From: an uncultured Gemmataceae bacterium
Lineage (GTDB): Bacteria > Planctomycetota > Planctomycetia > Gemmatales > Gemmataceae
Length of the DNA stretch: 64,000 nucleotides
Assembly (NCBI GenBank): GCA_963750165.1
Contig: CAVVPN010000012.1
Span: 1,024,001-1,088,000 of the forward strand
Direction of reading: 5' to 3'
The position numbers and the translations under genes are program-made. The notes below the pieces were generated by a model that saw only the letters and a list, made by a program, of their open reading frames with translations, was not told where the DNA came from and did not search any database. How positions within the stretch are numbered: the stretch's first letter is position 1; each line of letters begins with the position of its first letter. Below are positions 1-64,000 of this stretch, piece after piece.

Positions 1-273
1 TTCTTGGCAGATGTTGCCACCTACCAACGACATTGTATCTCGCGCAGACGGCACAAGCAAGCGGCTGGCAGCCTGGGGGAAAAAATCGTGCCCAGGGTCG
101 GCGGCGCCGCCGCCGCGGCCGGCAAGGTTTATCGAAGGCTCTGACTTTTTCCGGCAGGCAGGCGCTTGCCTGGCGAAGCCCGTCGGGGTTTAATCAAGTG
201 TCCGGCGCTGCCGGCGTCGGTGGCGTTTCGTTACGTCAAGTGATCCGGGTCATCTTCAATCCAACGGCATCTC

Positions 274-1635
274 ATGGAACCGCTCCTCGTTCGCTATCAC
301 ACCTACGCCAAGGCCGACCCGCCCCAACCCATCCGGGTCAAGGTGGGCGACTGGGGCGGCACGCCCCAGAAAATGCAGGACGGTGCCGCGGGGCAACCCT
401 GGCACTGCCTGCCGTTCGTTGAAGCCTCGACGTACGGGTTGGAACTCGTTTATCAGTACGACACGGAATGTCAGGTCATCAACGACAACGGCGTTGTCCG
501 TTTCGAGTGGGACTTCAGACAGGAGCCCGGGGGCGAGTTGACCGGCGGCGAGTTTATCTCCTTCGCTCCCAAACGCGCTTCCCGGTATTACCTCTTCAAC
601 ACCGGGCTCGACGTGGTGGCCCCGCCCGGTCACGTGGTCCGCACCGAACCGCACCCGCGATTCTTCACAGACGACACCGACACCGTCCCCCTGTCGATGA
701 GCGGCCACCTGCAGCAGGAATGGTATCCGCGGTTGCTGTTCGTCGTGTTTCGCGCCCCGCGGCCGGGCCAGCGCCACATTTTCCGCAAGGGCGAACCGTA
801 TGCCCAGCTGCTGTTCGTCCCGCAGAGTGTGAGCTATGACCTCGTCGAGTTAACCCCGGAGGAGGCCGCCCGGCGCCGGGAACTCCAGGCCGCCATGACC
901 ATCGCGCGCGCGGAAATCGCCGACCACAGCTGGCAGGACTGCGACGGCGCCATCCTGGATAACCATTACAAGGTCCTGGCGAACGCCTTCGCGCGCGGCG
1001 GCACGGCCGGCGTGGAGCAGCTGATTCAGGAGGGGGTCGTGCGCCACGAACGCTCCCTGCCGACGGACAAAACCCTTGCGGAGTGTCTAATTCTGGCTTC
1101 GCAGCTGGTGGGCGAACGCAAGTACCGCGCGGCCAGCGCGATTTATGCGCACGTCCTGAGCCACGAGCCCAACAACCCGGAAGCGCTGAGCCACCTGGGC
1201 ATCTGCGTTGCCTGCCTTGGGAACTTCACTCTGGGGATCGACATGATGGCCCGGGCCGTGGCCCTGGAACCGCGGTGGCCGCGGTTTCACAGCAATCTGG
1301 GGGAGATGCAGCGGCTCCTGGGCCGTCACCGCGAGGCGGAAGCCGCGTTCCGTGCATCGCTACAGCTCAACCCCAACGATCCGGGCATCTGGAGCGTCCT
1401 GGGCCTGACCCTGGCCCAGCAAGGGCGCCCCGACGAGGGCATCCAGGCCTGCCAGATGGCGTTGGCGCTCAACCACTCGTTGCCGGTCGCCCACTTCCGG
1501 ATGGGCACGATCCTGGCCCAGTACGGCCAGTACGCCGAAGCGCGCGCCTGTTTTGAGACCGCCCTGGTCCTCGATGCGAATTTCGCCGACGCCCGCCACG
1601 CCCTGCAAGCGCTGCCCGCGGCTGCGCCCCAGTGA
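274..1635 (+). CDS. DUF6065-like (dUTPase-fold-like) N-terminal domain fused to TPR repeats
   Basis: N-terminal HCLPFVEASTYG and FRKGEPYAQLLFVP motifs resemble DUF6065; the C-terminal ~190 aa are clear TPR repeats (NNPEALSHLG, FHSNLG, AHFRMG). Confidence 0.65.
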   Translation: MEPLLVRYHTYAKADPPQPIRVKVGDWGGTPQKMQDGAAGQPWHCLPFVEASTYGLELVYQYDTECQVINDNGVVRFEWDFRQEPGGELTGGEFISFAPKRASRYYLFNTGLDVVAPPGHVVRTEPHPRFFTDDTDTVPLSMSGHLQQEWYPRLLFVVFRAPRPGQRHIFRKGEPYAQLLFVPQSVSYDLVELTPEEAARRRELQAAMTIARAEIADHSWQDCDGAILDNHYKVLANAFARGGTAGVEQLIQEGVVRHERSLPTDKTLAECLILASQLVGERKYRAASAIYAHVLSHEPNNPEALSHLGICVACLGNFTLGIDMMARAVALEPRWPRFHSNLGEMQRLLGRHREAEAAFRASLQLNPNDPGIWSVLGLTLAQQGRPDEGIQACQMALALNHSLPVAHFRMGTILAQYGQYAEARACFETALVLDANFADARHALQALPAAAPQ

Positions 1636-1662
1636 ACCGTACCTCTGTACTCAAGGAACCGA

Positions 1663-3666
1663 TCAGGTTGGCCCCGCCAACACGCCGTCGATGAAGCGTT
1701 TGCACTCCGGCAGCGCCGCCAGGAAGGCCCGGCCATACGGCTTGGTGAGCACGCGCGGGTCGAGGATGACGACCAGCCCCGTGTCGGTGGCGGTGCGGAT
1801 CAGCCGGCCGAAGCCTTGCTTGAGCTTGATCGCGGCCTGCGGCACCTGGTAGTCGGTGAACGGCTGACCGCCCGCCGCCTTGATGGCCTCGGTGCGGGCC
1901 TCGACAATGGGCCGATCCGGCGCCGCGAACGGCAGCCGCGTGATGATGACGTTCGACAGCGCCTCGCCCTGCACATCCACGCCCTGCCAGAAACTATCGA
2001 CGCCGAGCAACACCGCGTTGCCGGCCCGGCGGAACTGCTCCAGCATCTGCGAACGTGGGATGCCGTCGCACTGGCTGAGCAGCGGCAGCCCCAGCCGGCT
2101 GCACCACGGCCGCAGCCGCGCCGTCGCCTTTTGCAGGCTCTGGTTGCTCGTGAACAGCACAAACGCCCGGCCCCCCGTGCGCTGCACGTACTCCTGAATC
2201 TTGACCAGCGCCGCCTCCTCGAAAGCGTCGCCGGCCGTGGACGGGTCAGGCATGTTGCGGAACAGGTGCAGTTCGGCCTGTTCGCGGAAGTTGAACGGGC
2301 TGCCGAGCTGTAGCGTCGCGCACGATTCCAGGCCGAGCCGCTGCTGCAAATGCTCGAAGCCGCCGCGGCCGCCGATGCTCAGCGTGGCGCTGGTCATCAC
2401 GACCGTCGGCACCTGCTTGTAGAGATGCTCCGTGAGTGCCGGGCCGACGTGGACCGGAGCGCTGGACAGCTGGATGCGCGGATTGCTCTGGCCGCTGACG
2501 TCCAGCCAGTAGACCTGTCCCGCCAGTTGCTGGCCGAGCCACTGTTTGAGCTGCGCCGCCAGGTCCGCGCAGCGGGCGGCCACCGACGACAGCTCGATTT
2601 TTTCCTCGTCTCCGGAGATGCGCTGGGTGACGACTTCCAGCAAACCGCTCAGCTTCGTCAACTCGCCGGAGAGCACGTCGGGCACGACATCCGGCTGGCG
2701 GACGCGGACGGACTCCGCCGTCAGGCCGCGTGGCCCGCCGCGCCGCGCCTGACCGTCGCGCCAGGCGAGCACGTTGCCGAAAAACTGCTCCGCCGCGGCC
2801 CGCGTCGCCAGCACCTGGTTGATCGTGTCCTGGTCGCCGTACAGGGCCAGCAGACCGTGAGCGGCCCCGCGCCGCTCGGTGAACAGCTTGTTGAGCAGGT
2901 AATCGACCTGGCCGCGCGTGACCTGCAGGCCCATGTGCTCCGCGGCCACGTCCTCCAGCGTGTGCGCCTCGTCGAGGATGGCGACCTTGTAGCGCGGCAA
3001 CAGGCTGCCCCCCTGCCGCCGCAGGGCCAGGTCGCTGAAGAACAGGGCGTGGTTGACCACCAGCAGGTTGGCGCTATACATCTGCCGCCGGGCCTTGAAA
3101 TAGAAACAGTTCTCATGGTCGGGACAGTTGCGGCCGAGGCAGTTGTTGCTGTCGCTCTCCACGAGATCCCACAGGAACGGTGGCGGCTGGAAGGGCAGGT
3201 CGCTCTTGCTGCCGTCGCGGGTGGTGCGCGACCAGCGGCCGATTTCCAGAAGTTGCGTGGCGGAACCTGGCTCGACGAGCAGCGTCCGCGCCCGCTGCTG
3301 GGCGACGCGCAGCCGCCGCAGACTCAGGTAATTGGACCGTCCCTTGACCAGGCAGGCGTTGAACGGCTTCGGCAGGACCGTCTGCAGGAACGGCAGGTCT
3401 TTCTGGATGAGCTGCTCCTGCAGGCTGATGGTGTGGGTCGAGACGACGACGCGGCACTCCTTGTCCTGCAGCGACGCCAGCAGGGCGGGCACGAGGTAAG
3501 CAAACGACTTGCCGGTGCCGGTGCCGGCCTCGACCATGAGGTGGCGCGACTCGGCGATGGCGCGCGCGACGGCGTCGGCCATGGCGAGTTGCTGTGGTCG
3601 GGCCTCGTAGTTGCTCAGCCGACGGGCGATGCTGCCGTCGGGACCGAGGATGGTGGCGTGCATCAT
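1663..3666 (-). CDS. dinG: DinG/YoaA-family ATP-dependent DNA helicase
   Basis: Walker [14 protein letters not shown] box, Cys cluster [28 protein letters not shown]. Confidence 0.9.
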
Positions 3667-3750
3667 GCGGTCATTGTGGCCGAACGCCCGGTGTGCGGGA
3701 AGGTCAGTTCGGCGGCTTGCAGGGCGGTTCCCCGGAAGCGGGCTGTGCGG

Positions 3751-3756
3751 TATAAT
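3751..3756 (+). promoter_or_regulatory. Candidate sigma70 -10 box (TATAAT)
   Basis: Perfect TATAAT in the divergent intergenic region of a very GC-rich sequence; no convincing -35 box. Confidence 0.35.
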
Positions 3757-3932
3757 GAAGGAAGTGCCAGGGAGGGCTTGCGTTTCATCTCATGTCACAG
3801 ACACCCCTAACAAACCCAGGGGACGCGCGGATTCCCCACCCACAACCTCGCACCCCAAACAACTCCCAGCCGGAGCGGAGCCAGATGCGAACGACCCCGG
3901 ATGCATCCCCGTAATTGCGCCGGGGTCGCCTG

Positions 3933-3991
3933 GTGGGACGGCTCTCCAGAGCCGTCGCAGGCGCGCCGACGGCTCTGGAGAGCCGTCCCAC
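3933..3991. repeat. REP-like inverted doublet (GTGGGACGGCTCTCCAGAGCCGTC ... GACGGCTCTGGAGAGCCGTCCCAC)
   Basis: Two inverted 24-nt units, each a GTGG tetranucleotide plus a short hairpin. Confidence 0.75.
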
Positions 3992-4096
3992 GACGGGGAT
4001 TCGTTGCCTTTGCCACGACGGGGATGCACCCAACAACGCCGGGCGGCTTGCATTCCGGCCGTCGGGAGGATACGCTCGAATGAGGGTCCGGTAGCC

Positions 4097-4716
4097 ATGC
4101 TGAACGAACAACGCTGGCGACGCTTGTGGCAACGGCTGGGGAGTCGGAGCGACCCCGCGGGCCCCTTCGCGCAACTCCAGCACGCCTACTCCGAGCCGCA
4201 CCGTGCTTACCATAACGCGGCCCACATCGCGGACTGCCTCGCTCAGCTGGACCGCGCTCGTGTTCCGGTGAAACGGCTGGACGAGGTGGAAGTGGCCCTC
4301 TGGTTCCATGACATCGTCTACGACCCGCACGCGGCCGACAACGAGGAACGCAGCGCGGCCTGGGCGGCGCAGCGTTTGGCGGAGGTCGGGGCCGCTCCCG
4401 ACGTTCTCCAGCGCGTCGAGGCACTGATTCTCGCCACCAGGCACGATCGGGAGCCGGACTCCATTGATGAGGCGTTGCTCGTGGACGTGGACCTGTCGAT
4501 TCTGGCGGCGCGCCGGACGTGTTCGCGGCGTACGATCGCGCCATTCGAGAGGAATATCACTGGGTCGCCGAAGCCGATTACCGCGCCGGACGGGCGCGCA
4601 TCCTGGAGCGCTTTCTCAGCCGCCCGGCCATCTATCATACGGCGTACTTCCGGGAGCAGTTCGAGGCCCAGGCGCGGCTGAACCTGGAGCGGACGGTCGC
4701 CGCGCTGCGAGGCTGA
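4097..4716 (+). CDS. HD-superfamily predicted metal-dependent phosphohydrolase (COG4339-like), frameshift near 4505
   Basis: YSEPHRAYHN, ALWFHDIVYDP, DNEERSA and DVDLSIL in one frame; YDRAIREEY...GRARILERFL continues in another frame (4519-4716). Confidence 0.8.
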
Positions 4717-4752
4717 TTCCCCGAAGCTGCCGCGGCGCTGGAGGTGTCCGTC

Positions 4753-5695
4753 ATGGTGCACCCGGAAACGGTTGGCTCGGCTCGCTTGCTGCCCGTGGAC
4801 TTTCCGCCGGAGGGCGACCGGCTGCTGGCGTTCAATCCCCCTGGCACCCGACTCGCGGTCTCCTGCCAGGACACCGATCACGTCCAGGTGTTCGACCCGC
4901 GCTCTGGCAAGGAGGTCACCCGCATCACGGACTTCTTTCGCATTTCCGGCATCGCGTTCCTATCCGCCGAGGTGCTGCTGGTGACGGCCTTCGGTGGCTG
5001 CATGTGCTGCGACCTCCGCCGGGGCACCCGCGGCCTGCTCTCCCCCGGAGGCTGGCAGACCAGCACCACGGTCAGCCCGAACGGCCGCCTGGTGGCCCTC
5101 GGCGTTAAGTGGGGGGTGGAACTGTACGATGTTCGCAAGGGGCAGGTGGTCCGCAATCTGATAGTCTTCTACGACCCCGACCACTACGGCCATAAGGTTG
5201 CCTTTTCGCCGGGCTACCGCTACGTGGCGGTTGGCCTGCGCGGGGCGCAGCACGCCCCTCGTGGTCGTCTGGGACATGCAAGGCAGGCGGCAGCGTATCT
5301 TCGACACCAAGGCCGATGCCCTCGCCTTTCGCGCGGACACCCTGAGCCTGGCGGTGGCGTCCGACAGCGGCTACGTTGAGCTTTATGAGCCGGACCAGGG
5401 AGAAGCGCCCGCGACCCAGCTCAAGAGCCCGTACGCGAACGCGCTGCAATTTCGAGACCGGGGTCGGAAACTGGCGGTGCTTGCGTATGATGGCGCCTTC
5501 TGCCTGCTTCAGGCGAAGACAGGGCAGGTTCTCCGGAGTTTGGCCGCGCCCGAGGGATACAAAATCCTGACAACGTCGGCGATCACGAGTGCCGATTGGT
5601 CCCTGTTCGCCGGCGAAACCGAGGGCGGGGTGGTCGTCTGGCCGGGCGACACCGCCGCACCCGGCGCCCCAACCCGACGGACACCGCGTTTTTAG
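4753..5695 (+). CDS. WD40/beta-propeller protein, frameshift near 5245
   Basis: AFNPPGTRLAV, VSPNGRLVAL and AFSPGYRYVAV in ORF 4744-5379; continues as VVVWD...LAF...VVVWP in ORF 5198-5695. Confidence 0.7.
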
Positions 5696-5846
5696 CGCGC
5701 CTGGCGGTGGGGTGGAGCGTCGGACCGGTTGGCAACCGGACCAACGAGACCGCTACCATCGCCTGCAACGTGCTCCAGTTTCGCGCGGATTCGGCCCGCG
5801 CGAAATGTCAACGAGGCAGCTCGAAATGCTCAGGGTGCTCGCATCC

Positions 5847-6914
5847 TCATGCGGGCTCATCCGCTGCCTCGGCGCACAGCACGGCGTAGCCGCGGCGGAA
5901 CTCCACTTCCACCTCACCGAAAGCGTCCGCGACCAGCTGACCGACCTGCTGCGGCTGCTTGGTCACCAGGTACAACCGGCCTCCAGGCCGCAGCAGACGC
6001 AGGGCGCCGTCAATGAACTTTTGCGCGATGCCCAGCTGGGCGAAGTACGGCGGGTTCGCCAGCGCCACGTCGTACGCCGCCGCTTCGCCGGCAACCTCGG
6101 CACTGGCAACGAGGTCGAACGCCGGCAGACCGTTGGCCCGAGCGTTGTGCTCCGCCAGCGCCAGCGCCCGCACGTTGCTGTCGATGAACGTGGCCCGACT
6201 GCCGGGTCCGCCGCGCAGGCCGGCGATGACACCGTTGGTGCCGACGCCGCAACCGATGTCCACGACGCGCGCGCCCGGCTCCACCTGCACCGCCTCCATC
6301 AGCGCCCGCGCCCCGTCATCGAAGCGGCCGTAGGAGAACACCCCCGGCCGCGACAGGAAACGCAGCGACGTGCCGCCGGCGCCGCGGACCCGATACGTCA
6401 GTTCGTGGCGCCGCCGCGGCCGGTCGCCCTGGCGCTGGCACCACAGCAGCGCCCCGCCGCCCGCCGCCGGCGCGTGGACACGGCCGTAAATTTTCTTCAG
6501 TGCCGCCGGGAAAAACTGATCCTTCTCATACGGCGACAGCACCACCAGCTGCCCCTGCGGCCGCAGCACGTGATACGCCTGCTCCAGCATGTCCAGTTTC
6601 AGCAGGCGTTCGCCCCCCTCCGCCACGGGATAGAGCAGCGTCGCGAAGCCCCCCGGCAAGTCCCACAGGTCCGGCGCTGTGGCCACCCGGGCTTTGACGC
6701 CGCGCTCCGCCAGCACCTCGCGCAGCCGCTCCGCCTGAAACAGGTCCATCTGGTAGCAGACGATTTCGCCCTCCCACGGCGGCAGCGACTCCAGCAGTTC
6801 CGCGACGGGCCGCGGCGAGCCGAGCACGACGCCGAGCGGGCCGCGCAACTGGTCGTGGACGGCCGCGGCCAGGCACGGCAGTGACACAGCTCTGTCAGTT
6901 CTTTTCCGGGACAT
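5847..6914 (-). CDS. Class I SAM-dependent methyltransferase (RsmC/RlmG-like MTS domain)
   Basis: SRPGVFSYGRFDDGARAL, VDIGCGVG, NPPY. Confidence 0.85.
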   Translation of the reverse strand: MSRKRTDRAVSLPCLAAAVHDQLRGPLGVVLGSPRPVAELLESLPPWEGEIVCYQMDLFQAERLREVLAERGVKARVATAPDLWDLPGGFATLLYPVAEGGERLLKLDMLEQAYHVLRPQGQLVVLSPYEKDQFFPAALKKIYGRVHAPAAGGGALLWCQRQGDRPRRRHELTYRVRGAGGTSLRFLSRPGVFSYGRFDDGARALMEAVQVEPGARVVDIGCGVGTNGVIAGLRGGPGSRATFIDSNVRALALAEHNARANGLPAFDLVASAEVAGEAAAYDVALANPPYFAQLGIAQKFIDGALRLLRPGGRLYLVTKQPQQVGQLVADAFGEVEVEFRRGYAVLCAEAADEPA

Positions 6915-6929
6915 TTCGGGGCCTTTGAT

Positions 6930-7952
6930 TCACGAAAGAGGCGGCAGACCGACCGAGAATTCCACCACGCCCGCCCACGTCTGCCCGGGAGCCAGCGTCC
7001 GCCAGCCGGCGTCCACGCCGCGCTGCTGCAAGTTGAGCGCGTCGGTCGTGCAGGTGTACGGTTCCAGCGCGAAGGCGTGCCGATGCGGCGGCGTGAACGC
7101 GACCACGTCGCGGAACTCCGGCGACGCCCACAGCGTCAACTGCTGCACGCGGCCCAGCAGCTTCAGCCCATCGCGCTCCGGCCGCGCCGCCTCCAGGTCC
7201 GTCAGCACGTCATCCAGTTGCAAATCGCCGAAGCGGCGCGGTGTCCGCAGATCGCGGGCGGCGTCCACGGGCAGCCTGACGCCGGTCGGCAGCGACTGAT
7301 CCAGTTGCCAGAACTTCTGGGCCGGCGCCTGCACCAGCGCCCCGGCGGCACCGCCCGGTAGCTGGAAGTACGGGTGATAGCCCAGGCCCCACGGCAGCGG
7401 CACGGTGTCCGGGTTCTCCACCACTGCCTCCAACCGCAACCGCTCCGGCGTCAGGCGGAATGTCAGCCGCAGCCGGCAGTCAGCCGGCCACAGTGGCCGC
7501 GCGTCCGGGTGGTCACGGCTCAGCTGCCATTCCGCCGTCAGCCAGGCCGCGTCAGCGTCGGCGCCGTGGCCGAGCACGCGCCAGGGACCGCGGCAGGCGA
7601 AACCGTGGATGGCGTTGACGCCCGCGGGGTCGTTCTTCGGTAGCTCATATGTGCGGCCGTCCCAGGTAAATCGGCCGTCGCGGATGCGGTTCGGAAAGGG
7701 GAACAACACCGGGATGCCGCTGCGCGTTGGCTTGCCGCCAGCGAACAGCTGTGGATCGGCGTAGAGCAGTTCGACGCGATGCCCGGCCGTCGGCGTCAGG
7801 CCCGCGTCCGGCGTCACGTACCAGCGGAAGCAGTTCGCGCCAATCGCTGGCCAAACCGCGGCGCCGCAGCCGCGCTGCGGATCTTCGAGGATGTAGATGG
7901 TGCCGTCACGATCCTGGGCCGGGCGCAACTCGGTGCGTACCTGAAATGCCAT
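6930..7952 (-). CDS. Aldose 1-epimerase family protein
   Basis: GIPVLFPFPNRIRDG, AIHG, GYHPYF, ALEPYTC. Confidence 0.9.
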   Translation of the reverse strand: MAFQVRTELRPAQDRDGTIYILEDPQRGCGAAVWPAIGANCFRWYVTPDAGLTPTAGHRVELLYADPQLFAGGKPTRSGIPVLFPFPNRIRDGRFTWDGRTYELPKNDPAGVNAIHGFACRGPWRVLGHGADADAAWLTAEWQLSRDHPDARPLWPADCRLRLTFRLTPERLRLEAVVENPDTVPLPWGLGYHPYFQLPGGAAGALVQAPAQKFWQLDQSLPTGVRLPVDAARDLRTPRRFGDLQLDDVLTDLEAARPERDGLKLLGRVQQLTLWASPEFRDVVAFTPPHRHAFALEPYTCTTDALNLQQRGVDAGWRTLAPGQTWAGVVEFSVGLPPLS

Positions 7953-8018
7953 GCTCACTCCCTCCCCGGCGGCGTTCGGCCGGCGTATGGTGATCGATGC
8001 CCATCAACCCCCAGGTGT

Positions 8019-8072
8019 CGTCGGAGCCCGAGCGCCAGCGCGGGGCCCCTCGCTGACGCTCGGGCTCTGACG
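8019..8072. repeat. Long palindromic REP-like element
   Basis: CGTCGGAGCCCGAGCGCCAGCGCGGGG/CCCCTCGCTGACGCTCGGGCTCTGACG is a near-perfect inverted repeat between divergent genes. Confidence 0.7.
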
Positions 8073-8091
8073 CCCCAATGAGGATCCCACC

Positions 8092-9141
8092 GTGCCGACG
8101 TTACCCGCCGACGTGTTGCAGTCCTTCGCCGACTCCCTGTTCCGCGCCGCCGGTGTCGCCGACGACGAGGCCGGACAGGTGGCGCACAGCCTGGTTTTGG
8201 CCAACCTGTGCGGCCACGACTCGCACGGCCTGATCCGCATCCCGCAGTACCTCGACGCCGTGGCCGACGGCCGACTGCGGCCCGGGGCGGCGTTCACCGT
8301 CGTCAAGGAGACGCCGGCGGTGCTGGTCGCCGATGGCGGTCGCGGCTTCGGCCAGGTGCAGGCGCACCGACTGCTGCGGCGACTGGTGCCGATGGCGCGA
8401 CAACTGGGCATCGCGGCCGGCACGCTACGGCACACGGGCCACATCGGCCGGCTGGGCGAGTACGCCGAGACGGCCGCGGCCGAGCGCCTGGCGTTCATCG
8501 CCACGGTGAACAACCACGGTTACGGTCGCGGCGTGGCGCCGCCGGGCGGCACGGAGGGCCGCATCGGCACCAACCCGCTGTGCCTGGCGGCGCCGACGGC
8601 GGGCGAACCGGTGGTGCTGGACATCGGCACCAGCGTCTGCGCCGAGGGCAAGGTGCGCGTGCTGTACAACAAGGGCCAGCCGGTCCCGTCCGGGTGGCTG
8701 CTGGACGCGGACGGCCAGCCGACCACCGACGCGGGCGTGCTGTACCGTGAGCCGCGCGGCTCCATTTTACCGCTGGGCGGCCCGCAAGCCTACAAGGGCT
8801 TCGGCATTGGGCTGTTGCTGGACATGTTCGCGGGCGGCCTGTCCGGGGCGCCGTGCAGCCATCCGGGAGCGCCGAACCTGAGCGCCAACGCGGTGCTGTT
8901 CATCGTGCTGGACGTGGAGCAGTTCGCGGGGGCGGAACATTTTCTCTTCGAGGTGACGCGGTTGGCGGAGGCAGTGCGGACGTGCCCACGCGTGGCGGGG
9001 GTGGAGCGCATCACGCTGCCGGGGGACCCGGAGCGGTTGACGGCACAGCAGCGGCGCGCGGCGGGCGTGACGCTGGACGACGGCACATGGGGGCAGCTGG
9101 CGAAGGTGGCGGGGCGGCTGGGGGTGGCGGTGCCGGGCTGA
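8092..9141 (+). CDS. Ldh2-family (malate/L-lactate/sulfolactate-type) oxidoreductase
   Basis: GHDSHG, HIGRLG, GTNP, YKGFG, LPGDPE motifs. Confidence 0.9.
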   Translation: MPTLPADVLQSFADSLFRAAGVADDEAGQVAHSLVLANLCGHDSHGLIRIPQYLDAVADGRLRPGAAFTVVKETPAVLVADGGRGFGQVQAHRLLRRLVPMARQLGIAAGTLRHTGHIGRLGEYAETAAAERLAFIATVNNHGYGRGVAPPGGTEGRIGTNPLCLAAPTAGEPVVLDIGTSVCAEGKVRVLYNKGQPVPSGWLLDADGQPTTDAGVLYREPRGSILPLGGPQAYKGFGIGLLLDMFAGGLSGAPCSHPGAPNLSANAVLFIVLDVEQFAGAEHFLFEVTRLAEAVRTCPRVAGVERITLPGDPERLTAQQRRAAGVTLDDGTWGQLAKVAGRLGVAVPG

Positions 9142-9226
9142 GGCAGCCTTGAATTTTCGCAACGCGATTGGTGCAATAATTCATCGTGAACAAGATAGTC
9201 CGTTGCTTGCGAGCAGGAGGTAACCG

Positions 9227-9484
9227 ATGCCCTTTGAAACAGATACGGAATTTGCCGCGGAAATCGGCCAGGACTACGGCGACTACCTCAGCACGTTTAT
9301 CAGCGAGCACCAGCAAGTCCGCGCCGACATCTTTCGCCGCGGTGACCATTTGGAAGCGCACGTCTCCTTTCTCACGGAACTCGACGCCACGAATGTGACG
9401 GACAGATACGTCAGCATTCTTCGTGAGTATGCCCGGCAGCAGGGATTCGAGGGCCGTCTGCAACTCTTTCTTTCCGATGATTGA
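9227..9484 (+). CDS. Small acidic hypothetical protein (85 aa)
   Basis: Strong RBS (CAGGAGG) before the ATG; abuts the downstream HEPN gene. Confidence 0.65.
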   Translation: MPFETDTEFAAEIGQDYGDYLSTFISEHQQVRADIFRRGDHLEAHVSFLTELDATNVTDRYVSILREYARQQGFEGRLQLFLSDD

Positions 9485-9498
9485 GGAGGTGGACGCCG

Positions 9499-10347
9499 GT
9501 GCCGGAACTCCAGGTGAGCGTCACACTGCCGTACGATCTTCGCCTCCACGAGGGGGATTATCCTACGGCTCCTGCCGGAGAAATCCTGCAAATCCGCCGA
9601 TCGTCTGGGGAGCAGGGCCCGGCTCGGCGAACGGTCGTGCGTACCAACTTCACCCATCCAGAAACCACCGATCAGGAAGAAATTTTTCGACTTCAAACCA
9701 GAGACGCCGACCAGTTGCTTCGTCGCATCAATCGCCTGTTGCGCTGGTATCGGGCGGTCAGTCACAAGACGAAAATACTTGAGTTGACTCGCGCTCAAGC
9801 CAGCCCGTTTCAGTTCCAGTTGGTCGGGGCCGGAGCGGAACCCGCGTGGGGTGAGCCTCTGAAATACAAAGCGCCAATCCCCAGGGCGTTGCGACTGGAC
9901 GTCGCCACCTTGACTGGCAGGGTGCGCGCCAGCCTCGCCAGCGGCAACGAACCGGAGGCCGCCGACCTGTTTCTCATCGACGCCGAGCGGGCACTTTACG
10001 AAGGCCGCTTCCGCGAGGTGGTCCTGTTCTGCTGGAGCACCATCGACGCGGTGTTCAACCGCAAATACGACGCCCTGGTCAACGCAGCGCTTGCGGAGGA
10101 ATGGGCCGACGCCCGCGCATTCTTCACGGGAGTCGATTTCGGCTTGCGGAACAAGATGAGCGCGGTGATGCACCTGATCGCCAACCGCTCCTTGTTCCGA
10201 GAGCCGGGCGGGCTCTGGAAAGAGCTGTCCGAGAGTTACCAGAAGCGCAACGCCATCATCCACCGCGGGGTCAACGCCACGGAGGACGAAGCACGGCTCG
10301 CGCTCCGGGTTGCGCGCCGTGTTACCGAAGTCATGAACTCGCTGTAA
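9499..10347 (+). CDS. HEPN-domain protein (ApeA-like architecture), putative RNase
   Basis: C-terminal helical domain with RNAIIH (Rx4H) motif; GAGGAGG RBS before an in-frame GTG at 9499 (the ORF track starts at 9481). Confidence 0.6.
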   Translation: MPELQVSVTLPYDLRLHEGDYPTAPAGEILQIRRSSGEQGPARRTVVRTNFTHPETTDQEEIFRLQTRDADQLLRRINRLLRWYRAVSHKTKILELTRAQASPFQFQLVGAGAEPAWGEPLKYKAPIPRALRLDVATLTGRVRASLASGNEPEAADLFLIDAERALYEGRFREVVLFCWSTIDAVFNRKYDALVNAALAEEWADARAFFTGVDFGLRNKMSAVMHLIANRSLFREPGGLWKELSESYQKRNAIIHRGVNATEDEARLALRVARRVTEVMNSL

Positions 10348-10399
10348 CGCACGATCCGTGCAAGCGATTGCCATCTGATAGCGACGAAGCGGTGAATCC

Positions 10400-10887
10400 A
10401 TGCACCTCGGCATTCTCTCCGACACCCACGACCAACTGGACCGCACCCGACGCGCCGTCGAACTGCTGCGGGCCGAAGGGGCCGAGGCGTTGGCCCACTG
10501 CGGCGACCTGACGCGACCGGAGATGGTCGCCATGTGCGCGGTGCTGCCGTGCTATTTCACCTTCGGCAACCACGACGCCGACCACATCCCGAGTTGCAAC
10601 GGGCGATGGCCGAGGCGGGCGCCGTCTGCCTGGGCTGGGGCGGCGCGGTGACCCTGGCCGGCAAGAGCGTCGCGCTGGTCCACGGCCACATGAGAACCGA
10701 CGTGCGCCGCCTGCTGGCCGACCGACCCGATTACCTGCTGTCCGGCCACTTCCACCTGACCTTCGACCGTCGCGACGGCCCGACGCGGCGTATCAACCCA
10801 GGGGCACTGCATGACGCCGACGAGTACACCGTGGCGCTGCTCGATCTGGAGATGGACGCGCTGCGGTTCCTGACCGTTCCGGATTGA
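10400..10887 (+). CDS. Metallophosphoesterase (YfcE-like), frameshift near 10590
   Basis: SDTH, HCGD and GNHD in the first frame; HGH, GHFH and INPG in the second frame. Confidence 0.85.
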
Positions 10888-11010
10888 GGCAAGATCGATG
10901 ACCCGGACAAGGTGATTCTATCCCCCTGGCCCGATTTCGCTTGTACCTTGGTAGGGGAATGGTTTGAATGAGACAGGTCAACCCTGCACCACAGCACCGA
11001 GGTCGTGCCC

Positions 11011-12210
11011 ATGATCCGTTTTGCCTGTCCTCGCTGCCGCACCTCGTTCGAGGCAGTCGATCAACGAGCCGGCAGCAAGGTGAATTGCCCAAAATGTCAG
11101 CAGCGGATGCAAATCCCGTTACCGCCCCGCGACCGCACCATTCTTGCCCCGTTGATGGAGGGGCCGACCGCGCCTCCGATGACGCCACCCCCAGTGGCGC
11201 TCCCCGCGCCCATCCTGGCAACCGCCGCACCCGCATCGACACCGCAACAGCCCTTTCGTGCCACCTCACCAACTCCAGACCTGGCCAGTCTCTGCCCGCG
11301 CTGCCGGCAACCCGTCCAGGTTCCTCCCGAATGGGTCGGCCGTGTGGTTCGGTGCCCCGCATGCCGGAATAACTTTTTGTTCTCTCCGGGACGGTCATCC
11401 GCGCAAGTGGGGGCTCGTCCGATCCTTCAGCCTCAGAACGCGCCCGGAGTTGGATTGGACCAGGCAGGTCAGCGGCCCTTTCCCAAAACGCTCATCCAGT
11501 GCCTTTCCTGGGTTTGGCGGATTAGTTCCCCCTCCACCCTGGCACTGGTCCTGTTACTGCTCTTCCTTCCCTTTGTGGAAGTGCAGTGTACCGCCCCCGG
11601 CGGCACCTACGGCGGCAGGACGCTTATTACTCAGTCCGGATACCAGGCTGCTTACGGCGGTTACTCTGTTGACCCTTTGATCGAGAGCGCGGGGCGACAA
11701 GCCCAACATCAAATGGAGTGGCAAATCCATCCCGACGACATCCCCCGGTTGCGTGCCCAGCAAGAGCAAAACAAGATGCAAGTAAGCCCGGCTCCCTTGA
11801 TGATCCTGTTCCCCTTGCTGGTCGGCAGCGCCATCGTGGCCGGATTTTGCCTCCCTTTAGGCAACGCCCGGCTCACGATCATGGGTAGTTGTGTGATTGC
11901 GGCCCTGATGGCTTTTGTGGCACAGGTGGCAACCGGCTTTCCTCTGGAAAAGGCAGTAGCTGACTCCGTAACCCGCACCAGCAGCAACCCGGGCGTCAAC
12001 TTCGGAGCCACGACGGTGGCAGCCCTGCTATTCAAAACCTCCTGCACTCCCTGGGCGTGGATATGTCTGACGCTCCTCATCTGCTCGGGGGCTATTCTGG
12101 TGGCTGAAACTATCTTCACGGTTGGATTTCGACAGCGATTGGAACGGCGCTCGGCCGAAGACGAAGACCCGAGAGGGGAAATGTTCTCGGCGGCAATGCG
12201 GGGCGGTTGA
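11011..12210 (+). CDS. Zinc-ribbon membrane protein
   Basis: Two CxxC...CxxC ribbons, a Pro-rich linker and about four hydrophobic helices. Confidence 0.7.
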   Translation: MIRFACPRCRTSFEAVDQRAGSKVNCPKCQQRMQIPLPPRDRTILAPLMEGPTAPPMTPPPVALPAPILATAAPASTPQQPFRATSPTPDLASLCPRCRQPVQVPPEWVGRVVRCPACRNNFLFSPGRSSAQVGARPILQPQNAPGVGLDQAGQRPFPKTLIQCLSWVWRISSPSTLALVLLLLFLPFVEVQCTAPGGTYGGRTLITQSGYQAAYGGYSVDPLIESAGRQAQHQMEWQIHPDDIPRLRAQQEQNKMQVSPAPLMILFPLLVGSAIVAGFCLPLGNARLTIMGSCVIAALMAFVAQVATGFPLEKAVADSVTRTSSNPGVNFGATTVAALLFKTSCTPWAWICLTLLICSGAILVAETIFTVGFRQRLERRSAEDEDPRGEMFSAAMRGG

Positions 12211-12257
12211 ACCGCGGCCGAGCGCCGGCGACGAAGGCCGAAGCCGGCGGGCCGGTC

Positions 12258-13121
12258 CTACCGCCCCTTCCGCCAATCCTCCAGAAAGAACCTGGCATCC
12301 TTCAAGACTTGTTGGGCTTCTGCGGCGGCAGCAGTCCCTGGAAAATCGGCGATGATGGCTTCCAAACGGAGGATGGCAAATTCGATCAGTTTCTCCCCGG
12401 ACTTGTTTCCCAAATTTCGTCGGCCGTCTGCAAGCTGGGCTTTGGCCAGGCCGAGTTTCCTGGCGCCGTTCGTTTCATTGAGTTCGGCCTGAGCCTTTTC
12501 CTTTGCCGCTTGTTGCTTGGCCAATTCCTCGGGAGAGGGCGGAGGCTGTTTCTCTGGCGCGGGCTCGTCCGTTTGTTTCGCTTCTTCGCCCTGAGGGGCG
12601 ATGGCTTTTTTCCCTTCTTTCTCTTCCTTTGGCTGCGGTTCAAGGGCGGTGGAGTTGGGGATTTTTGTCCCCGCATTCGGCTTGATGCCGCCAGAGACGG
12701 CCACCCACCAGGCAAAGGCAACCACACCGAGAATTGCAAGGAGGCCTGCCACTACGGCTCTTCGTGCTTGTGCTGCGGCTTCTCGGGTTCGCTTATCGTT
12801 GCACTCCGGGCACAGGTCAACTTTTTCATAAATGGACTCGGTGGCACCATAGCTCCTGCGGTCGGCCCAGTTGTTACCCCAGGATGACCCGCTAACGCAT
12901 CTGCTGCCAGTCTGTACGATGCGCCGCACCGATCCCGTTTCGGGCACGCGTTTCCCGCAGTCGTAGCAGCGAATCGTATGGACAGGGACACCCGGAGCCA
13001 CGTGGAACCGCTGGGAAGGCGCAATGATTTCCTGATGGCACCGCGGACAGGAAACGATTTCACCAGGGATAGAGTGCTGCAGCGGAGCCGTGCAACGTGG
13101 ACAGGGGAACTCAACGCCCAT
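12258..13121 (-). CDS. Zinc-finger single-pass membrane protein
   Basis: CPRC/CPRC and CYDC/CPEC pairs, one TM helix, charged C-terminus; GGAGGA RBS. Confidence 0.65.
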   Translation of the reverse strand: MGVEFPCPRCTAPLQHSIPGEIVSCPRCHQEIIAPSQRFHVAPGVPVHTIRCYDCGKRVPETGSVRRIVQTGSRCVSGSSWGNNWADRRSYGATESIYEKVDLCPECNDKRTREAAAQARRAVVAGLLAILGVVAFAWWVAVSGGIKPNAGTKIPNSTALEPQPKEEKEGKKAIAPQGEEAKQTDEPAPEKQPPPSPEELAKQQAAKEKAQAELNETNGARKLGLAKAQLADGRRNLGNKSGEKLIEFAILRLEAIIADFPGTAAAAEAQQVLKDARFFLEDWRKGR

Positions 13122-13232
13122 GGGCCAATCCTCCCTTTGCTCCATTGGACGGATCGGCACACAGCGAGTCAATCGAAAATCGGAAAACGGCGCAGGTCCG
13201 TTCGCCGCGTTCGTGAAGAATTCTCCTCCCAG

Positions 13233-14062
13233 TCAAGCGCCGAGCGCGTCCCGCAGCGACTTCAGCTGCCCCGCCAAATCGGCGACCTGGCCAGCCAGGT
13301 CCGACGCCCCAGGCGCCGACAACCGCTCCGCCAGCTGCGTCAGCTGCTGCCGCAACTCCGCGACCTGTCCGCTCAGCTTGCCGACCTCCGCCAGCGCCTC
13401 GGCCAACCGCGTCTCCAGCGCGGCAACGCGATCCTCGCGCGGCGCCTGGGCGCCGCCGCGGGCCGGCTGACCGGCGCACCCTCGTCCACATCCTGACCCG
13501 GGGCGCCGCCGGCGTGCTGGCCGCGCAGCCGCTCCAGTTCCTTCGGCGGGTGGAAGCCGTGCGTCAACATGGTGCCGCGGCGGCCCTCCGGCGACAAGTA
13601 CACGACCAGGTTGCGCTGCGCCAGCGGCTTGAGCCGGGTCCGCAGCGTGTCGAGGTCGTTGATCGGCTCCATGCGGCTGGCGCGGGCGCGCAACTCGCCC
13701 TCAGTCTGCGGACCCCGCAGCAGCAGCTCGCCGAGAATGGCGATTTCCACCTTGTCGATCTGCCATTTCTCATAAACCAGATGCCGCCAGCGTTCGACGC
13801 GGCCGCCGGTGATGCGCATGACCAGTCCGCCCTGCTGGAGCGCTGCCAGGGCCTCCTCCACGTCCAGGTCGTTGAGGGTCAACAGCGGTTCACGGTTGGT
13901 CTTCTGGTTGCTGCCGGTCACCAGGGCGTTGACGCTGAGCGGATACGCTTCCGGCGTGGTCTTGGCCTTCTCGATCAGCACGCCGAGCACGCGGCGCTCA
14001 TTAACGGTCAGCGGCGGCCAGGGGCCACTCGCCGGGGCGGCCGCGGGGGTGGGAGCGGACAT
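13233..14062 (-). CDS. DUF480/YceH-family protein, frameshift near 13455
   Basis: ERRVLGVLIEK..TTPEAYPLSVNAL...NQKTNREP and LLLRGPQT; the coiled-coil tail continues in a shifted frame to a stop at 13233. Confidence 0.85.
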
Positions 14063-14071
14063 GATCGGTCC

Positions 14072-14854
14072 TCACGCGATGGTCTTCGCCAGCTGCCGCA
14101 CCAGGGCGGCCCCGTCGCGCACGGCGCGAAGCGGGTCGGCCAGGGTCGGGTTCAGCTCCAGGGTCACTGCTCCCTGATAATCGCCCAGTTCCAGCATCGT
14201 CAAGAGCGCTTCGAGCATCTCCTGCGTCAATCGGCCCGTCAGCAGCGGCCAGTGCAGATCGTCCACGCTGTCGTTGTCGTCCAGGTGGACGTGCCCCAGC
14301 CGTGCCCCCGCCAGCAGTGCCGCCTGGGCCGGCTCCTCTTCGCTAATCAGGCAGTGGCCCACGTCAAGCAGCAACAGCAGGTTGTCGTGGTTCACGCGCT
14401 CCAGCCAGGCCAGCGCCGCGGCGGACGACGGCAGGGCGCGGCCCGGGATCGGTTCGACGCACAGCGGCATCATCCGGCGGCCAGCGTGGTCCGCGAGCAG
14501 ACACACCGCGTCGCGGTAGCGGGCCAGCCCCTGCGGACTGCCGTCGCGGCCGGCGACAACGTAGCACTGTCGCGCCCCGAGCAACGCCGCGTCCTCGACC
14601 TGCTGCTGCATCGCCTCCAGGGTGTCGCGGCGCGTCACCAGTCCCGGGGCGTCGAGCGCCCAGTCGGGCGGCAGCCCCTTGCCGATGGCGGCGCTCCAGA
14701 CGAGCAGACCGCTGTCGGCCAGAGCGTCGAGCTGGTCCGCGGGCCGGGCGGCCTCGGCGACCACGTCCACGTGACGGAAGCCGAGTTGCCGCGCGTGCTG
14801 CAGGGCGGTCGTGAAGGGCACCGGCAGCGAGGAGAGCAGGACAGACAGGTGCAT
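14072..14854 (-). CDS. Sugar phosphate isomerase/epimerase (xylose-isomerase-like TIM barrel)
   Basis: CVEP, LLDVGH, HVHLDDN..DLH, VTLE. Confidence 0.85.
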   Translation of the reverse strand: MHLSVLLSSLPVPFTTALQHARQLGFRHVDVVAEAARPADQLDALADSGLLVWSAAIGKGLPPDWALDAPGLVTRRDTLEAMQQQVEDAALLGARQCYVVAGRDGSPQGLARYRDAVCLLADHAGRRMMPLCVEPIPGRALPSSAAALAWLERVNHDNLLLLLDVGHCLISEEEPAQAALLAGARLGHVHLDDNDSVDDLHWPLLTGRLTQEMLEALLTMLELGDYQGAVTLELNPTLADPLRAVRDGAALVRQLAKTIA

Positions 14855-14859
14855 GGGAA

Positions 14860-15549
14860 TCACTCGTGAGCGCCGGGCGACGGCAAGGCGAGGGTGTGCG
14901 GCAGATCGACCTCCGAGCCGGCGCGGCGCAGGGCGGCCAGGTGTCCCTGCAGCGCCCACCAGTCGGCCAGCGTATCGACATCATACCACGGCGGCAACAG
15001 CGCCAGCCGGCCGGACACGCCCTCCAGCCGCGCGACCGTCTCGGCCAGGACGCGCGGCCCGCCCCAGCTGATCCCGTCGAAGATGGGCGGTACGCGGCGG
15101 GCGCAGCCGAGCAGGTAATAGCCGCCGTCGGTTGCGGGACCGAGCACCACGTCGGCACCGCCCTCCAGCGCGCGAAACGCCTGCTCAACGAAGGCGACGG
15201 GCAGCGTCGGGCTGTCGGCACCGACCAGCACGACCGCGGCGGCGCCGTCGGCGTAAAGGTCGCGCACCAGCGCTGCCATGCGCTGTCCCAGGTCGCCGTC
15301 GGCCTGCGGCGTCAGCGCGAAGGCGGGGGCGGCCGCGGCGAAGAAGGCGCGGGCCTCGGTGTCGTCCGGGGCGTGGGCGAGGACGCGGCGGGCGTCCACG
15401 GCGGCGAGGCGGCGGCTGAGGTCGCGCAGGAAGGCGTCGGCGACGGCGGCGGCCCAGGCGGGCGTGGTGTCGGCGGCGAGGCGCGTCTTGACGGCCCCGG
15501 GCCGGGGCCATTTCGCCAACAGGGCCAGGGCTCGCGGCGGGTGGCTCAT
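14860..15549 (-). CDS. DUF2064/TIGR04282-family glycosyltransferase-like protein
   Basis: AKWPRPGAVKTRL, QADGDLGQRM, GADSP, GPATDGGYYLLG, YDVDT. Confidence 0.9.
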   Translation of the reverse strand: MSHPPRALALLAKWPRPGAVKTRLAADTTPAWAAAVADAFLRDLSRRLAAVDARRVLAHAPDDTEARAFFAAAAPAFALTPQADGDLGQRMAALVRDLYADGAAAVVLVGADSPTLPVAFVEQAFRALEGGADVVLGPATDGGYYLLGCARRVPPIFDGISWGGPRVLAETVARLEGVSGRLALLPPWYDVDTLADWWALQGHLAALRRAGSEVDLPHTLALPSPGAHE

Positions 15550-15632
15550 GGCGTCATTGTAGCGGCGAACGTGGACATCGCCGCCGGGAGCGGTTACACT
15601 CCCCCTCGTCTGACCAACAGCATGAGGGTAGC

Positions 15633-16595
15633 ATGACCGTTGAACAGCACCTGAATATGTTCGCCGGGCTCAAGGTCGTCAATTACGCGCCGGGCGGCGG
15701 TTTCCTCGAAGGCCAACCTGGCGCAGTCGCCTACCACTTGGGGGGCCTGGAGTATGGCAGGGCCAAACACCCGTTACTGGAAGTTCTGGGCGCCTATCTG
15801 AGTGAGCCGGGCGCCGCGGCCACCACAGCGCTGGTCATCGGTGCCTGGGACTACGACGACATGAACGACTGGGGCGCCGGCAACCGCGACGTGGTGCAGG
15901 CACTCGTGGCCGCCCGCGACCGGTTGCCACAGTTGCGGGCGCTGTTCCTGGGCGACATCATCCGCGAGGAGTGCGAAATCTCCTGGATTCAACAGGGTGA
16001 TGTCAGCCCACTGTTGGCGGCCTATCCCGACCTGGAAGAGTTCCGTATCCGAGGCGTTGGCGTCCTGTCCTTCGGTCAACTGCGGCACGGCCGGCTGCGC
16101 TCCCTGGCTGTCGAGAGCGGCGGACTGCCCGCGAACATCCTGGAGGAAATCTGGGCGGCCGAGCTGCCGCAGCTGGAGCACCTGGAGTTGTGGCTGGGCG
16201 CGGCCGGGTACGGCGGCATTGACAACGTCGCCCCGCTGGAGCCGTTGCTATCCGGTCGCCTCTTTCCCGACCTGCGCTATCTCGGGCTGTGCAACAGCGC
16301 CATCGCCGACGAGGTCGCCAAAGCTGTGGTCGCTTCCCCGTTGCTGGAGCGCATGCGCGTGCTCGACCTGTCGCTGGGCAACCTCACCGACGAGGGCGCC
16401 CGCGCCCTGCTCGCCAGTCCCGCCGTCCACCGCCTGGAAATGCTGGACATCCATCACCATTACGTCTCGATGGAAGTGGTCCTGGAGCTGAACCGGCTGG
16501 GCATCGGGCTGGACGCCACCGACCTGAAGGAGCCGGATACTTACACTCACAACGATGTCACCCACACTGAACGCTACAACGCCCACTCGGAGTGA
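15633..16595 (+). CDS. STM4015-family LRR (RNI-like) protein, paralogue A
   Basis: ALVIGAW, LRALFLGDI..EECEISWI, ESGGLP, LEHLELWLG, LDLSLG; ends RYNAHSE. Confidence 0.8.
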   Translation: MTVEQHLNMFAGLKVVNYAPGGGFLEGQPGAVAYHLGGLEYGRAKHPLLEVLGAYLSEPGAAATTALVIGAWDYDDMNDWGAGNRDVVQALVAARDRLPQLRALFLGDIIREECEISWIQQGDVSPLLAAYPDLEEFRIRGVGVLSFGQLRHGRLRSLAVESGGLPANILEEIWAAELPQLEHLELWLGAAGYGGIDNVAPLEPLLSGRLFPDLRYLGLCNSAIADEVAKAVVASPLLERMRVLDLSLGNLTDEGARALLASPAVHRLEMLDIHHHYVSMEVVLELNRLGIGLDATDLKEPDTYTHNDVTHTERYNAHSE

Positions 16596-16613
16596 AGCGC
16601 CGGGGCCGACTGC

Positions 16614-17423
16614 ATGATCGACACCAACGCCGTGATCGGCACCCATGACGTGCTGCTGCTGACGCTGGACACGCTCCGCTACGACGTGGCCCAGGACTGT
16701 CTGCGCCACGGCCGCACACCGCACCTGGCCGCGCTGCTGCCGGGCGGCGCCTGGGAGGAGCGACACTCACCGGGCAACTTCACCTTCGCCGCCCACGCCG
16801 CGTTCTTCGCCGGCTTCCTGCCGACACCCGCCCGCCCCGGCCGTCACCCGCGCCTGTTCGCCGTCCGTTTCGATGGTAGCGAAACCACCACCGCCCACAC
16901 CTGCGTCTTCGACGCGCCCGACATCGTGACGGGCCTGGCTGGGCGCGGCTACCATACGGTCTGTGTCGGCGGTGTCGGCTTCTTCAACCTGCGTGGGCCG
17001 CTTGGCTCGGTGCTGCCGGGACTGTTCGCCGAGCGCGTCTGGCGGCCGGAGTTTGGCGTCACCGACCCGGACTCCACCGCCCATCAGGTCGCCTGGATTT
17101 GCGGTCGATTGCGTGAGCTGCCCGCCGAGCGTCGCCTGTTCCTGTTCCTGAACGTCTCCGCCCTGCATCAACCGAATGCGTGCTACCTGCCCGGCGCCAT
17201 CGCGGACTCGCCCGCCACACAGGCCGCGGCCCTGGCCTACGTGGACCGCGCGCTGCCGCCGCTGTTCGACGCGCTGCGCCGCCGCAGTCCGCTGCTGACG
17301 GTGGTCTGCTCCGACCACGGCACCGCCTATGGCGAGGGCGGCTACCACGGCCACCGCCTGGCCCACTCCGTTGTCTGGACCGTTCCCTACGCCGAGTTCC
17401 TTCTGTCCCAGGTGCCGTCATGA
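16614..17423 (+). CDS. STM4013/SEN3800-family hydrolase (alkaline phosphatase/sulfatase superfamily)
   Basis: LDTLRYD, HSPGNFT, LHQP, SDHG and GHRLAH metal-site motifs. Confidence 0.85.
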   Translation: MIDTNAVIGTHDVLLLTLDTLRYDVAQDCLRHGRTPHLAALLPGGAWEERHSPGNFTFAAHAAFFAGFLPTPARPGRHPRLFAVRFDGSETTTAHTCVFDAPDIVTGLAGRGYHTVCVGGVGFFNLRGPLGSVLPGLFAERVWRPEFGVTDPDSTAHQVAWICGRLRELPAERRLFLFLNVSALHQPNACYLPGAIADSPATQAAALAYVDRALPPLFDALRRRSPLLTVVCSDHGTAYGEGGYHGHRLAHSVVWTVPYAEFLLSQVPS

Positions 17424-18739
17424 CCGCGACCGCCGCGCACCCGCTGACCACTGGCTCCCCCTACCAGGGCTATGTCTACGGCTACCCCCACAAGACCGCT
17501 TACCGCCCGCTGTCTGAGCCGGTGCCGCTGCGCGACCTGTGGGCCGCCGAGTCGCGCTCCGCCCTGCTGCTGTACCTGCATGTGCCGTTCTGCGAAATGC
17601 GCTGCGGCTTCTGCAACCTGTTCACCCAGGCCCGGCCGCGGGAACGGGTGGTGTCCGACTACCTCGACGCGCTGGCGCGGCAGGTGGGACAGGTCCGGGA
17701 CGCCCTGGGCGAAACCTCATTTGCCCGGCTGGCTGTCGGCGGCGGTACGCCCACCGCCCTGGACCTCAGCGGCCTGAAACGACTGTTCGACCTGGCCGAG
17801 TCACTGCTCGGCGGCCCCGTGACCATGCCCGCCTCGGTCGAGACTTCTCCCGAGACGGTGGCGCCCGAGAAACTGTCGCTGCTGCGCGACCGTGGTGTCC
17901 GCCGGGTCAGCATCGGCGTGCAGAGCTTTGTCGAAACCGAGACATCCGTGGTCGGTCGGCCGCAGCGTCCCGACACGGTCAGGGCCGCCCTGGACCGCAT
18001 TCGCACTGTTGGTTTCCCGGTCCTGAACATCGACCTCATCTACGGCCTGCCGGGACAGACGGTGACAACGTGGCTGGACTCGGTGCGCGCCGCCCTGAAG
18101 TATCGGCCGGAGGAACTGTATCTGTACCCGCTCTACGTCCGGCCCGGGACGGGGCTGGGCAGTTCGCGGCGCACCTGGGACGACCTGCGTTTGGCGTGCT
18201 ACCGTGCCGGGACGGAATTGTTGCGCGGCGCCGGTTATCGCCAGGTGTCGATGCGGATGTTCCAGGCAGCGCACGCCCCACACGACGGCCCAGCCTACTG
18301 CTGTCAGGGCGACGGCATGGTCGGTCTGGGCTGCGGCGCCCGCTCGTACACCACCGGCCTGCACTACGCCGACGAGTACGCCGTCCGTCCCGAAGGTGTC
18401 CGGGCCATCCTCGGCGACTATGTCTCCCGGTCGGCGGCGGCGTTCACGGTTGCGACGCACGGCTTCCGCCTGGACACTGACGAGCAGCGCCGCCGCTTTG
18501 TGCTGCTATCCCTGCTCCAGTGCGACGGCCTCGACCTGGACGCCTACCGGCGACGGTTCGGCGGAGACGCCCTGTCCGACCTGCCAGCACTCGGAGATCT
18601 GGAGACACTCGGACTGGCCCAACACCAGGGGACTCGGCTGCGACTCACGAACGCGGGCCTGGAACGCTCGGACGCCATTGGTCCCTGGCTGTACTCGGAC
18701 ACGGTGCGAACGCGGATGGAGGAATACGTGTGGCGCTGA
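17420..18739 (+). CDS. STM4012-family HemN-like radical SAM protein
   Basis: YPHKTAY, LYLHVPFCEMRCGFC, GGGTPT, RVSIGVQSF, NIDLIYGLPGQ; ATGA overlap with the upstream gene. Confidence 0.85.
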   Translation: MTATAAHPLTTGSPYQGYVYGYPHKTAYRPLSEPVPLRDLWAAESRSALLLYLHVPFCEMRCGFCNLFTQARPRERVVSDYLDALARQVGQVRDALGETSFARLAVGGGTPTALDLSGLKRLFDLAESLLGGPVTMPASVETSPETVAPEKLSLLRDRGVRRVSIGVQSFVETETSVVGRPQRPDTVRAALDRIRTVGFPVLNIDLIYGLPGQTVTTWLDSVRAALKYRPEELYLYPLYVRPGTGLGSSRRTWDDLRLACYRAGTELLRGAGYRQVSMRMFQAAHAPHDGPAYCCQGDGMVGLGCGARSYTTGLHYADEYAVRPEGVRAILGDYVSRSAAAFTVATHGFRLDTDEQRRRFVLLSLLQCDGLDLDAYRRRFGGDALSDLPALGDLETLGLAQHQGTRLRLTNAGLERSDAIGPWLYSDTVRTRMEEYVWR

Positions 18740-19623
18740 ACCTGTCGATCCTGTACCGCGGGCCGCTGTCGAGCTGCAACTACGACTGCGGCTACTGTCC
18801 CTTCGCCAAGCGTCGGGAGACGGCCACGGAGTTGTCCCGGGACCGCGCCGCCCTCGTGCGGTTCGTGGACTGGGTCGCGGCGCGCCCGGCAGACGACCGG
18901 CTCGGCATTCTCTTTACACCGTGGGGCGAGGCCCTGACGCGGCACTGGTATCGGGACGCCCTGACACGGCTGAGCCATTTGCCACAGGTGGTGCGCGTGG
19001 TGGCACAGACGAACCTGGCGTGCGGCCTGGGCTGGGTGGCGGCGTGCGACCGGGAGCGGCTGGCGCTGTGGGCCACGTACCATCCCGGACAGGTGGCACG
19101 GCCGCGATTCCTGGCGAAGTGCCTGCGGTTGCATGGCCTGGGAGTGCGCTTCAGTGTCGGCGTCGTCGGCCTGCGCGAGCACTTCGCCGACATCGACGCG
19201 CTGCGTCGCGAGCTGCCCGGGGGCGTGTACCTGTGGGTCAACGCTTACAAGGACCGTCCCGACTACTATGCCGTCGGCGAGGCCGAGTGGCTGGCCGACA
19301 TCGATCCGCTGTTCCCGGTCAACAATGTCCGCCACCCGAGTCGGGGTCGGCCGTGTCGGGCGGGACACTCGGCCGTCTCGGTGGACGGCGACGGCACCGT
19401 GCGCCGCTGTCACTTCATCCGGGAACCACTGGGCAACCTCTACGAGCCGGAGTTCGAGCGGGTGTTGACCGAGCGACTGTGTACGAACGCGACGTGTGGC
19501 TGTCACATCGGCTATGTCCACCTGGACGCTTTGGGACTGTACTCGGTGTTCGGCGCCGGTGTGCTGGAGCGCATCCCGGCGCGGCCGCTGTGGCGCTCGC
19601 CCCTGCCGGTGACGGCGGGGTGA
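18730..19623 (+). CDS. STM4011-family radical SAM protein with Cys-rich (SPASM/twitch-like) C-terminus
   Basis: YRGPLSSCNYDCGYCPFAK, FTPWGEAL, CRAG...DGTVRRCHF...LGNLY...CTNATCGCH; GGAGGA RBS, overlaps the upstream stop. Confidence 0.85.
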   Translation: MALNLSILYRGPLSSCNYDCGYCPFAKRRETATELSRDRAALVRFVDWVAARPADDRLGILFTPWGEALTRHWYRDALTRLSHLPQVVRVVAQTNLACGLGWVAACDRERLALWATYHPGQVARPRFLAKCLRLHGLGVRFSVGVVGLREHFADIDALRRELPGGVYLWVNAYKDRPDYYAVGEAEWLADIDPLFPVNNVRHPSRGRPCRAGHSAVSVDGDGTVRRCHFIREPLGNLYEPEFERVLTERLCTNATCGCHIGYVHLDALGLYSVFGAGVLERIPARPLWRSPLPVTAG

Positions 19624-19662
19624 TGCCCGGGGACGAATCCGCAACCATTCGGAGGAGGACAC

Positions 19663-20640
19663 ATGACCATCGGATACCACCTGGACGACTTCGACGACCG
19701 GCCGGTGCGCTGGTTCGACCCCAAGGCGAAGCGCAAGGGCGGCAAACCCTGCGTCTATCGCGTCGGCGGCATGGATTTTATCAAGTCGCAGTACGGCGAC
19801 GGTGAGTACGAGTTCCCCGAGCTGCTCGACCTGTTCCTGGCGGCGCACGGTGGCCCGGATCTGACGGCCCTGGTCATCGGCGCCTGGAACTATGGCGACA
19901 TGTGCGACGGCCTGAACGGTCGCGGGGCGGCGGACATGGTCGAGGCGCTGGTGGCCAACCGTAAACGCATGCCGAACCTGCGTGCCCTGTTCCTGGGGGA
20001 CATCACCTACGAGGAGTGTGAGATCTCCTGGATCAGCTACGGTGATATTTCGGCGCTACTGCCGGCCTTCCCAAAGCTGGAGGAGTTCCACATCCGGGGC
20101 GCGTCCAACCTGACCTTCGGCACCATCAAACACGGCAAGCTACGCACCTTCGTCATCGAGAGCGGCGGCCTGCCCGAACCGCTGCTGCGCGAGGTGTGGG
20201 CGGCCAAAGTACCGAAGCTGGAGCACCTGGAACTGTGGCTCGGCTCGCCGGACTACGGCGGCATCGACACGGTCGAGCCGCTGGCGCCGCTGCTGTCGGG
20301 CAAGCTGTTCAAGAAGCTGAAGTACCTCGGCCTGGTCAACTCCATGATCACCGACGCCGTGGCGAAGGCCCTGGTCGCATCCCCACTGATCGCGCGGCTG
20401 GAATCCCTCGACCTGTCCAACGGCACCCTGAGCGACGCGGGCGCCGAGGCCCTGCTCGGCTGCCCGGCCGTACACAAGTTGAAAATGCTCGACCTGTGCC
20501 ATCACTACCTGTCCGAGCCGTTCGTCGAGGAACTGCGGAAGTTGCCTGGCGAGGTGGACGTGGACGACCCCTGCGAAACCGAGTTCGAGACTTACGAGGG
20601 TCGCACCGAGGTCCTGCGCTACAACGTCGTCTCGGAGTGA
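19663..20640 (+). CDS. STM4015-family LRR protein, paralogue B
   Basis: Same motifs as paralogue A; ends RYNVVSE; RBS GGAGGACACATG. Confidence 0.8.
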   Translation: MTIGYHLDDFDDRPVRWFDPKAKRKGGKPCVYRVGGMDFIKSQYGDGEYEFPELLDLFLAAHGGPDLTALVIGAWNYGDMCDGLNGRGAADMVEALVANRKRMPNLRALFLGDITYEECEISWISYGDISALLPAFPKLEEFHIRGASNLTFGTIKHGKLRTFVIESGGLPEPLLREVWAAKVPKLEHLELWLGSPDYGGIDTVEPLAPLLSGKLFKKLKYLGLVNSMITDAVAKALVASPLIARLESLDLSNGTLSDAGAEALLGCPAVHKLKMLDLCHHYLSEPFVEELRKLPGEVDVDDPCETEFETYEGRTEVLRYNVVSE

Positions 20641-20664
20641 CCTCACCACCATCCAGGAGGACAC

Positions 20665-21639
20665 ATGGCCTTTAATCAACACCTGAAAACCTTCACCGGC
20701 CTGCCGGTAAAATGGTTCGACCCCAAAACGAAACGCAAGCCCGAGAAGCCCTGCGTCTATCACCTCGGCGGCTTCGACTACGTCAAGTCGGAATGCTCCG
20801 AGGGGGAGTACGAATTCGCTGAACTGCTCGACCTGTTCCTGGCCGCGCACGGCGGCAAGGATCTGACCGCCCTGGTCATCGGCGCCTGGAACGAGAGCGA
20901 CTCGCCGATGCTGGACGAGGGCGGGGCCGGCGACATGGTGGAGGCCCTGGTCGGCAATCGCCAGCGCATGCCCAACCTCCGCTCCCTGTTCGTCGGGGAC
21001 GTCACCTCGGAGGAGTGTGAGGTTTCCTGGATCGGCTACGGCGACCTGTCGGCGCTGCTACCGGCCTTCCCGAAGCTGGAGACGTTCGGCATCCGCGGCG
21101 CGGCCAACCTGTCCTTCGGCAAGATCAAGCACGGTAACCTGCGCTCGTTCACCGTCGAGAGCGGCGGCCTTCCCGAGCCGCTGTTGCGGGCACTGTGGAA
21201 AGCGGAGTTGCCGAAACTGGAGCACCTGGAACTGTGGCTGGGCTCGCCAAACTACGAGGGCATCGACACGCCCGACCCCCTCAAGCCGCTGCTCTCGGGC
21301 AAGCTGTTCAAGAAGCTGAAATACCTCGGCCTGCGCAACAGTGAGATTGCCGACCTGGTGGCGAAGGCCGTCGCTGAGTCTCCCCTGCTGGAACGGCTGC
21401 ACACCCTGGACCTGTCCCTCGGCAGTCTCACGGAGGCCGGTGCCGAGGCCCTGATCGTCAGCCCGCGCCTGCGCAAGTTGAAGAAACTCGACCTGCACCA
21501 CCACTACATCTCGCCGCCGTTCGTCGAGTACCTGAAAAAGCTGCCGCTCGACGTGGACCTGAGTGAGACGCGCAAACCCGACATCAGCACCTACGGCGAC
21601 ACCACCTATGTCGATCGCTACATCGCCGTCGATGAGTGA
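20665..21639 (+). CDS. STM4015-family LRR protein, paralogue C
   Basis: Closely similar to paralogue B; ends RYIAVDE; same GGAGGACACATG start context. Confidence 0.8.
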   Translation: MAFNQHLKTFTGLPVKWFDPKTKRKPEKPCVYHLGGFDYVKSECSEGEYEFAELLDLFLAAHGGKDLTALVIGAWNESDSPMLDEGGAGDMVEALVGNRQRMPNLRSLFVGDVTSEECEVSWIGYGDLSALLPAFPKLETFGIRGAANLSFGKIKHGNLRSFTVESGGLPEPLLRALWKAELPKLEHLELWLGSPNYEGIDTPDPLKPLLSGKLFKKLKYLGLRNSEIADLVAKAVAESPLLERLHTLDLSLGSLTEAGAEALIVSPRLRKLKKLDLHHHYISPPFVEYLKKLPLDVDLSETRKPDISTYGDTTYVDRYIAVDE

Positions 21640-22798
21640 CGGTCGTCTGGTCGTCATCGGCCATCCCGGACACAAGCGCGTCACGCTGTTCCAGGAAGCG
21701 CTGTCCCGCCGTGGACTGCCGCCGGCGTTCGTCGTCGCCTGGCGCGACCTGCTCACCGGGCAGGCGGACCTGCGGCAGGTGGTCGGAGATGGAGCCTGGG
21801 TGCGGATCGAGTCGCCCGGCCAGGACTTCGAAGTGGAGCGGTTGCTACTGGCCGCCGGAGCCGCGACAGCGGAGACGGAGGACACAGACGCCGCATTCCT
21901 CCCGGCCGATGCGGCCCTGCGGCTGACGCCCGACCGTGGCCGCCTGCGCTGTCCGCGGCAATGGTATCGCGGCTTCCGTGCCGTGCTGCGGCGCCTGTCC
22001 CGGGAACTGGGCGGACACTCCGGCGTCCGCTGGCTGAGTCATCCGGAGGACATCATCACGCTGTTCGACAAGCGTCGCTGCCAGGAGCGCTTCGCCGAGG
22101 CGGGCCTGCCGGTGCCGGCGCGGTTGGGCGCGGTACGATCCTTCGCTGCACTACTGGCCCGGATGGAGGAGACGGGATTGCGGCGGCTGTTCGTCAAGCT
22201 GGCGTGTGGCTCGTCGGCGTCGGGAGTGGTCGCGTTCCGCACCGGCGCCGGGCGGATGCAGGCGATCACCACGGTGGAACTGGTGCAGCACGACGGCGAG
22301 CTGCGCCTGTACAACACGCGGCGCATCCGCACTTACGAGTCCGCCGCCGACATCGTTCCCCTGATCGACACACTTTGCCGCGAGGGTGTGCAGGTGGAAG
22401 AATGGATTCCGAAGGCGGCCTTCGAGGGACAGACCTTTGACCTGCGTGTCCTGGTCATCGGCGGCACCGTCCGTCATGTCGTGCCGCGACTGAGCCGGCA
22501 CCCGATGACGAACCTGCACCTGCTCAACCGTCGCGGCGACCCGTCCCGGCTGCGCGAGCAGATCCCCACGGAGCACTGGGAGGCGGCCCTGGAGACGTGC
22601 CGCCGCGCCGCCGCCGTGTTCCCTGGATGTCTGCACGTCGGCGTCGATCTGCTGTTCACGCCCAGTTTCCGACGGCACGCGCTTCTGGAGGCCAACGCCT
22701 TCGGCGACCTGCTGCCGGGTATCGTCTGTGATGGGTTGAGCACGCACGACGCGGAGCTGGCGGCCCTGTTTGTTGGGGAGAAGTTGGACATCAATTGA
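21632..22798 (+). CDS. STM4014-family ATP-grasp ligase
   Basis: RIESPG, FDK, FVKLACGSSASGV, VEEWIPK, FDLRV, MTNLHL, GVD, LLEANAFGD; start overlaps the paralogue C stop. Confidence 0.8.
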   Translation: MSDGRLVVIGHPGHKRVTLFQEALSRRGLPPAFVVAWRDLLTGQADLRQVVGDGAWVRIESPGQDFEVERLLLAAGAATAETEDTDAAFLPADAALRLTPDRGRLRCPRQWYRGFRAVLRRLSRELGGHSGVRWLSHPEDIITLFDKRRCQERFAEAGLPVPARLGAVRSFAALLARMEETGLRRLFVKLACGSSASGVVAFRTGAGRMQAITTVELVQHDGELRLYNTRRIRTYESAADIVPLIDTLCREGVQVEEWIPKAAFEGQTFDLRVLVIGGTVRHVVPRLSRHPMTNLHLLNRRGDPSRLREQIPTEHWEAALETCRRAAAVFPGCLHVGVDLLFTPSFRRHALLEANAFGDLLPGIVCDGLSTHDAELAALFVGEKLDIN

Positions 22799-22857
22799 CC
22801 CCGTTTACGTTTCGCGCGGACTCTGCCCGCGCGAAACGTAACCAGGGCGCGAGCGCT

Positions 22858-23931
22858 TCAAGTCTCGATGAGCGGACGATAGTCGTCGGGGTCGTCGATG
22901 CCAGCCGTCCACGCCGCGGCCTGGCGGCAGGACCGCAGGGCCGGCGGCACGCGCAGGGCGTACTGGCGGCCCGTGGAAGGACACGACACCGAGAGGCAGA
23001 CCAGTGGCTCGTCTCCCGGCAAGGGGACGAGCAACAGTCGGCGCTCGCCGCCCGGGTCGCGGTCCTGGTCGAGCACCTCGGCGTTGACGTGCTGGAAGAA
23101 CCACTCGAAGCCGACGCGCTCCAGCATGACACGGCGCACCTCGGCGTTGGGCTCGGACAGGATCTCGTCGCTGCTGAGCGTCTCGGGCTTGAAGGCGACG
23201 CGCTCGCTCACGGCGACGCCGCGCCAGCGCAGTGGCACATCTCGGAGCGACCGCGGCAGCCGGGTGAGGCCGCTGCCGCCGACCTCGATCCAGGAGGTGG
23301 TGGTCAGGTTGCCCGGCAGCTCGGTGATGCCAGCACAGTCGCGCAGGTCGAGTTGAGCAACCTGGCGGACACCGGGCGGTAGTCGGGTGAAGCTGGTGCC
23401 CGACAGGTTCAGGTGGCCATGCCGCACCGACACATCTTTCGGCCAGCGCCGCAGCCCCCGGCAACCTTGCAGGTCCAGGAAACAGACGGCCAGCCCCTCG
23501 GGCAACTCCTCCAGGGCCGTGCAGCCGCTCAGCACCACCGAACCGACGCGCAGGTTCGCCGGCAGCCGGACCAGGTGCCGGGAGTCGCGCAGGTCGAGGC
23601 GGAACTCCACACGCAGACCGTCGGGCAGGCTGACGAGGCCGGACTCCGGGGCGGTGATCTCGTAGCAGCGCAGTCCCGCCGGCAGTGTGCTCAGACGGGG
23701 ACAGTTGCGGATTTCCAGGTGCCGGACCTGGAGCCCACGCGGCAGCGCCTTCAGGTCGGGGCAGTCGAGCAAGCGCAGCCGCCGAACCTTCAACCCGGTG
23801 GGCAAGCTCAACCCCTCGACGCCCTGGAACTCCAGGTAGCCCTCAACCTCAACGCCGTCGGGAGCGGTGCCGGCGAGGATGCGTTCGTGTGCCTCGGCGG
23901 CGGTCATCGTGCGGTTCACGGTGGCGGACAT
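22858..23931 (-). CDS. LRR/beta-solenoid repeat protein with C-terminal DUF6745 domain
   Basis: About eight LxxLPxGLxV..LDL repeats, then WRGV, NAEVRRVMLE, CPSTGRQYALRVPP, AAAWT, YRPLIET; RBS CAGGAGG before the ATG at 23931. Confidence 0.75.
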   Translation of the reverse strand: MSATVNRTMTAAEAHERILAGTAPDGVEVEGYLEFQGVEGLSLPTGLKVRRLRLLDCPDLKALPRGLQVRHLEIRNCPRLSTLPAGLRCYEITAPESGLVSLPDGLRVEFRLDLRDSRHLVRLPANLRVGSVVLSGCTALEELPEGLAVCFLDLQGCRGLRRWPKDVSVRHGHLNLSGTSFTRLPPGVRQVAQLDLRDCAGITELPGNLTTTSWIEVGGSGLTRLPRSLRDVPLRWRGVAVSERVAFKPETLSSDEILSEPNAEVRRVMLERVGFEWFFQHVNAEVLDQDRDPGGERRLLLVPLPGDEPLVCLSVSCPSTGRQYALRVPPALRSCRQAAAWTAGIDDPDDYRPLIET

Positions 23932-23951
23932 GGCGGCCTCCTGGTTCGGGG

Positions 23952-24248
23952 TCAATCGCGGACGGTGCGGATCGCTTCGGGACTGTATTCGCGCTGCTGC
24001 CAGACCCGGTAGGTGCCGCGCCGCAGCGTGATCGGGCCGTGCTCCTCGTGGGCGACCGTCGCCAGCGTGGCGGTCACTTCCAGGTAGAGCGAACCGGCGT
24101 GGGCGAACATCCGGGCGGCGCCGGTTTCCTTGATGCGGTGGCTATGGCCGGTCACCTCGCCCTCGGCCAGCACGCAGTGCGGCCGGGGTTGCGCCGCGGC
24201 GGGGATGGATGGAACGGCGGCGATGAAGACGTCTCCCTGGCGCCACAT
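23952..24248 (-). CDS. Small His-rich 'RQGDV' protein (DUF6745 partner)
   Basis: MWRQGDV, LAEGEVTGHSHRI, HEEH, GTYRVWQQREY; directly upstream of the DUF6745 gene. Confidence 0.75.
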   Translation of the reverse strand: MWRQGDVFIAAVPSIPAAAQPRPHCVLAEGEVTGHSHRIKETGAARMFAHAGSLYLEVTATLATVAHEEHGPITLRRGTYRVWQQREYSPEAIRTVRD

Positions 24249-24445
24249 GAGAAAGTCCCTCCGTTTGGTATGGGGAAGTAGGTGGGATTCACCACACATC
24301 ACACCCGAAGTGTAACCGGTGGCAAGACCGATCCCAGGTCAGTAGCGGGCGTGCCTGCGCTGGGCCGCGACACTCCTCCCCTTGCGCCTAGAAAAAGCAG
24401 CATCATTCGCTCGAAGTGACTGACCGGATGGCGTGAGGTGAACCG

Positions 24446-24700
24446 ATGGGCCTGTTCGATTTTTTGTTCGGGCGCCGTGGCGGTGGCGGCGACGGCTCCA
24501 GCCCAGAGAAGGCGGTCGTCGTCGGCAGTGTGGCCGAGGAGTATCGGTGGATGCAGCGCCACCACCCCGGGTTCCAGCCGGGCATGCAGGCGCTGTCACA
24601 CATCGACGGCAAGCCCTATGACGTGCTCACCTGGCGGAACGAGCGCGGGGAGGAGCGGACGGTGTACTTCGACATCTCGCAGTTCTTCGGCCGATTCTAG
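24446..24700 (+). CDS. Small conserved-looking hypothetical protein (84 aa)
   Basis: GGDGSS..AVV, EEY.W, YDVL and YFDISQFFG look like a compact domain; GAGG RBS. Confidence 0.65.
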   Translation: MGLFDFLFGRRGGGGDGSSPEKAVVVGSVAEEYRWMQRHHPGFQPGMQALSHIDGKPYDVLTWRNERGEERTVYFDISQFFGRF

Positions 24701-24718
24701 CGCGGCTGGCCTTGGGGT

Positions 24719-24813
24719 GTAGCGGAAGTCGCCAGACTTCCGTGCGGCGCTGCCCGGAAGTCTGGCGACTTCCGCTACCCCAACCTGCCCGGAAGTCTGG
24801 CGACTTCCGCTAC
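24719..24813. repeat. GTAG-type REP cluster (3 copies of GTAGCGGAAGTCGCCAGACTTCCG)
   Basis: One forward copy (24719-24742) and two reverse copies (24755-24778, 24790-24813), all identical; GTAG plus a hairpin. Confidence 0.85.
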
Positions 24814-24904
24814 CCCAAGCCGAATAAAAAGCCGCTGGCACCGGCTCCATCGGTTTGGTTAGAATGTTGCAATCCTACCCGCAGCGTTGTGGACGGAGAG
24901 CCGC

Positions 24905-26095
24905 ATGACGATGCCATTGCGATTGCCCACCTCGGCCCGCGTCCGCCGGTCGTCGGTGTTTTATCGGCCGCAGGTGGAGCACCTGGAAAGCCGCCTCGTT
25001 CCCGCCGACCTCCCCTTTGCCCTCGCCCTGCTGACGGCGCCGCTGTCCACCGTGCCGGGCGACCGTGCGTCCATCTACAGCCCGATCGCAACGACCGCCT
25101 TCAGCCTGGATGCCTTGACAACACCCCCGGCGGGTGTCGAATATGCGTCAGGCGCGCTCGAGAGTATTCAGTACAGTTTCACGGTCCACATCCTGTCCAC
25201 CTCGTCAGTCACGGAATCCAGTCCAGCGTCCAACGACGCCGCCACGGTCCCCGAGACCACGTCCCTCAAGATCACGATCAGCAGTTCCCCGCCCCCGGCG
25301 AGTAACGTTCCCTCGGAGGGAGGCGTACCGCAGGGATCGGTCGTGACGGTCACCGTCACCCCGGTCGCTCATCCGGAGACGCCTGCGGAGAGGAACGACG
25401 CCGCGCCGCAGGTGCTCACAGTCCTCGCCATCCCGGGCCGCTCCCTCGCCGTCCAGGCGCAGGTCGTGGCCCTGAGCGTCCCGGCCTCGCCGCCCCCGCC
25501 GGGTGTGGGCGGCTTCTTCGCGCCGACCCCGGGAACGCCTGCGCCAGTCACCGAACTGACCTTGATCGTCAGCAGCTCGACACAGGGGCCGGGCCCCGCG
25601 CAACCGGACGGCAACCTCGCCTCGCCCTCGTCCGCCGGCCAACCCGCGCCGATCACCGCACTCGCGCCGGTCAACTCAGCCGACGAGTTGCTCGCGGCGG
25701 ACGGTGGCACCGCGAAACCAGTGGAGTACCAGTTCCAGGTCACCGCGGTCCAGGGGAGCACGACCGCACTGTGGCCTGGCCCGCTGTCGCTGTCGAGCCC
25801 GACCGACCCGTCCGACCTCGGGAATGGGCAGGGCTCCCGCTCCGCCGGCGACAGGGATACCGGCCTGGCCCAGACCGCCGCTCAGCGCAAGGCGCTGGCC
25901 CTGGGGCTGCGCTACCTCTACCCGGACCTGACGGACGACGAAATTGCCCAGGCCGCCGGCGTCAGCCGCAGGACCCTGTTTCGCTGGGATGAGTACATGA
26001 CGCTCAAAAAGGCGCAACGGGAACTGTACAAACGACCCCGCGGCTACAAGGATCGGGACGGCAATCTCGAAGCCTGGGAGGAAGAAGACGAGTAG
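24905..26095 (+). CDS. Protein with planctomycete extracellular N-terminal motif, low-complexity linker and C-terminal HTH
   Basis: RPQVEHLESRLVP at the N-terminus; LTDDEIAQAAGVSRRTLFRW near the C-terminus. Confidence 0.65.
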   Translation: MTMPLRLPTSARVRRSSVFYRPQVEHLESRLVPADLPFALALLTAPLSTVPGDRASIYSPIATTAFSLDALTTPPAGVEYASGALESIQYSFTVHILSTSSVTESSPASNDAATVPETTSLKITISSSPPPASNVPSEGGVPQGSVVTVTVTPVAHPETPAERNDAAPQVLTVLAIPGRSLAVQAQVVALSVPASPPPPGVGGFFAPTPGTPAPVTELTLIVSSSTQGPGPAQPDGNLASPSSAGQPAPITALAPVNSADELLAADGGTAKPVEYQFQVTAVQGSTTALWPGPLSLSSPTDPSDLGNGQGSRSAGDRDTGLAQTAAQRKALALGLRYLYPDLTDDEIAQAAGVSRRTLFRWDEYMTLKKAQRELYKRPRGYKDRDGNLEAWEEEDE

Positions 26096-26209
26096 GGCGC
26101 CCCGCCCCCACCTCCCCTGCCGCCCCCTTGTCACAATGTCCTACCTCGAAAATAATTTTATCCCTTGCGGTCACAACCGTTTGAGGATATGAGTTGGCGA
26201 TCGACCGGC

Positions 26210-26228
26210 CACAATCGATCCGATTGTG
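26210..26228. promoter_or_regulatory. Candidate operator palindrome CACAATCG-atc-CGATTGTG
   Basis: Perfect 8-bp inverted repeat in the intergenic region downstream of the HTH gene. Confidence 0.35.
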
Positions 26229-26338
26229 TAGAAGGTGTGCCGCGGGTGGGCACGCCTGTACCGGGGCGGCGCCGAACTCGCGAGAACGGGGGCCGCTGCG
26301 GTCATCGAACTTACCTTTTTCACACTCCCAGGTGCTTC

Positions 26339-29300
26339 ATGATTCAATCGTGGACAAACCACGAGCGCGCTTCCTGGCGGCGCGATCGAGGCGGCCGTCG
26401 GCACACGACCGGGCAGCGCTGGCGCTATCGGCCGCGGGTGGAACTGCTGGAAGATCGGCGGCTGCTCAGCGCCGGGGCCATCGACCCGACCTTCGGCCAG
26501 AACGGCGTCACGGCCCCGGACGGCGGCGCGGCGTCGCGGGCGCTGGTCGTCGAGGCGGACGGCAAGATTTTGCTGCTCGATCAGACCCAGACGGGTTACA
26601 ACCTGCTGCGCTACAACACGGACGGTACGCCGGACACCACCTTCGGCGACCAGGGTGCGGTCACGGGTACCTTCGGCGCCGGCACCGCCGTGTTCAGCCT
26701 GGGAGTGCGCGCCGACGGCCGCATCGTGGTCGCCGGAGCGGCCGACTCCAGCCTGGACGAGGCCCACTTCAACCCCGACGGGACGGCCGACACCACGTTC
26801 GCGAACGGCGGAATGTCCGTATCCTTGCCGATGCCGAATATCACATTCAGCGACATGGCGGTGCAGAACAGCGGCGCGGTAGTCGCGGTCGGCGCCAGTG
26901 GTGACGACCTCGTCGTCGTCGAACTCGACGCCTCGGACGGCCAGCTGTGCCCGGGCTTCGGCGGTTGCGGCTCGGTCACGGTGGCGCTCGGCGCCGGCGC
27001 CCAGGCCGGCGGCGTCGCCTTTCAGAGCGACGGCAAGGTGGTGGTGAGCGGCTTCGGCGGCGGCCAGCTCTCGGTGTTACGCTACAACGCGGACGGCACC
27101 CCGGACACCACCTTCGCCACCGCCGGCGTCGCCACCGTCGCAGTGTCGGGGACGACGCCGCTGTCCTCACACGTCGCGGTGGACCCGACCACGGGCCAGG
27201 TCGCGGCGACCGCCGACACCTATGCCCTCATCGCGTCCCTTGACGGCCCGCCCCCGGAGGGCGGATACGGCAAGGAGTATTTCAACCTGTTCCGCTTCAA
27301 CGCCGACGGCAGCCCGAACACGGCGTTCGGCAATCAGGGCGAGGTCGTCACGTCCACCTCGGTCTGGATCGACGCGCCGAGCAACTTTTTCAGCCATGAC
27401 GTGGCCTTCGAGCAGGACGGCAAGCTGCTGGTGGCACAGCTGAGCGAGGGTTCGACGGATGTGCTGCGCTACGGCGCCGACGGTGCGCTGGACCTGACCT
27501 ACGGCAACGGCGGCGACGCCTCCGTGGGCCTCACCTGGGACTACACGCAGTTGCCGGCGCCGACGCACCCCCTGGCCCTGCAGGGCGACGGCGAGGTGGT
27601 CGTGGCGAGCGACACGTTCCTGAACGGGCAGGACGGCGCCTATTCCAACGGCGCGGTCGTGACGCGCCTGCAGACCGACAGCCACCTGCGCCCGCAGCAG
27701 TTCGGCTCGGAGGCGGCGTTCCGCGAGTACGTGATCGACCAGGCGGTGCAGCGCTACGCCTCGCTCCTGGCACAAACCTTCCCCAATTATTACTTCGCGT
27801 TCCCGCTCGCCACCGAAGCTGTCACGACCAGTCTCGCCACCGGGACGGTTGACGCGGTTGACGAGGCCAGTCCTACCTACTCCACCACCAACGTGCAGGT
27901 CAACGGCGTGGACGAGGGCGACACCGTCAAGACCGACGGCCAGTATCTGTACGTACTGTCCGGCGGCCAACTGGTCATCCTCACCGCCTGGCCGGCCAGC
28001 GCCCTGCAGACCCTGTCCGTGACGGCCCTGCAGGGCAGCCCACAGGCCGAGTTCCTGGACGGCGACCGCCTCACGGTCATCACGCAGGATTATGTGAGCG
28101 ATCCGTCTTCTCCGCCCCCGGGCGTTGTCACCCCCAGCGCGATTGTTGCCGGGAACTTGATCCCTTACTGGGGCTACCCGTCGCAGCCAGTCGTGCGGGT
28201 GACGGTGTTCGACGTGTCCGATCCGTCCGCGCCGGCGGTCATGCAGCAGACCACTCTCGACGGCACCTACAACACTTCACGGGCCATCGGCGACACCGTC
28301 TACGTGGCCCTCAGCAATGAGTTGACCAGCGTGCCGGCGCCCACCTACCAACTGGTCGGCAACAATTCCGTTTACGAAACCGAGGTGGACTACCGCGCCC
28401 AGCTGGAGGCGCTGCCGCTGAACCAGTTGTTGCCCACCTACACGACGCATTACACCGACGCGGCTGGCGACCACGACCTCAGCGGCCTGCTCACGGACCC
28501 GGCGGACCTCTATCAGCCGGCGGTGCCGGACGATAACACCCTGATGTCGCTGGTGTCCTTCGATGTCAGCGGCGCCGTTGCCGGGCCCACACACTCGGTC
28601 AGTCTGCTGACCTCCTACGATGCGACCCTGTTCGCCGCGACGGACAACTTCTACCTGATTTCCAGTCGTTGGTCCTACGTCAGCAACTGGACGTTCATCG
28701 ACCAGCTGAGCCTGGCGGGCGGCGACATCACGCTGACCGCCACCGGTCGGGTGCCCGGCTCCATCCTGAACTCGTACTCGGCGGGCGAGAACGGCAACGA
28801 TTTCTACATCGCCACCACCACGGGTTGGTGGAATAACTCGAGTAACAACCTCTACGTCCTGACCGCGAACGGCGCCAGTCTCGATGTGGTTGGCAAGCTG
28901 GAGGGCCTGGCCCCCGATGACTCGATTTACGCCGTCCGCTTCCTGGGCGACCGCGCCTTCGTGTCCACCTACGAAAACACGGACCCACTGTTCGCCGTGG
29001 ACCTGTCCGACCCAACCCATCCCGTCGTGGCCGGTACGCTCGAAGTGTCCGGCTACACCGGCTACCTGCAAGCGCTGGACGCCACGCACCTGATCGGCAT
29101 CGGCCGGGATTCGGATCCGGTCACGGGCGAAACCACGGACATCACAGTGTCGCTGTTCGACGTGTCGGACCTGAACAACCCCATCCTGGTCAGCCGCTAC
29201 CACGTCGCGCCACAGGGCTGGTCCTGGTCGGCCGCCGAGTACGACTTCCACGCGATCACCTGGTATCCGGAACTCCAGGCCCTGGCCCTGCCCATCTCCA

Positions 29301-30412
29301 CCATCACGGAGGTCACGGCCCCCGACGGGACCGGCAGTCAGTGGGTGACCGAAACCGGGTTGCTGGTCTTCCACGTAGACGTGTCCGCCGGCACCCTGGA
29401 CCTGACCGGCGAGGTCACCGATGGCTCGGAGATCAGCCGCGGCGTCTTCATCGGCAACGTGCTGTATTCCATTTCCAACACCACCGTCCAGGCGCAATCC
29501 CTGGACGACCTCAGCACCGTCGTCAGCCAGGTGCAACTGCCCGCGCCGGTAAATCCGTATCCCTACGGGTGGGGGTATCTTCCCATCCTTGTCCCCATCG
29601 ACGTCGTCCTGCCCCTGGTGATCAGCGATGACAGTGGGGTCGAGCGCTTCGCAATCACGGCGGGCGGGGAAGTCAGTTCGCCGGACAACAACTCGGGGGA
29701 CGACACGAAGACCGTGGTCCCGTCCGGCAGCAGTTCAACCACCGGCACGACACCGGAGACCCCGGAGGTCAAGCCCGCCGCACCGGTGACGGACACGGTG
29801 ACCGTCTCGGTGACCACTCCCGTGGTCGCGCAGGCCAGCAGTCCCGCCGCCGTGACGGTGACGTTGACGACGCCAGCACCGGCACCGTTGTCGCCGGCGG
29901 GGTTCCTGGCGCCCGCCTCCCAGGCAGTGACGAGCACTTCGTCATCGGCCCAGGTCGCCCCGGTGACCGTCACCACGACCGCCGCGGTGGCGGTGACCGC
30001 CGTGGACACCGGGTCGCCATCGCCGTTGACGAAACCGCACATTTCCGCGGGCGGACAGGAGCCTCCGCCCGCGCCGCTCGACGCCGAGGACGCCGACTTC
30101 TTCCGGGAACAGGAAGGGGAAGCGGCGCCCCAACCCGTCGATGCGGTCGGCGGCCCGGAGGCCGACGCGGCCCTGTGCGCCGTCTGGGCCTCGGTCTGGC
30201 GCGCGGAGTTGTCGCACCCGACCGCAGCGCTTTACCGGGAGCTGGGGGAAGCGCTGGCCGATCCACCGCAGACTGTCCACGAAGGGGATGCCGGCCGGGA
30301 AGCGCAGGATGTGTCGCCGCTGTGGGCCCTGGCGGTGGCCGCGCTGCTGCCGATCCACCAGGTCAATGCCGGCCGACGGGAGCGCCGAACCGGCTGGCTC
30401 GACCGGAGTTGA
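26339..30412 (+). CDS. Large secreted protein: delta-60-type repeats plus Beta_propel-type secreted beta-propeller domain
   Basis: RPRVELLEDRRLLS; repeated RYNADGTPDTTF motifs; YSTTNVQVNGVDEGDTVKTDG, IYAVRFLGDRAFVSTY..TDPLF; Thr/Pro-rich tail. Confidence 0.8.
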   Translation: MIQSWTNHERASWRRDRGGRRHTTGQRWRYRPRVELLEDRRLLSAGAIDPTFGQNGVTAPDGGAASRALVVEADGKILLLDQTQTGYNLLRYNTDGTPDTTFGDQGAVTGTFGAGTAVFSLGVRADGRIVVAGAADSSLDEAHFNPDGTADTTFANGGMSVSLPMPNITFSDMAVQNSGAVVAVGASGDDLVVVELDASDGQLCPGFGGCGSVTVALGAGAQAGGVAFQSDGKVVVSGFGGGQLSVLRYNADGTPDTTFATAGVATVAVSGTTPLSSHVAVDPTTGQVAATADTYALIASLDGPPPEGGYGKEYFNLFRFNADGSPNTAFGNQGEVVTSTSVWIDAPSNFFSHDVAFEQDGKLLVAQLSEGSTDVLRYGADGALDLTYGNGGDASVGLTWDYTQLPAPTHPLALQGDGEVVVASDTFLNGQDGAYSNGAVVTRLQTDSHLRPQQFGSEAAFREYVIDQAVQRYASLLAQTFPNYYFAFPLATEAVTTSLATGTVDAVDEASPTYSTTNVQVNGVDEGDTVKTDGQYLYVLSGGQLVILTAWPASALQTLSVTALQGSPQAEFLDGDRLTVITQDYVSDPSSPPPGVVTPSAIVAGNLIPYWGYPSQPVVRVTVFDVSDPSAPAVMQQTTLDGTYNTSRAIGDTVYVALSNELTSVPAPTYQLVGNNSVYETEVDYRAQLEALPLNQLLPTYTTHYTDAAGDHDLSGLLTDPADLYQPAVPDDNTLMSLVSFDVSGAVAGPTHSVSLLTSYDATLFAATDNFYLISSRWSYVSNWTFIDQLSLAGGDITLTATGRVPGSILNSYSAGENGNDFYIATTTGWWNNSSNNLYVLTANGASLDVVGKLEGLAPDDSIYAVRFLGDRAFVSTYENTDPLFAVDLSDPTHPVVAGTLEVSGYTGYLQALDATHLIGIGRDSDPVTGETTDITVSLFDVSDLNNPILVSRYHVAPQGWSWSAAEYDFHAITWYPELQALALPISTITEVTAPDGTGSQWVTETGLLVFHVDVSAGTLDLTGEVTDGSEISRGVFIGNVLYSISNTTVQAQSLDDLSTVVSQVQLPAPVNPYPYGWGYLPILVPIDVVLPLVISDDSGVERFAITAGGEVSSPDNNSGDDTKTVVPSGSSSTTGTTPETPEVKPAAPVTDTVTVSVTTPVVAQASSPAAVTVTLTTPAPAPLSPAGFLAPASQAVTSTSSSAQVAPVTVTTTAAVAVTAVDTGSPSPLTKPHISAGGQEPPPAPLDAEDADFFREQEGEAAPQPVDAVGGPEADAALCAVWASVWRAELSHPTAALYRELGEALADPPQTVHEGDAGREAQDVSPLWALAVAALLPIHQVNAGRRERRTGWLDRS

Positions 30413-30442
30413 TTCCACGAAAAGCGCTTGTCCTGATGGTTC

Positions 30443-32925
30443 CTACTTACTGAGCCGTTGTTGCACCGCCCGCGCCGCGCGCGTCAGCCACGCCTCCGGC
30501 TCGCCCGCGGCCAGCGACTGCACCAGCGCCCGCGCCTCGACGCTACCGATCAACTCCAGCACCGCCAGCGCCCGCAGCTGCTGCAGCACCGCCGGCGCCG
30601 CCCCCGGCCCCTCCAGCTTCTCCAGCAATTTCTCGACGCGCAACCGCACTTCCAGCGGCGGGTTGTCGCCCAGCGCCTTCTCCAGCAGCGGCAGTGCCAG
30701 CTCGCCCAGAATTTCCAGCTCCGCCACCGCCTGCTGTCGTTTCACGAACTGATCGCTGCGCAAGTCGCCGACCAGCGTGCGCATCCGCTCCAGTTCCTTC
30801 GCCGTGCTCGGCCGCAACGTTTTCCGCAGCAGAGTCACGGCATCCTGCGGCGCCTGCACCAACTTCCGCACGGCCTGGTGTCCCCGGGCGTTTGCCGCCG
30901 CCAGTTCCTGCCACCAGGCATCCAGTTCGGCTGCCGTCGCCTGCCGCGGGTCGTGGCGCGTCCGGGCCAGCCACGGCTCCGCGTCCCAGATCAGCATGGT
31001 CAAATCCGAACTGCCCGACACCAACCGTTTGCCGTCCGACGACCAGCTGACCGACGACACGCCTGCGCGGTGCCCCGGCAACAGGGCCAGCTCGCTGCCG
31101 GTCACCACGTCCCAGACGAGGAGGTGCCCGTCGGTGGTGCCGCCCGCCAGCAGCCGGCCGCTGGGCGAAAACGCCACGTCGTTCACGACATGGCCGCGCG
31201 TCGCCAGGCTGGCCACGGTGGTTCCGGTGGCCAGCTCGCGCAGCGTCACGTCGCCTCCGCTGTAGAGCGCTTGCGCCGCCAGGCCGCCGTTGGGCGCCAG
31301 CGCGACCCGGTGCGCGATCACCGGCGTCAGTGTGGAGCGCGGCAGTCGGCGGCCCGTCGCCACGTCGTACGCCATGAGTCGCTGGACCTGCACCGCGACC
31401 AGCCGGCGGCCGCCCACGTCGAAGCGCCCGTCAACTTGACCGTTGATCGCGATCAGTTTCTTGCGGCCGGCCACGTCCCAGAGTTGGAATTTCGCGCCGC
31501 CGTTCCGCGCGCGGGTCGAGGAGCTGGGCCAGCAAGTATTTGCCGTCCGGGGTCAGCGCCAGTAGTGTCGGCACGTAATTCGGCTCGTCCAATTGCAGGA
31601 GCACTTTCTTGCTCGCCACGTCGCGCACGGCGACCTGCTTTCCTTCCCTGCCGCTGGCCTGAACGCGGCCGTCGTCCGACACGGCCCCCGCGGCCCACGA
31701 GCCCGGCTCCCAGCCGACGCGCTTCAGCAGCCGGCCGGTCGTGGCGTCCCAGAAGGACGCGGCCGATTCCTCGGAGCCGAAGTAGCCCGGGCTGGTCGAA
31801 ATCAGCGTCCGGCCATCCGGGGCGAAGCGGACGAAGACGCTCAGACCGCGCGGGCTCGCGAAGTCGTGGACCGGCTTGCCGGTGGCCGTGTGCCAGAGCC
31901 GCACGATGCCGTAGTCCGTGGTGGCCAGGTGGCGGCCGTCCGGCGACACCATCAGGTGATAACTGCCCTTGTAATTGGGGATCGTGTGAAGGCGTTTGCC
32001 CGTCGCCGCCTCCCAGCTGTGGGTGGCGCCGTCGCTGTCGGCGACGAAGAGGCGGCGGCTGTCCGGCGTGAAGGTCACCTGGCCCGGACAGCCGAAATGC
32101 CCGGTGACGCGCGTCAGGCGCTTGCCCGTGGCGACCTCCCAGACATCGAGGTGCTTGAAGTAGTTGCCGAGCGCTGCGAGCAGCTTGCCGTCCGGCGAGA
32201 AGGCGGCGGAGGCGTAGGTGCCCTGGTCCTGGTTGTCGCCGAACTCGGTCAGGCGCTTGCCGGTGGTGGCGTCGTAGAGGACCACCAGGCTTTTCAGCGC
32301 GGCCACAGCCAGCGCTTTGCCGTCCGGGGTGAAGGTGATGAAGGGGTAATAGCTGGTGTGCCGTTCGCAGGGCAGCGACCGCAGCAGCTTGCCCGTGGCG
32401 ACCTCGTACAGTTCCACCGCGCCGTCGCTCTTGAGCAGGGCCAGGCGCTGGCCGTCGGGCGCGAACCGCACCATGCGCAGGTTCAGATAGTGCGCTTGTT
32501 TGATCTCGAAGCACTCCTTGCCCGAGGGCACGTCGCGCACGCGGCAGGTGCCGACATTGTTGATTTCCGCCACGTGAACGCCGCCGGGCGACAGGACCGC
32601 GGTGGTGAAGGGTGACGGCTCCGTTTTCGGGTTGTCCTTCAGGGCGGGCAGCGTATGCAGTTCCTTCCCGGTGAGGACGTCCCACACCTGGACGGCAGTG
32701 CGGTTGGCCGTGACGATCTTCTGGCCGTCGGCCGAGAACGCCAGGGCCGCGAGCTGACCGCCGGCGCAGGCGAACGGTGCCGATGCGCAGCAGTGCCCCC
32801 TTCGGGAGCGGGTCGCCGTGATAGTCGAACCCCGGTTTGGGGCCTGCGGTTTGACCGTGGGCAGGGCCGGCCGCCCACGACAGCGTCAGTGCCCCCAGGA
32901 ACGTCGCCAACAGGAACCGCAACAT
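30443..32925 (-). CDS. Secreted WD40-repeat protein with HEAT-like C-terminal cap; frameshifts near 32763 and 31505
   Basis: Signal peptide plus DYHGDPLPKGALLRIGTVRLR, many FSPDGK/WD repeats and a C-terminal RALAVLELIG..EARAL across three frames. Confidence 0.8.
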
Positions 32926-33067
32926 GATTGGGCCCTCACCGCGTCTTGATGGTTCCAGAAGCCCCGCACCTGGCACGCCGCCAGTGGGTCTGATTTCTCC
33001 CCTAACGAACGTTCGGGATCGATCAACTTGCGCGGCGGGTCAGTCGGACGGCACAACCTGTCATCGG

Positions 33068-33770
33068 TTATTCCAGGTAGGCACGCCGGGTGGCCTCACT
33101 GTAGGTGCCCTCCAGGTCGATCAGGAGGGAGCGCTCGGCGGTCAAGGCCAGTGGCAAGGTGGGCAACGGTTCGCCGACCGTCAGCGTCCGATACCAGCCG
33201 TCCAGAAACTGACCGCCTTCGGGAGTGGGGCCGCCCGCGTTCCAGCTCACGGCCTGGGGCGGTAGTCCGACCGGGAACTGACATTCCACCTCGGCCGCCA
33301 TCGCTTCAATGAACGAATAGCCCAGCGGCCGGCGGTGAACGTCGATCAGCATCAGGTGGACGCCGGACCACAGGTAGCTCAGGTAGCGGTTGCGGTAGAA
33401 CTCGCGGGAGGAGGCGCGGTCCTTGTTGCGCGGCGACACCAGTTCGATGGCCGCGACGAGTTGGCCCTCGCGAAAGATGTGGACGGCCGGGCGCGGTTCC
33501 GGGTGGAGCAAGGCCACGGTCTTGAAGTCAGGTTGCTGCGGTTCGACCAGTGCCTCGGACGGTGCTGCGGTTTCCTCCCCGCGCCTGCCAGGTGCGGACG
33601 CCCAGATCGGGCCGACCCGGTTCAGCGCCGATGCTCAGCCCGGGAACGGAGCCCAGGTACGCCCGGTAGCCCGGCGGCAAGCGATCCTGCGCCCAGAACA
33701 GCAAGGCGTTGATCCACAGCTGGTGGACGCTGTCCCAGCCACGGTCGTCGGTCCAGTCGTGTAGCGGCAT
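33068..33770 (-). CDS. DUF4058-family (PD-(D/E)XK/Uma2-like) protein, frameshift near 33580
   Basis: MPLHDW..GW..H.LW at the N-terminus; LVAAIELVSPRNKDR, LPTLPL, IDLEGTY in the second frame. Confidence 0.8.
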
Positions 33771-33799
33771 GGTCGCACCTTTCTGATCGCCTCATTGTC

Positions 33800-34029
33800 C
33801 TCTGCCCGTCGCCGTCTGCAAGGCAGTCGCACTTTGAAGTTAGCGCCACTGGCCAAGCGGTCGGCTCCTCAAAAACCAGGTCGCCGGGCCGGTCCGCCTC
33901 CACGGCCTTCCAACCTTTGCCCTGAAGGTAGGCCACGACGTTCGCCACATGCACCTGATCCAGCCGCGGATCGAGCCAGCGCCGGTAGATATCGCGGTCG
34001 TCGAGATGTCGGCGGTGATATTCTTTCAT
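33800..34029 (-). pseudogene. Possible truncated hypothetical gene
   Basis: The first ~55 codons (WLDPRL...YLQGKGWK...LVFEEP) look protein-like, then the ORF runs into DUF4058 in a non-coding-looking frame. End coordinate approximate. Confidence 0.3.
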
Positions 34030-34085
34030 GGTTCTTCTCCCTGGCCCAGTCGAGCCATGTCATGCAGTATCACTTTCTCCTTCTC

Positions 34086-34502
34086 TCATGAGGAGAGCGT
34101 CTGTAGCAGTTGACCGATCAACCCTGGCGATACGTCCGCCGGTCCCGACCCGACCACCAGCGCCAGCGCCTCGGCAAGCGCTCGCCCCTCAGCCAAAGCG
34201 ACGCCAGCAGCCGCCACCCCAACCGACCGACTCATCCCAGCGGAGCAGCATATTAGCACCGGCACGCTGCTTCTCAATAGCGCAGCGACCGCATCGACCA
34301 CCAAACGCAGAAGCCACGGCGGGTTCTCGCCACCATCGGACAACGGAAACCTGCAGCGGATTAGATCCCGCGGCAGGGTGGCAAACGGCTCACTGTCGGC
34401 CAGTTCCACCACTGCTTCGACGCCGACGGCGAGCACCGCGCGGGCGTCGCGCAGGTCGGCGGCGTTCCCGAGCCACAAGGAACGACCAGCGACCTTACGC
34501 AT
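34086..34502 (-). CDS. Dual-specificity/tyrosine phosphatase-family protein
   Basis: LWLGN, FPLSDG and the CX5R loop CSAGMSRS. Confidence 0.8.
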   Translation of the reverse strand: MRKVAGRSLWLGNAADLRDARAVLAVGVEAVVELADSEPFATLPRDLIRCRFPLSDGGENPPWLLRLVVDAVAALLRSSVPVLICCSAGMSRSVGVAAAGVALAEGRALAEALALVVGSGPADVSPGLIGQLLQTLSS

Positions 34503-34570
34503 GAGCACCCCCCATTGTACCCTGGCAGCCGGCTGGCACACGACAGCGCTTCGCCTCGCCGATTTTGCGG

Positions 34571-35917
34571 TCAACCGCCCAGGACGCCCCGCACCGTCGC
34601 GATCAACTCCCGCGCCTGGCTCGCCGCCGGCGCCTCCGCGATGATACGCACAATCGGTTCGGTGTTGCTCGGCCGCACATGCACCCAGCGATCCGCCCAG
34701 TCCAGCCGCAGCCCATCGACGGTGTTGCTCTTCACGTCCGGCCAGCGCTGTTGCAGCTGCGCGAACGCCTGCGGCAGCCGCTCGCGCTGGACGGTGCCTT
34801 TGTCCTTGACGATCTCATAGCGCGGCAGTTCCGCGACGACGGCGCTGAGCGGTTTGCCTTCCTCCGCGAGCAAATTCAGGATCAAGCCCATACCGATGAA
34901 TGGGTCGCGCACCCAGCCGACGCGCGGGTCAATGACGCCGCCGTTGCCCTCACCGCCGATCACCGCCCCGACCTCACGCATCTTCTCGACGACGTTCGCC
35001 TCACCCACCGCCGACCGGTGACAGGCCACGCCGCAGCGCCCCGCGATGTCCTCGACCAGCCGCGACGTGGACATGTTGATGACCACTGGCCCGCGCTCCG
35101 AACGCAGCCGGAACAGCACCGCCAGCGCCAGCGTCAGTTCCTCGCCGATGTAGTGGCCGTGTTCGTCGATGAGCGCCAGCCGATCCGCATCCGGGTCCAG
35201 GACGAGGCCCAGTGCCGCACCGTTTGCCGCGACGCGCAGACAAACCTGGTGCAGGTTCGCCTCGACCGGCTCCGGTTCGTGCCTGAAGTAACCGTCCGCG
35301 TCGCCGCCCACGACCTCGACCTTGCAACCCAGCGACTCCAGTAACTGCCGTCCCAGCGGCCCGCCGGCGCCGCCGTTGGCGTCCAGCAACACCCGCAACT
35401 GCCGGCTGCGGATGCGCGGCACGTCCACCAGTTCCAGCACGCGCTCGCGGTGCAGCGGTGCGCCGAGGGGAGTGTCAAACACACAGCCGATGCGGTCCCA
35501 GGCGACCTGGCGGAACTGGCCGCCGTCGAAGAGCGCTTTGATCTGCTGCCCCTGCGCCGCGGTCAGCACCGCCCCGTCCGGGCCGAAGAGCTTGAGGCCG
35601 TTCCACGGCGCCGGGTTGTGGCTGGCGGTGATCTGCACGCCGCCGGCCGCTTTCAGCTCGCGCACCATCAGCCCGACCGTCGGCGTCGGCGCCACACCAA
35701 TGTCCTGGACCGTGGCACCACCGGCGAGCATCCCCGCCAGCACCGCGTGCCGTAGCATCACCCCGCTGGGCCGGCCGTCGCGGCTCAGCACGAACGTACC
35801 GCCCTCGGTCGCCGTCGCCAGTGCCTGCGCGAACCGCAGCACCGCCTCCGGCGTCAGGCCGGCGCCGACCACGCCGCGAATGCCCGACACGCTGACAATC
35901 AGTTCGTCGCTCGTCAT
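34571..35917 (-). CDS. glmM: Phosphohexomutase (phosphoglucosamine mutase/PMM-PGM family)
   Basis: SGIRG, ITASHNP, DPDADR, GGEGNGG, RPSNTEP. Family is certain; substrate and symbol are less so. Confidence 0.75.
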
Positions 35918-36061
35918 GCCACCTTCTCCTGTCCGGCGGCACGTCAGCTGCTATTCAGCCTGACAGGCCCGGGGTTTCTATCATACGTGGTGCAGGCGGC
36001 CCGCCTGCCGGTTCCGCAGGCGGGCCGCCTGCACCACGACAAAACCAAAGGTGACTCCCCC

Positions 36062-37999
36062 ATGACCACCCAGGTGCGCGAACGGTCCGCCGAGCACGTG
36101 ACGCTGCTCAGCGACCAGGACATTTACCTCTTCAACGAGGGCAGTCACTTCCGCCTGTACAACCACCTCGGCGCCCATCCGTTGACGGTGGGCGGCGTCG
36201 CCGGCACCTACTTCGCCGTCTGGGCGCCCGGCGCCGAGCGCGTCGCCGTCATGGGCGACTTCAACGGCTGGAACCGCGATAGTCATCTGCTGCGGCCGCG
36301 CGGCAGCTCCGGCATCTGGGAGGGTTTTGTCCCCGGCATCGGCCGCGGCGCTACCTACAAGTATTACATCACCTCGCGCTTCCACGGCCACCGCGCCGAG
36401 AAGGCCGACCCGTTCGGCTGGTTCCATGAGGTGCCGCCGCGCACCGCCTCCGTCGTGTGGGACCTCACCTATGAATGGGGCGATGGCGTCTGGATGACGG
36501 AGCGCGGCCGTCACAATTCGCTGCACGCGCCGATCAGCATCTACGAGATGCACCTCGGTTCGTGGCGGCGCGTGCCGGACCAGGACAACCGCTGGCTGAG
36601 CTACCGCGAACTCGCCGCGCCGCTGGCTGATTACGTCCAGCGCCTCGGCTTCACGCACGTCGAGTTTCTGCCGTTCCTGGAGCACCCGTTCGCGCCGAGC
36701 TGGGGCTACCAGGTCACCGGCTACTTCTCGCCGACCAGCCGCTTCGGCACACCGCAAGATCTGATGTATTTGATCGACTATCTGCACCAGCAGGGCATCG
36801 GCGTCATCCTCGACTGGGTGCCGGCCCACTTCCCCTTCGACGGCCACGCCCTGAGCTACTTCGACGGCACGCACCTGTACGAGCACGCCAACCCGCTGCA
36901 GGGCCAGCACAAGGACTGGAACACCGCCATCTTCAACTTCGGCCGCCACGAGGTCGTCAGTTTCCTCATCAGCAATGCCCTGTTCTGGCTGGACAGGTAT
37001 CATCTCGACGGCCTGCGGGTCGATGCGGTGGCGTCGATGCTGTACCTGGACTACTCGCGCAAGGAGGGCGAGTGGGTCCCGAACCGCTTCGGCGGCCGCG
37101 AAAACCTGGAGGCCATCGATTTCCTGAAGCGCTTTAACCAGGAAGTGTATCGCTGCTACCCCGACGTGCAGATCAGCGCTGAGGAATCGACGTCCTGGCC
37201 GATGGTGTCGCGGCCGACGTACCTGGGTGGCCTCGGCTTCGGCCTGAAGTGGGATATGGGGTGGATGCACGACACGCTCCACTATTTCGAGCACGACTCG
37301 ATCCACCGCCGTTTTCACCATCAGGAGTTGACGTTTCGCATGCTGTACGCCTTTAACGAGAACTACATTCTGCCGCTGTCGCACGACGAGGTGGTGCATG
37401 GCAAGCGGTCGCTGCTGAGCAAGATGCCGGGCGACTACTGGCAGAAGTTCGCGAACCTACGGCTGCTGTTCGGCTACATGTGGGCGCAGCCGGGCAAGAA
37501 GCTGCTGTACATGGGCGGCGAGTTCGGTCAGTGGATCGAGTGGCAGCACGACCAGAGCCTCGACTGGCACCTGCTGCAGTACGACGCGCACAAGGGCCTG
37601 AGCCGCTGGGTGAGCGACCTGAACCGGCTGTACCGCAGCGAGCCGGCCCTGCACGACCATGATTCCGATCAGGCCGGCTTCGAGTGGATCGACGCCAACG
37701 ACGCCGACCAGAGCATTTTCAGCTTCCTGCGCAAGTCGCGGCTCGGCGAGCGGGCCGTCGTGGTGGTGATGAACTGCACGCCGGTGGTGCGGGAGGGCTA
37801 TCGGCTGGGCGTGCCACACGGCGGCCGCTGGGTGGAGCTGCTCAATAGCGACGCGCAGATTTACTGCGGCAGCAACGTCGGTAACCTCGGCAGCGTCCTG
37901 GCGTTGCCGGACGGCTGGCACGGCCGGCCGGCGTCGTTGTTCCTGACGCTGCCGCCGTTGAGCATTCTGTTTCTGCAAGCCGAGGAACTGGTCCGATGA
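36062..37999 (+). CDS. glgB: 1,4-alpha-glucan branching enzyme
   Basis: [53 protein letters not shown]. Confidence 0.97.
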
Positions 38000-38100
38000 G
38001 CGCGGCCTGACACGCGGACCTCGGAGCGGTCCCGGTGGTGGACGACGGTGGTCGGAGTCGTGAGCGAGTTGCGCTCGGCGCGCTGGAAAAGAGTATCCCC

Positions 38101-39159
38101 ATGCCCAGCCGAAAACGCCTGAACCTGCTGGTCCGCAACTTCCACGAGAACGGCCTGAAATTCATGCTGGAGAACCCCGGCAACGTCCGCGACCTGCTGC
38201 AGCTGCTCGGCGTGGAGCTGCTGCCGCGGATCGACTTCGCGCGGATGCAGGTGGTGCCGGGCCGCTTCGTGCAGCGCGAATTCCGCCACGTCGAAGCGGA
38301 CCTCGTGCTACAGGCGCCGCTGCGGCCGGAGCCCGGCAGCGGCCAGCGCCGCATCCTCCTCTACATCCTCATCGAGCACCAGTCGGAGCTGGACCACCTC
38401 ATGCCGCTGCGGGTGCTGGAGTACGTGGTGCTGATCTACAAGCGCCAGCTGCGCCTGTGGGAGCGGCAGCACGGCAACCTCGACCACTGCCGGCTGCAGC
38501 CGGTGCTGCCGATCGTGCTGTACACGGGCACGCGCACGTGGGACCGGCTGGGCGGCGTCCGGGAACTGGTGGAACTGGGCGACGAACTGGCGGAGCGTGT
38601 CCCGGAGCTGCAGCCGCTGTTCCTGAACGTGGGCCAGACGAGCGCGGAGGCGCTGGCGCAGGGGGGACCGTTCGGGCTGCTGCTGCTGCTGCTGGCGCAG
38701 CAGCGGCGCGTGCGGCTGCCGGTCTTCGAGCAGACGCTGCGCGAGGTGGTGCAGGGTCTGGAAGCGCTCGGGGAACAGGATCGGGCGCGCTGGCTGGAAC
38801 TGCTGTCGTTCATCGAGTCGCCGATTTATAATGAGCGGGAAGAATCGGAACGCGAGCCGTTGGTTGAAAAGGCGGCAGGCTCCGTGCAGAACGACGCCCG
38901 CCGTCAGGAGGTGATTGACATGGGCCGGACGATTGCGGATGCCCTCCGAGATGAGGGGAGAGAAGAAGGGCGGCAGGAGGGAGAATTGCGGACCCAGCGC
39001 CGATTGTTGGTGCGCATGCTGCGGAACAAGTTCGGCAGGATTCCCGCCGCAGTGGTGAGGCGCATCGAGGCGACGGAACGGCTCGCTCTGCTCGATCAGT
39101 GGTTCGATCAGGCGACGACCGCCAACACGCTCAACGAGGTCAATTTCAACGCCGAATGA
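38101..39159 (+). CDS. Rpn/YhgA-like recombination-promoting nuclease (putative transposase) with DUF4351-like tail
   Basis: EADL, YILIEHQS, MPLRVLEY, PVLPIVLYTG, EGREEGRQEG, KFG. Confidence 0.85.
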   Translation: MPSRKRLNLLVRNFHENGLKFMLENPGNVRDLLQLLGVELLPRIDFARMQVVPGRFVQREFRHVEADLVLQAPLRPEPGSGQRRILLYILIEHQSELDHLMPLRVLEYVVLIYKRQLRLWERQHGNLDHCRLQPVLPIVLYTGTRTWDRLGGVRELVELGDELAERVPELQPLFLNVGQTSAEALAQGGPFGLLLLLLAQQRRVRLPVFEQTLREVVQGLEALGEQDRARWLELLSFIESPIYNEREESEREPLVEKAAGSVQNDARRQEVIDMGRTIADALRDEGREEGRQEGELRTQRRLLVRMLRNKFGRIPAAVVRRIEATERLALLDQWFDQATTANTLNEVNFNAE

Positions 39160-39227
39160 GTTTGCGTACCCAGGCTCTCCGCTGCGGTCACCGTCTTCGG
39201 CTCCAAGTCGTCCCCAAGGAAGAACCC

Positions 39228-41345
39228 ATGAAACGTTTCGCAGTCCTCGTCTGTCTGCTGGTCCTGGCGGCGCCGGCCGCGGCGCAACCGGCCAAGCGGC
39301 CGATGCAGATCGACGACCTCTTCAAGTTCAAGCGCGTCGCCGACCCGCAGGTCAGCCCCGACGGCAAGTGGGTCGCCTACACCGTCGCCACCGTGGACGA
39401 CGTCAGCAAGAACAAAATCTCGTCCGTCCTGTGGCTGGCGTCCACCGACGGCAAGACGCGCAAGCAGCTGACCAGCACCACGAAGAAGGACCGTCAGCCG
39501 CGCTGGGCGCCGGATGGCAAGGCGATCCTGTTCGTGTCCACGCGCTCCGGCACGCCGCAGTTGTGGCTCATCGCCCTCGACGGCGGCGAGGCCCGCCAGC
39601 TCACGCACGTCAGCACCGGCGTCTCGGACCCGACCTGGGCGCGCGACGGCAAACGCCTGGCGTTCGTCTCGGCGGTGTGGCCGGAGTATTCAGGCAAGCC
39701 GTTCAAGGAGAGCGACGCGGCCAACAAGAAACGCATGGCCGAGCAGGAGGCGGGGCCGGTCAAGGCGAAGGTGTTCACGCGGCTGTTCTACCGCCACTGG
39801 GACGACTACGTCGAGGACAAACGGCAGCACCTGTTCGTCTGCGACTTCGCCGAGGGCAAGGCCGGCGAGCCGCGCGACGTCACGCCCGGCGACTACGATG
39901 CGTTTCCCACCTCGACGACGTTCTCGTCGAGCGTCGATTACACCTTCAGCCCGGACGGCAGCCATTTGCTCTTCACGGCGCCGCCGAAGACCAACGCGGC
40001 GTGGAGCACCAACTACGACATCTGGCGCGTGGCGGTCGATGGCAAGGGCAAGCCGGAGAACCTGACCGGGAAGAACAAGGCGGCGGACAGCGGGCCGCAG
40101 TTTTCGCCGGACGGCAAGAAGCTGGCGTACCGGGCGCAACACCGAGCGGGATTCGAGGCCGACAGTTGGAGCCTGATGATCGTCAAGGTGGACCCGTCCG
40201 GCGCGTTCCAGGGCGAGCCGGAGGATGCCTTTATCGGAATCGCTTATTCCGCGGAGGAATTCGTCTGGATCGCCAACGACCTGATCGAGTTCACGTCGGA
40301 CCTGGAAGGCCGTGTAGAGATGGCCCTGCTGTCCTGGAACCGGGGCAACTTCGGGTTCAGCCCGCCCTCGAAGCACGGGGGCACCAGCGCATCGCTCTCC
40401 TGCGCCCCCAGGGCAGGGACCGTCGTCTGGACGCAGTCCACCCTGGGCCACCCGCCGAAGATCATGGTGACGGGCGAGGAAGCCAAATCGGACGGCCCTC
40501 GTGATCTGAGCGAGGACAATACCAAGCTCCTCGCAGAACTGGACCTGCCGCGCCCCGAAAGCGTTAAGGTGAAGGGGGCGGGCGGGACGCCGGTGCAGAT
40601 GTGGATCCTCAAGCCGCCCGGCTTCGACGCCAAGAAGAAATGGCCCGTCGTCTTCCTCGTTCACGGCGGCCCGCAAGGCGCCTGGCACAACGGCTGGAGC
40701 TACCGCTGGAACCCGCAGCTGTGGGCCGCCCAGGGCTACGTCGTGGCGCTGCCGAACCCGCGCGGCTCGACCGGCTTCGGCCAGAAGTTCGTCGATGAGA
40801 TCAGCGGCGACTGGGGCGGCAAGTGCTACGACGACCTCATGAAGTGCGTCGATTACCTCGAAGCGCTGCCGTATGTCGATAAGGACCGCATCGGCGCCGC
40901 GGGGGCGTCGTTCGGCGGCTACATGATGAACTGGTTCGCGGTCAACACCGGCCGCTTCAAGTGCCTCATCACGCACTGCAGCGTCTGGAACTTCGAGAGC
41001 ATGTACGCGACGACCGATGAACTCTGGTTCGACGAGTGGGAGCATGGCGGCCCGCCCTGGGGCAAGAACCGCGCCGCCTATGAGAAGCACTCGCCGCACC
41101 GCCTCGCCGCCAACCTGAAGAAGTTCAAGACGCCGATGCTCGTCATCCACAACGACCTCGACTTCCGCTGCCCCATCGGCCAGGGCCACGAGCTGTTCAC
41201 GACGCTGCAGCGCCTCGGCGTGCCGTCGCGCATGGTCAACTTCCCCGACGAGGGCCACTGGGTCCTCAAGCCCGCGAACAGCAGGTACTGGCACCGCGAG
41301 GTCTTCGCCTGGCTGAAGAAACATGTGCCGCCGGGCGGTCGCTGA
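39228..41345 (+). CDS. Secreted S9-family (prolyl oligopeptidase-like) peptidase
   Basis: Signal peptide, TolB-like propeller, HGGP, GASFGG, DFR, FPDEGHW. Confidence 0.92.
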   Translation: MKRFAVLVCLLVLAAPAAAQPAKRPMQIDDLFKFKRVADPQVSPDGKWVAYTVATVDDVSKNKISSVLWLASTDGKTRKQLTSTTKKDRQPRWAPDGKAILFVSTRSGTPQLWLIALDGGEARQLTHVSTGVSDPTWARDGKRLAFVSAVWPEYSGKPFKESDAANKKRMAEQEAGPVKAKVFTRLFYRHWDDYVEDKRQHLFVCDFAEGKAGEPRDVTPGDYDAFPTSTTFSSSVDYTFSPDGSHLLFTAPPKTNAAWSTNYDIWRVAVDGKGKPENLTGKNKAADSGPQFSPDGKKLAYRAQHRAGFEADSWSLMIVKVDPSGAFQGEPEDAFIGIAYSAEEFVWIANDLIEFTSDLEGRVEMALLSWNRGNFGFSPPSKHGGTSASLSCAPRAGTVVWTQSTLGHPPKIMVTGEEAKSDGPRDLSEDNTKLLAELDLPRPESVKVKGAGGTPVQMWILKPPGFDAKKKWPVVFLVHGGPQGAWHNGWSYRWNPQLWAAQGYVVALPNPRGSTGFGQKFVDEISGDWGGKCYDDLMKCVDYLEALPYVDKDRIGAAGASFGGYMMNWFAVNTGRFKCLITHCSVWNFESMYATTDELWFDEWEHGGPPWGKNRAAYEKHSPHRLAANLKKFKTPMLVIHNDLDFRCPIGQGHELFTTLQRLGVPSRMVNFPDEGHWVLKPANSRYWHREVFAWLKKHVPPGGR

Positions 41346-41355
41346 CCCGGAAGGA

Positions 41356-41431
41356 TTCACCACAAAGACACGAAGAACACAAAGGAAGACAAACAGGTCT
41401 TCCTTTGTGTTCTTTGTGTCTTTGTGGTGAA
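41356..41431. repeat. Long inverted repeat (TTCACCACAAAGACAC...GTGTCTTTGTGGTGAA), MITE-like or terminator-like
   Basis: About 35-bp near-perfect arms directly after the S9 peptidase stop. Confidence 0.75.
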
Positions 41432-41611
41432 CCCTCCCCGTAAAATCGCTACGATTCGCAACAATTGTTTGAAAAAGGCCGAATTTGCTGCATTTTGCGC
41501 GTGCGAAGCGTGTGTCCCCTCTGGTATGCTTCCCCCAACGAATGTGCATTGCGCGCCGGACTTGCGTTGAGTGCGGCCGCAGTGAGCCGCCCAAGCAAGG
41601 GGGATTCACGC

Positions 41612-42043
41612 ATGGCTGACTGGAAAAAACTCGCCCTCGACGCCATCCTGGCCGACGGCACCATCGACGAGAATGAGGTCAAAATCCTCAAAAAAGAACT
41701 CTACGCCGACGGCAAGATCGACAAGCAGGAGTTCGCCTTCCTCGTGGAGCTGCGCGAGGCCGCCCACAAGAAGGCCAAGGGCGCCGACCTGCATCCGAAG
41801 TTCGAAGCGCTGTTCTTCGATGTCGTCCAGCAGCGCATCCTGAGCGAGGCTGGCGTGCTGAGCAAGGACGCCGTCACGGTGCTGCGGCAGGTGATCTTCG
41901 CCGACAAGAAGGTGGATGAGAGCGAGAAGAAGTTTTTGACCAAACTCAAGAAGGCCGTGACCAAGCAGAACGCGGAGTTCGACAAGCTGTGCGCCGAGTG
42001 CCTCGGCCAACCCGCCCCCAAGCCGGCTGCCGCGGCCAAGTGA
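41612..42043 (+). CDS. TerB-like helical protein
   Basis: Repeated ADG.ID..E motifs (LADGTIDENE, YADGKIDKQE, FADKKVDESE). Confidence 0.6.
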   Translation: MADWKKLALDAILADGTIDENEVKILKKELYADGKIDKQEFAFLVELREAAHKKAKGADLHPKFEALFFDVVQQRILSEAGVLSKDAVTVLRQVIFADKKVDESEKKFLTKLKKAVTKQNAEFDKLCAECLGQPAPKPAAAAK

Positions 42044-42094
42044 ACACCTCGTCGGCCGCCCCGGGAAAAATCGGGACTTTCCCGGGGCCAACGG

Positions 42095-43009
42095 TCATTT
42101 CGCGAACAGCGCCTCCACGTAAGCGTCCGGGTCGAACAGCTCCAGGTCGTCCAGCTGCTCGCCGACGCCGACGAACTTCACCGGCAGGTCCAGCTTCTGC
42201 TTGACGCCGAAGATGGCTCCGCCCTTGGCCGTGCCGTCCAGCTTCGACAGAATGATGCCCGTACACTGGACGGTCTTCTTGAACATCTCCGCCTGCACGA
42301 TCGCGTTCTGCCCACTGGTCGCGTCCAGCACCAGCAGCACCTCGTGCGGCGCCCCGTCGATCTGCTTGGCAACGATGCGGCGGATTTTCTCCAGTTCCTT
42401 CATCAGGTGCGTCTGTGTGTGCAGCCGGCCGGCCGTGTCCACGATGAGCACGTCGAAGCCGCGCGCCTTCGCCTTCTCGCAGGCGTCGTGAGCCACGCTC
42501 GCCGGGTCGCTGCCCTGCTGGCTCTTGACAATGTCGCAGCCGAGCCGCTCGCTCCAGATGGTCAGTTGCTCGACCGCCGCGGCGCGGAAGGTGTCGCAGG
42601 CCGCTACCATGATCTTCTTGCCGTCCGCCTTGAGCCGGTAAGCCAGCTTGGCGATGGACGTGGTCTTGCCGCTGCCATTGACGCCCGCGACCATCACCAC
42701 CGTCGGCCCGCTCGCGGCGTATGCAATCCCCTGCGACGGCGCCGTCAGCAGTTCCTTCAGCTGGTCCTTGACGAACACCTCCACGTCGCCGGTGATCTCG
42801 CGGTCCTGGAACGCCTGGCGCACGCGGTCCACGATGGTCGTTGTCGCCACGGTGCCCACGTCCGCCAGGTACAGACGCTTTTCCAGCTCGTCCAGGAAAT
42901 GGCGGTCCACGCGGCCCTTGAACGAGAACAGCTCCGCGATGCCGCTGAACAGGCTGCGCGTCTTGGACAGGCCCTGCTTTAGCTTGTTGTAAAGGGCGCG
43001 AAAGACCAT
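42095..43009 (-). CDS. ftsY: Signal recognition particle receptor FtsY
   Basis: GVNGSGKTT, DTFRAAA, DTAGR, KLDGTAKGG. Confidence 0.97.
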   Translation of the reverse strand: MVFRALYNKLKQGLSKTRSLFSGIAELFSFKGRVDRHFLDELEKRLYLADVGTVATTTIVDRVRQAFQDREITGDVEVFVKDQLKELLTAPSQGIAYAASGPTVVMVAGVNGSGKTTSIAKLAYRLKADGKKIMVAACDTFRAAAVEQLTIWSERLGCDIVKSQQGSDPASVAHDACEKAKARGFDVLIVDTAGRLHTQTHLMKELEKIRRIVAKQIDGAPHEVLLVLDATSGQNAIVQAEMFKKTVQCTGIILSKLDGTAKGGAIFGVKQKLDLPVKFVGVGEQLDDLELFDPDAYVEALFAK

Positions 43010-43012
43010 CGG

Positions 43013-43849
43013 TTAGCTCTCCGCTATGCGTTGTCGAAGGTTTTGCAATTCCGCCCAGGTGACGCCGTGCCGGCCCGGCGCCCGCCGCGGATCGTCCGGC
43101 CCGTGGCAGTCGCTGCCGCCCGTCACCGCTAGCTCAAGCTGCGCCGCCAGGTCACGCAGTTGCCGCGCCCAGCTCGGCCGGCAATTTGGGTAGTCCACCT
43201 CCATCGCGTCCAACCCGAGCGCCTTTAACTCGGCCAGAAGCGCCGGCACGCCATCATAAGATGGATGCGCCAGGCTCGCAACGCCACCCGCGGCGTGCAG
43301 CAGCCCAATCGCCTCCGCCACCGGCAGGCCCACCGCCGCCGTCACATACGGGCTGTCGTCGTTCAGGTAGCGCGTGAACGCCTGCCGCACGCTCTGGGCC
43401 CGGCCCTCCCGGACCAGCAGTTCCGCCAGCTGCCGTCTGCCCGGCGACTCCGCAGCGGCCAGCGCGCGCACCGCCCCTTCGTCAAGGGATACGCCCTTGT
43501 CGCGTAATCGCTCGACGATCTCGCCGATGCGGGCGGCGCGGCCGGTGCGGACACGGTCGAGGGCGGCGGTCAGCGCCGCGTCGTCGGGGCGGAAGAAGTA
43601 GCCGAGCAGGTGCAGCGTCTGCCGGCGGCGGGCACGCACGGTCAGTTCGATGCCGGTCACCAGTTCGCAAGCGCTGCCCGCGGCCGCGGCCTGGGCCTCG
43701 GCGACGCCGGCAACGGTGTCGTGGTCGGTCAGCGCGAACGCGGCCAGGCCGCTGCGGCGCGCCAGGTCCACCAGCTGTGCCGGGGCATAGGCGCCGTCGC
43801 TGGCGGTGCTGTGCGCATGCAGATCAACACGACGGTTGGGGTCGGTCAT
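43013..43849 (-). CDS. PHP-domain phosphoesterase
   Basis: DLHAHSTASDG, TDHD, GIE, HLLGY, AHP, GGSDCHG. Confidence 0.9.
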   Translation of the reverse strand: MTDPNRRVDLHAHSTASDGAYAPAQLVDLARRSGLAAFALTDHDTVAGVAEAQAAAAGSACELVTGIELTVRARRRQTLHLLGYFFRPDDAALTAALDRVRTGRAARIGEIVERLRDKGVSLDEGAVRALAAAESPGRRQLAELLVREGRAQSVRQAFTRYLNDDSPYVTAAVGLPVAEAIGLLHAAGGVASLAHPSYDGVPALLAELKALGLDAMEVDYPNCRPSWARQLRDLAAQLELAVTGGSDCHGPDDPRRAPGRHGVTWAELQNLRQRIAES

Positions 43850-43853
43850 GGCG

Positions 43854-44273
43854 TCAGGTGATGGGCTCGGGCTGGGCGGTGCGACGCAGGCGGTCGAGGA
43901 CGCCGTTGACGAACGCGGGCGAATCCGCCGAGCCGTAGCGGCGGGCCAGTTCGATGGCCTCGTCGATGGCCACGGCGACGGGTGTCTCCTCGGGGTGCAG
44001 CACTTCAAAGGCGCCGAGGCGCAGAGCGTTGCGGTCCACGGTGGCCATGCGCACCAGCCGCCAGTTTTCCGCGGCGGCACTCAGGCGAAAGTCGATGTCG
44101 GCCCCCTCGGCGCGCACGCCATCGTACAGGCGCAGGCAGAAGCGTTCGGCCGCGGCGTCGCGCAGGCGGTCGTGGACGAAGCGCTCAATGTCGGCACGGT
44201 CCACGGTCGGGTTGTGGTCGTGCTGGAACAGCAACTGCAGGGCCACTTCGCGGGCCCGGGAACGTCGGTTCAT
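43854..44273 (-). CDS. nusB: Transcription antitermination factor NusB
   Basis: RRSRAREVALQLLF, NW...R...DRNALR, VAIDEAIELA, FVNGVLD. Confidence 0.95.
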   Translation of the reverse strand: MNRRSRAREVALQLLFQHDHNPTVDRADIERFVHDRLRDAAAERFCLRLYDGVRAEGADIDFRLSAAAENWRLVRMATVDRNALRLGAFEVLHPEETPVAVAIDEAIELARRYGSADSPAFVNGVLDRLRRTAQPEPIT

Positions 44274-44497
44274 GGCGGCCTCCGCACGGCGTTGGTGCCA
44301 ACTACATGGTAGCAAAGCGCGGCCCGGAGGACAGCGCGGCGAGCAGGTCCGCCTCGCTTTCCACGTAAGGGGTTGTGTTCGACTGGCAGGTTCGCATAGA
44401 GTATACTATTGAGAACAAAAATCGAGCACCGCCGACAGACACTCCCCAAACCGGGGTGTACCAGCGTCACCGTCACGGGCCTCGCGGAGGAACAGCG

Positions 44498-46207
44498 ATG
44501 AAGTGTGCCTGTCCCAACTGCCATCGATCCCTGCCCGTGCAACAGGCGCTGCCCGCCCAGGTTTTCTGCCCCTGGTGCGGCGCCACCTTCTTCCAGGAGG
44601 CCCCGAAGCCCGGCGCCGCGCCGCCCACGCCGCCGCCGACCGTCGCCGCTGTGCCCGTTCTGGCGACGCCGACCCCCGCGCGCGGGATCCGGGCCGCGAA
44701 AACCGCCCCCACCACCATGCGCGCCGTGCCGGCCGCCCGGACGGCCCAGATGCACCCCGTTGCGCAGGGCCACACACCGCCGCCACAGTCGAGGCCATCA
44801 CCGCTGGTGACCGGGGCCGTGCTGGGCGGATTCGCCCTGCTGCTGCTGGCCGGCGGCGTGGTCGCGTACCTCTGCTTCACCGCCGGCAACTCGCCCGAAA
44901 CCGCCCGCCAGGAAACCCCGCCGCCCAAAGATCCCTCGCACAAGCCGCAAAACGGCAACCGCGACGTTGCCCCCCACAAGGACAGGGTCACCGGGGACCG
45001 GACCAACAAGGCCACGGCGAACAGGGATGGGGAGAAGTCGGTTACGCTCCCCGTGCCGGACAGGAACAAGGACAGGAAGGACGGGACCGAAAAGGACAAA
45101 TCCGGGAAGGACAAATCCACGCTCGTGAAACCCGACGGGCCGTCGAACAAGGACAGGACCAGACCACCGGAGGGTGTGGCTCCGCTGCAAATCAAGCTTC
45201 TCGAAACGGTCAAGAAGACGGAGAAGACGACGCCACGCCAACTGAGGCTGGCGGTCTCCGAGGCCATGTTCGACGACATGGGCAAACTGCTCCTCGAACT
45301 GGGAGAGGGCTACAAGTTCGCCGAACTCAACGAGAACGAGCTGCTGTCGCTGAAGCGGCTGAAGCACTACGACGTGATTTTCCTGACCTGCAAGCATTCC
45401 ACCGCGAGCAAACTGCGGCAGAACGAGGCGCTGCGCCTCTTCGTCGAGAACGGCGGCACGCTGTACGCATCGGACCTGCGCTTCGAGGCCCTGCGCGGGG
45501 CGTTCCCCGACTACATCGACCCCGGGCCGAACTTCGCCGGGGACAAGCAAAAGTTGACCGCGACGGTCGTGGACCCCGGGCTGCGCGAGGTACTGGGCGA
45601 CAGCGTCACGCTCAACTTCGACCAGCGCGGCTGGAAGCCGGCCCGGTTCAAGCGCAACCTGGTCAAGGTCTACATGGAGGCCGATTACGAGCCGGACCCC
45701 GCCTTCCAGCTCAAGGAGACGGAACTGTCCGGGCTGCTGCTGGTCAAGTTCACCTGCGGCAAGGGTTCCGTCATTTTCACGTCCTTTCACAACGCCAAGC
45801 AGAACAGCGAGGTCGAGCGGAAACTGCTCAAGTATCTGGTGTTCACAGCGGTGACCTCGTTTGAAGAGACGAAGGTCACGAAAACGATGATCCAGGGCGG
45901 CTTCTCGCCACAGCCGGCCAAACGGCTCAGCATCGGCGACGAAGCGCTCAAGGCGACGCACGTGTACAACCATCCGAAGAACGGACCGTTGCAGTTCGCG
46001 CTGGGCTTCAGCAACGCCGGCGCCAAACTCAAGCTGGAACTGGTGGCGCCGGACGGCCGCAAGGTCGAGCGCGAGGGCATCGCCTCGTTTGTCGTCGAGG
46101 TGGACAACGCCGCGGCCGGCGACTGGCGCTACACCGTCACGGCGGTGAGCGTGCCCTACGCCAACTTCCCGTTCACCCTGACGGTCGGCGAGCCGGTCAA
46201 GCGATGA
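44498..46207 (+). CDS. Membrane-anchored protein: Zn ribbon, TM helix, class I glutamine-amidotransferase-like domain, C-terminal beta-sandwich
   Basis: CPNC/CPWC, a hydrophobic helix, KD-rich linker, YDVIFLTC...FVENGGTLYASD, GKGSVIFTSFH. Confidence 0.65.
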   Translation: MKCACPNCHRSLPVQQALPAQVFCPWCGATFFQEAPKPGAAPPTPPPTVAAVPVLATPTPARGIRAAKTAPTTMRAVPAARTAQMHPVAQGHTPPPQSRPSPLVTGAVLGGFALLLLAGGVVAYLCFTAGNSPETARQETPPPKDPSHKPQNGNRDVAPHKDRVTGDRTNKATANRDGEKSVTLPVPDRNKDRKDGTEKDKSGKDKSTLVKPDGPSNKDRTRPPEGVAPLQIKLLETVKKTEKTTPRQLRLAVSEAMFDDMGKLLLELGEGYKFAELNENELLSLKRLKHYDVIFLTCKHSTASKLRQNEALRLFVENGGTLYASDLRFEALRGAFPDYIDPGPNFAGDKQKLTATVVDPGLREVLGDSVTLNFDQRGWKPARFKRNLVKVYMEADYEPDPAFQLKETELSGLLLVKFTCGKGSVIFTSFHNAKQNSEVERKLLKYLVFTAVTSFEETKVTKTMIQGGFSPQPAKRLSIGDEALKATHVYNHPKNGPLQFALGFSNAGAKLKLELVAPDGRKVEREGIASFVVEVDNAAAGDWRYTVTAVSVPYANFPFTLTVGEPVKR

Positions 46208-46225
46208 CAAGGAGACAGCGGGGTT

Positions 46226-46620
46226 CATTTCTCCTTGCAGCCCGCCTCCGTTGGCCCGCTGCCCACGTCTCAGCCCCGCGCCCGGTACTCCGGGTAGCGC
46301 GTCCGGTGCCGGTGCTTCCACACAGGGTTCCGCACTTCGGTCCACTTCGCCACCGCCGCCACGTCCGGGAGTGAGGCCACGCCGCGGTTTGTTTTGATCA
46401 GGAGGCTGCTGTTCGCTTCCTTCGGGTCGGGTTCCCTGGGCGGTTGGCGAAGCAGCGCGTCAGCCGTTCGTCCTGGCGCAGCACGGCCGCGCGGAGTTGC
46501 AAGATCGCTTCGGCACCTTGGGGACGCAGCCAGTATTGCTGTTGGTTCTTCACGCGGGCAGTCACCGCGCCTACCAACGACGCCACCAGGCTGCTCGAGG
46601 ACCTGTGAACGGAAGCCCTG
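46226..46620 (-). mobile_element. Degenerate transposase fragments (ISKra4/ISLre2-like DDE C-termini)
   Basis: SSLVASLVGAVTARVK...YW...GAEAILQLRAA at ~46400-46620, and HRHRTRYPEYRARG*DVGSGPTEAGCK (TGG to TGA) at ~46226-46330. Confidence 0.6.
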
Positions 46621-47071
46621 TTCATCCAGCTCCAGCGGAGTGCGGAGGGGAAAAAGTCCCGGCGACCGTCGGGACAATGAGCCATCGGTTCGACTTGGGG
46701 GATGGTCGCCCCCGTGGATCAAAAAGATGAAAAAATCATTTGACCGCCCTCACATTTCGGTTAAACTCTCATGTTTAATAGCCCAACTTCTGGGTTTTCG
46801 GACACCGCTACCCGCCCCTGCTACTGTTCAGGCGGACACCGAAGGCAACTCCTTCCGCATCCCTTGCCTCTTCCGGCAAGGCCGGAGATGCGTGGTCTTC
46901 GCGCCCAACGCCGGGGCCGGTCGCTGACCGCCCAGTGCGGCTTCCAGTCCCGTTCCTATAAAAAGCCCGTCGGGGTCTCCCGATCATCTGACCCCGACCG
47001 ACGACGCAAGCATAATTTCCGGTCCCCTGTTCCGGGGCCATTGTCTCATCATTCGTCCTGAGGTGCCACCC

Positions 47072-50000
47072 ATGTCCTGGACTCGCTGGTTTCGCGGAGT
47101 GCAGCGCAAGAGCAAGCGTCCCACCGGCCATCGCCGGCCCCAACCGAGCCGACCCGCCCTGTTTCTGGAGTCGCTGGAAGAACGCACCGTCCCGTCCGTC
47201 AACGCCGCCTCCGCGACCGACCCGAATTTGCTGTCCGACACCGCCGCCGGCTTCACGCTCAACGGCCAGCTGGCCAACAGCATCGAGGTCACCGGCGCCG
47301 CCGCCGTCAGCAGCAACGGCCGCTACGTCGTCTTCACCGACGCCGCCGCCAACCTCGCCACCGGCCAGGTCATGAACTCGAAGACCACCACCAGCGTCTT
47401 CCTGTACGACCGCTCCACCGGCACCACCACCCTCGTCAGCCACGCCGCCAGCTCCACCGCCACGACGGCCGACGGCACCTCCGAGAACGCCGCCATCAGC
47501 GCCGACGGCAACTGGGTCGCCTACGTCAGCAACGGCGACAACCTCGTCAGCGGCCAGCAGCTGGCCGACGACACCTACAACCTGACGGTCTACGGCTACA
47601 CCGGCGGCACCTTCACGCTCAGCTACGGCGGCCAGACCACCGCGCCCATCGCCTACAACTTCGACGGGCCGACCGAACTGGCCAACATCCAGGCGGCCCT
47701 CGACAACCTGTCCACGGTCGGCCCCGGTAACTCCGTCGTCGCCCAGGGCAACCTCAACAGCCTGTTCACCGTCACCTTCACCGGCGCGCTCGCCCACGGC
47801 GCCTCCACCGGCACGCTCACCGGCCACGGCTCCGGCCTGACCGGCGGCAGCCTCTACGCCGACTTCGCGCTGACCGGCGCCCACAACACGTCCTACGGCA
47901 GCCAGTACAACGTCTTCCTCTACAGCGTCCAGACCGGCCAGACCACCCTCGTCAGCCACTACGCCGCCGACCAGGGCGCCGGCTACCAGACGACCGCGAG
48001 CGACGGCACCAGCGGCATCCTCAGCGGCTTCGGCGGCAGCGACAGCAGCGTGGCCAGCCAGACCACCAGCGTCTCGCTCAGCGCCAACGGCCAGTACGTC
48101 GCCTACCTGAGTACCGGCACCCATCTGGTCAGCGGCCAGGTCGAGGGCTTCTTCAACCCCGTGGACGGCGGCGGCATCCAGGGCCGCGGCAACGTCTTCG
48201 TGTACGACCGCACCACCGACACCAACTTCCTCGCCAGCCACGACATCAGCTCGCCGACCAACAGCGCCGGCCTGCCGATCGAGCCGAGCGACAACACCTG
48301 CTACGTCGCCACCATCGACCCGACCGGCACCAACGTCGCCTTCACCAGCCTGTCGGCCAGCCTGGTCCAGGGCGAAACGGATGGCAGTTCCGGCCAGGAG
48401 CCGGGCGACTTCCCGCAATTCTTCCTCGCCCAGCGCCCCGCCAGCGGCACCTGGGCGGGCGAGACCACCTATCTGGTCAGTCACCAGGTGAGCCTCGCCA
48501 CCCTGGACTCCCTCCCCAACACCAGCGGGCCGCTCGACTACCCCGCCCCGGTGTTCTCGGCGGACGGCCACTGGCTCGTGTACATGTCGGACCACGCCAT
48601 CGTCACCAGTCCGCTGACGCCCGGCGCCGGCATGGGCGACAACTACTACCTCTACGACACCACCCAGCCGACCTCCGGCTACAACAACACGCTCATCACG
48701 CACACGCCCGGCAACGCGACCCAGGTCGGCAACGCCGGCGACGACTCCTTCACCGCCTACACGGCCCCGACCGCCGCCGTCAGCGACAGCGACACCGCCC
48801 CCTACGTCGCCTTCTACAGCGCTGCCACCAACCTGGAAAGCACCGCCACCTCGCCGGGCTACAACGCCTACCTGTTCAGCGCCGCCACCGGCAACGTCAC
48901 GCTGCTGTCGCACCAGAGCATTCCGACCTCGGCCTTCCCCACCTTCAAGTCCATGCCGCTGACGATCAGCATCAGCGGCAACGGCCGCTACGTCGGCTAC
49001 ATCGGCTCGGCCGCCGCGGATGTCTCCGGCACCACCAACATCAACACCTGGTCGGGCACCAGGGGCTTTGACGCCATCGTCTACGACCAGGGCCCCAACA
49101 TCGGCGTGTCCTCGCCGGCCTATATCCTGGCCAGCCACGCCTACGCCTCGCCCACCACGACGGGCAACGCCGAGGCGTACGCCCCCGTCATCAGCGACGA
49201 CGGCAGTACGATGCTCTACCTCGACGACTCCTCGAACCTGCTGCCGACCACCATCAACAGCCACCCCGGCCAGGACCTCAACGACGCCGTGGCCGGCGAC
49301 GGCACCGACCTGTACGCCTACAGCCTGAGCACGGCGACCGGCTACACGCCGCTGGCGGCCGTCGGCACCAACGCCACGGTGTCGCTGCGCAACGCCAACC
49401 TGCCGAGCCTGACCGCCAATGGCATGAGCGAGATGTCGCCGGAGAACGCCGTCAGCAGCAACGGCCAGTACACCGTCTTCTTCAGCAACGCCCCGAACCT
49501 GGCGCCGAACGAGAACGACACCGCCCTGAGCCTGAACGTCTACCTGTACAACCGCAGCGCCCCCAGCGGCACCAACCCGGTGACGCTTATCAGTCACGCC
49601 TACGGTTCGCCGGCCACCACCGCCAACGGCATCTCGACCGACGCGGTCATCAGCGCCGACGGCTCGACGATCCTGTTCTACAGCACCGCCACCAACCTCA
49701 TCAGCGGCGGCACCAGCGGCACGCAGCTATACCTGTATGACAACAACCCCAACGACGCCGCCTACGGCACCGTCAAGCTGGTCAGCCATGCGTCCACGGG
49801 CGACACGACGGGCTCCAACGGCACCGTGCCGGTCAGCCCCGGCTACCCGCCGACGACGCTGCTGTACGACAACGCCACCGCCCAGGGCCTGCCGCTGCCG
49901 AGCGTCAGCAGCAACGGCCAGTACATCGCCTACCTGAGCAACGCCAGCAACATCACAGGCACTGGCTCCTCTGGTCTGAATGGTTCGATCACGGCGGTCA

Positions 50001-53000
50001 CCGACCCGTTACTCGGCACCGTGAAAATCACCACCACGAGCACGGCCGGCCTGTCCACGGGCATGTCGGTGACGATCGCCAATGCGGGCGGCGTGCCCGA
50101 CATCGACGGCACCTGGACCATTACCCTGGTCAATAGCACCCAGTTCACCCTGAACAGCTCGCTTGGCCTGGGAGAGACCTACACCGGCGGCGGCACCTGG
50201 ACGACGGGCGGCGGCAGCAACACCAACGTCTTCCTGTACGACCGCGCCAACGACGCCACCACGCTGGTCAGCGCCCAAAACGGCACGACGACGAGCGGCA
50301 ACGGCAACGCCAGCACCGTCGCCATCAGCGCCGACGGCAGCACCGTCGCCTTCACCGACAACGCGACGAACCTGCTGAGCACGAGCATCACCACCAGCGG
50401 CGCTCGAGCTGTACGTCTGGAGCCGCATCGCCGACAGCGCGACCGGCCTGACGGCGGGCCAGACGATCCTCGCTAGCCACGCCGCCAGCGGCGCCACCAC
50501 CGCGGCCAGCTTCGGCAGCGGCACGGCCAGCTCGCAGTGGGGTCCGCTGCCGGCGTCGCTGAGCAGCAACGGCGCCTTCGTGGCCTACTACTTCGGCGGT
50601 AACAACCTCGTCACCGGCCAGGCCGGCACCGCCAGCCCGCTCAACGTCTTCCTGTACAACGTCGCGGCCGGCACGAACACGCTGGTCAGCCACACCGCCG
50701 CCAGCGCCACGACGGCCGGCGACAACCCGACCAACAGCAACCTGTACGAGGCGAGCGGCCCGGCCATCAGCGCCAACGGCCAGTACGTCGCCTACGCCAA
50801 CAACTCGACGACGCTGCTGGCCACGGCGCTGACTGGCCAGAACGGCCAGGATAACGTCTATCTGTACAACGCCATGACCGGCACCAACACGCTGGTCAGC
50901 CACGCCGCCGGCTCGGCGACGACGCCGGACGCCAACGGCGGCACCTCGCCGAGCATCAGCAACGATGGCCGCTACGTCAGCTACATCGATTACGCGCTGC
51001 CGAGCAACGTCAGCCAATCGCGGCTGACCGCCACCTTCAGCCCCACCGTCTCGGTGCGCGTGTTCGACTCCCAGGCGTCAGCGACCGCGCAGCCGGCGGC
51101 GGTGGGCCTGGCCTTCGACCCGTCGGAACTGCTCGCGATCGGCGCCACGCTGGCGCCGACGGAGCTGAGCGGCGACGGCACCACGACGGCGTGGGTCGGC
51201 CTGGCCACCAACGCGGCCTTCGGCGTGACCGGCGACCTCAACGGCACCCTGGACGTGTTCGTCACGGCGCCGGCGGCGCCGAGCAACGGCCCGACCAGCG
51301 TGAGCCTGAGCAACACCACCGTCCACGCCGCCCAGCCGATCGGCACCACCATCGGCACGCTGACCGCCACGGACACCAACAGCGGCCAGACGTTCACCTT
51401 CACGCTGACCGGCCCCAACGCCAACCTGTTCACGCTCACCGGCAGCACCCTCACCACCAACACCGTCTTCGCGGTCGGCGTCCCGACCAACATTACTGTG
51501 GGCGTGCACGTCGTGGACACGCTCGGCCTGACGCTGGACACGACCATCATCGTCACCGTGCTGCCGGCGCCGCCGACGAACATCACGTTGAGCAACAGCA
51601 CCATCAACGCGACGCAACCGCTCAACACCACCGTCGGCACGCTGAGCACCACCGACCCGAACGCGGGCCAGAGCTTCACCTACACGGTGACCAGCAACCC
51701 CGCCAACCTGTTCACCATCACGGGCAACACGCTGCAAACCAACACGGTGTTCGCGGTCGGCAGCCCGACCACTTACAGCATCACGGTCACGACGACAGAC
51801 ACGCTGGGGCTGACCTACTCCAAGAATTTCACCATCACCGTCAACCCGGTGGCGCCGACGAACATCACGCTGAGCAACACGACCATCACCGCGGCGCAGC
51901 CGACCGGCACCACCGTCGGCACGCTCAGCACCACCGACCCGAACCCGAACCAGAGTTTCACCTACACGCTGTCCGGCCCCGCCGCCAGCCAGTTCACCAT
52001 CGCCAACACCAACACGCTGCAGACCAACACGGTCTTCTCCGTCGCCACCCCGACCACTTACAGCATCACGGTGACGACGACGGACACGCTGGGCTTGACC
52101 TACTCCAAGAGTTTCACCATCACTGTCAACCCGGCGCCGCCGACGAACATCGCGCTGAGCAACACCACCGTCAGCGCCGCGCAGCCGATCAACACCATCG
52201 TCGGCACGCTCAGCACCACCGACCCGAACCCCAGCCAGAGTTTCAGCTACACATTGACCGGCGCCAACCCCGGCCAGTTCACCATCAGCAATAACACGCT
52301 GCAGACCACCACGGTGTTCGCGGTCGGCGCCCCGACCAATTACAACATCACGGTGCAGACGACAGACACGCTGGGCTTGACCTACTCCAAGACGTTCACC
52401 ATCACCGTCAACCCGGCGCTGCCGACGAACATCGCGCTCAGCAACAGCACCATCGTGGCGGCGCAGCCGACCGGCACCACCGTCGGCACGCTGAGCACGA
52501 CCGACCCGAACGCCGGCCAGAGTTTCACCTACACGCTGACCAACAACGCCAACAACCAGTTCACCCTCTCGAACAACACGCTGCAAACCAATGCGGTGTT
52601 CGCGGTCGGCGCCCCGACCACTTACAGCATTACGGTCCAGACGATGGACACGCTGGGGCTGACCTATTCCAAGACGTTCACCATCACCGTCAACCCGGCG
52701 CTGCCGACGAACATCACGCTCAGCAACAGCACCATCGTGGCGGCGCAGCCGACCGGCACCACGGTCGGCACGCTGAGCACCACCGACCCGAACGCCGGCC
52801 AGAGCTTCAGCTACACGCTGTCCGGCACCGACGCCAGCAAGTTCAGCATCTCGAACAACACGCTGCAAACCAACGTCGTTTTCGCCGTGGGTGCCCCGAC
52901 CACTTACAGCATCACGGTCACGACGACGGACACGCTCGGGTTGACCTATCAGAAGCCGTTCACCATCACCGTCAACCCGGCGCCGCCGACGAACATCGCG

Positions 53001-56000
53001 TTGAGCAATAGCACCATCGTGGCAGCGCAGCCGACCAGCACCACCGTCGGCACGCTGAGCACCACCGACCCCAACGCCGGCCAGAGCTTCAGCTACACGC
53101 TGTCCGGCACCGACGCCAGCAAGTTCAGCGTCAACGGCGGCACCCTGCAAACCAACTACGTCTTCGCCGTCGGCGTCCCGACCACTTACAGCATCACGGT
53201 GCAGACGACGGACACGCTGGGCTTGACCTACTCCAAGAGTTTCACCATCACCGTCAACCCGGCGCCGCCGACGAATATCACGCTCAGCAACACCGCGGTG
53301 ACCGCCTACCGATCCTCCGGCACCGTCGTTGGCACACTCAGCACCACCGACCCGAACGCCGGCCAGAGCTTCAGCTACGCGCTGTCCGGCACCGACGCCA
53401 GCAAGTTCAGCATCAGCGGCGGCACCCTGCAAACGGCCGCGGTGTTCCCGGTCACCACCATGACCACGTACAGCATCACGGTCACGACCACGGACTCGCT
53501 GGGGCTGACCTACGCGAAGCCGTTCACCATCACCGTCAACCCGAGCACGGCGACGCCCACGGACATCAGCCTGTCGAACCAGTCCGTGGCGTCGAGCCAG
53601 CCGGCCGGCGTGACGGTCGGCATGTTCACCACGACCGACCCGAATGTCCAGCAGACTTTCACGTACGTGCTGTCCGGCCCGGCCGCCAGCTTCTTGACGG
53701 TCAACGGCAACATGCTGCAAACCGGCACGCTGCCGACGGTCACCACGCAGACCAATTACAGCCTGACAGTGCAGACCACCGACTCGCTGGGCTTCACCTA
53801 CAGCAAGACCTTCACCATCACGCTGTTCCCGAATGGTCCCACCAACATCGCGCTGAGCAACAGCACCATCAGCGCGGCGCAGTTGATCGGCACCACCGTC
53901 GGCACGCTGAGCACCACCGACACCAACAGCGGCCAGAGCTTCACCTACACACTGTCCGGCCCCGCCGCCAGCGATTTCAGCATCAGCGGCAGCACGTTGC
54001 AAACCAACGTCGTCTTCGCGGTCGGCGCCCCGACCATTTACAACATCACGGTGACCGCAACGGACTCCCTGGACCTGAGCTTCCCCAAGGGCTTCGCCAT
54101 CACCGTCAACCCGGTGGCGCCGACGAACATCCAGCTGAGCAACAGCACGATCATCGCGGCCCAGTCGGTCGGCGCCACGGTCGGTACGCTGAGCACCACC
54201 GACCCCAACGCCGGCCAGAGCTTCAGCTACACGCTGTCCGGCACCGACGCCAGCAAGTTCAGCGTCAACGGCAGCACCCTGCAAACCAACTACGTCTTCG
54301 CCGTCGGCGTCCCGACCACTTACAGCATCACGGTCACGACGACGGACACGCTCGGGCTGACCTACCAGAAGCCGTTCACCATCACCGTCAACCCGGCGCC
54401 GCCGACGAACATCGCGCTGAGCAATAGCACGATTGTGGCGGCCCAGTCGGTCGGCGCCACCGTCGGCACGCTGAGCACCACCGACCCGAACGCCGGCCAG
54501 AGTTTCACCTACGCGCTGTCCGGCACCAACGCCAGCAAGTTCAGCGTCAACGGCAGCACCCTGCAAACCAACGTCGTCTTCGCCGTCGGCGTCCCGACCA
54601 CTTACAGCATCACGGTCACGACGACGGACACGCTCGGGCTGACCTACCAGAAGCCGTTCACCATCACCGTCAACCCGGCGCCGCCCACCGACATCCAGAT
54701 GAGCAGCGCCGCGGTGACCGCCTACCAGTCCGCCGGCACGGCCTTCGGCCTGCTCACCACGACCGACCCGAACGCGGGCCAGACCTTCACCTACGCCCTG
54801 TCCGGCACCGACGCCAGCAAGTTCAGCGTCAGCGGCAACACGCTGGAGACGGCCGCGGTGTTCCCGGTCACCACGGTCACCACCTACAGCATCACGGTCA
54901 CGACCACGGACTCGCTGGGGCTGACGTACGCGAAGCCGTTCACCATCACCGTCAACCCGACCACGGCGGCGCCCACGGACATCAGCCTGTCGAACCTCAA
55001 CGTGGCCGCCAATGCGTCCGTGGGCTCGACGGTCGGCACGTTCACCACGACCGACCCGAACGCCGGCCAGAGCTTCAGCTACACATTGTCCGGCCCGGCC
55101 GCCAGCTTCTTGACGGTTAGCGGCAACGCGCTGCTGACCGGCACGCTGCCGACCGTCACCGCCCCGACCAGTTACAGCCTGACGGTGCAGACCACCGACT
55201 CGGCGGCCCTGAGTTTCAGCAAGACCCTCACCCTCACGCTGCTCCCCGGCAGTCCCACCGACATCGCGCTGACCGGCACCAGCGTGACGGCCTACCAGGC
55301 CGCCGACACCACCGTCGGCACGCTGAGCACCACCGACCCGAACGCCGGCCAGAGCTTCACCTATACGCTGTCCGGCACCGACGCCAGCAAGTTCAGCATC
55401 AGCGGCAACACGCTGGAGACGGCCGCGGTGTTCCCGGTCACCACGGTCACCACCTACAGCATCACGGTCACGACCACGGACTCGCTGGGGCTGACGTACG
55501 CGAAGCCGTTCACCATCACCGTCAACCCGACCAGGGCGGCGCCCACCAGCGTCAGCCTGAGCCTGGCGGGGCCGAACCCGGTGCTGCTCTCCGGCCTGGC
55601 CACGGGCGCGACCGTCGGCACCTTCAGCACCACCGACCCCAACGCCGGCCAGAGCTTCACCTACAGCCTGGTCAGCGGCACGGGCGGCACCAACAACGCG
55701 GCCTTCGCCATCAGCGGCAACAAGCTGGTGACCGCGACGCCGTTGACCGTCACGGTGCCGACCACGTTCAGCGTCCTCGTCCGCGTCACCGACAGCGCCG
55801 GCCTGAGCGTCAACCAGGTGTTGACCTTCAAGGCCATCCCCAACGCGACCGTCACTCCGCCGGCCGTCGTCTACGTCAACCAGGCCTGGGCCAGCCTGCC
55901 CATCGGCACCGACCCGGACGGCACCGGCCCGGCCCTGGCCATCGGCTATGACGCCTACGCCACGGTGCCGCAGGGCACCAGGGCGGTCGCGGCCGGCGGC

Positions 56001-58067
56001 ACCGTGAACCTCGCGGCCGGCACCTACCAGGAAAGTGTCAGCCTGTTGAAGTCCATGACGTTGCAGGGCGCCGGCTCCGCGAGCACGGTGCTGTCCGGCA
56101 GCGGCAGCGGCACGGGCATCCTGTCCGGCGGCGCCACGGTCAACATCGCGGGCCTGACCGTTCAGAACTTCGCGCTCGGCCTGGCCGCCGGCGCCATCAC
56201 GGCGCCGCAGACCGGCACAACCACCAGCGCCCTCGGCCTGACCGACGTGCGCTTCACCGGCAACACCACGGGCGCTTCGCTCAACGGCCTGGCATCGGTC
56301 ACCTACACCAGCACCGCCAACAATGGGGCCTATTACGTGGACGCCGGCATGTTCGGCCGGAGCGGCGACAATCTGGTGGAGTACGGCAACGTGGTCAGCC
56401 TGGTCATCGACGGCGCCGGCAGCAACAGCACGTACTTCGTCAAACTGGCCAACCTGGGCAGCGGTGTGACGATCCAGAACACGGGGCCCGGCAGCAGTGC
56501 GGCCGACTTCGTGGCCACCCCCGGCAACGACCTCATCACGGTCACCAACACGCAGGTCAGCATCGGCAGCGCCCTGGCGAGCTACAGAGGCCTCGCCAAC
56601 GTCGTGATCACTGGCGATGGCGGCGACGACGGCGTGAACATCGTGCGCAACACGCCCACCGCCACCAGCATCACCGTGGTCGCCGGCTCGAAGAACAGCT
56701 TCCTGATGGACAACCTGACCAGCATCGCCACGACCAATCAGGTGATGGTGGGTGCCAACACCATCATGGACTCGGGCATTGGCGGGCCGGTCTACCTGGC
56801 GGCAGGCGACGTGTTCGGCGTCGGCGTCATGGTGCAGACCGGGGTCGGCAATGACGTGATCCTGGTGGCCGGCACGCTGCCGGGCACCCCGACCACCGTG
56901 GACGCTGGCGACGGCGACAACACCCTGGTGGCGGGCTCGACCGCCAAACAGGCCAGCTCCGTGCTCAGCGGCATCGTCTCGCCGGTGATGCTGGAGGCGG
57001 GTAGCGGCGCCAACACGCTGGTGGTCAGCGACGCGGGCAACCCGGCGGCCAACACGGTCTACGTCACGGCCAACGCCATCCTCGGCTCCGTGCGGCCGTA
57101 CAACATCTACTACCAATCGAACGGCGGCACCTTCGTGAGCGGGCTGCTGCAGCTGGGCGCGGGCAACAACACGGTGGTCCTGGCGGGCAAGCCCGGCACC
57201 CAAACCTTCACCGTCTACGGCAACGGCGGCAACAACACCTTCGACGCGGTGGTGGCGCCGACCGATGGGATCGCCGGCGTGAACCTGATCGGCGGCTCCG
57301 GCACCAACACGCTGAACGTCACCGACTCGTCGAACACGGCGGTGATGCAGAACCAGCCCACCGGTGTCGGCCAGGGCGTGGTGAGCGTCGCCTACGCACA
57401 GGGCACGATGAGCCAGGTGAACTATTACAACATGGCCGGGGTCAACCTCAGCGTCAGCCCCGATCAGAGTTACATCCGCGAGGTGTACCAGAAGGTGCTG
57501 CAGCGCGACCCGACGGCGCAGGAGGAGGCCACAGGCGTGGTGACGCTGCAGCAGGCCGGCGCCCTGGCGTTCGTCGAGGGCGTCGAGAGCACGACCGAGG
57601 CGCACGACGTGGTGATTAAGCAGTGGTATCAGCAGTACCTGAACGAGGCGCCGGATGCGTCGTTCACCAGGTGGGTAAGCGAACTGGGGGCCGCGGGCTA
57701 CACCAAGACGCTGAGCGATTTCCTGGCGACGCAACTGGGCGGCACGGACGCGCAGTTCATCGCGGCGGTGTATCAGGACCTGCTGGGCACGTCGGTCAGC
57801 GCGAAGAACCAACCCGGCCTGCTGGCGCTGCTACAGAGCGTCGGACGGCAGGCGTTCGTCCAGACGGTGCTGGCGTCGTCGCAGTTTGAGCAGGTGATCG
57901 CCGCCGAGGATTACACGTATTTCCTGGGCCGGTCTGCCTCGGCCGCCGAACTGCAATCCTGGGCGACCTCGAAGCTGGACGAGATTTCAATGGACGAGGC
58001 GTTCCTGACCTCGGCGGAGTTCATGAGCTTGACGACGATCGTGAATCCGAGCCAGTCGGCCTCCTGA
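47072..58067 (+). CDS. Giant secreted adhesin-like protein (~3,660 aa): TolB-like propellers, 16 cadherin-like repeats, beta-helix/RTX-like region, DUF4214-like C-terminus; frameshift near 50403
   Basis: LFLESLEERTVPS N-terminus; ISADG..VAY repeats continue across the frame change; PTNIxLS...T.T.DP repeats; C-terminal YQKVLQRDP / YFLGRSAS...FLTSAEF. Confidence 0.85.
51290..55850 (+). repeat. 16 tandem ~282-bp intragenic repeats (cadherin-like domains)
   Basis: Counted 16 units of about 94-100 aa starting PT[NDS][IV]x[LM][ST]; several are near-identical at DNA level. Confidence 0.9.
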
Positions 58068-58162
58068 CGCCGGTTCGTTCGCAGCGGTTCATGCTGGCCG
58101 TCGCGGGCGGCGTAGTGGCAGAGCGCTACGCCGCCCGCGACGGCCTTCATGTTTTTCGCCGG

Positions 58163-59374
58163 TCATTGTTTCGGACCGCGGTCGAGGACCACGTTGCCCC
58201 GGCGGTCCAGGACCAGCAAGCGCTCGGGATTGGGCGCCTGGGCACCCACCGGATCGAGGAAGCAGCGCAGGGCCACGTACGCCCGGTTCGGGGAGGGCGT
58301 CGCAATCACGAACATCGCTTCGGGAACCAGCACCTTCGCTTTCTTCCCCGGCCGCTTCAATTCCACGCGCACATAGGGAAGCACCTGCTCACTGCGAGCT
58401 CGCTTCAACGGCAGAACCACCGTCCGCAAGACGGCCCCGTCCGCCAGCGGAAACTGATCCTTGACCAACTTGCCGTCCGCCTTGATTGGTGCGCCGATCT
58501 TCCAGCGGATTTGCTGGCCGTCCGTGTCGATCCGCAGCGTGACCCCCGAGAACGTGACCACCGCCACCCCCTTCTCCCAGTGCGAGGCGTGCAGGGCGGG
58601 TGAACCGGTCATTGTCACCCGAAAGACGTCGAGTTCCGGCGCGGGGAATTGCAGCGCGAGTTTCTTGGAGTCGAGGTTCGCGTCGGCCTTGATCTCCTTC
58701 ACGCCGCCGTGCCAGTCGATCATGGCGTAGCTCGGCAGTTTGTCCTGGTCGTCCGCAATGCGGACGACCAGGAACCCCGCGCCGTCGGGGTGAATGGGGC
58801 TCCCCTCAATACAGACGACGGCGGTCCAATCAAACGCAGTCATCCGCTGCGCCCGAAGGTCATACAGGCCGGTGACCCAGTCGCAAAACACGACGAGGTG
58901 ATTGCCCCCCGGCGACCAGTACAGCAGCGGCGGCAAGGCGCCGATGAACTGGGGGCCCTCTTTCTGACGGGGCTTGAACGGCAATTCCTTTGACCGCACC
59001 AGTTCGTCTTTCTCCGCGTCATAAATGATGATCTGGATCGGGTGGGGTTCGGTCCCATGCCAGTCGTATTTGGCAAAGGCCAGTCGCTTGCCGTCGGGGC
59101 TGATGGCCGCCTGCCCTGCCTGCTCGTCCCTGGGTGCATCCGTCAGGAAATCCCGGAGTTTTTTCGTGACCTTGAAGGGCTGCGGTGGTGCCTGTCCGTC
59201 GGTTCGGGGGATGGCAACGAAATAGTCCGCCGCTGCGGTTTCCGAAATGACAAGGAAGCCGCTGGAGTCCGGCAGCCAGGTGACGCCCGGGAAACAACCG
59301 GCGGCACAGGCAGTCAGGCACGCGACCACCGCGAAGCCCAGGCGCCGTCCGCGGGTCTTGCCAGTGCTGGCCAT
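58163..59374 (-). CDS. Hypothetical lipoprotein with TolB-like propeller motifs
   Basis: Lipobox-like AAGC; WLPDSSG, ISPDGKRLAF, WSPGG. Confidence 0.7.
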   Translation of the reverse strand: MASTGKTRGRRLGFAVVACLTACAAGCFPGVTWLPDSSGFLVISETAAADYFVAIPRTDGQAPPQPFKVTKKLRDFLTDAPRDEQAGQAAISPDGKRLAFAKYDWHGTEPHPIQIIIYDAEKDELVRSKELPFKPRQKEGPQFIGALPPLLYWSPGGNHLVVFCDWVTGLYDLRAQRMTAFDWTAVVCIEGSPIHPDGAGFLVVRIADDQDKLPSYAMIDWHGGVKEIKADANLDSKKLALQFPAPELDVFRVTMTGSPALHASHWEKGVAVVTFSGVTLRIDTDGQQIRWKIGAPIKADGKLVKDQFPLADGAVLRTVVLPLKRARSEQVLPYVRVELKRPGKKAKVLVPEAMFVIATPSPNRAYVALRCFLDPVGAQAPNPERLLVLDRRGNVVLDRGPKQ

Positions 59375-59485
59375 GCGAGTCCCTCCCTGGAACGTGGCGA
59401 GAATAGAAGCGACAGAGGATTATCCGACCTGGGAAGCAAATGAGGAAGACCAATGCGACAGCGACCCGGTCGGCGGCGGAGATCG

Positions 59486-60208
59486 TCAAGACAAGCGCAA
59501 CATCCGGCAGGCGTCGAGGTAGCTTTTTTCCAGGTCAAGCGGCAACACCAGTTCGGGGGTCAGCCACAGTGGGACCACGGGCAGCAGTTCGCCGACCGCC
59601 AGCGCGAACGGCCACAGGTCGAACCGGGTCTGGTCTTGCGGCAGCCGAAGGGTGTGATATGACACGGCGTACCGGCTCGCGTCCGTCAGCGCCGAGCCGG
59701 CGAGTTGGGGTGCCACCAGTCGCAGCAGTTCGGCGTGCAGGTTGCCAGCCCGGGACGTGACCACGTCGATCAGGACCAGCGAACAGCTCTGGAGCAGATA
59801 ACTGGCGCACTTGATCGCGAGAGCTTGCCGGCTGGCCGGCCGGTCCTTGTTGCGCGGGCTTACCAGTTCAATGGCCGCCACCAACCGGCCGCCGTCGTCA
59901 TGCACCAGTACCTCGCTGGCGTCCAACTCGGACCAGTCCACGACCGCCGTCACCGCGGCTGCGGGCGAGGCGTACACGGCGGTCGCAACGCCGCCATTCT
60001 GCGAGCCGCCCTGAGTCTGGGCGCCGAACGTGCCGACATCCACTTCCACACTGCCGACGGTGACCTGTGGCACCGCGTAATAGTGCGGCGGCAGTAACCC
60101 CTCACTGAGCGATTCCGCGATGTAGGTGGGCCAGCTGCTGTGCATGGCCTCCCACCTGGACGCCCAGGTTTGTGGCCCTTGAAAATGTTCGCGCAGGGGC
60201 ATCGGCAT
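59486..60208 (-). CDS. DUF4058-family protein
   Basis: MPLREHF..WEAMHSSW, LVAAIELVSPRNKDR, LPVVPLWL, LDLEKSY. Confidence 0.85.
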   Translation of the reverse strand: MPMPLREHFQGPQTWASRWEAMHSSWPTYIAESLSEGLLPPHYYAVPQVTVGSVEVDVGTFGAQTQGGSQNGGVATAVYASPAAAVTAVVDWSELDASEVLVHDDGGRLVAAIELVSPRNKDRPASRQALAIKCASYLLQSCSLVLIDVVTSRAGNLHAELLRLVAPQLAGSALTDASRYAVSYHTLRLPQDQTRFDLWPFALAVGELLPVVPLWLTPELVLPLDLEKSYLDACRMLRLS

Positions 60209-60216
60209 TCTCCCTC

Positions 60217-60264
60217 ATACAGAATCGGGTTGCTGGTTGGCGTAACCAGCAACCCGATTTGGTA

Positions 60265-60265
<1 letters not shown>
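60217..60265. repeat. Palindromic REP-like or terminator-like hairpin
   Basis: AATCGGGTTGCTGGTT-ggcgt-AACCAGCAACCCGATT, perfect 16-bp arms. Confidence 0.7.
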
Positions 60266-61702
<1,437 letters not shown>

Positions 61703-61735
61703 CGGCTATCTCCCTCAAGGTGCCATTCGCCATGC

Positions 61736-61853
61736 TGTGGGCCGGTCTGCCGAGCAGCCCACGGCCGTGACCGAAGGTCTCCTCTTTGGGTGCTAAAACC
61801 CGGAGGAGACCTTCGGTCGCGGCCGTGGCTTGGTCCGGAGACCAAGCCACAAC
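61736..61853. repeat. REPIN-like composite palindrome, copy 1
   Basis: TGTGGGCCGGTCT...GACCGAAGGTCTCCT / AGGAGACCTTCGGTC...GGTCCGGAGACCAAGCCACAAC; matches copy 2. Confidence 0.8.
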
Positions 61854-61888
61854 GAGTGTGAGGTGCCATTCCCAAAGACCATGCGTGC

Positions 61889-62647
61889 TCACTTCGCCTT
61901 GCCGGACGGCGGCACGGTAACGAGCAAGGCCAACCCGGGTTGCTTCTGGCCGTTGCGCGAGATCGTGCGGAGGTGCACGCCCGCCTGGAGCTGGGCCGCG
62001 GAAACGCCAACCCCCGCCAGCCACGGATCGATCTTCGCCAGGTCCGCATCCGCCCGGGCCGGTTGGGCCGGCGGGGCCTGCATGTACCGCCGGAAGTCCA
62101 CATACGGTTCGACGAACTTGCGGTAACACGTCCAGTCGTCCAGGATGAGGAGCCGGCCGCCGCGGCGCACGAATTCCAGGGCCGCCTCCACTTCCGGCGG
62201 CGAAATGGGCAGCCCGACCGGGCCGCTGTCCTGCATCATAATGATGAGGTTCGGCGGCTGTTTGTCCCTGAGCAGGTCGCGCAGCACGGTGGCCGTGTGC
62301 CGCAGTTGCTTGTAGGATCGTTTCGGCCCGGCGTTGCGGACGCGGTTCAGGTCGGCCATTGTCAGGTAACTGCCGATGAGCGGCGGCGTCCCGATGAGCA
62401 CGCCGCGCACCTCGTCCAGGTCCACTTCCATCCAGTCGAGAGCCGACCACGGCATCCGGCCGTAAACGCTCAGCCCGCACTTCTGGTTGGTGTTGATCGG
62501 CGCGGCCCAGTCCCAGTCGTCGTCATCGGCGTAGAGGAAGCGGCCCTCCGGCGACAACCGCGGCGCGGCGTTGTCCTGCCCGAGCGCCGGCGCGGCCAGG
62601 AACGCCGTGAGGATCAATGCCACGCAACGCGCGCGAATCATGAGCAT
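61889..62647 (-). CDS. Secreted hypothetical protein
   Basis: Signal peptide (LILTAFLAAPALG-Q); ALEFVRRGGRLLILDD resembles GATase-like folds. Confidence 0.65.
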   Translation of the reverse strand: MLMIRARCVALILTAFLAAPALGQDNAAPRLSPEGRFLYADDDDWDWAAPINTNQKCGLSVYGRMPWSALDWMEVDLDEVRGVLIGTPPLIGSYLTMADLNRVRNAGPKRSYKQLRHTATVLRDLLRDKQPPNLIIMMQDSGPVGLPISPPEVEAALEFVRRGGRLLILDDWTCYRKFVEPYVDFRRYMQAPPAQPARADADLAKIDPWLAGVGVSAAQLQAGVHLRTISRNGQKQPGLALLVTVPPSGKAK

Positions 62648-62681
62648 CCCTCCGCTGGAACGAACCACATTCCTTGTGCGC

Positions 62682-62855
62682 CACTTGTTGTGGGCCGGTC
62701 TCCCGACCGGCCCAAGGGCCGCGACCTCACTTGTTGTGGGCCGGTCTCCTGACCGGTCCACGGGCCGCGACCGAAGGTCTCCTCTTTTAACCACTGGAAC
62801 TCGGAGGAGACCTTCGGTCAGGCCCTGTGGCTTGGTCCGGAGACCAAGCCACAAC
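62682..62855. repeat. REPIN-like composite palindrome, copy 2, with a duplicated left end
   Basis: Same arms as 61736-61853; the ~46-nt left unit is tandemly duplicated. Confidence 0.8.
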
Positions 62856-62890
62856 GTACAAGACCAAACCACAACGAAACAGCAGCGTCC

Positions 62891-64000
62891 TCAATCCACG
62901 AACGCGAATTCGTTCGACAGCAACAGCACCTGGGCGTAGCGCTCCCACGGGCCGAGCCCCTGCGCCCCCGGCGGCGTCTCCCGCGTCGCCGCCTGGACGA
63001 ACGCCACGCCCAGCCGCACCTCGTCGGCGTCGGCGGCCCGGCCGAAGACGACGCGATACAGCTGCTGCACGCGCGCCGCCGGCTGGACCGGGCCGGTGAC
63101 CTCGGGCCGATGGGCCAGCAGCCGTGCCTGTTCCAGCACGAACGGGCTGTTCATCAGGAACAGCGCCTGCTGCGGCACCGTGGTCTGGTAGCGCTGCGCC
63201 GTGCTGGCGTCGGGGCTGGCGAAGTCGAAGGTGCGGAACAGGCCCGGCAAGTTCTGTCGCTCGATGAAGCCGTACACCGAGCGGCGGCCGCTAAACGGCG
63301 CGGTCACGATGTTCACCGCGGCGCCGCCCATTTTCAGGTCGAGCTTGCCGCTGACCGCCAGCAGACTGTCACGCAGTGCCTCGAACTCAAGCCGGCGGCG
63401 GTTCTGTCGCCACAGCAGCCGGTTCTCCGGATCGACGCGCGCCGCCTGCGGGACCACCCCGCTCTGCTGCCGATAGGCGTGCGCTAGCAGCATCAGCCGG
63501 TGCAATTTCTTGACGGACCAGCCCTCATCAACGAAGCGCTTCGCCAGGTAATCGAGCAGCTCGGGGTGGCTGGGCGGGTCGCTGCGCGTGCCGAAGTCGC
63601 TGGGCGTCGTGACCAGGCCCGCTCCGAAATGGTGCCGCCACAGCCGATTCACCAGGACGCGGGCCGTCAACGGGTTGTCCTTGCTGGCGATGGCCTGGGC
63701 CAGTTCCAGACGGCCGCTGCCCTTCTGGAACGGCTTACGCTGCGGGCCGGCCAGCACTCCCAGGAACTGCCGCGGCACCAGCGGCCCGGGAGTGTTCGGG
63801 CTGCCGCGCTTCAGCACCCGCGCCTGCACCGGGGCTGCCCTGTCCACCAGCACCATCGCCCGCGGCGGCGCGAACGGCGACCCCGCCTGCCAGGCATCGA
63901 CCTTCTTTTGCAGCGCCTTCAGGGCGTCGCGGAATTTACGGTTTTTCGCCGCCAACTCCTGCTTGTTTTTTTCCTTGAATTCGGCCACCGCCCGCTCGCG
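62891..64000 (-). CDS. PSD1/DUF1553 (planctomycete PSCyt/PSD) protein, 5' end outside the window
   Basis: GSGRLELA, NPLTARVLVNRLW.HHFG, PSHPELLDYLA, RRLEFEALRD, PQQALFLMNS. Confidence 0.92.
   Translation of the reverse strand, partial: RERAVAEFKEKNKQELAAKNRKFRDALKALQKKVDAWQAGSPFAPPRAMVLVDRAAPVQARVLKRGSPNTPGPLVPRQFLGVLAGPQRKPFQKGSGRLELAQAIASKDNPLTARVLVNRLWRHHFGAGLVTTPSDFGTRSDPPSHPELLDYLAKRFVDEGWSVKKLHRLMLLAHAYRQQSGVVPQAARVDPENRLLWRQNRRRLEFEALRDSLLAVSGKLDLKMGGAAVNIVTAPFSGRRSVYGFIERQNLPGLFRTFDFASPDASTAQRYQTTVPQQALFLMNSPFVLEQARLLAHRPEVTGPVQPAARVQQLYRVVFGRAADADEVRLGVAFVQAATRETPPGAQGLGPWERYAQVLLLSNEFAFVD

Follow-up and report, generated by a model that had tools for sequence, protein, structure and literature searches.

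An intact STM4011-STM4015 cassette with three LRR proteins in an uncultured Gemmataceae bacterium, and a tentative case for ligation at the LRR terminal glutamate

A stretch of 64,000 nucleotides from an uncultured Gemmataceae bacterium (the window, to which all positions refer) was used for the analysis. Seven intact ORFs, all in one direction on the + strand, occupy positions 15633-22798 and are faced by a convergent two-gene unit at 22858-24248 (Table 1); the ORF coordinates confirmed the first-pass description of seven co-oriented genes with overlaps followed by a convergent pair. The gene order is LRR-hydrolase-HemN-radical SAM-LRR-LRR-ligase, with a DUF6745/RQGD pair attached, and intergenic gaps in the cassette are shorter than 60 nt. 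STM4013 and STM4012 meet in an ATGA overlap (17420-17423), STM4011 starts with a GTG at 18730, 10 nt within the 3' end of STM4012, and the ATG of the ligase STM4014 at 21632 creates an 8-nt overlap with the end of the third LRR gene. LRR copies 2 and 3 share stretches with 78% DNA identity. The start of the LRR-DUF6745 gene was picked from an ATG with AGGAGG upstream of it. The hairpin at 22799-22847 is likely a terminator common to both convergent units; it was not called in a terminator scan. The promoter scan of the 84-bp divergent gap gave a weak signal of two sites against 0.5 expected. An 84-aa ORF (24446-24700) was rejected as a part of the system, having no homologue in 80 ligase loci, and so were an upstream TIGR04282 glycosyltransferase and an epimerase, which were not recurrent in neighbour clusters. 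The 9.6-Mb genome has a single copy of each enzyme family, of DUF6745 and of RQGD, all at this one locus, and hence their grouping is not due to chance.

Table 1. Features of the locus in window positions, with the supporting match or score.
Feature	Position	Strand	Support
Weak sigma-70-like promoter match, 84-bp divergent gap	15572..15600	+	9/12 matches
LRR protein 1, STM4015 family, 320 aa, end RYNAHSE	15633..16595	+	NF038076 316 bits (cut-off 275)
STM4013 alkaline-phosphatase-superfamily enzyme, 269 aa	16614..17423	+	NF038075 408.5 bits (cut-off 250)
STM4012 HemN-like radical SAM enzyme, 439 aa, CEMRCGFC	17420..18739	+	NF006067 595.4 bits (cut-off 380)
STM4011 radical SAM enzyme, 297 aa	18730..19623	+	NF038073 394.5 bits (cut-off 200)
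LRR protein 2, STM4015 family, 325 aa, end RYNVVSE	19663..20640	+	NF038076 312 bits (cut-off 275)
LRR protein 3, STM4015 family, 324 aa, end RYIAVDE, ligase next downstream	20665..21639	+	NF038076 310 bits (cut-off 275)
STM4014 ATP-grasp enzyme, 388 aa, full catalytic motif set	21632..22798	+	NF038074 417.4 bits (cut-off 175)
Hairpin between convergent stops	22799..22847		21-nt arms, 90% complementary, 7-nt loop
LRR-DUF6745 protein, 357 aa, end LIET	22858..23931	-	PF20530 67.6 bits (cut-off 27)
RQGD (RQGDV) protein, 98 aa, end VRD	23952..24248	-	phrog_27831 match

All seven + strand genes scored above the NCBIfam cut-offs for the STM4011-STM4015 families (NF038073, NF006067, NF038075, NF038074 and NF038076), which take their names from loci of Salmonella Typhimurium LT2, so the family names proposed earlier from motifs hold for all five families, and the DUF6745 assignment passed its Pfam check (PF20530). 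The locus differs from its namesake in its three LRR copies, its own gene order and the attached DUF6745/RQGD pair. Consistent with the expectation that the families co-occur across phyla, they were found at 77, 65, 56 and 51 of 80 ligase loci, and of 31 family genomes with a ligase 30 contain STM4011 and STM4013 as well, even if unlinked. The term 'complete system' was overstated, as DUF6745 and RQGD are optional and occur at 18 and 16 of the 80 loci, respectively. Two gene blocks were identified, one of LRR and ligase and one of hydrolase, STM4012 and STM4011; the hydrolase and radical SAM genes relocate as a block, and the LRR gene stays by the ligase. Mean identity is 0.55-0.64 for the enzymes against 0.44-0.47 for the LRR and ligase. 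Among neighbours of at least 70 aa no RiPP protease, exporter or precursor was recurrent, nor was a release peptidase among cassette neighbours. A HAD phosphatase adjoins the cassette in some loci. Overall, the cassette is an intact representative of a five-family set that is named and widespread, occurs in many phyla and is unstudied. In agreement with the earlier claim that these families have no published function, no functional paper was found in the main texts searched, and the publications examined that carry these genes only list them in tables. Of the ten proteins, one had a partial radical SAM match in PADLOC 2.0 (2023 library) and the other nine had none.

Analysis of 57 STM4013 sequences revealed D19, T57, H185, D234, H235 and H247 as invariant residues, and D19, T57 and D234-H235-G236 align with NPP 2gsn. 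The sulfatase formylglycine motif C/S-x-P-x-R (CxPxR) is absent from STM4013, which has F56-T57-x-A-A-H61 instead. Judged by these residues, STM4013 fits the alkaline phosphatase superfamily as a putative Thr-nucleophile phosphodiesterase or transferase with Thr57 at the nucleophile position. STM4012 is like class C NosN/NocN and HemN/HemW in its HemN-like fold and CxxxCxxC motif; it matched two solved sequences, HemN (E 2e-26) and NocN (E 1.5e-21), and fell below the equivalog cut-offs of HemN (123.7 vs 324.95) and HemW (146.7 vs 205.4). STM4011 carries CxxxCxxC together with twitch/SPASM-like C-terminal cysteines (C209, C227, C251, C256 and C258), the auxiliary-cluster pattern of a SPASM/twitch radical SAM enzyme. 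No significant match to STM4011 was found among solved sequences; the folds matched by its model (pLDDT 91.9) were the peptide enzyme SkfB (Z 15.7), tied with the nucleoside enzyme BlsE (Z 15.5), and MoaA (Z 13.8).

In the ligase STM4014, D146, K147, K189, D270, R272, R286, D339 and E353 are invariant. The ATP-grasp motifs DK, K, D-x-R, D and E-x-N, whose catalytic roles are established and among which D-x-R is general to ATP-grasps, show 90% conservation or more, up to invariance, in a set of 77 sequences, and are also kept across the two ligase clades. Matches of STM4014 to solved structures were all weak (E 0.03 or worse), and the inositol phosphate kinase ITPK1 ranked level with RimK/LysX among them. 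The invariant R272 aligns with RimK R189; in RimK, LysX/ArgX and TTL this arginine binds acidic peptides at their C-terminal residue (PMC10375531). An LRR gene lies directly upstream of 90 of the 107 ligase genes, and 86 of those 90 LRRs end in Glu. The second ligase clade (20 members, support 0.999) has an LRR of a second tail type (type 2) directly upstream in 12/20; the idea of the type 2 ligase and LRR acting alone was rejected, as the same genomes hold hydrolase and STM4011 elsewhere. An apparent N-terminal fusion on ligase L192 was explained by an over-long ORF that matched no family, and scanning of viral contigs confirmed no ligase.

Analysis of the LRR proteins (STM4015) revealed the C-terminal motif R-[YF]-x-x-x-x-E in cassette LRRs (type 1) and [YF]-[LF]-[YFM]-x-G-D-x-E in the LRRs of the second ligase clade (type 2). 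The tail therefore varies with the ligase while the terminal Glu is kept, and the aromatic residue at -6 and Glu at -1 are the two features common to both types. Glu is terminal in 119 of 131 closed LRR ORFs; of the 114 full-length LRRs, 110 have Arg at -7, 111 have Tyr or Phe at -6 and 112 have Glu at -1. The aconitase-LRR join P0230, which lacks the tail, was set aside as an apparent chimera. The genome has 33 LRR-like ORFs, of which only the three cassette LRRs have a terminal Glu. A search of 46,844 genome ORFs for the tail pattern gave one match that was not in the cassette; among non-LRR proteins it gave three matches at the 80 loci and one at the family loci, none convincing. Fixed C-termini also occur elsewhere, as Asp in RQGD (17/17), Thr in DUF6745 (16/19) and Arg/Lys in STM4012 (45/56). 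A linker of 25-47 residues precedes the tail and is acidic, with a net 4.5 in 15 residues. Additional domains of LRR homologues, among which WGR is found on many, are at the N-terminus, and the tandem-double proteins P0226 and P0227 keep the tail in the last copy only. The LRR is multi-copy in 20 of 78 loci, and each enzyme is single-copy.

The monomer model of LRR protein 3 (pLDDT 94.5 overall) has an ordered tail without a partner (pLDDT 96 at 301-320 and 82 at 321-324), so that the tail may act as a structural plug or as part of a ligand site. Residues S121, R144, E189, W191, D249 and S251 are conserved on the strand face. By a crude count, this face is 19% acidic and 9% basic with a tail charge of -0.2 in type 1, and 13% acidic and 19% basic with a tail charge of -2.5 in type 2; such a joint swap is predicted for a tail that binds to its own LRR. 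PDB 2RA8 (Bacteroides fragilis Q64V53, structural genomics) is a solved member of the family (profile E 1.3e-69) and matched the LRR 3 model (Foldseek E 1.8e-19, TM 0.71) in an alignment whose printed part ends before the tail. In the literature no function was found for 2RA8, the code being named only in a listing of a plant NLR study.

The DUF6745 domain occupies residues 235-357, C-terminal to the LRR region. No Pfam or NCBIfam family covers the 98-aa RQGDV protein, which matches phrog_27831, annotated as of unknown function. Comparison of 17 RQGD sequences revealed GExTGHxH and HxEH as invariant, and from these motifs the protein is likely metal-binding; Pfam gave nothing beyond chance on the 17 members, no significant match was found among solved sequences, and the ESM Atlas returned unnamed clusters only for RQGD and no usable match for the DUF6745 domain. 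RQGD is fused to DUF6745 in P0125, P0192, P0199 and P0208. Phages and cyanobacteria commonly carry the pair in the absence of the cassette; both genes are present in 49 of 80 viral loci, and none of these 80 has a cassette gene closer than 4 kb. The phage pair has the same two adjacent genes and the same fixed ends ([EQ][TS] and VxD), whereas its DUF6745 proteins mostly carry tetrapeptide or low-complexity repeats in place of LRRs. The literature on TIGR02996 and on Ma-LMM01 gp174/gp175 gave nothing relevant. The LRR form accompanies the cassette, optionally, across at least six phyla; a single LRR-type clade contains 41 of the 42 DUF6745 domains linked to cassettes, the pair occupies at least four different positions around the cassette, and DUF6745 distances track those of the ligase, STM4012 and STM4011 (rho 0.67-0.72, 16 loci) as closely as the core genes track each other. 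The pair is predicted to be an optional two-part accessory of the cassette. These observations on the pair also count against the least probable reading, an ordinary metabolic or cofactor-tailoring pathway with the LRR as a non-covalent enzyme scaffold and the pair as a passenger, which draws on the higher conservation of the enzymes, the absence of the pair from most loci and its frequency elsewhere, and the lack of defence model matches.

The first-pass annotation suggested that the substrate is a protein encoded in the cluster. The tail evidence supports this idea and narrows it to the LRR terminal Glu, in a reading that we rank first at somewhat less than an even chance: the ATP-grasp enzyme activates this Glu and ligates to it an amine made or tailored by the hydrolase and the two radical SAM enzymes. 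STM4014 would form an acyl-phosphate on the conserved last Glu and join it to an amine, probably a product of STM4013, STM4012 and STM4011, with STM4012 transferring a SAM-derived C1 unit and STM4013 cleaving or transferring a phosphoester via Thr57. The LRR would play the part, as substrate or carrier, that LysW has for LysX and RpsF for RimK, and the adduct may switch or mark it in a stress or conflict response. Terminal-Glu ligation is favoured by the Glu tail being limited to cassette LRRs, following the ligase clade and belonging to the gene directly upstream of the ligase; by the R272-R189 correspondence, the acidic linker and the multi-copy LRR beside single-copy enzymes; and by the N-terminal domain additions, the tail in the last tandem copy only and the 30/31 co-occurrence. 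It is weakened by the ordered tail, which is unlike a free carrier tail, and the charge swap, by the fixed C-termini of RQGD, DUF6745 and STM4012, and by the weak ligase matches with ITPK1 level, the generality of D-x-R and the lack of a recurrent release peptidase.

As in LysX/ArgX-LysW, an ATP-grasp adjoins a protein that has an acidic stretch and ends in an invariant Glu; in LysW this Glu is amide-linked to the substrate (PMC10433800). However, the partner here is a 320-aa LRR and not a 54-aa zinc protein, its tail (R-[YF]-x-x-x-x-E or G-D-x-E) is not the EDWGE of LysW and has only the last Glu in common with it, the STM4014 loop consensus is HGSSASG and not the GSWGR defined for LysX (PMC10433800), and the locus has no kinase, reductase, aminotransferase or release peptidase. 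RimK is the best, albeit weak, solved-sequence match of STM4014 (E 0.031), with the R189 equivalent invariant and an SNLH-like TNLHL; unlike RimK/RpsF, the likely target is encoded next door, three extra enzymes are present and polyglutamylation is without evidence.

An unlikely, yet the strongest, competitor is that the product of the four enzymes is a free small molecule, a phosphorylated or nucleoside-derived signal, for which the LRR is the receptor, its tail turning back on the binding groove to complete or plug it and its Glu being structural. The ordered tail, the charge swap and the conserved strand-face residues agree with such a receptor, as do BlsE and MoaA among the top STM4011 folds, the NPP-like hydrolase, the adjoining HAD phosphatase of some loci and the ITPK1 match. 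A receptor leaves unexplained the LRR-ligase gene coupling (90/107) while the hydrolase and radical SAM block moves off, and also the match of tail type to ligase clade, though shared descent could yield both.

Improbable is a RiPP-like core in which STM4012 links the -6 aromatic residue to the terminal Glu via a SAM-derived methylene, STM4011 cross-links and the ligase caps or cyclises. The -6 and -1 residues shared by both tail types, SkfB as top fold for STM4011, LRR copies that resemble several precursors per enzyme set and the NocN match point this way, with an analogue in NosN, which links an indole to a Glu. NosN makes a methylene ester with a Glu carboxyl (PMC10114718). However, the NocN match reflects general HemN likeness and is weaker than HemN, no protease or exporter recurs, the tail of the LRR ORFs lacks a fixed Ser, Thr or Lys that could serve as the nucleophile of a graspetide link, and the hydrolase has no role. 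Equally improbable is a novel post-translational switch in which the four enzymes build a new adduct on the groove-held C-terminal core of a sensor LRR, often fused to WGR, the metallo-pair reads or removes the adduct, and the repeat-swapped phage pairs are mimics or counter-measures. A conflict role for the cassette is suggested only by its context, in the form of WGR fusions, patchy spread and the phage-borne pair.

The cassette brings together five named families, including two radical SAM families, that occur in many phyla and have no function in the literature searched. The second ligase-tail type constitutes a natural specificity swap. If terminal-Glu ligation is true, it would represent new radical and ligase chemistry on the C-terminus of a folded protein, and a widespread unstudied phage gene pair would be tied to a host pathway.

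The gene set, overlaps and orientation described in the first-pass annotation match the window sequence, and its assignment to the STM4011-STM4015 families was borne out: all seven plus-strand genes are above the curated cut-offs, three for STM4015 (LRR) and one each for STM4013 (hydrolase), STM4012 (HemN-like radical SAM), STM4011 (second radical SAM) and STM4014 (ATP-grasp ligase). The convergent unit comprises an LRR-DUF6745 protein and a 98-aa RQGD protein, whose sole known family is phrog_27831. A hairpin lies between the stops of the two converging gene sets. A genome-wide search found no other site for the cassette and pair families in the host genome. The ligase's near relatives bear the label Gemmataceae, which makes a planctomycete the probable host. 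Long antisense ORFs over the PD40/cadherin-repeat genes had no match in the family search.

Locations of features in the window and in homologous loci (L-numbers)
Feature	Location	Strand	Remarks
STM4011-STM4015 cassette	window 15633-22798	+	
LRR-DUF6745/RQGD pair	window 22858-24248	-	
Divergent operon	window 13373-15549	-	TIGR04282 glycosyltransferase, xylose-isomerase-like protein, DUF480
84-aa ORF	window 24446-24700	+	weak DUF4919 match; no counterpart in 80 cassette loci
REP-like palindrome	window 24716-24818		33-nt inverted arms, perfect 34-nt direct repeat
Large PD40 and cadherin-repeat proteins	window 47063-58067	+	1137 and 2495 aa
Second-clade ligase locus	L199:7608-10195		example; others among L181-L201 (family genomes)
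HAD phosphatase	L022:11149-11805		occasional additional cassette partner; also L017, L078
HAD phosphatase	L287:14483-15310		as above
WD40 protein	L090:5233-6462		N-terminal ~100 residues resemble those of LRRs, judged by eye
Decayed cassette remnant, L204	G068:C1:6581568-6582093		ligase split; LRR and STM4011 fragments

The families, treated as one system in the first-pass annotation, co-occur in other genomes, both across phyla and in the host's family. A ligase-anchored scan of species genomes gave 588 confirmed stretches in 33 of 64 collection parts; the best 80 of these, which were analysed, come from Planctomycetota, Chloroflexota, Cyanobacteria, Acidobacteriota, Armatimonadota, Myxococcota, Deinococcota and others. 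In these best 80 loci, whose flanks are often ended by the contig, we found, within 10 kb of the ligase, LRR in 77, hydrolase in 65, STM4012 in 56, STM4011 in 51, DUF6745 in 18 and RQGD in 16. Among 150 other host-family genomes, ligase, STM4011 and hydrolase occur in 31, 34 and 35, and all three together in 30 of the 31 ligase-bearing genomes, which are related and so not independent. The spread is patchy, since only three of 301 genomes in the phylum sample (host included) have a ligase above cut-off. Twelve records of the plasmid collection carry the ligase. Genes of ternary conflict systems (bpMoxR, ivWA, fvmX7) adjoin the cassette in several planctomycetes (L066, L072, L074, L080, L087), and MoxR is also beside it in L019 and L040.

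Analysis of the LRR proteins revealed a terminal glutamic acid in 119 of 131 closed ORFs, the remainder being mostly broken-looking or divergent. The tail of 114 full-length LRRs reads R(110)-[YF](111)-x-[AST]-[VLH]-x-E(112), and a final Glu is confined to the three cassette copies among the 33 LRR-like ORFs of the host genome. The LRR gene is directly upstream of the ligase in 90 of 107 cases, 86 of these 90 LRRs having the terminal Glu. Extra domains (WGR, TIGR02996, HEAT-like) sit N-terminally; the tail closes five of six long homologues and is missing from the inner copy of two tandem-double proteins. Nostoc-type loci (L056, L064, L086, L088, L090) have 4-5 LRR copies with diverging tails and interleaved WD40 genes.

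A separate clade of 20 ligases, all from the host's family, is partnered by WGR-TIGR02996-LRR proteins ending [YF]-[LF]-[YFM]-x-G-D-x-E (type 2). The LRR is directly upstream in 12 of these loci, more distant or broken in three and not seen in five; L195 has three such genes consecutively. Both tail types share an aromatic residue at -6 and Glu at -1, and the tail change is a single evolutionary event, not many. RQGD was not found in genomes carrying second-clade loci.

We tentatively propose, as the preferred reading and a real possibility, that STM4014 would phosphorylate the terminal Glu of the LRR and then join to the activated residue an amine that may be made or tailored by the hydrolase, STM4012 and STM4011. 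The cassette is frequently in two separate blocks, LRR with ligase, and hydrolase with STM4012 and STM4011. That the four enzymes make a free signal with the LRR as its receptor is rather unlikely, direct, RiPP-like cross-linking of the tail is improbable, and scaffolded metabolism is slightly more so. In STM4013, Thr57 aligns with the threonine that serves as nucleophile in NPP, and the sulfatase motif is absent. STM4011 has a twitch-like cysteine pattern, and the fold of its model is as close to SkfB (Z 15.7, 243 aligned, rmsd 3.8) as to BlsE (Z 15.5, 264 aligned, rmsd 4.1). The ATP-grasp catalytic set is kept in both ligase clades, and all matches of STM4014 to solved ligases or kinases are weak (RimK, LysX, cyanophycin synthetase, ITPK1). 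STM4014 R272 aligns with RimK R189, a residue that binds acidic peptides at their C-terminal residue (PMC10375531); unlike LysX (PMC10433800), STM4014 has no GSWGR loop. The closest solved matches of the HemN-like STM4012 are HemN and NocN, and HemN-like enzymes mostly transfer a C1 unit to an sp2 carbon (PMC10114718).

The terminal Glu may instead be structural, since in the AlphaFold prediction for LRR 3 (mean pLDDT 94.5) the tail is ordered and has a hairpin (pLDDT 96 as far as residue 320), tail and strand-face charges swap jointly between types 1 and 2 on a crude count, and the last residue is also fixed in RQGD, DUF6745 and STM4012. PDB 2RA8 (Bacteroides fragilis) is a solved member of the STM4015 family.

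The DUF6745/RQGD pair is phage-borne: RQGD is encoded in 566 viral stretches, and in the best 80 of these DUF6745 adjoins in 49 and cassette genes within 4 kb in none. The ligase was not found in the viral contigs searched. Four proteins are DUF6745-RQGD fusions, and RQGD is fused behind ASCH-like or HNH domains in homologues P0148, P0163, P0167, P0169 and P0197. The LRR form of the pair follows the cassette. With up to 33 candidates scored per family genome, strong RQGD matches occurred in six, all with a type 1 ligase and five with RQGD within 7 kb of it, and two weak matches both fell in ligase-free genomes. In the Chloroflexota class sample (centre genome excluded), the ligase is in 9 of 150 genomes and strong RQGD in eight, all within those nine; six of the RQGD genomes look closely related, with RQGD unlinked to the ligase. 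RQGD-anchored metagenome loci have cassette genes in 25 of 80, and in 17 of 28 having 2.5 kb downstream, counts biased upward because the query was made from cassette-linked copies. Of four plasmid records compared, those of Deinococcus, Streptomyces and Methylobacterium have the cassette next to DUF6745 and a short hypothetical gene, the latter assessed by length and position only, and that of Paenibacillus does not share this arrangement. One clade holds 41 of 42 cassette-linked DUF6745 domains, plus 20 unlinked copies and one viral. One cyanobacterial order argues against a tight link (151 genomes: RQGD 49, ligase 9, both 6, adjacent 1). LRR-type pairs with no cassette genes in the available flank are L219, L221, L228, L234, L241, L268, L277, L279, L260 and L271.

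In line with the first-pass annotation, a literature search covering few subscription papers turned up no functional study of the STM4011-STM4015 families or locus tags, DUF6745, TIGR02996, the domain combination or PDB 2RA8. Cassette genes appear in tables of PMC3844500 and PMC12413039. From its context, the cassette may have a conflict role. The cassette is real, catalogued and uncharacterised; the variant here comprises seven families and yields a hypothesis that can be tested.
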